Of a stretch of DNA of 64,000 nucleotides, positions 1 through 64,000 are shown piece after piece. The stretch is taken from contig NIVC01000051.1 in the NCBI GenBank assembly GCA_002269645.1, positions 124,001 to 188,000 on the forward strand, given 5' to 3'. Position 1 is the stretch's first letter. Every line of letters starts with the position of its first letter. The notes beneath the pieces were generated by a model, which was not told the DNA's origin, did not search any database, and worked only from the letters and a program-made list of their open reading frames with translations. Source of the stretch: Macrostomum lignano (lineage: Eukaryota). The translations under genes were made by a program, and so were the position numbers.

Positions 1-3000
1 ACAATTATGTGCCACCTGAGGCTAATTTTGTGACTGTGCCATTTCATCCTAATGGTAAGAGATGTTTTTATTATTTATTAATATAGTGCTAAGATGTCCT
101 CTAGGTCAAACAAAGATTATTTTTAAACTACTTAGTGAGTAGGGTGTATTAGGGTAATGTAATGGGTAATGACCTGAGGTTAGTTCAGTCAAAAATGTAT
201 TTTATTCCCAAAACAATACTCGTTTAGTTTAATTGCGAGCTATTATTGATCTTTGTGTAGTTTTTCAAGAGCTCTGTTAAAAAATACCTGCAACATTAAT
301 TTTTATAGTACTAACAGTAGTCCTACGACTTGTGCGTTGATTATAAAAGTAATTTGTTTAAAAAGGATTCGGGACCCCAAATCCCGGGATTTCGGGATCC
401 CGGGATCCCGAGATTGCAATCCCTAGTACCAATCTACATTTTCGCTTTGCCATTCGCAGTTGAACCGGACACTGGTCGTGTTGCATGTCCTTATCTGGAC
501 GATCCGCAGAAATGGAACGCGTCAGTTTCTTTAGCCGATTTATTGAGCAGCATTCAACAGCAGCTAACTGAGCCAAATGCTCAGCTAATATTGAATCCCG
601 AGGCTGCCGAAATGATGAGCACTGATTATGAGCAATATAAAAGCGTAGTTGCTCAGTGCGTACAAATGAGCCAAATTGTTGAAAGTGAGTTCGCGTCTTG
701 TATTTTGTTTTTTTAGGTTAGTGTTAGTTAATTATTGTCATTTTCAGCTACATTATCATGTTTTAATTTTAATAAAGAATCACATTTATTGTCTTTTTAG
801 CTACAGAAGTCGCCATTTCTCCACCAAATCCGCCCGCAAAGCCTTTGCGAGCTGGCATCGTAGTTTCTATGTGTAATTTTTTCAGTGAAATAGAAAATTA
901 TTTTTGTTTGTTTGTTGAATGTGCCAGTATTTTAGCTAATTTAACGATGTTGAATACAAGCCAAATTAGCACAATATTTAAAGTCCCGCATACATACATT
1001 GAGACCGAGATAAAATGAAAAGCTGGTTGGTAATATTAAGGTCGCGTTAACTTTGCTTGAACCCATTCGCACTTTCGCGATAAGATAAATATAGTTAGGG
1101 TAGAGGAAGGATTGGTTGACGGCCCAACCAGATCGATAAAACAGTCACCCACCCCCATCTAGCCAGCAGCGATTAAGTGAAGTTGGCGGGGTAGGAAAGA
1201 GGTTTAAGGCCGATAATAAAATCGATAAAAAAACACCCACCCACCCCCTGTGACTGTACATGACCAGCAGCGATAGATATAAGTTGACGGGAGGTTAGGA
1301 AACTCGGGTTGGTGGACTACCAGCTAATCGATAATAAACTCACCCACCCCATTCCATCCGGGCCTATGGGACTATGGCGCTTAGGGGGCCAGAGTGTACA
1401 TTTGTCTATGGGGCTTTGTGGGCAGAGTGTACATTTGTCTATAGGGCTTGAAGGTAGAGTGTACATTTGTATATGGGGCTTGGCAGGGGCAGGGCAAGAG
1501 TGTACATTGTCTATGGAAAAGGTCACTTTGACAAAACAGTTAATTAAGTACAGATGAAAATAAAAGCTATTGAATTCGCGGAAGTGCGCCGATTATCATT
1601 AATAGAAGCTTTTATTAATTACTGTGGAATCATATCTACCTTATTAGTAATACTATAAGAAATCTATTAATGTCAGAGTAAATTACTAACATGACTTCTT
1701 AGATAAGTGATTTTTATTCGAAATCATGCTATTTACCACCACCACTATCGGATATTGTTTCTTAATATTATCTGAGGAAACCTGACTCAAACCTGACTTT
1801 ACATGAATCCATGCTTAAATTAGTTACACCTTTGTTTAACAAGTATATTTCAGTTTTTTTATTTTCAAATTAAATCTTCCAGACTCCCCAGACAAGCTGC
1901 GACCATTCTCTCCATCGGGCGACGACGAGAATCCCGATGCGTCTGGCGGTGTGCGTCAACCCGTAGAGATCGAATACGATTTGGACTATTTGAACCGACC
2001 GCCGCCTAAGCCGCAGAAACCATCCCAAAGAAAGATTAGCTTTGAAACGTACCACGCCGATTGGAGTAAATTGGCTACTTCTAAGACTGTCGATCGAGAA
2101 CCGTTCAATCCTGGTCGGTTTTATAGGGGTTGGGGACATTTAGGGTACATTTTTCGATCGAGCTTGGTGGGCAGAATGTACATTTATCTATGGGGCTTGG
2201 GGGCCAGAGTGTACATGTGTATATGGGACTTGAGGGTAGGGTGTACATTTGTCTGAGGCTTGGTAGGAAAAGAGTGTACATTTTAGCATGGGACTTGAGG
2301 GCCGAATGTACATTTGTCTATGTGGTTGGACCAGGATATATACGACGTATTTGTCTATAGGATTCAGAATTTAAGATTAAGTTTAATTATGTTTCTCATT
2401 TAATTTTTTTCAGCTTCCGTATGGCACTCCGACACTTTGTCAGCTAAGATTGAAAGGTAATAGTGTGCAGGCTAGCTACTACCTACTAGATTAGTAGCTT
2501 AATAACTTTTGAAACTATCTTAATTTTTGCTGGCCAATTAACTTCAGTCACCGTCGTTTAAAATACGGAAATTCTGGCCAGCCAAAGCAGAAACAGCAGC
2601 AGAAACAGTTGGAATCAAATCTTGAGCGGTTGGATCAGATGCGGCGTATCTATTTGGCCCAGAGGCACGCCTCCAGTGAGTGTTTTTTCTGAACTTTTAT
2701 CTTTTTTACCTCGCTGTTTACACAGGGCTCGTAAATATCCTGATTCTCGAATTTCTAGCAAAAACATATTTTATCATCTTCGATTCATCTCATCTCATTA
2801 ATTGCTGGACCAGCCCCCCAGATGGGATCCTCAGTTGCTGGGCCAGCCCCCCAGATCCTCAGTTTCTGGACCAGCCTCCCAGATCCTCAGTTTCTGGGCC
2901 AGCCTCCCAGATCCTCAGTTGCTGGGCCAGCCCCCCAGATCCTCAGTTTCTGGGCCAGCCTCCCAGATCCTCAGTTTCTGGGCCAGCCTCCCAGATCCTC

Positions 3001-3474
3001 AGTTTCTGGGGCACCAGCCTCCCAGAGTGTCAGTTGCTGGGCCAGCCTCTCAGATCCTCAGTTGCTGGGCCAGCCTCCCAGAGTGTCAGTTGCTGGGCCA
3101 GCCTCCCAGAGTGTCAGTTGCTGGGCCAGCCTCCCAGAGTGTCAGTTGCTATGCCAGCCTCCCAGATCCTCAGTTGCTATGCCAGCCTCCCAGATCCTCA
3201 GTTGTTGGGTTATCTTCTCAGATACTTAATCACTTAGATATAGAAATATTGATTTACCAAAAATTGCTGAATTGTCATTCACTGATAAAAAAATCATGCA
3301 GACGTCTCAACAAGCCGGTCTCTAATGAGCGACATCAAAAAGCAGCCGCAGCCGCCTCATCAGCGTTCTCAGCTGCATCAGTTTGACAATGAAGAAGACG
3401 AAGTGGAGGCTGAGGACCTGGTCCAGTGGACTCGAGATTTGCCCAACGATGAGGCGGAGAGAATTAAGGCCTGA
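1..3474 (+). CDS. UBE2U: Ubiquitin-conjugating enzyme E2 U-like (5' end outside window); exons 1-54, 460-684, 1883-2113, 2414-2456, 2548-2675, 3302-3474
   Basis: Phase-consistent GT-AG splicing gives ...NYVPPEANFVTVPFHPN|VEPDTGRVACPYLDDPQKWNASVSLADLLSSIQQQLTEPN...RKISFETYHADWSKLATSK...EVEAEDLVQWTRDLP*. It has the E2 HPN motif plus the SFxxY..WS.IATSK and E.EDL..WT motifs I recall from UBE2U. Confidence 0.88.
372..426. mobile_element. Probable right end of a hAT-type MITE (CGGGA/TCCCG subterminal motifs, ends ...TGCAATCCCTA)
   Basis: Clustered cgggatcccggga motifs similar to those inside the MITE at 25153-25560; no matching left TIR or TSD found. Confidence 0.35.
1383..1515. repeat. Imperfect ~30-bp intronic tandem repeat (gggcagagtgtacatttgtctatggggctt)
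   Basis: About 4 copies; same family recurs at 2165-2360. Confidence 0.7.
2165..2360. repeat. Imperfect ~30-bp intronic tandem repeat, same family as 1383-1515
   Basis: agagtgtacatttgtcta...gggctt units. Confidence 0.7.
2805..3205. repeat. 28-bp minisatellite (ccagatcctcagttgctgggccagcctc) in last UBE2U intron
   Basis: About 14 direct copies; explains ORFs 2680-3386. Confidence 0.9.
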
Positions 3475-3719
3475 ACAATTCTTACATAGAAACTGCCGTT
3501 TGCTTACTATTTTGAAGTTCTTTTCGACTGAATTGGGGGCTATTTAACAGAGAACAAGTTGCGCTGTGATACAGACTTATTTTCGTTATTTTTTCACTTC
3601 TACTAGTGTTACCTTTTCCTTTTCCTAATTCCTGTTATTGCGTTCCGTCCAAACTTAAAGATAAATATTATCTAATTCAGTTTTTTTTTACTAGCAAACA
3701 CAGATGGAATTGATTTATT

Positions 3720-4046
3720 TGACTGACTGACTGACTGACTGATTGACTGACTGACTCACTGACTGACTGATTGACTGACTGACTGACTGACTGACTGACT
3801 GACTGACTGATTGACTGACTGACTGACTGACTGCCTGACTGACTGACTGACTGACTGACTGACTGACTGACTGACTGATTGACTGACTGACTGACTGACT
3901 GACTGACTGATTGACTGACTGACTGACTGACTGACTGACTGACTGACTGATTGACTGACTGACTGACTGACTGACTGACTGACTGACTGATTGACTGACT
4001 GACTGACTGACTGATTGACTGACTGACTGACTGACTGACTGACTGA
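3720..4046. repeat. (GACT)n/(GATT) microsatellite
   Basis: Direct reading. Confidence 0.95.
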
Positions 4047-4121
4047 TTTTAGTGATGTTCTCACACTAAAAGCATTCCTAACCTGCTTTTTCAGCTCCAG
4101 CGTACCCAAGCAGCCTAAGCC

Positions 4122-7100
4122 ATGTCATCCGAAGCTGAGTGGGAGCTCTGGTACTGGCCTCTAGCCGGTCGAGGCGAATTCGTTCGCCTCATGTTTGAAG
4201 AGGCCGGAGTCGCCTACAAAGAAGTGAACGATCCCCAGCCGCTGACTGATAAATTTAAAGGCCAAAGTAAGGTTGGTTGGCCCGTGTTCGCTGTGCCTAT
4301 GATAAAGAAGGGTGAGTGAGAGCATAAGTGTAAAATATTTTTTTAAAGAATAAACAGAGGGAAACGATTTTGAGCAGTGAGAACAGCCATTGGCAGAGGC
4401 AGTCACAGTCACGTATAGATAGAAATAGAAACAGCCATGACCCATGAGCAGTGCGGGAAAAATCATGAGCAGATGAGAAGGAATCATGACTATATGAGAA
4501 GGAATCATGACTATATGAGAAGGAATCATGAGCAGATAAGAAGGAATCATGACTAGATGAGAAGGAATCATGACTATATGAGAAGGAATCATGACTAGAT
4601 GAGAAGGAATCATGACTATATGAGAAGGAATCATAAGCAGATAAAAAGTGAAATACTTATGGGGTTTTCTCGGGGTGGCCTGGTAGGTCTTTGAATCCCA
4701 CCGCTGCCACCAGTGAAGTACAGGCTGTTTGCTTCCCGGATTAGGCCCTTGCGGATTACCTTATGACTCGAGCCTCTTCAGTGGGAAGTTCTCTCAACTC
4801 TCAGTAGCGTAGGTAGTGCTGCCACCAGTTCCTTCAGGTCTCGGCCTTCGATGAGGTGAGCTTCCCGTCGGAACGAAATAAACAAGTCAACGAACTCAGC
4901 ACAGCGTGCAGATTTGCAGATTAACGAACAAGGCGTCCTGATCAGCAGATCCCCGCCGGGCTCAGGGGTGGCTGGGAAGGCAGTGTTAGCCTCCCTTAGG
5001 CTTGGGCTTTAGTGGGGTCTCAGTCAGACCAGTACAAACGGATTCAGTACGCAAAGGGCACTTAGTTAGACACTGACGCACACGGGATCTTAGTGAATTA
5101 TCCGCAGATAAGAAGCCTATCCTTGACGGAAACAAGGGGAGAGGGGTCCTATTTATAGCCGGGAAACACCCACGCACAAGACCTCGTGACTTGTTCTATT
5201 TTTAGAACTGACGTCACTTGAGATCTCGAGGCAGGGTCTCAGTGCGCGCAAGACCTCGTGACTTGTTCTATTTTTAGAACTGACGTCACTTGAGGTCTCC
5301 GGCCAGAGTACACGCGGCTGTGACTCAGTTGCTATTTTTAGCAACATGAGTCACTCCTCTCCTTAGAGAAGGGAGGGGTCCGAAAGCACGTGATTCTCCC
5401 GGTAAACAGGGCCAACGAGTGCAGTAAACATGTTTACTGCACTTTAGGACTCGAAGAACGCAGAGTCTGTCATGTGACTTGCTCACATGACAGAGGAAAA
5501 CGGGACGGGAACGAAACAGACACAGCCCACAGCAGAGAAGCTGAGGGCCGAGAACAGAGACGCAGAAGGGCAGAACAGGCCAAGGGCAGCAACAGACGGG
5601 CCAAGGGGGGTGGGAAGCTGACCAGCGGCAGACAGCAACCCAGGGCGAGGGCGAGGGAGACTGCTGACAAAGTGGGACGCCTAGCATCAACTAGCGGATC
5701 ACTACAGAAGGAATAATGAGCAGATGAGAAGGAATCATGAGCAGATGAGAAGGAATCATGAGCAGTGAGAAGGAATCATGACTAGATAAGAAGGAATCAT
5801 GAGCAGATGAGAAGGAATCATGACTGGATAAGAAGGAATCATGAGCAGATGAAAAGGAATCAAAAGCAGATAAGAAGGAATAATGAGCAGATAAGAAGGA
5901 ATCATGAGCAGATAAGAAGGAATCATGAGCAGATAAGAAGGAATCATGATTAGATAAGAAGGAATCATGAGCAGATAAGAAGGAATCATGAGCAGATAAG
6001 AAGGAATCATGAGCAGATATGAAGGAATCATGATTAGATAAGAAGGAATCATGAGCAGATGAGAAGGAATCATGACTAGATAAGAAGGAATCATGAGCAG
6101 ATGAGAAGGAATCATGACTGGATAAGAAGGAATCATGAGCAGATGAAAAGGAATCAAAAGCAGATAAGAAGGAATAATGAGCAGATAAGAAGGAATCATG
6201 AGCAGATAAGAAGGAATCATGAGCAGATAAGAAGGAATCATGATTAGATAAGAAGGAATCATGAGCAGATAAGAAGGAATCATGAGCAGATAAGAAGGAA
6301 TCATGAGCAGATATGAAGGAATCATGATTAGATAAGAAGGAATCATGAGCAGATGAGAAGGAATCATGACTAGATAAGAAGGAATCATGAGCAGATGAGA
6401 AGGAATCAAGCAGATAAGAAGGAATCATGACTAGATGAGAAGGAATCATGACTAGATAAGAAGGAATCATGAGCAGATGAGAAGGAATCATGACTGGATA
6501 AGAAGGAATCATGAGCAGATGAAAAGGAATCATAAGCAGATAAGAAGGAATAATGAGCAGATAAGAAGGAATCATGAGCATATAAGAAGGAATAATGAGC
6601 AGATAAGAAGGAATCATGAGCAGATAAGAAGGAATCATGAGCAGATAAGAAGGAATCATGATTAGATAAGAAGGAATCATGAGCAGATAAGAAGGAATCA
6701 TGAGCAGATAAGAAGGAATCATGAGCAGATAAGAAGGAATCATGAGCAGATAAGAAGGAATCATGATTAGATAAGAAGGAATCATGAGCAGATGAGAAGG
6801 AATCATGACTAGATAAGAAGGAATCATGAGCAGATGAGAAGGAATCAAGCAGATAAGAAGGAATCATGACTAGATAAGAAGGAATCATGATTAGATAAGA
6901 AGGAATCATGACTAAATAAGAAGGAATCATGATTAGATAAGAAGGAATCATGATTAGATAAGAAGGAATCATGAGCAGATGAGAAGGAATCATGACTAGA
7001 TAAGAAGGAATCATGATTAGATAAGAAGGAATCATGAGCAGATGAGAAGGAATCAAGCAGATAAGAAGGAATCATGACTAGATAAGAAGGAATCATGACT

Positions 7101-8640
7101 AGATAAGAAGGAATCATGATTAGATAAGAAGGAATCATGAGCAGATGAGAAAGAATCATGACTAGATAAGAAGGAATCATGATTAGATAAGAAGGAATCA
7201 AGCAGATAAGAAGGAATCATGATTAGATAAGAAGGAATCATGATTAGATAAGAAGGAATCATGAGCAGGTGAGAAGGAATCAAGCAGATAAGAAGGAATC
7301 ATGAATAGATAAGAAGGAATCATGACTAGATAAGAAGGAATCATGATTAGATAAGAAGGAATCATGAGCAGATGAGAAGGAATCATGACTAGATAAGAAG
7401 GAATCATGATTAGATAAGAAGGAATCAAGCAGATAAGAAGGAATCATGATTAGATAAGAAGGAATCATGATTAGATAAGAAGGAATCATGAGCAGGTGAG
7501 AAGGAATCAAGCAGATAAGAAGGAATCATGAATAGATAAGAAGGAATCATGACTAGATAAGAAGGAATCATGAGCAGATGAGAAGGAATCATGACTAGAT
7601 AAGAAGGAATCATGACTAGATAAGAAGGAATCATGATTAGATAAGAAGGAATCATGAGCAGATGAGAAGGAATCAAGCAGATAAGAAGGAATCATGACTA
7701 GATAAGAAGGAATCATGAGCAGATGAGAAGGAATCATGACTAGATAAGAAGGAATCATGACTAGATAAGAAGGAATCATGATTAGATAAGAAGGAATCAT
7801 GAGCAGATGAGAAGGAATCAAGCAGATAAGAAGGAATCATGACTAGATAAGAAGGAATCGTGAGCAGATGAGAAGGAATCATGACTAGATAAGAAGGAAT
7901 CATGAGCAGATGAGAAGGAATCATGAGCAGATAAAAAGAATCATGAGCAGAACGGGAAGGAGTAATGAGCAGCTAGTAATACTGAAGCAGATTTGTAGAG
8001 TCTTAGACAATCATGAACAGGCGGTTAAATTGATTGATGGTAGGCTACATGTACTTAAGTCAGTAGTATAGGAAGCATGATAGCGACTTTACTCTATGGG
8101 ATTGCAAATCTTGCCGCAGGCGATTTCGAGCTCGGCCAGACTGGCACAGTGTGCCGCTACCTGGGCAAGCAGTTCGGCCTGTTCCCAGCCAGCGAGGCCG
8201 ATCAATTCCGCGCCGACCAGCTGTGCACCACTGTGATGGACTACATTGCCGAGGGTCGGTTAGCCTTTCACGGCAAAAATCATTACGAAACCTACTATAA
8301 TCAGCAAGAGTTCACCCAGCCCTATATCGATTATTTCATTGCTAATCGTATACCGAAGTTCCTGCCGCACTTTGAAGCCACTCTGCGTTATAACAATGCT
8401 GACAAGCCAGAGAGCGCCGATTCGCTGTACTGTTTTGGCAACAGTTTAACCTACGTAGACCTGTGCCTGTTGCACGTGCTACGCGCCACAGAGTCGCAAT
8501 TCCCGGACGCTTGGAAGGCCAATATTTCGTCTTATCCGTTGTTGGCCCGATTTAAACAGCAGATGGAATCGAGGCCCCGGCTGAAGGCCTATTTCGCTTC
8601 AGCCAGATGTAGGCCGTTCGAGGGCAACAGCATGATGTGA
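4122..8640 (+). CDS. Glutathione S-transferase; exons 4122-4311 and 8120-8640 (236 aa)
   Basis: MSSEAEWELWYWPLAGRGEFVRLMFEEAG...FAVPMIKK|GDFELGQTGTVCRYLGK...LTYVDL...YPLLARF...RPRLKAYF: GST N-terminal thioredoxin fold plus C-terminal helical domain; phase-1 intron GT 4312 / AG 8119; total 711 nt. Confidence 0.92.
4441..7960. repeat. 21-bp minisatellite (gagcagataagaaggaatcat) filling the GST intron, interrupted by a solo LTR; 294-bp and 227-bp higher-order units
   Basis: Variant markers recur at 294 bp (5821/6115; 6017/6311) and 227 bp (7053/7280/7507). Confidence 0.95.
4649..5706 (-). mobile_element. Solo LTR (~1058 bp), probably Ty3/Gypsy-type
   Basis: Minus strand reads TGTAGTG...GTATTTCA (TG...CA). 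Near-perfect 4-bp TSD (aaag/gaag) restores the array sequence cataagcagataagaaggaataat seen at 6531. TATAAAT on minus strand at ~5150-5157, duplicated 72-bp-spaced enhancer-like block, no coding sequence. Confidence 0.75.
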
Positions 8641-8938
8641 TTGCGTTAGCAAGATTTCTGTCTGTGACTATTAAAAACAAAATTTTGTAGATTCCTCCGT
8701 AGAATTTATTAAACATACATTTTTACACTTTTCGTCTACTATTAGTAGGATGACGTAGCCGTGTGCTTCTTTAATAAATTATTCTATTGTGGCAAAATAT
8801 TTTAATAAATCGTAGGCATTATAGCAACTATACTATACTTATTATTAGTCCTATAATTAGAAACCTATTTATTACATTTCATTTCAAATATACTGTTTTT
8901 TCAACTATTTTCTCTATTTACAAATAATTAATCTACAT

Positions 8939-10874
8939 TTAATAAAACTCAACAAATCTATAGAATCGTTTATTTTGGTTTGCCCAATTGGTAGTTAATA
9001 CAACAAAGATTGATATATTTGCTGCTATTAGCAGTAGTATTACAACAAAATGATTGTTGACGAGGTACTGTCTGGGTTGCAATCGAATGTTGAGTCCAAG
9101 TGTTCTCATTGTTCCGTTAGTGCCAAAACGGGCTTCTACTGATGCCGCAGCTGCTTGGCGATTTTCTGCACCGCTTCTGGCATCGTTTCTGACATTTGCG
9201 GTATCGTCGCCTCTGATGCCGGAGGCGATTCTTCTTGCGCTGACGCCGGCACTCGCTGCGGCAGTGGCATTTGCGAGCTTGACGGCGCTTGTCCGCTGCA
9301 TGCAAATTTTGCGGGTGGGTCCGGTAATGTGTGCTGTTGCTCTCGTTAGGAAGAGACTGCTGGACTTTCTCAGAGACTAATGGACTTGGTCAGAGACTGC
9401 TGGACTTTCTCAGAGACTAATGGACTTGGTCAGAGACTGCTGGACTTTCTCAGAGACAAATGGATTTATTCAGAGACTGCTGGACTTTCTCAGAGACTAA
9501 TGGACTTGGTCAGAGACTGCTGGACTTTCTCAGAGACAAATGGATTTATTCAGAGACTGCTGGACTTTCTCAGAGACTAATGGACTTGGTCAGAGACTGC
9601 TGGACTTTCTCAGAGACAAATGGACTTGGTCAAAGACTGCTGGACTTTCTCAGAGACTATTGGATTTGGTCAGACTATTGGACTTGCTCAGAGACTATTG
9701 GATTTGGTCAGAGACTATTGGATTTGGTCAGAGACTATTGGATTTGGTCAGAGACTATTGGATTTGGTCAGAGACTACTGGATTTGGTCAGAGACTATTG
9801 GATTTGGTCAGAGACTATTGGATTTGGTCAGAGATTATTGGATTTGGTCAGAGACTATTGGATTTGGTCAGAGACTATTGGATTTGGTCAGAGACTACTG
9901 GATTTGGTCAGAGACTATTGGATTTGGTCAGAGACTATTGGATTTGGTCAGAGACTATTGGATTTGGTCAGAGACTACTGGATTTGGTCAGAGACTATTG
10001 GATTTGGTCAGAGACTATTGGATTTGGTCAGAGACTACTGGATTTGGTCAGAGACTACTGGATTTGGTCAGAGACTATTGGATTTGGTCAGAGACTATTG
10101 GATTTGGTCAGAGACTACTGGATTTGGTCAGAGACTATTGGATTTGGTCAGAGACTATTGGACTTTCTCAAAGACCAGTGGACTTGGTCAGAATTATTTG
10201 AAATAGTCAACAGCCAATGCACATTGTCATTGCCCACATGTATTGACTGGACTTCGACAAATACGTTGGCTTGAATCAGAGACAAATTGATTATTGCTCA
10301 AGAGAATCAAGACTACTGAACTAGACAGAAATTAAAGGAAATCGCTCACCCATTGACAAGCAGGCCTTTTTAAAGTGCCGCTGCATGACAATCATTCTTC
10401 TATTGGCCAGCAGCGGCCAATAGAAAGTCATGTGCATCTCAAATCCGGTGATGCCGGAGATGAGATTGGTGCATTGCAGTTCGATAAAAAATCCTGCAAG
10501 GAATAAATCAAATAAAAAACCCATGTCTTATCTGGCTACTCATATAAGTAGAAATGCAAGTTTTCAATCTCTCACCAGCTCCCTGCATGGCTGGTACGTA
10601 TCCTTGTGTCGTAATGCTTAGCATTGGCGTCTCCAAAACTGTTGTGTTGTGCGACTTCAATCTAATTAGTCGGTAATAAAGCTGAAGGCGTGAAAATTTG
10701 TCAAAATAACCGGCTAGATACAATGAAGAAACGTGTTTCTGCTTTAATTGTTTCGAGTGTGCATTGATTAAGCGTCTGCCATTTTTGTAGTATCTATTCA
10801 TATGTATGTACAGTTTCTCTCCTAACGTTTCTTAGTGTCTTAGTGTCTGTCTGTCTGTCTATCTTTTTGTTTGA

Positions 10875-10950
<76 letters not shown>

Positions 10951-11395
10951 GTGTCTGCCTGTCTGTCTGTCTGTCTGTCTGTCTGTGTGTCTTTCTGTCT
11001 GTCCGTTGTCTGTCTGTCTGTCTGTCTGTCCGTCCGTCTTTAGTGTCTTAGTATCACTGGCACTGCACTAACCTGACTCTCCTCGTAGGATCCCGCTGCC
11101 GAGCTCCAGTTGAATCTGATTTTATTCACATTAAATGCCAGAGCGATGCCCCTGGCCGATACGAAGTCCACTGTTGGATACAGGAGTGCCGTGCCGTTCT
11201 CAACCAGCGGATATGTTGGCTGCGTGAGGGCCCGGTGAAAAGGGCTGGAGCGCTCTGCGGTGCAGTGTGAGGGGCGAAATTGCGATCAGGGTGTGTATTG
11301 ATTTGCTGACAGGTTTTCTAGATACATCTTAATGGATGAATGCCAACAGATAGTCCGAAAGGCATGCACAAAGACAGAAAGTCAGACAGACAGTC

Positions 11396-11428
<33 letters not shown>

Positions 11429-11553
11429 GTCAGACAGACAGACAGACGGACAGACAGACAAACAGACAGTCAGACAGACAGACAGACAGACAGATAGACA
11501 AACAGACAGACAGTCAGACAGACAGACAGATAGACAGACAGACAGACAGACAC

Positions 11554-11640
<87 letters not shown>

Positions 11641-11864
11641 GTCAGACAGACAGACAGACACGCAGCTCGGCGCCACTCACTGGGCCTGCAGCGGTTGGCC
11701 TTGTGCGGCTTCCTAGACATGATAAACTGCATCCAGTCGAACACCCCAGACAGAGTCGATCTGTCCAGCCAGACGTTCAAGCCGCTGGTCTCTGGCGTGT
11801 TGGCCAGCAGCAGCAGTGCCACAGTCGGCAGAAATGTTGCCAGCATCGTTGATGAGGCTGGCAT
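8939..11864 (-). CDS. Secreted WIF-domain protein; exons 11864-11681, 11254-11073, 10681-10576, 10493-10350, last exon from 9333 (frame and end uncertain)
   Basis: Signal peptide [21 protein letters not shown], then GLNVWLD...YPLVENG...[16 protein letters not shown]...[30 protein letters not shown]...[18 protein letters not shown]...HFKKAC. This follows the WIF fold pattern of WIF1/RYK (LYLWID, NFTW, YYEF.L.S, P.vNiP..G.VP, FPC, FFKTC); all introns are phase-consistent GT-AG. Confidence 0.75.
9351..10190. repeat. 20-bp minisatellite (gagactattggatttggtca) with 40-bp dimeric variant at left end
   Basis: Direct reading; lies in last intron of WIF-domain gene. Confidence 0.95.
10845..11038. repeat. 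(TCTG)n microsatellite
   Basis: Direct reading. Confidence 0.95.
11370..11660. repeat. (CAGA)n microsatellite
   Basis: Direct reading. Confidence 0.95.
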
Positions 11865-12437
11865 AACCTTGATATATACGGTACGTTTCTTCAGCGGTGA
11901 AGAATTAGAAGAGTTCGGTGTTTCGCTCTTAGCCAGCAGAAGCGGGCCACATTAACATATGCGTCTGGTCTTCAGTTCGTACAATTTATACTCGTATGCA
12001 TAAATTTCGACCTAAAACGACGAGGCAGCGTTTTCTAATTGGACGCACAAATAAAATGAGACGGAGACTCTCCATACTTAATTCGCGTGGGGGGAGGCAG
12101 GAGCCAAGAGGGCGAGAAACGCAAGAGATATAGGGGGGAGAGAGACTGGGGCGGCCACAATAGGCAATTCCAGAGCAAAGCGGAAGGTGTAGGTGGAGCT
12201 CATTAGTTTTATAGCTAATGCCACAGGCTGGTCGAGTAACCAGCTTTCTTAGAACGATAAAAGAAAATGCAAGCTCAACCCCAGCATGCAAAATTGTTCA
12301 GCAAAATGTACTGATGCGCCCACTGTCAGTCATTGGTGCCACAAGAACTGCAAACTGCGAACGCCTACGCAAATATGCACAAAATGTGATTCAGTGCACC
12401 CAGTGCCATGTCAGGCCTCTTGTGTGAGCAACATGTA

Positions 12438-12918
12438 TGTCAACACTGCTCCCAGCTTGCTGTCAACACTGCTCCCAGCTTGCTGTCAACACTGCTCCCA
12501 GCTTGCTGTCAACACTGCTCCCAGCTTGCTGTCAACACTGCTCCCAGCTTGCTGTCAACACTGCTCCCAGCTTGCTGTCAACACTGCTCCCAGCTTGCTG
12601 TCAACACTGCTCCCAGCTTGCTGTCAACACTGCTCCCAGCTTGCTGTCAACACTGCTCCCAGCTTGCTGTCAACACTGCTCCCAGCTTGCTGTCAACACT
12701 GCTCCCAGCTTGCTGTCAACACTGCTCCCAGCTTGCTGTCAACACTGCTCCCAGCTTGCTGTCAACACTGCTCCCAGCTTGCTGTCAACACTGCTCCCAG
12801 CTTGCTGTCAACACTGCTCCCAGCTTGCTGTCAACACTGCTCCCAGCTTGCTGTCAACACTGCTCCCAGCTTGCTGTCAACACTGCTCCCAGCTTGCGTC
12901 AACACTGCTCCCAGCTTG
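12438..12918. repeat. 23-bp near-perfect minisatellite (gtcaacactgctcccagcttgct)
   Basis: About 20 copies. Confidence 0.95.
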
Positions 12919-12939
12919 CGGTCATCATCACTGGCCTAC

Positions 12940-13400
12940 TGTCTCACTACTCTCAGCACTGTCTCACTACTCTCAGCACTGTCTCACTACTCTCATCACT
13001 GTCTCACTACTCTCATCACTGTCTAACTACTCTCATCAGTTTCTCACTACTCTCATCACTGCCTCTCTACTCTCATCACTGTCTCACTACTCTCATCACT
13101 GTCTCCCTACTCTCATCACTGTGTCTCACTACTCTCATCACTGTCTCCCTACTCTCATCACTGTCTCACTACTCTCATCACTGTCTCCCTACTCTCATCA
13201 CTGTGTCTCACTACTCTCATCACTTCTCCACTCTCTACTCTCACCAGGTCTCTACTCTCTACTTTCACCACGTTCTCTACTCTCTTCACGCGGTCTCTAT
13301 ACTCTACTCTCATCGTACCGACCTGCTGTCTCCTTACTCTCTTCACGGTCTCTACTCTCATCACAGTTTCTACTCTACTCTCATCACGCGGTCTCTACTA
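12940..13400. repeat. 20-bp minisatellite (ctgtctcactactctcatca), decaying rightwards
   Basis: Direct reading. Confidence 0.85.
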
Positions 13401-14074
13401 CACTAGCTGTCTCAACTCTCATGACTGTCCTATATACTGCCTCCCCTAGTGCAGTGGCGTACAAGACCGTTAAGACAAAGTACAGTAATAAATACGCTAT
13501 TTACTACTTTGTTTCACGCGTGACAGAGCACTTTAGTTCAGCCGTGCAGTCAAGCACACCTCTTTTTCTGCTTTAAGCAGACACCTTAAAACCTAAGCTA
13601 GCCATGAATATTCTAATAATCCAATACTGCATTGCTGTGCGAGAATTTTGCATTGTCAGCTAAAATAAGTGAAATTTACAGATAGATTGTCGAAAACACT
13701 TCAATGTAAAAGCACGTGTTTTTTCAGCGCTGCATTCCTTTCTTGAGCTTTGCTTTGCGTCCAGTTGAACTGCATGTACATGCATAAAAGATAAGGATAC
13801 ACTTTGAAAGGCGCGCTTGAAGGCGCTACACCTACATTGTGTACTCGTATAATAAAGCTTATTCAAGTGAATGACAAGCAATCTGTATGTCATAAAAAAT
13901 CTAGTGTCGAGCTAATCGCAAATGGTGAATCAACTATTTAAATTATACATGTAATTAGAGGCACATATACTTGTTACACTACTGCAACTTTGATAGTAGC
14001 ATCAAACGAGGCCGACTAAAAATAAGTTAAAACATGACGGCGTAGCTAATAAAGATGACTGGCGTCAGACAACT

Positions 14075-14490
14075 ACCCCCTTCTCTAGTCCAAAAAGCAA
14101 CCACCCCACTCCCTAGTCCAATAAACTACCACCCCACTCCCTAGTCCAATAAGTAACCAGCTCACTCTCTAGTTCAATAAACAACCACCCCACTTCCTAG
14201 TCCAATAAATAACCACCCCACTCCCCAGTCCAATAAGCAACCAACTCACTCTCTAGTTCAAAAAGCAACTACCTCACTCCCTAGTCTAATAAGCAACTAC
14301 CCCACTCCCTAGTCCAATAAGCAACCACCTCACTCCCTAGTCCAATAAATAACCACCCCACTCCCTAGTCCAATAAATAACCACCCCACTCCCTAGTCTA
14401 ATAAGCAACTACCCCACTCCCTAGTCCAATAAATAACCACCCCACTCCCTAGTCCAATAAATAACCACCCCACTCCCCAGTCCAATAAGC
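14075..14490. repeat. 28-bp minisatellite (accaccccactccctagtccaataaata)
   Basis: About 14 copies. Confidence 0.9.
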
Positions 14491-14973
14491 AATCGGTGCA
14501 CTCAATAGCCCAGATAAAAACAAAGGCAAAAAAAAACGTCTGAATTTTACATCAGCAGCGCACTGTGCACCGTGTCTATTTTACATAATTTCTCATTTCT
14601 TCGTGTTTTCTAACTGAAAGAAATATTCGTTGCAACAAAACTTTAAAGCGACCACAGACGAAGTACATCTAGGTTATATTCGTACAGAAAACAAAATAGG
14701 AATCTGCTTAGATCCAGCTGATAAAAACTGAGATTAAAGGAAGACAAAAGTAGATTAATTTGCAAACAAGTTTTCGAATAATTCATTATGACTCCATTAC
14801 ATCTATCAGACAAACATATACTAATAAGCGAGTGCTTAAAATCTTTTTTGGAAGTGATGAGGCTATATAACCTAATATTATATTTTGGATGTAGATTTGA
14901 ATGTATTGATTTTCAAAAAATCCCAAATCCCGAAAAACGTGACAACATCTTCCTACGAATGGTTGAACTAAAT

Positions 14974-15131
14974 CAGAGGTAGGCAAAGCCTCTCTATCTG
15001 GCCCTCGGGTCCTTTGAAAATCCGGTCTGCTCAAGGTTTGCGTCTCTTCTCTGCTCTCTCCTCTCTTCCCGCTGCCATGAGCTAAGTTTGCGATCTGGCC
15101 CTTAAGGTTAAAAAACACTTTGCGACCTCTG
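14974..15131. mobile_element. Degenerate hAT-type MITE (158 bp)
   Basis: Imperfect TIRs cagaggtaggcaaag / ctttgcgacctctg; 8-bp flanks aactaaat / agctaaac (6/8). Confidence 0.55.
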
Positions 15132-15899
15132 AGCTAAACAAACAAAGACAAAAAAACACCAAATACTACTTTTTTCAGTTATTAGCAGTAGCAGGTATCA
15201 GTACAGTGCATTGAAGATTTTTTTGCAGTAATTCTGTACTAATGTTGCCCAATATCTCACCCAGACACAGAAAGTTTAAAGTTTTGGTTACTTCAGTACA
15301 ATACAACTTGGTATTTTTTACTGACTTGAAAAATGCAATCAGCACGGAGGTTGAATACTTATACTTAAGAAATAGAATGGAGAATGGAGGATATTGTATG
15401 CATATCTCATAAACAGTGCGTCACCTTAATTCCTACCGCTTGAGGATTGCATCTAAAAATATGTTAGATTAGGCGCTGACATATCTTTTTGTCTAACTAA
15501 CAAATACACATTAGCGTAAGTGCAGGTAAACATTAGCACATAGCAAAGTGAAGTAATAAGGCCGTGTTCATCAAGCAAAATTGGAAGGTCGGTCCAGTAA
15601 ATACAGAAAATGTTTTAGGCATAGAAATGATTGCCTAGATACTTATCTATACCAAATATGATTTATTATGTATGCATATATAGATACTTATTGACTGTAT
15701 TCAGGACTTCAAGACCGAATGAAAGGCTGGAATAATCTTTAACTAAAATCTGCAACCTGCTAAATGATAGCTCAGGATTAGAGACTAATTAAAAGGCTAA
15801 TTGTATGTAGGATGGGGAGGCTGAGGGAGAAGAGGGGGAGAACAGAAAATAGCGAGACAGGGAGGAGAGAGAGAGATCAAAAAGGGAGATAGGGGAAGA

Positions 15900-16536
15900 A
15901 AGGGGAATAGAAAAGAGGGAAGTAGGGGAGAGGGAGATAGGAGAGAGAGAGATAGGAGAGGGAGATAGGAGAGAGGGAGATAGGAGAGAGGGAGATAGGG
16001 GAGAGGGAGATAGGAGAGAGGGAGATAGGGGAGAGGAGATAGGGGAGAGGGAGATAGGGGAGAGGGAGATATGAGAGAGGGAGATAGGAGAGAGGGATAT
16101 ATGAGAGAGGGATATATGAGAGAGGGATATATGAGAGAGGGAGATAGGAGAGAGGGAGATAGGGGAGAGGGAGATAGGAGAGAGGGATATATGAGAGAGG
16201 GAGATAGGAGAGAGGGACATACATGCGCAACAGTCGGCCGATCCGGCCGACCGATTTGGCGGCCAACCAAGGTAAGTCGCAAAAATGCCCACCCCAAAGA
16301 ATAGACGTAGTACTAATTAGATAACGAGGCATTTAGTCCTTATAAAACAGTCATAGTTACTCCTGCCGTTTACCCAAAATTGCGTTAATTTTTCTTTCGG
16401 GTTTCTTTCACAGGTAAGTCGCATTTTTTGTTAAAACTAAGTCGCACGGCCGATCGAATTTTGGAGGTTGCGCATGTATGGAGAGGGAGATAGGAGAGAG
16501 AGAGAGATAGGAGAGGGAGATAGGGGAGAGGGAGAT
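15900..16536. repeat. 15-bp purine-rich minisatellite (gagagggagatagga), split by a MITE
   Basis: Direct reading. Confidence 0.85.
16218..16480. mobile_element. hAT-type MITE (263 bp)
   Basis: Perfect 14-bp TIR CATACATGCGCAAC / GTTGCGCATGTATG; perfect 8-bp TSD gagaggga (16210-16217, 16481-16488). Confidence 0.85.
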
Positions 16537-16862
16537 AGTCCTCCAGATCCGATAGCTACAGACAGTAGTTAGTAGACCAGAGTAAAACAAAACAAACAAA
16601 CAAAACAAGGAATACCGGTGAAAAATACTCGACAACTGAGCAACACAAGCAGAACTTCAGCTAATTCGTATGTAAAAACGCATTTTACCAAATTGAAATT
16701 GCGGACCAGAACAAAAACTTAAATAGACTTGAAAAGCAAAATCACCGAAAATATTTTGAACAGAAATTTTGGTAATTAGGAATATGCATATTTATATATA
16801 GATATAAATATTCGAGCAATAATTCCTGTTATTAATCTGGGGCGGGCTAGTTAAAAGAGTAC

Positions 16863-19731
16863 TTACATAGACAGCATGCACTCTAGTGGTAATCTGTTCT
16901 CTGCTCCAGTTCGATTGAGAATCTCCGACCAAGCGGCTCGGACTTTATCAGCTTTTCTGGCGTAGCCGTGGCTGGCGATGAGGCCAGGGAAGCTGGGACT
17001 GTCTGGGTAAACCGGACTGAAGCTGTGAATTCGTTCAGCGTGCAACGGCACAATGCGCAGCTTGTGCATCAGGATGCCCAGGAAGACGTCATCGAAGCGG
17101 AGGTACCTGACAATGAAATTCAATTCACAGCTTCTTTCACCTTATAAAACTGTTCTGTCCTGCGCCCCCTCCCTCCTCTCTTCCGCCATTCCCTCCTCTC
17201 TTCCACCCCTTCCCTTCTCTTTTCTGGCCCCTCCCTCCTCTATTCCGCCCTTCCCTCCTCTCTTCCGCCCCTTCCCTTCTCTTTTCTGGCCCCTCCCTCC
17301 TCTATTCCGCCCTTCCCTCCTCTCTTCCGCCCCTTCCCTTCTCTTTTCTGGCCCCTCCCTCCTCTCTTCCGCCATTCCCTCCTCTCTTCCGCCCCTTCCC
17401 TCCTCTCTTCCGCCCTTACCTCCTCTCTTCCGCCCCTTCCCTTCTCTTTTCTGGCCCCTCCCTCCTCTATTCCGCCCCTTTCCTCTTCTCTTCCGCCCCC
17501 TCCCTCCTTTCTTCCGCCCCGTCCCTCCTCTCTTCCGCCCCTTCCCTTCTCTCCTCCGGCCCCTCCCTCCTCTATTCCGCCCCTTTCCTCTTCTCTTCCG
17601 CCCCCTCCCTCCTTTCTTCCGCCCCGTCCCTCCTCTCTTCCGCCCCTCCCTCCTCTCTTCCGCCCTTCCCTCCTCTCTTCCGCCCCTTCTCTCCTCTCTT
17701 CCGCCCTTCTCTCCTCTCTTCCGCCCCTTCCCTTCTCTCCTCCGGCCCCTCCCTCCTCTCTTCCGCCCCTCCCTTTTCTCTTCCGCCCCTTCCCTCCTCT
17801 CATCCTTTCGCTCCTTCCCTCCTCTCTTCGGCCCCTTCCCTCCTCTCTTCCGCCCTTTTCCCTCATCTCTTCCACTACTTATTTTCTTCTATTAGTATTT
17901 GTGTTAATTAACCAGCAACTTGGCTAACAGCAAAGCAACGCAGCAGACTCCCTACCTAGTATATTCCATAGCGATAGTGAAGTCCTTAATAACCGGCATA
18001 GACACCAGAAACGCGCCGGCAGACACGTAAGCCGGATACATTGGCCAGGGATATTCTCGATAGGATATCAACCAGCGGCTCTGCGGATTGCGCTTGGGCG
18101 CCCGACGAACCGGGGCCGCATTGCGCCAGACAAAACCGGCCATTGTGCCTGCGTAGGACTCGGGCGGAATGGCATCGGCAAACCGGACCAAATTCAACGG
18201 GTTGACAACGTAGTCGTCGTCCAAGAAGAAGGCGAATCTGCGCGAGTGAGGTAACCATTTTTATCTACTTGGGATTGTCGCGGCGATTCGAACTTCAGGG
18301 GCCATTGGGATTCGAATGATTTTGTGGATGGGTCATTGGGATTCGAATGCTTTTGTGGATGGGTTATTGGGATTCGAATGTTTTTGGGGATGGGTCATTG
18401 GGATTCGAATGATTTTGTGGATGGGTCATTGGGATTCGAATGTTTTTGTGGATGGGTCATTGGGATTCGAATGTTTTTGTGGATGGGTCATTGGGATTCG
18501 AATGATTTTGTGGATGGGTCAATGGGATTCGAATGATTTTGTGGATGGGTCATTGGGATTCGAATGCTTTTGTGGATGGGTCATTGGGATTCGAATGATT
18601 TTGTGGATGGGTCATTGGGATTCGAATGATTTTGTGGATGGGTCATTGGGATTCGAATGCTTTTGTGGATGGGTTTTTGGGATTTGAATGTTTTTGTGGA
18701 TGGCTCAATGGGATTCGAATGTTTTTGTGGATGGGTCATTGGGATTCGAATGCTTTTGTGGATGGGTCATTGGGATTCGAATGATTTTGTGGATGGGTCA
18801 TTGGGATTCGAATGATTTTGTGGATGGGTTATTGGGATTCGAATGATAAAACAGACTGACAGGTACTCCCAAAGGTGTCTCACCTCGCACCCTGACAATG
18901 AGCAATCATCCAGCTGAAACTGGACATCATCTTCAGCGTATTATTAAAATAATGATCGACAAAGTCTGCTTGCACTATGTCGCCATATTTAGCCACTTCT
19001 TTAGCCAATTTTTCGGCATACTCCGAAGATTTTGGATCGGCAGATTTCGGCTGGCCAACCATGAATACTCGACGGACTTTATTTACGGAACTGGATGATG
19101 ATGATGATGATGAGGAAGACGATGAAGAAGAAGCTGAGCCAGCAGTTGGCCAGCAATCAAAGTTGCCCCAAGTTTCCCTGATTAATTGTCGTTGATCGAA
19201 ATGACTGAGAGCTGATTTAATCACCAGCACTATTGCAGGTTGCTGCTGCTGCTGCTGCTTCTGCTGACTCCTTCCAGTGAGCTTATACGGTTTGCACAGA
19301 TCGGCCTGATTAATAGGAAATTGAAAATTATGCCGATTTATTGGCGCCACATTCACTGACAGATTGTGGCGCACCCGGCTAACTAGTTGAACCATGTCAA
19401 CTAGCAACGGATATTTGAAGTCTTCGCTGCCAATATGAACCGACTCGGATGACGTGTCGTTAGCCACTTTTAAGAACACGTTGTACTCTGGTAGAGCCAT
19501 AATAGCGTCAAGAGGATTTGGTTTAGTCGGGCCGGGCTTTGGCTTAGCCGTATTAGCGAATGTGAAATAGCTGATTAATATAGTGCTGTGAATGCACAAG
19601 ATGATGAATACGACTAGAAAGGCTGGATTTTTAACCACCTCGCAGCAGATTTCGCCGCACACATAGAAACAGGAGCCGCAATGGTGCAGCGGTGCGCATA
19701 AGCAGCGGAGTGCGCGTCTGAATGGCAGCAT
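16863..19731 (-). CDS. Beta-1,3-galactosyltransferase family (GT31, brainiac/B3GALT-like); exons 19731-18884, 18237-17956, 17106-16863 (457 aa)
   Basis: N-terminal TM (AFLVVFIILCIHSTILISYF), LVIKSA..HFDQRQLIRETWG, YGDIVQADFVDHYFNNTLKM, FFLDDDYVVN, YPAYVSAGAFLVS, FDDVFLG motifs; phase-2 introns consistent; total 1374 nt. Confidence 0.92.
17165..17870. repeat. CT-rich ~21-bp minisatellite (cctcctctcttccgccccttc)
   Basis: Intron of GT31 gene. Confidence 0.85.
18300..18846. repeat. 31-bp minisatellite (gggtcattgggattcgaatgattttgtggat)
   Basis: About 17 copies in intron of GT31 gene. Confidence 0.93.
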
Positions 19732-20009
19732 TCAGGACCGCCTGGCTCTGTCTGCGTGTACGCGATAGGGCCGGCCGTCTACTGTATGGGGGTGAGGAGA
19801 GAGCAGAGTGCACAACGGCGGGTCTCTCCTTAAATATGCTCTGGTGTGCGCAGTGTGGACACTGTCTTTGGCGTATTGTTTAATCTGAAAAGATAACAGA
19901 CCACATTGCTGAAAGAGGTGAAGTCAATTAATTCGATTCACACTGAGCTAGGCTAGGCTGGATAAAGTTCAACAAAATAACGTGCATACATGGGATAGAA
20001 AGACAGCCA

Positions 20010-20334
20010 CTAAGACAGACATACAGACAGACAGACAGACGCTAAGACAGACAGACACTAAGACAGACAGACACTAAGATAGACAGACAGACAGACACTA
20101 AGAGAGACAGACAGACAGACAGATAGACAGAGACAGACAGACAGACACTAAGACTAAGAGAGACAGACGGACAGACAGACAGACAGACACTAGGAGAGAC
20201 AGACGGACGGACAGACAGACAGACAGACATACAGACACTAAGATAGACACACACACAGACACTAAGACAGACAGACACAGACAGACACTAAGACAGACAG
20301 ACAGACACTAAGAGAGACCGACGGACAGACAGAC

Positions 20335-20381
<47 letters not shown>

Positions 20382-20462
20382 TACAGACACTAAGACAGAC
20401 AGACACAGACAGACACTAAGACAGACAGACAGACACTAAGAGAGACCGACGGACAGACAGAC

Positions 20463-20499
<37 letters not shown>

Positions 20500-20771
20500 G
20501 ACAGACAGACAGACAGACAGACAGAGACAGACAGACAGACAGACACTAAGACAGACAGACACAGACAGACACTAAGACAGACAGACAGACACTAAGACTT
20601 AAGAGAGACAGACGGACAGAAAGACAGACAGACAGACACTAGGAGAGACAGACGGACGGACAGACAGACAGACAGACATACAGACACTAAGATAGACACA
20701 CACACAGACACTAAGACAGACAGACACAGACAGACAGACAGACACTAAGAGAGACCGACGGACAGACAGAC

Positions 20772-20826
<55 letters not shown>

Positions 20827-21222
20827 TACAGACACTAAGACAGACAGACACAGACAGACACTAAGACAGACAGACAGACACTAAGAGAGACCGACGGACA
20901 GACAGACAGAGACAGACAGACAGACAGACAGACAGAGACAGACAGACAGACAGACAGACAGAGACAGACAGACAGAGACAGACAGACAGACAGACACTAA
21001 GACAGACAGACACAGACAGACACTAAGACAGACAGACAGACACTAAGACTTAAGAGAGACAGACGGACAGAAAGACAGACAGACAGACACTAGGAGAGAC
21101 AGACGGACGGACAGACAGACAGACAGACATACAGACACTAAGATAGACACACACACAGACACTAAGACAGACAGACACAGACAGACAGACAGACACTAAG
21201 AGAGACCGACGGACAGACAGAC

Positions 21223-21277
<55 letters not shown>

Positions 21278-21556
21278 TACAGACAGTAAGACAGACAGAC
21301 ACAGACAGACACTAAGACAGACAGACAGACACTAAGAGAGACCGACGGACAGACAGACAGAGACAGACAGACAGACAGACAGACAGAGACAGACAGACAG
21401 ACAGACAGACAGAGACAGACAGACAGAGACAGACAGACAGACAGACACTAAGACAGACAGACACAGACAGACACTAAGACAGACAGACAGACACTAAGAC
21501 TTAAGAGAGACAGACGGACAGAAAGACAGACAGACAGACACTAGGAGAGACAGACG

Positions 21557-21587
<31 letters not shown>

Positions 21588-21630
21588 AGAGACAGACAGA
21601 CAGACAGACAGAGACAGACGGACAGACAGG
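20010..21630. repeat. Compound (GACA)n microsatellite with ctaa interruptions and 451-bp higher-order period
   Basis: actaagacttaagagagac marker at 20591, 21042, 21493. Confidence 0.9.
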
Positions 21631-22051
21631 CAAAAAGACAAATCGGTTTACAGGACTAAAAATAGAACTTTAACCTTCCAGTTACTCATAGTGACAACAG
21701 AGGTCTGATCTGAAATTCTCACACTGAGTAAACAAACAAACAGTTAATTACCACCTGATAGAACGAAAAAACAAAAACCGATAAAGAAATTATTGACAAA
21801 AATGGGCTTAAACTACGGCATTTATCAGTTTAATTAATTTATCATCATTTTTAACTACTGCTATTACTAAATATAATGATAATAAAAATAATGCCAATAG
21901 AAACTATTTCAGACAAGGCTGATAAGTTGCGCTTATTCTTTTATAAATATTAATTCAATATCTATAAATAATGCAGCAATGCAAAATCAAAGACAAATTG
22001 AATTCCAACTCGAAGTCTCAAACAGGCACTTGACAGATCCTCTCTGTCTCC

Positions 22052-22711
22052 CTAGTCCTGTCGAGCCTTATTAAAGAACTCGTCGTCCAACATTCCAGAC
22101 CGAGCCTGCTGCGGCTGCTGCTGCTGGTCAGAATCTGAGCTTTTCAATCCACTTCTATCGTCTTCATAGTAACTACTGCTGAACGGTTTCTGGTACTGTT
22201 CGCTGAATGAGCCGTAGCTGTAGTCCGGCTTAACATAGATTGGGTCTTTCTTCGGCTGCTGCTGCTGCTGAGAAGGCGGCGGCGCTAGAGGCAGATCAGA
22301 CAAATCCTGAATCGAGCGTTGATTATCCAGAGATATGTCTCGCTTTGGCCATTGCTGCTGCTGCGGATGTTGTTGTTGCTTCTGCTGCTGCTGTTGCAGA
22401 GGCTGCTTCTTCATCAGCATTGTCTTAACAGCGCTCTGCTCCTCATCTGTGTCCATAAATTTCCGTCTACAAACGCCCAGGTAGGACACCCTGCCTAGGA
22501 TATTGCCAGCCACAATTGAGCCCAGATATCGTAGGGCTATGAATTTTTGGTAATGACCCAGGCGATGACGCCAGAAGGTCACCAGGGTCAGGGCGGCGCT
22601 AAATGGTAAACAGCGCCTGTAGAAACTCTCTTGCTGACATTGGCGCAGCAGCTCCCGATCTAGATCGGTCAGGGCCAATTCGCCCGACTGATTAGCGCCT
22701 GGAAAAGCCAT
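22052..22711 (-). CDS. OCIAD1: OCIA domain-containing protein (asrij/OCIAD1-like), single exon
   Basis: LTDLDRELLRQCQQESFYRRCLPFS...RYLGSIVAGNILGRVSYLGVCRRKF matches the OCIA domain pattern (C..ESF..R..P; G...GK.SY...C..KF); Q-rich tail. Confidence 0.85.
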   Translation of the reverse strand: MAFPGANQSGELALTDLDRELLRQCQQESFYRRCLPFSAALTLVTFWRHRLGHYQKFIALRYLGSIVAGNILGRVSYLGVCRRKFMDTDEEQSAVKTMLMKKQPLQQQQQKQQQHPQQQQWPKRDISLDNQRSIQDLSDLPLAPPPSQQQQQPKKDPIYVKPDYSYGSFSEQYQKPFSSSYYEDDRSGLKSSDSDQQQQPQQARSGMLDDEFFNKARQD

Positions 22712-22857
22712 CAATTTGCAATTTGTTTTTTGGATTAAAACTACTTAATGAAAGTAGTATAGTTGCGCTAAATTTGAAATAGCTAGTCAGAATAGTCTAA
22801 AGTTTGGAAACACTATATTTAACATCTTTAGATTATAGGTTTTTGACTGAATTCACG

Positions 22858-25800
22858 TAGAGCTTTAAAAACTGTTTATCTAATTTAAATTGCATATAAA
22901 AATTAACTTTAAATCCCTAATATTATTATTATAGACATTTATAAACACATACTAGAAAAACAATGAAATTTTGATTGTACAATATATATTATACATAAGG
23001 ATACAACTAGAAATTCAATGAAAAGAATGATTTTTATGGGTCAAGATCAAATGGGGATATAGAATAAACAATATAAGCCTATATTAAATATAATATATTT
23101 TGCTATTGTAAAGAAAAAGAGGGCAAAAACAGAGTTTGCCATTTGATTTAAATTCAATTCAATAAAATTGAAATTAAACTATATATAATATATACAATAA
23201 AGCCTAAAAAGTTTCTTTTCATTAATTAGGTTGCATTGGCATTAGTTACTAATGAGTGAATTAGAAAATAGAACTAGATAAAAAAGGAAGCAGCAACAGA
23301 ATCATCAGACAAAAGTAGATAATCAGAAGAAAGAATAAAAATAAAAGCTAGATATTAACTATACCTAGGCCCAATAACTTTTCATAATAGAGATCCATTT
23401 GGGTAGTTCAATTAAAGACAATTGCAACATTAGAATCTATTATTAAATAAAGATAGATAGAAAGCCTATACTAAAAAACACATGGAAAATAAAGTTGTCA
23501 ATATAAAGCTTTTTCAAAACAGGGGATTGTTTTATTGCTTTATTAATAAACTATAGCTTGATTAATTATGCTCCCTAATATAATAACCACATAAAAAAAT
23601 AAGTAATTTTTTAAGTTTTTTTCTTTATTTCACTAAATACATAAAGTATTTTGGCAAAAAAACTAATAAAATTATAGTAAACAAAATCATTTAAATAGTT
23701 TTAGAAAGGCAAATAACCATTCTTTAGTCTAAGGCTAGGCCCTACTATGATTTAATTTCTCTAATATCCCAATTTTATTCATAATTTCCAAGTATCATAA
23801 GTTCAAGCAGTGAGACACTTTATACAAGGGAATACCTGATGCAGCTTTCTGACCTGCCACATCATCCAGTTGGAAGCCCTCTGCTTTTGGCTGCTATATA
23901 AAGTGTTGCTGCTCAAGCTATAAGGACCACACAGGCTAGGCCAAGGGCAAACAGTGAGATTCTCTTCTTTGCCCCCCCCCCCTTTTTCTTCTCCCTCCTT
24001 TCTCTTTTTTCCTTATCTCTATTCTCTCTCTCTCTCTCCTAATATATATTTTCTCATAATGTTTATATAACAAAAATAACAAAATCTCTTATTCTTGACA
24101 TGCAAGATCTTTTGTGAAGGTGATGGCTTACTTATCAGTTGGTTTCCAGAAAACCTCCTTTGCAGTCTAGCCTTCTTTAATAGTGGCAAATGCTAGGTAG
24201 CTTCCTCATTAGCTTCATTTATCTTAACTTAAGCCCCCATCTTCCTAACCACAATGTGCATATATCAAAAATTTTGTTTGAGTCTCCAACCTAAGGGACT
24301 TAAGAGCTACTTTTGTATTGAAAAGGAAAACATAACTTAATTGTAGCCCTCCTCTATTTCAATCCCAATGTACATATAGTGTCCAAGACCAAAATTTCTG
24401 TTTTTGTTGCTTGAGTCCCTGATTCTAGGGGCTTTAAAGCTCTTCTAACATTGAAAATGAAAATATTTATCTGAAATCTAGTCTTCACCATCCTAACCTA
24501 TCTTAACTATAGGATGTCAAAGCCTATTAACTACTTGTAAGTTGTAATACAAGGTAAAATGGTGGCTAGCAGCTTTTTGTTATCAACAAATAAAAAAAGA
24601 TAGAAACAATGGCTACAAATTACATAAAGAATAGAACTAGTTAGAAAGCTGAAAGAGTAATAAAGTATAGGCTCTAGGCCCCCCTAATACTAATTGACAT
24701 TCTAAATTATATGAAAAATATCAAAATTGTAGTCAAACAAGAAATTAAATTTGATAACAATAGCAAGCAAGTTTATTCTATTTGATCTAGGCCTAATATA
24801 GGCCTAATGTTTTTATTTTAGAGTTTGAAGTATTTAAGGCTTTTTGTTTATGCTCCCTAATGACTGCCCAGTTTTTAAATGCTTTTCCTATTTATATAGT
24901 AAATAATGTTTCTATGTTTTATTTATAGGCTAGGCCTAGCCTACTTTGATATTTTATATTTTTTATATCATTTTATATTGCATTTGATATTAACAGAGAT
25001 GCAAACCATTGATAATAAACATGCAAAAGTGCATTTATTTTATGTCATTTACATTAATTATAATAAGTTTATTGGATTTAAGCTAGTTAAATGTCCTATT
25101 CCCAGTGTCCCCATCCATGTCCCAGTTTTCTAAAATTTGGGGGCCTATTGATTAGAGGTCAGATGGGATCCCAATCCCGATCCTGAAATCTTGGGATCCC
25201 AAGGAAAATTGAATTCCCGTGGGACCAGAGTCCCGACTTTAAATAACTTGAGATTCGGGAACAGGTCTTTTGATTAAAAATTTATAGAATTAGTGATTAC
25301 TCGAAGGTATTTTGCTTTAACTTGTACTCATTACATTATTTACTTTATTGGTTACAAAAATTCATAGGGGGCCTATCAATTTCGTTGTGTTTTACTTCTT
25401 GATCTTGATAATCTTTTCTCAATTTTGTTTAACTTTACATGGACAATACACTAAAAGACCTGATCCCGATTCCCAAATCCCGATCCCGATCCCAATCCCG
25501 AGAAAAAAATTATTCCCAATCCCGATCCTGCCCGAAGATTTCAATCCCGTCCGACCTCTACTATTGATAGTCAAAAAATGATTATAAAATATAATTATAA
25601 ATAGTTTTTTTAGTTTTTTCAACCTTAGCACTATTTTTAGCACCTATATAAAAAGTAGTAGGGGGCCTATGAATGGATATATTTTGGATTCTAGATTCTT
25701 GGATTCTATTTTGGAATCATGGGCATAGATTGAACATTTTGTGTAAGTTCTATAAGTTGTAGAAAATGGTTGAAAATTAAAATCTCTTTTTATATTGCCA

Positions 25801-26217
25801 AAAAAAGTCATAATGAAGCTAGGTAAGCCCTAACACTAACAATAAACTTGCTCTATAGATTGCCATATACTGCAAAGGCAACTTTTATAAGAGTTTCTTG
25901 ATTAGCACTATATTAGGTCTAAGATAGAAGTTTTGCATGGTCATATAGTTTATAAAAATTTGCATCAAAAAGGATTTCTTATGTTTTTAAGAATTTTGCT
26001 TTGTTCAAGAATAAGGTTTTTTCCAGGCTTTTCTGGGTTTTTCAAAGTTTTTTAAAGCATGGATACCCTGCATATAGATTGTCTCCCAAAAAGTGTGCAT
26101 GCATAGGCCTAGCTGCCTACTGAGACACCTTTTTGACTATGTATATTGTATAATATATCATGTCTGGCAATCCTATACTTCTGTTCAGTAAATTATTTTG
26201 ACACTGAATTTTGAACA
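22858..26217. other. AT-rich, CpG-free decayed repeat/relic region
   Basis: No CG dinucleotide seen by eye in 22858-25177 or 25561-26219, including in locally ~50% GC stretches; frequent taggccta/ctag. Confidence 0.65.
25153..25560. mobile_element. hAT-type MITE (408 bp)
   Basis: TIR TAGAGGTCAGATGGGA / TCCCGTCCGACCTCTA; perfect 8-bp TSD ctattgat (25145-25152, 25561-25568); subterminal tcccga arrays. Confidence 0.88.
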
Positions 26218-26340
26218 GGCGTGTTAAATAACAATGTAACCAAACAAAACTGAAACAGTGGAACATGGTAGCAGTCTGTTAGAGCGCATAGTCACTTAGA
26301 GTGTGTCTGCAGGTCATTAAGGTGTCTATAATGGATAGGC

Positions 26341-26545
26341 CTAGTAATGTCCAATCCAGTACAGGAAAGCCCCAAATGGACATTGGGGATACAGACGATG
26401 CCAGAGGAATTCCTCAATGTGTGCGTCGAAGAGAGCGTTGCTCGTGCCATGCATATTGCAGATCTTGCGCTTCGCGTGGGCCCATGTGCCCTCCACGGTG
26501 TTGGTGTGGACTGTTGGGTCTGCTGGATCTACGAAGTGCAGCCGA
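26341..26545 (-). pseudogene. Merlin (IS1595/ISXO2-like) transposase C-terminal fragment
   Basis: SHRLHFVDPADPTVHTNTVEGTWAHAKRK...G...AHIEEFLW matches NH...FVDP...HTNTIEG.W...K...G....YL.EF.WR; no upstream DDE portion seen. Confidence 0.82.
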
Positions 26546-27299
26546 TGGGAAATGAGAAATTGAAGCTCAAAAAACAAGCAGCTCACAAGCAACAGCTCCC
26601 TTAAACTGACACCCCCTTAAACTCTGTTTGCTCAAACTTTTGGCCATAGACACATTGCCAATTGATGTCATTTGACTCGGTGGTACGAACTCAAATGTTA
26701 AAATAATTTACCAAACGGAAGTGTAGGATTGCCTCATGTCCCTAGTAATAATTAAAGAAAATAGGCCTAATGTTAATAGTATCACTATCAAATATTCATT
26801 TTTAATCCAGTACACTAATTATGAACCACAGATACTACATAATATCTGTGTTATATAGTATCTGTGTTATGAACTTAATTAAAATTGTATTAAATATTTA
26901 AAACTAACGTTTTTATAGTTTTTTATCTTTAGGTGGCCTAGGCTATTATATTAGCAATTTTTATCTTCAGTAAGCCCTAAAATCTATTCAACGTTAGGCC
27001 TACTTTAACTTACTAAGCCGACTTTTTAAGTAATTTTAATTCCAGCTAGATATAGCAATAGCCCTTATGTGGACGCCAACAAAGAATGTGAATCTGAATA
27101 AATAAACTAAAGAAAAGTTCCTGAAATTTAAAGTTCTGTATTTTATATTACGTAGTTAGTAAAATTTGAGAATTTGAGCTTCAATCTGTAAGAAATAGGA
27201 ATGATTTTTTTGGAGTTTGTAATTATACGAACGTATCTGTTTCCCCATAGATATTCGTATTGATATTCAATTTCTAACAAATGCAACAAAATAAACCTA

Positions 27300-28510
27300 C
27301 TTGTACAGCTCGGATTTGCTTGAAAATTTACAGAAAAATTATTACACACAAAACAAACACCTCTGTGAAACTTCAAGTCCATCAGACCACGCAAAGCGGA
27401 ATGGCAAGGGTTTTAAAGGTGCTCGTATTTATAATGCATTGTATATGCGCACAGTGTATAACATGTATGCTCATTTGCAACACTTGTACAGCTCGGATTT
27501 GCATGAAAATTTACAGAAAAATTATTACACACAAAACAAACACCTCTGTGAAACTTCAAGTCCATCAGACCACGCAAAGCGGAATGGCAAGAGTTTTAAA
27601 GGTGCTCGTATTTATAATGCATTGTATATGCGCACAGTGTATAACATGTATGCTCATTTGCAACACTTGTACAGCTCGGATTTGCATGAAAATTTACAGA
27701 AAAATTATTACACACAAAACAAACATCTTTGTGAAACTTCAAGTCCATCAGACCACGCAAAGCGGAATGGCAAGAGTTTTAAAGGTGCTCGTATTTATAA
27801 TGCATTGTATATGCGCACAGTGTATAACATGTATGCTCATTTGCAACACTTGTACAGCTCGGATTTGCTTGAAAATTTACAGAAAAATTATTACACACAA
27901 AACAAACATCTTTGTGAAACTTCAAGTCCATCAGACCACGCAAAGCGGAATGGCAAGAGTTTTAAAGGTGCTCGTATTTATAATGCATTGTATATGCGCA
28001 CAGTGTATAACATGTATGCCCATTTGCAACACTTGTACAGCTCGGATTTGCATGAAAATTTACAGAAAAATTATTACACACAAAACAAACACCTCTGTGA
28101 AACTTCAAGTCCATCAGACCACGCAAAGCGGAATGGCAAGAGTTTTAAAGGTGCTCGTATTTATAATGCATTGTATATGCGCACAGTGTATAACATGTAT
28201 GCCCATTTGCAACACTTGTACAGCTCGGATTTGCTTGAAAATTTACAGAAAAATTATTACACACAAAACAAACACCTCTGTGAAACTTCAAGTCCATCAG
28301 ACCACGCAAAGCGGAATGGCAAGAGTTTTAAAGGTGCTCGTATTTATAATGCATTGTATATGCGCACAGTGTATAACATGTATGCTCATTTGCAACACTT
28401 GTACAGCTCGGATTTGCTTGAAAATTTACAGAAAAATTATTACACACAAAACAAACACCTCTGTGAAACTTCAAGTCCATCAGACCACGCAAAGCGGAAT
28501 GGCAAGAGTT
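27300..28510 (+). repeat. Left arm: 183-bp tandem unit, ~6.6 copies
   Basis: gtacagctcggatttgc at 27303, 27486, 27669, 27852, 28035, 28218, 28401. Confidence 0.95.
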
Positions 28511-29921
28511 TTTTTAAGGTGCTCGTATATCGTATATTTATATGATGCACATATAGCTTGCTAGCTCGTAAGCGCGATGCAACGCGAAGTGCAATACCTG
28601 CATATAGGCCCGTATATTATACATGTTACATGTACCCAGCTCATGCATGCGTGACTGCGAATTATGTCGGCACTGTTTTGGTGAGTATTCCACTCACGTT
28701 GCAAATGTAAAATTCAATTAGCAGAATGTAATTTTCATTGCTATTAATGCAAATAGCTATTGTCCACAAACATTTCTGTTGTTAACCCTATACCAATTCA
28801 GTCTCTGATCGTAGCTGCGTAATAAGTCATAAGTCTGAATTACTAACGCGAGCCAAATATTGCATGTACATGTATAAGCCAGCCCTGTGAAGCGCAGGTG
28901 CCAATTGTAGACTCCTCTTGGCTTGGCACGCAAGCCTAGCACAAAAATAACGCAACATTTGGCCTAATTTCTACACCACTCTATGCAACCGTTGGGATAT
29001 GCAGCTTGGGTTAAAAATACAAACTTGTTTCGAAATTTTCAAAGTGACAGTCGCTGAGAACTTTTGATGTATTTAGTATTACATGTTACGTACATGTGCA
29101 TATATGTATATGCACGCGTGGTACTTCTAATAACATCAATAAAAGCGTGGACAGTTTTGATGAAATGCATGTAACCAATAAAAAGGTTATAACAGGAATT
29201 TAAATTACAACAAAGATGAATACTTAAATAGATTTACATACAAAATGTACTGAACAGTTCGGCTCATAATCGCTCTATACCAACCATTAGATCGAGCATG
29301 TGTTCCCTAATAATATTACTCTTAGTAGTCATCACGCTGTTGTCAAGCTCTCGATTAAATCGGAGCCACAAAGATCCACTGTGGCGAGAGGTCCTACTTT
29401 TAGTGTAGAAGAGGCCCGATTGAAAACCCTGAGAAGTCCCATGAAAGTTGCAAACTGAACTATTTAAATGAGCGCTGCTCCACTCTCTGAAAGAATATCG
29501 AACACCTGCATGGGCCGCGGTTAGAGCCCCCTGTTTTGTTCGAGTGGGAATGGTTGTTCGCCTGTTCATGTCCATGTCGGTCGATCCCCAATTCGAGTGG
29601 TCCTTAGCATAAATTGATTATATTGCATTCCATGGCTCGTAATCGAACATCTGCATAGGGGGATGAAAAAAGCGGGCGAACAAACAAAAACAACGGGATG
29701 GGAGGGCGGCCATACATATTTTTCTAGTCAGAAAATTAGCAGCAAAAAGCAGCAGCCTCACGACCCTTCTGTACATGGAAGATTGGCCGTCGCGACTGCC
29801 ACAGGTGCACTCAGAACCAGATCTAGAGAACCTCTTGCTCCAAAAATAAGGAACTGGAGAGATCCATTTACGAGTAATGGCGACATTCACGTACATGTAC
29901 AGTTGTGTAAAAATCAAGTAA

Positions 29922-32542
29922 CTAATGCGAAAACATGTCTTTGCACGTTGCGCAACAAAAACCTGGATCGGTCGACCCTTCGACGCATTCTGTGTGATAC
30001 CAACGAAGACAGGAGGGACATTCAATCTAGAAATGAAGGGGTGAGCGAAAATTAACCGCATTATGCTGTAAGCACAACTCGACTGCATATTCGATCGACT
30101 GCATCTTAAGCTGGAGTTCAATCTGTATGACTGCTTTAAGCAATCTGCTTGGCAAAAGTGAAATTCGTAGTTAAAAAAATAAAAAAAGGAAAATTACTCG
30201 TATTTTACCCAATTTATGCGACGACTAACGCCCGAAGCGTCAGGTTCTGTGTTGCTACAGGCTGAGCACTCTTCCTGCGTTCCTCCATAGCTGTAGGCCT
30301 GGATCACATTCCAGATATACTGTCTGTATCTTCCGAGAGCCGTCGGATTGTTCTTGAACCGGAGACCAGAACCAAGAGCTAATGCCCTAGCGTACAGGCA
30401 TACAAACACTCCGCAACTATGACCATCAGATTGCATTGTTCTCGACATTGTGGCCAGCTCATATGGCTTCGATGTGCTGCTGGTGAATACCGGAGCGCTT
30501 TGGTCAACAAATGCCATTATTCCATCGGAAGCCAATATGCGGCTAGAAAGTTAACAGAAATTTTACAGATTTGCCACATCAGTACTTAAGTTCACTTTTA
30601 TTTATTCTCTGGACATGTACACAAACTATTGTACTCACTTCCATTTGCGAATTAGAACATGAAACTCTTGCTTCTCTTGCGCATTACGCCGAATCGAATC
30701 CAGCACAAAGACCTTTCGTTCAACGCCGCAAATAACGATCAAGTAAAAATGCCCGCTGTTTAAAATAGGCACGATTATTTGATTCAGGCCCTGCAACATC
30801 AAGAGAGCAAATAATTTTATACCTCAAATTGGTGCATGCGTAAGATTTTCATTGAGAATTCACTACAAGTGTACAAATTTATTTTGCATCAAAAACGACA
30901 TTATTGTTTCATTAACAGAACTTGCCTTCCATCCGAGAGTTCTTCTCAGCAAGTTCTGGACTCCATCGTTGAACTCATCTCCTGATAGATTCAATATGTA
31001 GTAAAAGTCGCCCTCACTTATTACAATCCTTTGGGCGTTGTTCGATGTGATAGCAGTGCAATAGGCCAATAAAATCTATCGCGAGTAATGCAAGAGGGAC
31101 AGGAAAAGATAATGGTGAAAATAGGTCATAAGTCAACTGAATTTTCTATTGTAAGTATTTACGTATACTTACTTAAGTATTTATTGTAAGTAAGTAAGTA
31201 TTTATGAAAATACTTACCGTGTAGTCTAACAGGTTGCTTCCCAACAAACTTTGACGATGCTCTTGCGTTACGGGAATATCCGTTCCAGAGCCAGGAAGGG
31301 TGAAGAGAATCTGGCTATTATCGCTTTGCACCGTTCTTCCTTTCTGCCGCGTGCTCCTCTTGCTTTGCCACCTGCTTCTACTGTTATCTGCGGTTCCATT
31401 TTGACTGGAATTTTTATTGGGTCTGTTCCTACCAGCTGTGCATCCCGGAAGTTTTGATTTTGGGTTGCTCTGTTGGGACTGACTGCTACTCTTTTCCGTT
31501 TCGTCAGGATCGGCGACATTAGCAAAATACTGATTGCTACTAGTATCTGAGTATCTTGAACGCTTGCTATTTCTCGACCTTTTTTGCCAACCTTCAGTTG
31601 CAGCTTCTTCTGAGATTGATGACTTCCTTTTTCTGCAAAAACTTGGAGCAGGTACTTTGCTCGAGATGGTGCACTCTGAAACTCTACGAAGTACAAAGGG
31701 TACATAATTCTCTACGAAGGTACTCAGCCTGGACTTGGTGTTAAATCGACTTTTCACAGAAGAAAACCAACTCTCCACATGAGCATTTGAGTAAAAAGAC
31801 TTTGAATTTTTAGCAATCAAATGATTCCATGTAAATATAGCCCATAGAGGGAGGATGGACAGGTATCTAAGCAAGAAAAAGTTTATCAATCGAGGGTTGT
31901 AGAATTCATTATCTGTCAGATGCGAATGACCGGTTTTATGCGCGAGAGTATTTTGAATTGTGGTAAATTCCTTTTTAAAGTATTCGTAGTATGGAGAATT
32001 TTTCAGTATCGCGTCACCTTCCGCGTTCATACTTGCATGATCCTTGTCTTGAAGTATAAATGAGTCTTTGTTGATTGATTCGGAATACTCTGGAACATGG
32101 CCATCTCTCAGAAAATTTGCTACCCTAGTTCTAGCAGCAACGGTTTGCTCGGCATACGGAGATCCAAATATAATAAGCGTGTCCATGATGAAGTTGACGG
32201 ATAGTTTTTGCGTACTGGAATACTGAATTAAAGAAAATAACTTCAAAAATAGCTGACGGCTTCGCTGGTTCAAGGAGTGTTTTTTGCAGTGGTCCGAAAT
32301 TGACTTTATAATATGATTGCTACACAGAAAAACGCCATATTGAATCTCGCTAGGGGTGTCCGTAATAAAGTAATTGTAATGAATTTGGATGTACGTTGTC
32401 ACGTCCGTGTGGTGGAAGTCTAAGCATGAATGAATTTGCGCCCATGAAAAGTCGGAAATAAAAAGAATATTTAGGTCAACAGAAAAAGGTGAGTTTACAC
32501 AGTGCAGAATTCTATGGCGGAGGAGTTTTAGAAAGTGAGAAT
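29922..32542 (-). CDS. MULE/NOF-type transposase (C-terminal half) fused to Ulp1/C48 SUMO protease and PHD finger; exons ~32542-31218, 31075-30926, 30790-30639, 30542-30209, 30026-29922; N-terminus not found
   Basis: ISDFSWAQIHS (2nd Asp), LCSNH (CxxH), LPLW...SNAHVESWFSSVK (Glu). Protease: NLLDYT|ILLAY, IVPILNSGHFYL, VLDS, QSDGHSCGVF (His/Asp/Cys triad). PHD: CSAC...INW|IECPSCLRWYHTEC...FCCATC. Splice phases all consistent (one GC donor). Confidence 0.82.
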
Positions 32543-32549
32543 CTATTAC

Positions 32550-33290
32550 AGACACGAAAGCAGAGAGGAGAGACAAAGGGAGAGAGAGAAGTGGAGTGAG
32601 GAAAGAGGAGAAAAGATGGGAGAGAATCGAGAGCAAAAGGGAGAGAGGGGAAAGGGAGAGACAGGGGAGAGGAGAGGAAAGAGAAGAACGGAGAGGGGAG
32701 AGAATATAGTAAGGAGATGAGAGATGGGAGAGCAGAGAACAGAGAGATGAGTGGAGAGATAAGAGCGAGGGAGAGAGAGATGGAGAGGAGAGGTGAGAGT
32801 AGTGGAGGAAGTTGAGAGAGGAGAGATGATAAAAGGAGACTACAGATCAGATAATGAGAGAGAGTATGAGGCAGGAAAGATATATTACAGAGGATTGAGA
32901 CGAGAGAGGAGAGAGTAAAGAGATGATAGAAGAGATGAGAGACGAGAGCAGATCGGGGGAGAGTAGAGAGAAGAGATCGGAGAGAGGAGAGAAGTGGGAA
33001 GTGTCAAGAAAGAGGGGAGAGTGAGGAGTGAGAATTTATACAGAGGGGAGAGAGAATAGAGAGTAGAGAGCAGAGATAAATAAGAAGAGATAAGAGAGCA
33101 GAAAATAAGAAGAGAAAGGAGAGATGATAAAGCAATGAGAGAGAAGAGAGTAGAAAAACCAAAGAAAGATAAGGAGAGACAAGAAAAGATCGGGGAGAGG
33201 GAAGAAATAAAGGAGAGAGGAAAAAAGAGATGAGATGAGATGGGAGGGAAAGGATGAGAGACGATAGAGAAGAGAGGAAACAGTAGAGAA
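32550..33290. repeat. GA-rich low-complexity tract inside the transposon
   Basis: Direct reading; CT-rich on the sense strand just upstream of the transposase exon acceptor. Confidence 0.8.
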
Positions 33291-33569
33291 TTGACTGAAG
33301 TTTCAAAGGAATCTAGGGACGTAGGGAGGCGCAGGGACAGAGGCCGGAGTTTGCCAATACTTGTTTTAAGACAGACATTGCCTGACATTCTTGGGCAACA
33401 CCACAAGCCAACATGTGATTAATGCTTGCCTCAAATTCTAATTTTATACGAACTTATACTCCACTTTTATTTTTAACTCTATCCTATAATTATTAACAAG
33501 TTCTGTGTTTGAGTATAACTTCATATTCTGGAACACAAGCAAAAGTAGTTCCGGCTGGGATTGGAATTC

Positions 33570-34447
33570 ATATACAATGCATTATAAATACGAGCACCTT
33601 TAAAACCCTTGCCATTCCGCTTTGCGTGGTCTGATGGACTTGAAGTTTCACAAAGATGTTTGTTTTGTGTGTAATAATTTTTCTGTAAATTTTCATGCAA
33701 ATCCGAGCTGTACAAGTGTTGCAAATGGGCATACATGTTATACACTGTGCGCATATACAATGCATTATAAATACGAGCACCTTTAAAACTCTTGCCATTC
33801 CGCTTTGCGTGGTCTGATGGACTTGAAGTTTCACAAAGATGTTTGTTTTGTGTGTAATAATTTTTCTGTAAATTTTCATGCAAATCCGAGCTGTACAAGT
33901 GTTGCAAATGGGCATACATGTTATACACTGTGCGCATATACAATGCATTATAAATACGAGCACCTTTAAAACCCTTGCCATTCCGCTTTGCGTGGTCTGA
34001 TGGACTTGAAGTTTCACAGAGGTGTTTGTTTTGTGTGTAATAATTTTTCTGTAAATTTTCATGCAAATCCGAGCTGTACAAGTGTTGCAAATGGGCATAC
34101 ATGTTATACACTGTGCGCATATACAATGCATTATAAATACGAGCACCTTTAAAACTCTTGCCATTCCGCTTTGCGTGGTCTGATGGACTTGAAGTTTCAC
34201 AGAGGTGTTTGTTTTGTGTGTAATAATTTTTCTGTAAATTTTCATGCAAATCCGAGCTGTACAAGTGTTGCAAATGGGCATACATGTTATACACTGTGCG
34301 CATATACAATGCATTATAAATACGAGCACCTTTAAAACTCTTGCCATTCCGCTTTGCGTGGTCTGATGGACTTGAAGTTTCACAGAGGTTTTTGTTTTGT
34401 GTGTAATAATTTTTCTGTAAATTTTCATGCAAATCCGAGCTGTACAA
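33570..34447 (-). repeat. Right arm: 183-bp tandem unit inverted, ~4.8 copies
   Basis: ccgagctgtac at 33713, 33896, 34079, 34262, 34445. Confidence 0.95.
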
Positions 34448-36780
34448 GTAGGTTTATTTTGTTGCATTTGTTAGAAATTGAATATCAATACGAATATCTA
34501 TGGGGAAACAGATACGTATTATACGATGCCAAATGAATTCGTCTTTTGACACACTTTGCATTCGTGCCAATGTTTTTTCCTTTGGGACAGAAAATTTCTG
34601 CTAACAAATTTTTAAAGCTGAATATGGCGTCAGAGTAAGGAATGTAACCCGAAACATGTATTCATTTTTTGTTTGAATTATCTGTTCGAAGGAAAAAATA
34701 TCTTTCGGGAGATTCATATCTGTCGGGGAACCCGGGCATGTAAGAATGTCAATGTTTTTTTAATTTTTTTGGATGCACAAAGACGACGAAAGTTCTCTTT
34801 ATATATACTCGTATTTCAAATCTTTTCGATGTTAAATGTGCCACTACGTTTCTGAAAAAAACACCAGAACTTATACGAGGTAATAACATATTATATTAGC
34901 GAATCAAATTAGTGAATATTTGAAAATAAAACTCTGGTCATTCAAATCATTATATTTTAAGTCCCTAGTTCTTAATAGTACTATGCTACCTGCTTCATTT
35001 TTAACAAAGGCGGGAAGGATTACCTAAACCAATCACAATAATTCTCTAGAAGAGAAAAACTATAACTAAACTGACACTTATTGTAATATCACTATTGTAT
35101 TGTATTTTAATATTTGATCTAAATTTAATAAATTTCAAGACAACTATGCGACAAGGAAGCGTGATTTTTTGCCTGAATCTACTTAAGTTGTCCACCAGTC
35201 CACGATGCACGATACTTAAACGTGTGCTGCGCAACAAAACTTTGTTACAATTTTATTGAATAATTAGTTAATGAATACTAATAGAAATCAATTATTTGAT
35301 TACCATCTAACTACGACATTATTGCATCTAAAAACGTTTGAAGTTTAGAATTGCTTTTCAGCTACAAAATTGTACTGCATGCTACTATACAGTGTAGTGG
35401 TACAGATCCAACTCCCCAGTGAGGGGGGCAGATCCAAATGGAGGTGGAGGGATCGAAGCACAGATCTGATTTTTGCAAAAATTGGCTGCCACGCGCTTGG
35501 TCCACGAGACAATTAAACTTTTCTGTGTAGCCCTCCTTCCGGTGCAGTGTTTTGCGCCCTTTGCTGCAACAGCTGTACGAGGGAATGTGTATTGAATAGC
35601 ATATAACCTGCTTCGAGTATAATTAATTGTATACAGGTATTCGTTCTTCGAACTGCTAATTATAATGAAAATTGGTTTGTCTGGGTTGAAGTATAGTTTA
35701 CTTTTGGTAAGGAAAATATTTGTGCGCATACATGTATAGTACTCATGGACCGAAAAACGGCAACAAAAATCAACATCAAAATAAAATTATCTACACCGGT
35801 ATAAGCACAAAAGCAAGCCATGCAGTAAACCTTTTAGCCAATTGGACCATGCAAGACTCTTTCACATGCATGCATGCGTAGCCATTTAATTGCACCTATG
35901 TACGCATGTTGTACAGCAATTGGAGAGCGGTAGAGCGATAGAGTTACTACATGTATACCGCGCAATCTAATAGGAATATATCTGCAGATGTGCAGAGTAC
36001 ATTATGTACATGTACATGTACATTGTACAAGAATCCCCACGATTCATAATGTGTACTATATTATATGTATGCACAATCAAAATCCTACGAGTATATCGAC
36101 AAGCCACATGCAGGAATATAACATCGAAACGAGAATTTTTCAAAACCGAGGGCCAATGCACTTTTTGACAATTATACTAATGTCAGCTGAATTAACACTG
36201 AATAAAATCCTATTGCTTATTTAATTGGGGTTTAATGGGCGCCTTCGCAGCAAGGAACCAATAGTCTATGGTACAATTACTACTTCTATGCCGGGACCAA
36301 AATCAACAGAAAAATTGTCTATGGTACAATTATTGGGGCTTCGCCCGCCTCGAGACCATTAAATGCAGCCTCGGACATTCTGACCATAGAATGCTTATTA
36401 AATTGCTAGTATCATATACGTATTGTTGAGCCTGCTCTAGATAACGCATAGCTGCGCTGAATAGGATTTTGCCATAGACAAATTCTGTAGAATAATGCGT
36501 GCTAAAAAATATGTTTTCTCCACAGATTCGATTTTATAACTACGAGTACATGTATATGTTGCCATAGACGGGCCACTTCCAGCCGCCTGGCGAAAGCCCC
36601 GGGGTTAAGACCATAGACGGTATAGCTTCTGCTGCTCTCAAGCATTAGCATTAGCAGCTGCAGCTGCAGCTATATAGTGTCTGTGGCCCTAAAAACCTGG
36701 CCAGGGTTTTCCCTCTGCGGCCAGACGGCGGCTAAACACTCGTACATCAGCCAATGCTGTAGTGACACACCCCCAATCTA

Positions 36781-37751
36781 GGGGGTCGCTATCACAAACC
36801 CGAAAAATCACAACTCCTAAAGAATTTTCCATCAAAAACCCGATCCTATCATAAACAAGAAAATACTATAACTTCGAAAACCACCGTTGGGCGTTGAATT
36901 TTCGGCTTTTGTGATATTTCGGTTTTGTGATATTTCGGGTTTGTGATATTTCGGAATTTGATATTTCGGGTTTGTGATATTTCGGTTTTGTGATATTTCG
37001 GGTTTGTGATACTTCAAGTTTGTGATATTTCGGGTTTGTGATACTTCAAGTTTGTGATATTTCGGTTTTGTGATATTTCAGGTTTGTGATATTTCGGAAT
37101 TTGATATTTCGGGTTTGTGATATTTCGGTTTTGTGATATTTCGGGTTTGTGATACTTCAAGTTTGTGATATTTCGGTTTTGTGATATTTCGGGTTTGTGA
37201 TATTTCGGAATTTGATATTTCGGGTTTGTGATATTTTGGAATTTGATATTTCGGGTTTGTGATATTTCGGCTTTTGTGATATTTCGGTTTTGTGATATTT
37301 CGGGTTTGTGATATTTCGGTTTTGTGATATTTCGGTTTTGTGATATTTCGGGTTTGTGATATTTCGGAATTTGATATTTCGGGTTTGTGATATTTCGGAA
37401 TTTGATATTTCGGATTTGTGATATTTCGGAATTTGTGATATTTCGGTTTTGTGATATTTCGGGTTTATGATATTTCGGAATTTGATATTTCGGGTTTGTG
37501 ATATTTCGGAATTTGATATTTCGGGTTTGTGATATTTCGGAATTTGATATTTCGGGTTTGTGATATTTTGGCTTTTGTGATATTTCGGTTTTGTGATATT
37601 TCGGGTTTGTGATATTTCGGAATTCGATATTTCGGGTTTGTGATACTTCAAGTTTGTGATATTTCGGGTTGAATCTTAAGTTTAGGATATTTCGGGTTGG
37701 TGATTTTTCGGGTTAGGGTTAGGGTTAGGGTTAGGGTTAGATGCCCCCTCT
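36781..37751. mobile_element. Putative non-autonomous element carrying a 15/16-bp array (tttcgggtttgtgata) and (TTAGGG)4
   Basis: GGGGG...CCCCC ends; flanking direct repeat ccaatcta(gg) at 36773 and 37752; inverted unit copy atcacaaacccgaaa at 36791; TTAGGG run 37713-37740. Confidence 0.5.
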
Positions 37752-38959
37752 CCAATCTAGGTAGAATATATAATTTGTGTCTAGAAATGCATACTAAATG
37801 CACTATAGCGACGAGATGATGAATATGGCCTTCTTTACTGTCCTTCATCGTCCTTCTCTACTTCAGCTGTCCATATGGTACAATAATCGATTATTGATTA
37901 TTCAACCCTTGGGCAATAAAACCTGCACCCTGACTGCGATCCCGGCAACGCCCCTAAATTATATATACATGTAAATGTACACATGCTATTACTGCTAATC
38001 TAAAAGTTCAAGGTATTATATTCTCTGATAGTCTCGCTTTTAAAGTAAAATGTTTAAAAGTAAAAAAAACTGGCTTTAGCCGTTAATTAGTCTCGCAATT
38101 AAGGCGGTATTAGGATAAATATTATTGGCAGCTAAAAAACACTTAAATCCTTCTAGGATACCTGCAAATGTTATTTGGATATAAAGCTAGACTAGTCCTA
38201 ATTTTAGGATCGGAGATAAGCTATTATAGATTACTTGTTTTTGTCTGGCCGTCAATTCCTTCTCTTAGTACGAAATTTTAAAAAGACGCTAGTAATATAG
38301 CGTCTCTTTGCTACCTAAATGAAGTCTTGAGTTAACTTTCTCAATTAGAAACTCAAGTAATTAGACAGGCTTGAACAAATTCAAGCAGTTGGGGACGAAA
38401 CCCGACTCACGCTCACACAGGGTGCACACAGCGGCCCAGACTTTTGATATGGCCTCAATGGACAATTGGTTAGATGCCAAAGTCTCAAATAAGTTGACTA
38501 AATGGCTGCTGATATCTGAAACTGGAAATTGCTTTATTGCTTTAAAAATTAACGGTCAGAGCATTTTATTCTTAGGTTTGTTACCCTTTCAATTCGAATG
38601 ACTCAATCAACTATTGACATACAGAAAAATCCATGCTCTAGAACCTGGCTCGGCCCCCCGTCTGTGGGAGATCATTTACATATATACATAATATAGAAGT
38701 TCTCTAAAGGTCAACTGGCTGAATTTCAAAGTCAGAATTATAAAAAGCGTATGTAAATCCTGGATGATTGGATTAATTAAATAGGAGGAGCGGTAGGGAA
38801 CTAAGCTATATAAGCTAGGCAAGAGGTTTAGTCCCGAATAGTGTAGCAACCAAAATTGAGCAATTCAAGATTCTTCTCCTACATTTTCGTTTCCTGTCTA
38901 TATTTTTTAATTATCTTATTAGTCTTAGGAATCGTTCTTTGTTAGTCTGAAAGTGTGCT

Positions 38960-39663
38960 TAGACTGTGCCTGAAAACTGTGTGAAAGTGTGCCTGAACTG
39001 TGCCTGAAAACTGTGTGAAAGTGTGCTTGAACTGTACCTGAAAACTGTGTGAAAGTGTGCCTGAACTGTGCCTGAAAACTGTGTGAAAGTGTGCCTGAAC
39101 TGTGCCTGAAAACTGTGTGAAAGTGTTCTTGAACTGTGCCTGAAAACTGTGTGAAAGTGTGCCTGAACTGTGCCTGAAAACTGTGTGAAAGTGTGCTTGA
39201 ACTGTGCCTGAAAACTGTGTGAAAGTGTGCCTGAACTGTACCTGAAAACTGTGTGAAAGTGTGCCTGAACTGTGCCTGAAAACTGTGTGAAAGTGTGCTT
39301 GAACTGTGCCTGAAAACTGTGTGAAAGTGTGCCTGAAAACTGTGTGAAAGTGTGCTTGAACTGTACCTGAAAACTGTGTGAAAGTGTGCTTGAACTGTGC
39401 CTGAAAACTGTGTGAAAGTGTGCCTGAACTGTACCTGAAAACTGTGTGAAAGTGTGCCTGAACTGTGCCTGAAAACTGTGTGAAAGTGTGCTTGAACTGT
39501 GCCTGAAAACTGTGTGAAAGTGTGCCTGAAAACTGTGTGAAAGTGTGCCTGAAAACTGTGTGAAAGTGTGCTTGAACTGTACCTGAAAACTGTGTAAACT
39601 GTGTGAAAGTGAGCTTGAACTGTGCCTGAAAACTGTGTGAAAGTGTGCTTGAACTGTACCTGA
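38960..39663. repeat. 34-bp minisatellite (ctgtgcctgaaaactgtgtgaaagtgtgcctgaa) with 22-bp deletion variants
   Basis: Direct reading. Confidence 0.93.
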
Positions 39664-40646
39664 AATATGGATGGAAAAACGAGTTTCAGACGTCACAAGA
39701 GGATCTAATTCTGCAACCAGATACTTCATAGATCGAACTGCAGATTTTTAAAAAAAAATTTTACATCGATATCGCGTTACACGTCAAAAACAAAATGCGC
39801 AGCATATTTAACTGCAGAAAATGCTGCATAAAAAGCTGACAAAGCATGCAATATAGTGCTTGGCGGGTACTGAGCTAAGGGCCTTGGATACCATCAGTCA
39901 GGTGCAGTAATTAAAGCTCTTCTTCAGAGGCGAAATCTGCCTGCTCGTTTTCGTTCGAGGGTTCAGCGCGGCGGCACGGGGCTATTTTTGAACTGCCTGA
40001 ATAACCATCGCGCTGCATGATCAGCCGTTCACGCAAGATCTGGCCTACTGATCGGGCCTGCATGTGCGACGCCTCAGTCGCCCTCTCTAGGCTCATCTCT
40101 AGGCCTGCGGCTAGCCTACTCATTTTGACAGACGGGTGGGTCTGAGGGATTGGGATAATTATAAGCAAGCATAATGGGAAGACAGCGCCCGGGCTTTGAT
40201 TGAATTGGGAATAAGCAAAAGGAAGACGACAACGGGTGGATAAGAGTGGGAGGTATGGAAACGATTGTGCAGGAACATTTTCTCAGGTAAAGGGGAAAAA
40301 TCTACCTTGTCCATCCATCGACTAATTTTTGTCCCGAGCCAATCCTGAGCAGACAGACAGACAGAGGGAGAAAGTGAGGAAGAGGGGAAAGCGACAGCGA
40401 GATCGAATCGAGCACTGCTCAAGCAGTAAGACAGAGAGAGAGAGAGAGAGCAGCTCACAAAGCTACCTTCGGATTAGCCCTTCTCTATCCTGCCGTAGGA
40501 TTAAGGCATTCGTAGGCTTTAAAAGCTGCACCCATAGTAATAATTGACTTCAAGCAGCAAGGTAAGAAAAGATGCTTTGCTTTGCAAAGCTTTGCAAAGC
40601 CCAAAGCCGCGTGTAATTGTGACTCAGAGTTGTCGATCAGCACAAC

Positions 40647-49792
<9,146 letters not shown>

Positions 49793-50004
49793 ACAAGGAC
49801 CACTATGGCGCGTCAGTCAAGGACCACTGGTAGTGAACTATAAAGACAAAATAATTTGTAGGCCCACTAGAGACTTTACTGCTTGTTTTTTTACTAGAAA
49901 TCCCGAATCCGAATGACACCTGAAAGTACATGCAGTACAAATTGTATTATTTCAGCATTAATTGCGTGCAAAAATAATGTGAAAGGCATATGCGAGTGCA
50001 ACTG

Positions 50005-50200
50005 GCCCTGAGCCATGGCATCTCACCAGCTCCCCATTGAGCCAATTGGCATCTCAGCAACTCCCCATTGAGCCAATTGGCATCTCAGCAACTCCCCATT
50101 GAGCCAATTGGCATCTCAGCAACTCCCCATTGAGCCAATTGGCATCTCAGCAACTCCCCATTGAGCCAATTGGCATCTCAGCAACTCCCCATTGAGCCAT
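50005..50200. repeat. 31-bp minisatellite (gagccaattggcatctcagcaactccccatt)
   Basis: About 6 copies. Confidence 0.92.
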
Positions 50201-51424
50201 GGCATCTTGCGTGACCTTGGGGGTTATGGCACTCTTTTGGGCCTTTTGGTCAAGCTGTGGCTAAAAGAATACTTTAAAAGCTGTCTGTCTCCGCAACGCA
50301 ATTTTGATTTTTTGCGTTCTATTATTATACTTAAGCATAAAAAGTTACGGCTGATGTACATGAAATACTTCAAAGCGATCTATCCTGAATACTTGGTTTT
50401 CAATCTGCGCCACTTTTTTCCCAGTGCTAGTCGATAATTGACAGAAAGTTTATTTACGAAATTTTTATGACTGTACGTAGACTTGAAGGCTGGTACTTTT
50501 TGTGCGCTTGCGTCACAGATTTCCAGTGTTCAATAGTAGTCTATTGTGAATGAAATTCTATTACTGGTGCAGTTTGCACCATAGACACCTTAGCTTTCCC
50601 GTAGACAATGCCGTTTGATCTCTTCAGTCATTGGACGAATAATCGTAGGTTAAATCTAAGTCTGAATGATCGTAGAGGCACTAAAAGGCACATGTTGCTT
50701 TTGTTGAGCACTCGCCTTTTCGTCTTTTAAATTGGCGCCAAAAGATCCTAGATATAGGTTGCAATAATTTGTTTGATTGAAGTCGTCATACTTACACTGT
50801 TATATTTTCCACTCTCGCAGTAATTGTAATTTTTCTTGTTTCCCCAACGATGTATAACGATTTATTTAAATTTGCGCTCGAATTTAAATATTGCAAGTTA
50901 TATTGTCAATTTTGCGTGTGTGCGTATGAAATTTTTTATTTTAAATTCAGTAGATTACTTGAGACCCCTCCCTATACGTTGGAATTTCATAATTAATTGA
51001 ATAATTTCCTGTCTGTCTGTACTAATTATCGCTGAGAGTTATCAAAACGAGCGCACCTCTAATTACCAGTAATTACCCTTGGGAAATAAAATGGTGTTTA
51101 ACAATCAGATAATCAGTTATTACTCTTATCTTATATATAGTATCACTCGTATTTTTTGGTTCAGTTCGTGTTAATCCGTTTTTCGAAGCCACCCCAGCAC
51201 AGACACGCGAAAACTCGTAAAAGAAATTCAAATTAAAACGCTTCTGGTTTAAATTTGTTTTTGTACTTTTTGTTCGTTTAAATACATATGTAACTAGTAG
51301 CTACATCTGCAGCCGAGTTCTGCATTTTCGTCTGCGACTGGAACCTGTTAAAGAATGTTCAGCATGAAGTCCGGAGATTTATGAGTAGATGTGAACAATT
51401 CTTGGGGTGATTCGCAGGGTACAG

Positions 51425-51765
51425 AGAGAATCTCAGGTGGATCAAGGAGAATCTCAGGTGGATCAAGGAGAATCTCAGGTGGATCAGAGAAAATCTCAGG
51501 TAGATCGGAGAGAATCTCAGGTAGATCAGAGAAAATCTCAGGTAGATCAGAGAGAATCTCAGATAGATCAGATAGAATCTCAGGTAGATCAGAGAGAATC
51601 TCAGATAGATCAGAGAGAATCTCAGGTAGATCAGAGAGAATCTCAGGTAGATCAGAGAGAATCTCAGGTAGATCAGAAAGAAGCTCAGGTAGATCAGAGA
51701 GAAGCTCAGGTAGATCAAAGAGAATCTCAGGTAGATCAATGAGAATCACAGGTAGATCAGAGAGA
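51425..51765. repeat. 21-bp minisatellite (agatcagagagaatctcaggt)
   Basis: Direct reading. Confidence 0.92.
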
Positions 51766-52174
51766 TTCTGGCGGAGAGTCTTCTCTGCTACAGAATAAAG
51801 TCGCTGTCTTATTTAAATCAAAGGTCTTCACGTACTTGCTGAATATTTGTTTAGCTCGTACTAAGAAGCAAAATTCAAGCGAATATTTTTCAACCGGGTG
51901 GAACTTCGCGAAAGAAAGAGAAAGGTTGGAAATTTTCAATTCGCGTGCAAGTTGCCTTTCTCGAGACAAAAATTATGATAATTTGACACCTAAACTAACG
52001 CAGGGGCTCATTAGCAGTCCTAAGCTAAGTGAAACTTTAGCCTTGCATAATAATTGCAGGTTTCAGCCGAGCTCAACTGCATTTATATTGCCTAATTAAA
52101 TGTTATCTTTGAGAATCTTCTTCTTCATCATATCATTCAAACCAAAGTTTTATCATTCCAATATACCCATTCTC

Positions 52175-52795
52175 TTGAATCCCATTCCCGAGAATCCCAT
52201 TCCCGAGAATTCCATTCACAAAAATCCTGTTTCCAAGAATCCCATTCTCGAGAATCCCATTCCCGAGAATCCCACTCATGAGAATCCCACTCCCTAGAAT
52301 CCCACTCCCGAGAATCCCACCCCAAGAATCCCATTCCCTAGAATTCCTTTCCCATGAATCCAATTCCCTAGAATCGCTTTCCAGTGAATCCAATTCTGAG
52401 AATCCCATTCCCGAGAATCCCATTCCCGAGAATCCCACTCATGAGAATCCCACTCCCTAGAATCCCACTCCCGAGAATCCCACCCCAAGAATCCCATTCC
52501 CTAGAATTCCTTTCCCATGAATCCAATTCCCTAGAATCGCTTTCCAGTGAATCCAATTCTGAGAATCCCATTCCCGAGAATCCCATTCCCGAGAATCCCA
52601 TTCCCGAGAATCCCATTTCCGAGAATCCTATTCCCGAGAATCTCATTCCCTAGAATCCCATTCCCGAGAATCCCATTCCTGAGAATCTCATTCCCTAGAA
52701 TCCCATTTCCGAGAATCCCACTCCCGAGAATCCCATTCCCTAGAATCCCTTTCCCGAGAATCCCATTTCCGAGAATCCCATTCCCTAGAATCCCT
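52175..52795. repeat. 15-bp minisatellite (cccattcccgagaat) with a 170-bp duplicated block
   Basis: Direct reading. Confidence 0.9.
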
Positions 52796-53396
52796 TAGAA
52801 TTGAATCCCAAGGAGCCTAAACTTCGGGTAACGTGGTACAAAAGTCAATAGCAACTCAGTAAGACTCTGGCAAAATTTAAAGAAAAGTACATCTCATACT
52901 GCAAGCGGCGCACTCGCATTTGTATGTTCGGCTTTGTTCATTCACCAAAAAATGATTTCCAGCCAGGCATGAAAAGCGGCCGAGTTTAACAAATTTTCGT
53001 AATTGAGAGAGAGAGAGAGAGAGAATGTGAGGATAAACAGAGAAACTAATTAGTAAAAGTAAGGTACAACTAAGAAGTGTAGAGACAGGAAAAATGGATG
53101 CTCCAGGTAAAAAATGAACAACTCCGGGTCCATGAGGAGCTTATTTCTTGACAAACTTTTTCTCGACGAACTCATTAAAAATGGGACAGGGGCATTCAAC
53201 CCAAAAAAATAACAGCCCGACGAAAATTGCTGATTCGACTGTTTGGCGGCTATGAATTTTCAATTATTTTTTGAAATTCAAATATTCGTAAAAACATTTG
53301 CCAGTAGTATAAATAGCGTTTGTTTCCTATTTTGCCAAAAATTGTCGAATCAACGCTTGAATATTTGTTTTAACGCACTTTAAATAGGTAAACTTT

Positions 53397-56300
53397 TCAC
53401 TTCTTCTTTTTAATTTGCATATCCAGCTTCTTTTTGTATTCGTCCATCATCGCTTTGCTCGGCCGTTTGCCAACTTTAAAGTGCAGCAACACTGCCGAGT
53501 TCTGCACCACCTCGGTGAGCATCTCCGGGGTCAGGTATTTCCACGCGTCTCGGCTGGCGTTGAGGTCGCGAACGATGCCGTAACGAATAGAGGTCATGGC
53601 GGTGGCCACCCGAGGGTGCAGTTCGAAGTCAACAGAGTTGGGCGCGTACGGTGGGTACGAGTCTTTGGCTAGAAAGTCCACGATCTCCTTGCTGCTGATG
53701 AGAATGGCGGTCATCAGGGCGCTGATCCGAGCGATGGCACCTGTGCGGAGAAAGCACCGCACGCTGTCAGGTGACTTTCACAGGTACAGCGACTCTGGGC
53801 TGCCCCATCTATAGAGCATCCATTGAACTGTCATTAGGAATCTATTGAACTGTAATTAGGCATCTAGTGAACTGTCATTAGACATCTAGTGAACTTTCAT
53901 TAGACATGTAATGAATTGTCTAGTCTTACTCCTACTTCAAGTAGCTTTCAAGCAAATTATACATTTTTGACGAAAATATTTAATTACAGGATGTATCGAG
54001 TCTTCATTAGGTTAATTATCTATCTAATCACTTAAGGGGTAATCTTTAGCAGGATGAAAATATCCAGTATAGCAAAATGCGAACAGTTGACTTAATTTAG
54101 AAGGTAATAAACGGCACACCTTGAGTAGACCCTGTAATTGCAGTCTGTGCCATAGGGTCTAGCTAAAGCCTATTTTTACACACTTTTATTTTCATCCGCC
54201 GCTAATATCCGACAATCGAGATAGACCCGGGCGCATATAAAATTCATTGGAAAATCCGATACTTCTCACTGTTAAGTCTCTACAAGTTGGCTATGAACCG
54301 GCGGATTGCTTATCCGAGAAGGGGAACAAGTTCAGATTTATTCTGAAGATTCCTCTCTAAACCGCGAGCTAGCAGCTGCTTTTTTCCTATACATTTTGTC
54401 GGGAATATCGGGATGGATTAGAAATTGCTGTTGAAGTATGCATAGTTACACACGATCAAGGGATAAGCTTTTTGGAAACATGCAGCAACTAAGGACAGAC
54501 AGATGGGTAGAGGAGTGAGACAGACAGGGAGAGGGGTGAGACTGACAGGGAGAGGGGTGAGACTGACAGGGAGAGGGGTGAGACAGACAGGGAGAGGGGT
54601 GAGACAAACAGGGAGAGGGGTGAGACTGACAGGGAGAGGGGTGAGACTGACAGGGAGAGGGGTGAGACTGACAGGGAGAGGGGTGAGACTGACAGGGAGA
54701 GGAGTAAGACAAACAGGGAGAGGGGTGAGACTGACAGGGAGAGGGGTGAGACTGACAGGGAGAGGGGTGAGACTGACAGGGAGAGGAGTAAGACAAACAG
54801 GGAGAGGGGTGAGACTGACAGGGAGAGGGGTGAGACAGACAGGGAGAGGGGTGAGACAGACAGGGAGAGGGGTGAGACAGACAGGGAGAGGGGTGAGATA
54901 AACAGGGAGAGGGGTGAGACTGACAGGGAGAGGGGTGAGACAAACAGGGAGAGGAGTGAGACTGACGGGGAGAGAGGGGTGAGACAAACAGGGAGAGGAA
55001 TGAGACTGACGGGGAGAGAGGAGTGAGACAGACGGGAAAGGAGCGAGACAGACGGGAAAGGGGAGGAGAGGTCAGCACTCACTTGTTCGCTGCTGTTTCA
55101 CCGCCTCCAATGCCCTCCAGCGAGGATGGCCAGCCCGAATGCTCTGTACAATGGAATCGATGGCCGCTTGCTCGCAGCCGATGCTGTTCAGCAGGCACAC
55201 CACCATATTGCGGACGTCTCGGCACCGGCCGTGCTCAGGATCGAGCTGCTGGCCGAAGCCGAAGTAACTCCGACGATGCACGTAGACTGAGACAGCCTCC
55301 ATGCACTGCTGCCTGCAGCGCTCCCGCTCCAGGCCCAGAAGCACGATGCGCAGCGGCTCCGAGCAGTGCTCAGCTTCGTCTGGCGATTGCAGGTTAGACT
55401 TCTTCTTTTTTGCTGCCGCCGCGTGATTGTTGCTGTTGCTGGGCGGCTGAGTTTCTGAAAGTTGAGAGGCCAACATCAAAATCATATTTGAAAAATTATG
55501 AGCAAATGGCAGAAACTCTGCCCGTTCCGCTGAGCACACATTTATACACACGCTCGCTCACACAGGGTGTACACCGGCCCCTTTGACTTTCTAACCGTCA
55601 GGCATGTACACTCTCCGTGCCTTGGGTGTTGGCCCTCAGGTGTGACCAATTTTCATGCAACACAGGCCCCAAATGAATGGGACCAGGGGTTCGGTGTTCC
55701 AGTTCCTCACTCACTCGTGCTGCAATTGTTCTCATTGCTGTCCTCAGGTTTCGGATCCGGTTTGATGTCGTCCAGGGCCTGCGCCATCAGCACTTCGGTA
55801 TTGAGCCCGTCAGCTCTGGCCTCCCTGAGCAGTTCTCGAATATCGGCCGCCCTCTGCTTGGTTTGCCGCAGGCGGTCAGCCAGGTCGCACAAGCTCGCCA
55901 GGCTTTTGACCCCGATGACCGGCACGCTCAGCGGCTGGTCGCCGAACTCCATCGCGCCGGGCTGTCGGGCGTACACGGCCGGATCGACCTGACCTTTGCC
56001 TGCTTTGCCCGACTTGCCCGACTTTTTCGTCGATTTTTTGCCCGACTTATCCGACTTAGACTTTGATTTGGAATTTTTTGCAGCGGCATCGTCGGAGGCT
56101 TTGGGCTTGGCCACGGACTCCACGGGGAAGCGAGAGTAGCAGTAGCCGGGGCAGGAGGTCACCGAGTTCACCAGAGCGGCCAGCGGGAAGGACGGCCTGC
56201 TGGAGTGCAGTGCCAGGGCGGCGTCCAGCCAGTCTCGGTAATAAATCAGTCGGCGCTCGAATCGCCTGCGCAGCGGCATCGCGAAGGCTTTGCCGGGCAC

Positions 56301-57282
56301 CCAGCCCGCCTGCTGCATCGGCGACGCGGCCTGGAACACTGAGCGCCGGAGCAGCAGCATGTACAGCGGGAAGGCGTGGAAATCGCCATCCACAGAGTCT
56401 TGCAGGTGGGTGGCGTACTGCGGCTCGTTGGGCGATGCAACTGGCGAGTTGTTGGAACTGCGGAAGCTCAACAGCAAGTCGACCACCTCGAACTGTGGGG
56501 CCGTAGGGGTGGATGGCGCTGGGGACTTCACTTATCCATCCATCCATCCATCCACCCATCCATCCACCCATACATCCATCCACCCATCCATCTATCCATC
56601 ATCCACCCATCTATCCATCCATCTATCCATCCATCCATCCATCCATCCATCCATCCATCCACCCATCCACCCATCCATCTATCCATCATCCACCCATCCA
56701 CCCATCCATCTATCCATCCATCCATCCATCCATCCATCCATCCATCCACCCATCCACCCATCCATCCATCCATCCATCCATCCATCCATCCATCCATCCA
56801 TCCATCCATCCATCCATCCATCCATCCACCCATCCATCCACCCACCTATCCACCCATCCATCCACCCATTCATCCATTCATCCACCCATCCATCCATCCA
56901 TCAATTCATCACTCATCAGACTAATCCATCAGCTAAGACTCACCGATTTAAAGTACATCGCCAACCCGAGAGCGCTGAGGTACAGGACGCACTTCCTGTG
57001 AAACATGGGCTCGCTGTCGCTGCAGTCAGTGTACACCGTGGGATCATCGAGCAGCTGAAAGTAGCCGCTCTGCAGGGTCGCCGGGTTCAGCTCGAGCTTG
57101 CGGCGAATCGCCTCCGAGTCTCTGCAGAGGATTCGCTTCAACAGCCAGCAGGTGATGGGGTGCCCGGTGGAGTGAAATGTCGGCACGCAGTAATAATAGC
57201 AGGTCTCCAAAGTGTACAGCGGGTCGAGAAATGCTGGCGGCTTGGGTACATCTTGTAGCCTGTTTGCTTTTGAGCCAGTCAT
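53397..57282 (-). CDS. Uncharacterised protein (~635 aa); exons 57282-56944, 56492-55715, 55529-55083, 53740-53397
   Basis: GC-rich ORF segments joined by phase-consistent GT-AG introns (1908 nt total), each larger intron holding a repeat; K-rich segments; no family recognised; exon-2 acceptor choice uncertain. Confidence 0.75.
54500..55040. repeat. 21-bp minisatellite (gacagggagaggggtgagact)
   Basis: Direct reading. Confidence 0.92.
56533..56900. repeat. (CCAT)n microsatellite
   Basis: Direct reading. Confidence 0.95.
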
Positions 57283-57569
57283 TGCTAGCGGGGTTCGCGA
57301 GCGGGTAATGAAGATGAAGCACTGTGTGAGATCGATTTCTTGCTAATATGTCTGACATGTAATTTAATAAGCCAATTTAGATACCTTGCATTTTACCATA
57401 GACATTTGGATTCAACTAGCAATCAGCGCCCCCCCCCTTGGGGAGCCAAAAATGCAGTACAAGTTTTTTTGATAAACTATATGTAGCGTCTCTTTGCAAT
57501 ATACCTCAGCAGTGCCTTGTAAGCCTTGACAGGTATTCTGTCCACAAGACTTAACATATCAACTTCCCC

Positions 57570-58280
57570 CTTGACATCTCAGCAATGCCCCCCATAAGCC
57601 GTGAAATCTTGAAAATCTTTCAACCTTCTAACTCTAACCCTAACCCTAGCCCTAACCATAAAGCATTGAAATTTCAGTAATTCTCTCCAAGAGTCATTAT
57701 AGCACTGCAGCATTATAGCGATTCCCTGCAAGCCTCGACATTGTAGCGATTCCCCAAATGAATCTCTTAACTTCGACATGAAGCTTCTTTTATTTTTACA
57801 TGACGCTTTTTCTATTAGCAACCCTCCGTGAGGAGCCAACAAATAATGTAATAAAAAGTTTTGAACAAACTACATGTAGCTTCTGACTTTAGCCTTGACA
57901 TCTCAGTTATTCCCCCCGTAAGCTTTGAAATCTCAGCAATGCTCCCCATAAACCTTGAAATCTGAAAAATCCCTTGTCAACCTTGAAACCACCTAACCCT
58001 AACCCTAAACCCAAACCTGACCTAAACCTAACCCTAACCCTAAAGCCTTGACATTTCAGCAATTCTTCCCAAGGCTTATCTCTATGAGCCTTGACAGCAA
58101 AGCATTTTTAATGAGCCTTGATACCTCAGCAATTTCCCAAATGAACCTTGAAATCAGAGCAATTCTCCTCAGAATGACATAATTACAGCAATTCCCCCTG
58201 AGCCTTGAGATCTTAGAAATTCTCCCATGAGTCTTGACATCACAGCAATTTCCCATACCAGCCTTGACATGTTAGCAATT
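57570..58280. repeat. Degenerate repeat (ccttgacatctcagcaat-type units) with two CCCTAA (telomere-like) clusters
   Basis: ccctaa runs at 57628-57657 and 57992-58043. Confidence 0.6.
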
Positions 58281-58344
58281 CTAAATGAGGCTTTAATGCT
58301 TTTATGAAGTTTTTATTAAAAAATACAATATTTCACCATAACTT

Positions 58345-58630
58345 AAGCAATGGTTTAGCAGCAGTTCAGCATTGGTTCACCAGCAGCTTAGCAATGGTTC
58401 ACCTGCAGCAGTTTAGCAATGGTTCACCAGGAGTTTAGCATTGGTTCACCAGCAGTTTAGCAATGGTTCACCAGCAGTTTAGCAATGGTTCACCAGCAGT
58501 TTAGCAATGGTTCACCAGGAGTTTAGCATTGGTTCACCAGCAGTTTAGCAATGGTTCACCAGCAGTTTAGCAATGGTTCACCAGCAGTTTAGCAATGGTT
58601 CACCAGCAGTTTAGCAATGGTTCACCAGGA
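58345..58630. repeat. 22-bp minisatellite (cagcagtttagcaatggttcac)
   Basis: Direct reading. Confidence 0.9.
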
Positions 58631-59544
58631 GTTTCGTACAATCAGTGAGCAGATGGCCACTACTCTCCATATGCTTCTCAATAATCGAAACCATTTGAAA
58701 TGTTTGCAACTTGCAATTTAAATTTGATTTGCAAACAATCCTCCGCTGCTTCCCGGATTTAGTAATAACTTCTGCAAATTAGCACTTGCATCAGAGTAGC
58801 ACTGCTCTAGAAGATGAACGCAGCCCCAGCAAAAGTATCTTTAAACTTAAATGTTGAAAATCTGCATGAATCTGCAAAGGAGACAATCAGGAGTGTCACA
58901 GGTCACAGAAATAAACTCGCTGCTTCAATGCAGGCTCGAACTGCCGACCTTCAATCTATGTCTGTTACTCCCGCCTACTGTGGCTATTGTGCCTATTGAC
59001 AGATGGTCGAAATAAGCCTTATATTATTCAAGAAGTTTAGTAACTTCAACAGTTACCCCCACAAGCTGAAATTATCTAATTTCTGAAATTCCTGAAATCA
59101 TCTAATCCCGCAAAACAGACTGCAGTCATCTCTTAGCAGTCTGTGTTTATCCTCTTTGCAGCCCATAACTTTCATTAACATAAAGCATTTATACCCTCAG
59201 CGGCCTAGAATTGTCCTCTCAGCAAACTGCGATAATTCACTTAGCAGTCCATAGTAATCCCCTCAACAACTTGCACTTAATCCTTTACAGTTATTATCCA
59301 CTTCAAAATTTTAGATATTTATCCCTTCGACAATCTGCAGTTCCCCCAGCAGTCTGCAGTCAATCCATTTGCAGTCTACAACTGTTCCCTTTACAATTCT
59401 CTTTCATCCTCTCAGCAGTCTGCAGTTCTCCTCTCGGCAAGCTCCTAACAAACAGATCTTAGGTAGATGGATGAGTACAATTTGTCTCTGAATAGCTCAT
59501 TTTCCGCAAACTATTGCAATCAATTGGTTCTGTATAATAGGATC

Positions 59545-60045
<501 letters not shown>

Positions 60046-60349
60046 ATCCATCCAAGACCCAATTACTAAGCGTATGTGGTTGGCGTCACAGCCTCGGAGT
60101 GTCTGGCAGTTTGTATCCGCTGTTAACAACGAATTGCTATGACAAACGAGCGCGACACACAACTGCGAAATTTCCTTCTTTTTGCTAATTTCGCAACAGA
60201 AGTGCACAATGTACATAAATATTAGTGCGTCACTGTCTGGAAGAGTAGCATTATTGGAAAAATTGTATTTTTTCTGCAGTAGCAGATTCTTTCACGTGCA
60301 AAGAATTTTGAGCCTATGTCCCTATGCATTATTTGGCGCGATTGAGTAG

Positions 60350-60630
60350 CCAAGAGGATTAGTGAGGATGTTTGAGTAGACACTAGGATTAGTGAAGATG
60401 TTTGAGTAGACACTAGGATTAGTGAAGATAATTGACTAGCCATGAGGATTAGTGAAGATGATTGAGTAGCCATGAGGATCAGTGAAGATGTTTGAGTATT
60501 CATGAGGATTAGTGAAACTGTGGTAGACAAGAGGATTAGTGAAGATGTTTGAGTAGCCGAGAGGATTAGTGAAGATGATTGAGTAGCCATGAGGATTAGT
60601 GAAGATGATTGAGTAGCCATGAGGATTAAT
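60350..60630. repeat. 30-bp minisatellite (gaggattagtgaagatgtttgagtagccat)
   Basis: Direct reading. Confidence 0.88.
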
Positions 60631-61044
60631 CAGGTAAAAACGATGCTTTTCATAATAATGATGCATGATAATATATGCCTTTTCCTTTTAATGATTGTTA
60701 TTCAACGACTCGTGCATTGTCTTGAGCTTTGAAAGCATAATTGCGGCCTGTCTCGCTTGGATATGAGGGCATTAATTACCTCGATAGAGAGGATATGGAA
60801 GACTCGTTATGTATTTGACAAAGAAGAAGCAACAAAACTTTCCTTGAAGTCAAAGCAGTCAGTCGAACAAATCAACGGAGAGCCCATATTGAGCTTAGAG
60901 TTATTCGCTCCGATGTTCTTGCTCTGTTGCAGAAGGAAACTGCAATCAAAGGTAAGTAATCACTGCCCAGTGCAGGTTGCGTTCTGATCTTACTCGTAGA
61001 TGACTTTTGTCAGGTGCTTGCGTTGCTGAGTTGCAGAAGTAAGA

Positions 61045-61545
61045 TGTAGGGAGAGATTAGCAAGTGAGATGTAGGGAGAGATTAGCAAGTGAGATGTAGG
61101 GAGAGATTAGCAAGTGAGATGTAGGGAGAGATTCGCAAGTGAGATGTAGGGAGAGATTAGCAAGTGAGATGTAGGGAGAGATTAGCAAGTGAGATGTAGG
61201 GAGAGATTAGCAAGTGAGATTCATGGGAGAGATTAGCAAGTGAGATTAGCAAGTGAGATGTAGGGAGAGATTAGCAAGTGAGATTAGCAAGTGAGATGTA
61301 GGGAGAGATTAGCAAGTGAGATTAGCAAGTGAGATTAGCAAGTGAGATTCATGGGAGAGATTAGCAAGTGAGATTAGCAAGTGAGATTAGCAAGTGAGAT
61401 TAGCAAGTGAGATTAGCAAGTGAGATTCATGGGAGAGATAAGCAAGTGAGATTCATGGGAGAGATAAGCAATTGAGATGCAGAGAGAGATTAGCAAGTGA
61501 GATGCAGAGAGAGATTAGCAAGAAAGATTAGCAAGTGAGATGCAG
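61045..61545. repeat. 25-bp minisatellite (gagattagcaagtgagatgtaggga) with 13-bp subunit expansions
   Basis: Direct reading. Confidence 0.9.
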
Positions 61546-62484
61546 TGAGGGCTGAACTGGGTGCAGGGACTGCTAGACAACAGAGATGTGCCACAATCCA
61601 TATGCAGAGCACAGTCCCCTGGTTAACAATTGCATGGTTACTGCAGCAGCAGAGAGCATGAGACGGGCCTGTCAGACTGCCTTAGCTTTGATTGGCTGCC
61701 CAAGTCTCTGCCATCCTCCTCTCTCTCTCTCTCTCTCTCGCTCCCAGACACATTAAAAGCACTCAGCAACTTCAAACGCAGACTCTGCTTTTTGACACCC
61801 TGTTTTGTCGACTCCAAAGTTGCATATTTTTTGCTTAATCTGCTTCCACGTAAGCTACATTGGTAAGTTCATCTGAGCCCACATTGCTATTGTCTGACGC
61901 AAATGAAAAAATTCTAAACAGAAAAGTTTTTCATTAGCAAAAAAATTGAAAAAACACCACACAGTATTCGTCTGTTGTCAAACTTGCTTTTTTCTGCTTC
62001 TGCAGAAGACAATAAAAAATCTGTTTTTTCACACAACTACTGAGCAGACCGCTAGTAAAAACAATGCTTTTCGCTATTTATAGTCACACTTTATTTCTGT
62101 CTGCAGTCCATTGTTCTACTGGATTGGGCATCCTTTCAATTTTTCATGCTCCGAGTAAACATGACCGCTGGGCTGGGCGGCTCCCGGGGGGGGGGGGTTT
62201 ATGACCGCCAGCGAGATCAAAATTAGCGCGGCTACTAAATCTTTATTCATTGTCGGCCCTGTCTGAATCAATATTGATCAGCCGATGTGGTCCGCTAAAA
62301 CCCTAGCTGATGATGAAAATGAAGCTCATGGTCTCAGAGGGGTTTGGTTCGTAATCAATTATTTAGTCATGACTAAACTGAACTGCTTCCATTATTGTCT
62401 AAAAAGATTTGCGACCTGCCTGCTATATATTTGGGATTTTAACCGACAACTGGACGTTGCAGAGAAATCGCCAATCGGACAAAA

Positions 62485-63218
<734 letters not shown>

Positions 63219-63829
63219 TGACGAGGCGTCAAGACAGCTGAGGTCGATGGAAACTTAACCGAAAAAAAAAATTTAAGCAGCGATAAGATTGTCTTTAAAA
63301 ACATTCTACTCTTCTTCTTTTCTCGGACAGAAACCGCTGAGAAGTGTCTGCAGTTCGATAGAATTAATAATACAATGTGAATTGTTCTAAGCAAACATTG
63401 CTGTCTGAGCACATCGCTTCAACTTCGAATTTGCGATTCCCAACTTATTGTTGATAAAATGGGGTCAGGTTTTGTTTTATCGTTAAAATATTAGCTGAAG
63501 ATCATGGTAATAGAAATAAATTTCTTGAAATCTGACTTAAGGAGCATCGCAGCAATATTTAGTCCCAATTGCGTTAGTGAATTACCTCATTTCTCCGTGT
63601 CCAATTTCTTTAAGTATAAAGACTGAGATAAGCCTTTTTAATATTGAATGAACGAGTTACCAGTTAGTTTGCTTTAATTAACAAGCTGCAGTTGAGTCCT
63701 GTACGCGGTTGCCATGTTGCTCCCAGGAATTTTGAGTTCACATCGCTCACATGTCACAAGACTGAAATATCGAAGGTTGATAGGTTGAAATATCAGATCT
63801 GTGACAACATTTGAGCTCACAAGGTTGAC

Positions 63830-64000
63830 TCACTGGGTGTTCCAGTGACTGGGTTCCAGTGACTGAGTTCCAATGAATGGGTTCCAATGACTGGATTCCA
63901 ATGACTGGGTTCCAGTGACTGAGTTCTAATGACTGGGTTCCAGTGACTGAGTTCCAATGAATGGGTTCCAGTGACTGGGTTCCAATGACTGGGTTCCAGT
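63830..64000. repeat. 14-bp minisatellite (tgactgggttccag), runs off window end
   Basis: Direct reading. Confidence 0.9.

What the first reader, a model, noticed from the sequence alone, without database searches (positions are those of the whole stretch)
27222..34526. Young 7.3-kb Foldback/NOF-like transposon with arms made of inverted 183-bp tandem arrays
Seen: perfect 9-bp TSD, identical termini, asymmetric arms (~6.6 versus ~4.8 units of a near-identical 183-bp monomer) and a ~5-kb core with a spliced MULE-type gene. Known: Drosophila FB-NOF has tandem-array inverted arms and a 9-bp TSD, and NOF is classed with MULEs. Inference: a recently mobile FB-NOF-like family in a non-insect lineage that uses long tandem units as its arms, and a potential seed for satellite DNA.
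Basis: partly seen in the sequence, partly recalled or inferred. Interest (0 to 1): 0.85.

Follow-up and report, generated by a model that had tools for sequence, protein, structure and literature searches.

The report
Defective Rehavkus foldback transposon copy
The 7.3-kb feature is a real, young-looking cut-and-paste DNA transposon whose inverted ends are built from 183-bp tandem repeats, but it belongs to the already described Rehavkus group (Mutator-related) with this same design, and this copy has lost the front half of its transposase gene.

Summary
The element spans 27231-34517 (7,287 bp) and is flanked by a perfect 9-bp duplication, ATTATACGA. Its 68-bp termini are identical. The inverted arms hold 6.7 and 4.8 copies of a 183-bp monomer around a 5.0-kb core.

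The core gene lies on the minus strand and has four GT-AG introns. It encodes a DDE transposase fused to a Ulp1-type protease and a PHD finger. A profile built from its homologues matches all six published Rehavkus reference DDE domains (E 5e-80 to 1e-29; hhalign probability 100%). It matches canonical Mutator domains only distantly (hhalign 92.7%; Pfam MULE not met).

Rehavkus is already described with a 9-bp duplication, a PHD finger and satellite monomers in its inverted termini. Rehavkus-1_TC of Tribolium carries five and eight copies of a 164-bp unit, and such repeats have expanded into satellites.

This copy is defective. Everything upstream of profile position 201, including the first catalytic Asp, is absent from the window and replaced by GA-rich filler. 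It can move only with transposase supplied in trans.

Homology to NOF, genome-wide copy number and the host lineage could not be tested. I rate it a new member of a known kind, of modest interest.

The parts
27222..27230 (.). Left copy of the 9-bp target-site duplication, ATTATACGA
   Evidence: Identical to 34518-34526.
27231..27298 (+). Left unique 68-bp terminus (5'-ACGTATCTGTTTCCCC...)
   Evidence: 100% identical to the reverse complement of 34450-34517. It occurs nowhere else in the window.
27299..28531 (+). Left arm: 6.7 copies of the 183-bp monomer. It lies on the 3' side of the gene, and its inner end is at monomer position ~134.
   Evidence: TRF gives period 183 and 98% matches.
28532..29921 (-). 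Non-coding interior downstream of the stop codon (3' UTR or unknown), 1.4 kb
   Evidence: No family-profile or Pfam match. No internal repeats.
29922..30026 (-). Exon 5: second half of the PHD finger (IECPSCLRWYHTECV...CCATC) plus the stop codon
   Evidence: Acceptor AG at 30027-30028, phase 0. Pfam PHD covers 1-47/47 with E=0.024 and a complete C4HC3 pattern.
30209..30542 (-). Exon 4: Ulp1 catalytic Cys (HSCGV, codon 30415-30413) and the first half of the PHD finger
   Evidence: Gene model. Peptidase_C48 scores E=9e-9 on the spliced product.
30639..30790 (-). Exon 3: Ulp1 catalytic His (30751-30749) and Asp (30700-30698)
   Evidence: This exon alone scores Pfam PF02902 E=3e-4.
30875..31075 (-). 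Exon 2: N-terminal part of the Ulp1 protease domain
   Evidence: GT-AG introns on both sides, phase 0.
31218..32540 (-). Truncated exon 1: the Rehavkus-type DDE transposase from just before the second Asp to the basic linker. It holds D2 (FISDFSW, 32453-32451), the C..H motif (32324-32313) and the catalytic E (HVESWF, 31775-31773).
   Evidence: Family HMM positions 201-547 of 666, E=2e-86. There are 269 homologues. phmmer to Rehavkus-1_TC gives E=8.5e-10.
32562..33179 (.). GA-rich low-complexity block at the truncation point of the transposase gene (filler or microsatellite)
   Evidence: TRF rows. Homology to every family member stops at ~32540.
33180..33568 (.). Unique interior segment between the filler and the right arm, with no recognisable coding content
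   Evidence: No tblastn or HMM match to the N-terminal regions of homologues.
33569..34449 (-). Right arm: 4.8 copies of the 183-bp monomer, inverted. Its inner end is at monomer position 149.
   Evidence: TRF gives period 183 and 99% matches. Inverted-repeat pairs I1-I11. Junction.
34450..34517 (-). Right unique 68-bp terminus
   Evidence: Identical to the left terminus.
34518..34526 (.). Right copy of the 9-bp target-site duplication, ATTATACGA

Best explanation
This is one insertion of a Rehavkus-group DNA transposon. Rehavkus is the sister group of Mutator-like elements within the MULE superfamily in the broad sense. The insertion has foldback-type ends: a 68-bp unique terminus followed by an array of 183-bp monomers on each side.

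Shown:
- The element's boundaries, the 9-bp duplication and the arm structure.
- The family identity of the encoded protein.
- A correctly spliced DDE transposase + Ulp1 protease + PHD finger gene.
- The loss of all coding sequence upstream of the second catalytic Asp.

Inferred from what is established for DDE transposases and for this family:
- A full-length Rehavkus transposase binds the termini, and probably reiterated sites in the monomers. It excises the element and inserts it at a 9-bp staggered cut, and repair of that cut produced ATTATACGA on both sides.
- This copy lacks the N-terminal DNA-binding region and the first catalytic Asp, so it cannot make active transposase. Either it was mobilised in trans by an autonomous relative, or it lost its 5' gene half after landing here, for example by abortive gap repair that left GA-rich filler.
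- Unequal exchange or replication slippage within the arrays explains the 6.7 versus 4.8 copies and the shuffled monomer variants. Such arrays can later expand into satellites.
- The Ulp1 and PHD modules plausibly act on chromatin or SUMO to favour transposition. This last point is speculation.
For: Structure:
- TSD, termini and arrays.

Gene:
- Five exons and four GT-AG introns give a 704-codon open product.
- Peptidase_C48 scores E=9e-9, and a full-length C4HC3 PHD match is present.

Family:
- 269 homologues carry the conserved motifs DATG / VTDFSW / C..H / N..VENWF.
- Relatives have the same core + Ulp1 + PHD layout (P0001, P0019) or an OTU protease instead.
- The family HMM hits the six Repbase Rehavkus DDE domains taken from the PMC6446971 supplement at E = 4.7e-80 to 1.3e-29. 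The window protein itself hits Rehavkus-1_TC at 8.5e-10.
- hhalign to the Rehavkus alignment gives 100% probability and E=9e-55; hhalign to canonical MULEs gives 92.7%.
- An AF2 model of a family member (pLDDT 74) has an RNase-H-like beta-beta-beta-alpha-beta core and an all-alpha insertion. Its best PDB hit is the Hermes transposase, at E=8e-3.
- The C-terminal domain of another member superposes on yeast Ulp1, TM 0.72.

Related element:
- A sponge relative (Oopsacas minuta, L005 7085-14537) has a complete D-D-E reading frame, ~400-bp TIRs and a perfect 9-bp TSD.

Truncation:
- tblastn and six-frame HMM searches find nothing for HMM positions 1-200 anywhere in the window.

Literature:
- Rehavkus features.
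- Satellite monomers in Rehavkus termini and their expansion.
Against: - Only one copy could be examined. Mobility of the family in this genome, an autonomous partner and empty sites were not shown.
- The window protein's direct similarity to the Rehavkus references is only 22-24% identity over ~240 residues. Family placement therefore rests mainly on the profile.
- Pfam PHD is below its gathering score.
- The fold match to Hermes is weak.
- Binding of transposase to the 183-bp monomers is untested. The terminus and the monomer share no significant motif.
- Near-identity of the arms could partly reflect gene conversion between them rather than youth.
Confidence: 0.85

Rival explanations
1. Composite of the FB-NOF kind. 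On this reading the 183-bp foldback arms are an independent non-autonomous foldback element, and a fragment of a separate Rehavkus-type element was nested or captured between them. Arms and gene would then not belong to one ancestral element.
For: The inner junctions of the two arms are asymmetric (monomer positions ~134 and 149) and lead into unrelated unique sequence. GA-rich filler and 0.4 kb of unassignable sequence lie next to the right arm. Capture of foreign DNA between FB4 arms is documented in Drosophila (PMC8277862).
Against: The core shows no internal TIRs, no nested duplication and no repeats. In Tribolium, Rehavkus-1_TC itself carries satellite monomers in its own inverted termini, in unequal numbers. 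The 9-bp duplication is the size expected for the encoded transposase family.
Confidence: 0.08
2. An autonomous, currently active element whose gene encodes a working transposase.
For: The remaining 704 codons are open, the splice sites are intact, the termini are identical and the duplication is perfect.
Against: The homologous region begins at family-profile position 201. The DATG motif with the first catalytic Asp (position 153) and the ~500-residue N-terminal region of full-length relatives are absent from the whole window. No in-frame ATG precedes the conserved region, and low-complexity sequence abuts it.
Confidence: 0.03
3. Not a transposon insertion at all, but a local inverted duplication of a satellite array around unrelated sequence, with a chance 9-bp match at the edges.
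For: The window is unusually rich in tandem repeats, including blocks in inverted orientation.
Against: The repeat has unique 68-bp termini that end exactly at a perfect 9-bp direct repeat. The interior encodes a transposase of a family with 9-bp duplications. The monomer occurs nowhere else in the window.
Confidence: 0.02

Closest known systems
Rehavkus-1_TC and Rehavkus-3_TC (Tribolium castaneum; Repbase, Kapitonov, Gentles & Jurka 2006)
   Same: Both have a 9-bp target-site duplication and a DDE domain of the same family; these are the best direct hits of the window protein. Both have a PHD finger. Both have inverted termini that hold a small and unequal number of satellite-sized monomers: TCsat23 is 164 bp, in five and eight copies.
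   Different: The monomer and terminal sequences are unrelated, and the monomer here is 183 bp. The window copy is 7.3 kb and internally deleted, whereas the references are 9.5 and 18.5 kb. Whether the Tribolium proteins carry the Ulp1 domain was not checked. The host of the window is unknown.
Drosophila FB / FB-NOF (FB4)
   Same: Both have foldback architecture with arms made of tandem repeats and of variable, asymmetric length. Both have a 9-10-bp duplication. Both have an optional protein-coding middle.
   Different: From my own knowledge, FB arms are built of short units that grow inward (10/20/31 bp up to ~155 bp), not a uniform 183-bp monomer after a unique terminus. FB4's transposase is regarded as unknown, and Repbase even labelled it Tc1/Mariner. 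Homology of the window protein to NOF was not testable here. The class label 'MULE-NOF' exists, but its equivalence with Rehavkus is only my recollection.
Tetris (Drosophila virilis foldback element)
   Same: Its TIRs have an outer unique domain followed by a variable number of ~220-bp tandem repeats. It has an 8-10-bp duplication, its copies are non-autonomous, and it is a documented source of a satellite.
   Different: Tetris has no coding capacity, so its superfamily is only inferred. The window element still carries most of its transposase gene.
Tm1 (Meloidogyne, Mutator/Foldback)
   Same: It is a non-insect foldback-type element with a 9-bp duplication, composite TIRs of variable length and a Mutator-superfamily transposase.
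   Different: Tm1 repeats are ~14 bp, and its transposase is Phantom-like with a FLYWCH domain, not Rehavkus.
Plant KI-MULEs (Kaonashi) carrying Ulp1-like protease domains (my own knowledge; mentioned in PMC8277862)
   Same: A Mutator-superfamily element associated with a C48/Ulp1 protease domain.
   Different: KI-MULEs belong to a different clade (MuDR proper). Their protease is generally viewed as a captured host fragment and is not fused with a PHD finger. They have no satellite arms.

Membership tests
Rehavkus group (MULE superfamily sensu lato) | DDE transposase domain homologous to the Rehavkus reference sequences | tested here: met
   The HMM built from the window protein's homologues hits all six Rehavkus DDE domains from the PMC6446971 supplement (E = 4.7e-80 to 1.3e-29 at Z=1e6, full length). 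The window protein hits Rehavkus-1_TC by phmmer at 8.5e-10. hhalign gives 100% probability and E=9e-55.
Rehavkus group (MULE superfamily sensu lato) | 9-bp target-site duplication | tested here: met
   ATTATACGA on both sides. The sponge relative L005 also has a perfect 9-bp TSD. The literature table gives 9 bp.
Rehavkus group (MULE superfamily sensu lato) | Long terminal inverted repeats carrying subterminal tandem (minisatellite or satellite) repeats | tested here: met
   Arms of 1.30 kb and 0.95 kb, with 6.7 and 4.8 copies of a 183-bp unit.
Rehavkus group (MULE superfamily sensu lato) | PHD finger in the transposase | tested here: met
   A complete C4HC3 pattern spans exons 4 and 5. Pfam PHD covers 1-47/47 but scores only E=0.024, below the gathering score. 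Homologues P0019 (9e-6) and P0025 (6e-7) pass.
Rehavkus group (MULE superfamily sensu lato) | Complete D-D-E catalytic triad (a requirement for an autonomous member, not for membership) | tested here: not met
   D2, C..H and E are present. D1 (the DATG motif, profile position 153) and everything upstream are absent from the window.
Mutator/MuDR proper (Pfam MULE PF10551) | Match to the MULE transposase domain model | tested here: not met
   No PF10551 hit for the window product at E<=1 or E<=0.1. Only 3 of 86 homologues hit weakly, best 1.2e-4. The family HMM against five canonical MULE DDE domains is not significant.
Mutator/MuDR proper (Pfam MULE PF10551) | Remote profile-profile relationship of the DDE core | tested here: inconclusive
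   hhalign of the family alignment against a five-sequence MULE alignment gives probability 92.7% and P=4e-7 over 103 columns, covering only the D1-D2-C..H half.
Drosophila FB-NOF | Protein homologous to the NOF product | not testable with these tools
   No NOF sequence was available in any accessible collection or paper supplement. Only the Rehavkus-1_DY domain from D. yakuba could be compared (family HMM E=5.6e-44).
Drosophila FB-NOF | Inverted arms made of tandem repeats, with a 9-10-bp duplication | tested here: met
   FB4 properties are in PMC8277862.
Galileo-type foldback elements (P superfamily) | 7-bp duplication and a P/THAP9-type transposase | tested here: not met
   The duplication here is 9 bp, and the transposase is of the Rehavkus family. 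The 7-bp figure for Galileo comes from my own knowledge.

The most novel reading that the evidence does not exclude
The copy may belong to a live Rehavkus lineage in an animal outside the arthropods and annelids listed for the group. In that case its nucleosome-sized 183-bp monomer, which oddly keeps two stop-free reading frames, would be spreading by transposition and seeding satellite arrays. The fused Ulp1-PHD module would be a chromatin-directed accessory function of the transposase. That would give a tractable system for watching satellite birth from a transposon with an identifiable transposase.
Probability: 0.15. Interest if true: 0.5.

Novelty: new member of a known kind. Interest (0 to 1): 0.25.

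Why it matters
For annotation, the interval should be masked as a non-autonomous Rehavkus/MULE-type DNA transposon, not called as a gene. The long reading frames across the arms are artefacts of a 183-bp (61-codon) period.

Biologically, it is one more clean example of satellite-sized monomers living inside the inverted termini of a Rehavkus element. This arrangement has been shown in Tribolium to feed satellite DNA.

The homologue survey adds modestly to what is published. The same transposase family, often fused to Ulp1 or OTU proteases and PHD fingers, is present in a glass sponge and a rotifer. The sponge copy shows TIRs and a 9-bp duplication. The published host list names arthropods and annelids, so the group appears to be spread more widely across animals.

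None of this would surprise a transposon specialist.

Tried and rejected
- Word-indexed protein search with a concatenated product: no hits. A second search with the alignment returned few proteins and no names.
- Looking for related loci in metagenome contigs with P0001, and for the 27-nt terminus: nothing found. Copies with other duplications could therefore not be found.
- Exact-product look-ups of two window reading frames, to locate the source genome: not on record. The host remains unidentified beyond 'animal-like', from OCIA, Galactosyl_T, Na_Ca_ex and GST exons.
- Rfam scan of the window: nothing.
- PDB sequence search with the family profile: only noise.
- The metagenome relative L001-L003: a 186-bp array lies downstream of the gene, but there is no inverted partner and element boundaries could not be defined. 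Its monomer is unrelated to the 183-bp unit.
- The Brachionus locus L004 gave no clear TIRs.
- Idea that the 68-bp terminus is a diverged monomer or shares a binding motif with it: rejected, since 30% of shuffles score as well.
- Idea that the arm reading frames encode something: the Pfam hits are sums of weak repeats with no credible domain.
- Reviews that might state the NOF/Mutator link (PMC2167627, PMC2268567, PMC3093488) are not held.
Full report
**1. Observation**

Tandem Repeats Finder reports a 183-bp array at 27299-28528 (6.7 copies, 98% matches) and another at 33569-34449 (4.8 copies, 99%). The inverted-repeat search shows that the two are reverse complements. The longest in-register pair is 27231-28179 against 33569-34517, which is 949 nt at 99%.

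Reading the ends gives ...GTA ATTATACGA | ACGTATCTGTTTCCCC... on the left. The reverse complement of the same 68-bp terminus, followed by ATTATACGA TGCC..., lies on the right. The element is therefore 27231-34517 (7,287 bp), with a perfect 9-bp target-site duplication at 27222-27230 and 34518-34526.

The 68-bp termini are identical, and a 38-bp terminal probe occurs nowhere else in the window. The 13 mismatches in the 949-nt comparison all fall at the few polymorphic monomer positions (22, 60, 62, 65, 111, 173). Their pattern is shuffled between the arms rather than mirrored. This is what unequal exchange within arrays produces. The arrays end at different monomer positions on their inner sides, ~134 on the left and 149 on the right.

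**2. The core gene**

All coding signal lies on the minus strand. I derived a model with five exons: 32540-31218, 31075-30875, 30790-30639, 30542-30209 and 30026-29922. The four introns are 142, 84, 96 and 182 nt, all GT...AG with compatible phases, and the product is 704 codons ending at a TAG.

The spliced product matches Pfam Peptidase_C48 (Ulp1) at E=9e-9, with His, Asp and Cys in place. It ends in a complete C4HC3 PHD finger, where Pfam PHD covers its full length but scores weakly at E=0.024.

The first 330 residues have no Pfam match. They do have 269 homologues among 1.84 billion representative proteins, the best being P0001 at E=7e-31 and 32% identity. Alignments of these homologues show four conserved motifs: L.(F/L)DATG, VTDFSW, LC..H..K and N..VENWF...K. 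This is the D-D-[C..H]-E layout of a DDE transposase.

Long relatives repeat the same architecture. P0001 and P0019 have the core followed by Ulp1 and PHD; others carry an OTU protease instead. Named members come from the glass sponge Oopsacas minuta and the rotifer Brachionus calyciflorus.

An AlphaFold model of P0046 (mean pLDDT 74) shows the beta-beta-beta-alpha-beta RNase-H-like core with a long all-helical insertion before the catalytic Glu. Its best PDB match is the Hermes hAT transposase, which is weak at E=8e-3 and probability 0.89. The C-terminal domain of P0004 superposes on yeast Ulp1 and human SENPs, with E=6e-8 and target TM 0.72.

**3. Family identity**

The supplement of Dupeyron et al. 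2019 (PMC6446971) contains the DDE domains of six Repbase Rehavkus elements.

- A profile HMM built from the window protein's homologues matches all six over their full length. The E-values at Z=1e6 are: Rehavkus-1_TC 4.7e-80, -3_TC 6.5e-77, -1_HR 2.5e-58, -1_DY 5.6e-44, 1_AP 1.8e-33 and -2_NVi 1.3e-29.
- The window protein alone hits Rehavkus-1_TC at 8.5e-10.
- Profile-profile comparison gives 100% probability (E=9e-55) to the Rehavkus alignment.
- Against five canonical Mutator DDE domains from the same file, profile-profile comparison gives only 92.7% over 103 columns, and HMM-to-sequence scores are not significant.

The gene is therefore Rehavkus-type. It is 'MULE-type' only in the broad sense in which Rehavkus is lumped with Mutator.

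**4. The copy is defective**

Homology to every family member starts at about 32540, a few residues before the second catalytic Asp. tblastn with nine relatives, and a six-frame search of the whole window with the family HMM, find nothing for profile positions 1-200. That missing stretch includes the DATG motif at position 153 and corresponds to about 500 N-terminal residues of P0001.

In their place are a 0.6-kb GA-rich low-complexity block (32562-33179) and 0.4 kb of unassignable sequence. The element therefore cannot encode an active transposase.

The rest of the reading frame and all splice sites are intact, and the duplication and termini are perfect. Both the deletion and the insertion therefore look recent. 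Conversion between the arms could, however, inflate their similarity.

**5. Relatives elsewhere**

In the Oopsacas minuta contig (L005), the family gene sits inside a 7.45-kb element (7085-14537). It has ~345-440-bp TIRs at 97% identity, termini beginning 5'-ACGAG... (the window element begins 5'-ACGTA...) and a perfect 9-bp duplication, CCCAACTTC. An uninterrupted reading frame covers profile positions 93-582 and so includes all three catalytic residues. This independently ties the protein family to 9-bp duplications, and it shows a family member with plain TIRs.

A metagenome relative (L001) has a 186-bp tandem array just downstream of the gene. That array is unrelated in sequence to the 183-bp unit and has no inverted partner.

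**6. Comparison with what is known**

Published descriptions of Rehavkus give a 9-bp duplication, a PHD finger, a minisatellite near the 3' TIR and TIRs of 26-412 bp in insects and a leech. [quoted passage not shown] The foldback element Tetris shows the same logic with 220-bp repeats. Tm1 of root-knot nematodes is a non-insect Mutator/foldback element with 9-bp duplications.

The window element is therefore a new member of a known kind.

The specific link to NOF could not be tested, because I had no NOF sequence. The literature at hand describes FB4 as non-autonomous with an unknown transposase. My recollection that RepeatMasker's 'MULE-NOF' class corresponds to Rehavkus is only a lead.

**7. 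Mechanism**

Shown: the structure, the family, the truncation and the 9-bp duplication.

Inferred from established DDE transposase chemistry and from the family:
- A full-length Rehavkus transposase binds the termini, excises the element and inserts it at a 9-bp staggered cut.
- This copy depends on transposase supplied in trans, or it lost its 5' half in place through abortive gap repair.
- Array length drifts by unequal exchange or slippage.
- Reiterated monomers may add transposase binding sites and raise excision frequency. This is reported for tandem repeats in MULE termini, as cited in the Tribolium preprint.

The role of the Ulp1-PHD module is speculative.

**8. Context and limits**

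The element lies between an OCIA-domain gene (22052-22714, minus strand) and the first exon of a Na/Ca-K exchanger gene (40647-41459, plus strand). These two genes are divergently oriented. The host looks like an animal but was not identified. No other fragment of the element occurs in the window. Public metagenome scans found no copy. Copy number, an autonomous partner, empty sites and Repbase/Dfam identity remain to be checked in the source genome.

**Verdict**

This is a recently inserted, internally deleted Rehavkus-group foldback transposon. I put confidence in that reading at 0.85, rate it a new member of a known kind, and set interest at about 0.25.

Noticed in passing
window 27281-28564, 27301-28545 (+); 33521-34447, 33568-34467 (-): The 183-bp monomer is exactly 61 codons, and all five forward-strand stop triplets fall in one frame. 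Two frames therefore run open through the whole arrays, giving ORFs of 427, 414, 308 and 299 aa. Only 55 of 20,000 shuffles of the monomer give two or more stop-free frames. The Pfam hits to these ORFs are sums of weak repeated matches, not real domains. The cause is unexplained: it may be chance, or the monomer may derive from coding sequence.
   Followed up: partly
window 3584-7255, 9232-10209, 12346-13012, 18175-18969, 38860-39644, 42887-43500, 44674-45600, 54371-55094: The window is exceptionally dense in micro- and minisatellites with units of 8-34 bp. These include a perfect 23-bp array at 12438-12897 and several 21-bp arrays that generate long spurious ORFs.
   Followed up: no
window 48751-49357 and 59531-60052: Two ~500-bp tetranucleotide-type repeat blocks lie in inverted orientation 10 kb apart, at ~72% complementarity. 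This is probably just the same microsatellite on opposite strands.
   Followed up: no
window 22052-22714 (-) and 40647-41459 (+): The transposon sits in the 18-kb interval between an OCIA-domain gene and the first exon of a Na/Ca(-K) exchanger gene, which are divergently oriented. It is 4.5 kb and 6.1 kb from them. This fits the known Mutator-type preference for gene-proximal DNA, but it is a single case.
   Followed up: partly
L005 7085-14537 (Oopsacas minuta, GCA_024704765.1 JAKMXF010000327.1): A Rehavkus-family element in a glass sponge has ~400-bp plain TIRs, a perfect 9-bp duplication (CCCAACTTC) and an open D-D-E reading frame at 9683-11488. It is annotated only as an 'OTU domain-containing protein'. 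This extends the host range beyond the arthropods and annelids listed in PMC6446971.
   Followed up: partly
L001 14208-17143 and L002 8599-11476 (JGI metagenome contigs): A 186-187-bp tandem array of about 15 copies lies 0.6 kb downstream of an intronless 1,212-aa Rehavkus-like gene with Ulp1 and PHD domains. The array is direct only and unrelated in sequence to the 183-bp unit. Satellite-sized arrays next to this gene family therefore recur.
   Followed up: partly
alignment A1 (homologues of the window transposase): One family member matches Pfam PWP3A-B_C, the C-terminal domain of PWWP3A/B (MUM1) DNA-repair factors, at E=1e-19. This could point to a domesticated relative of this transposase family.
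   Followed up: no
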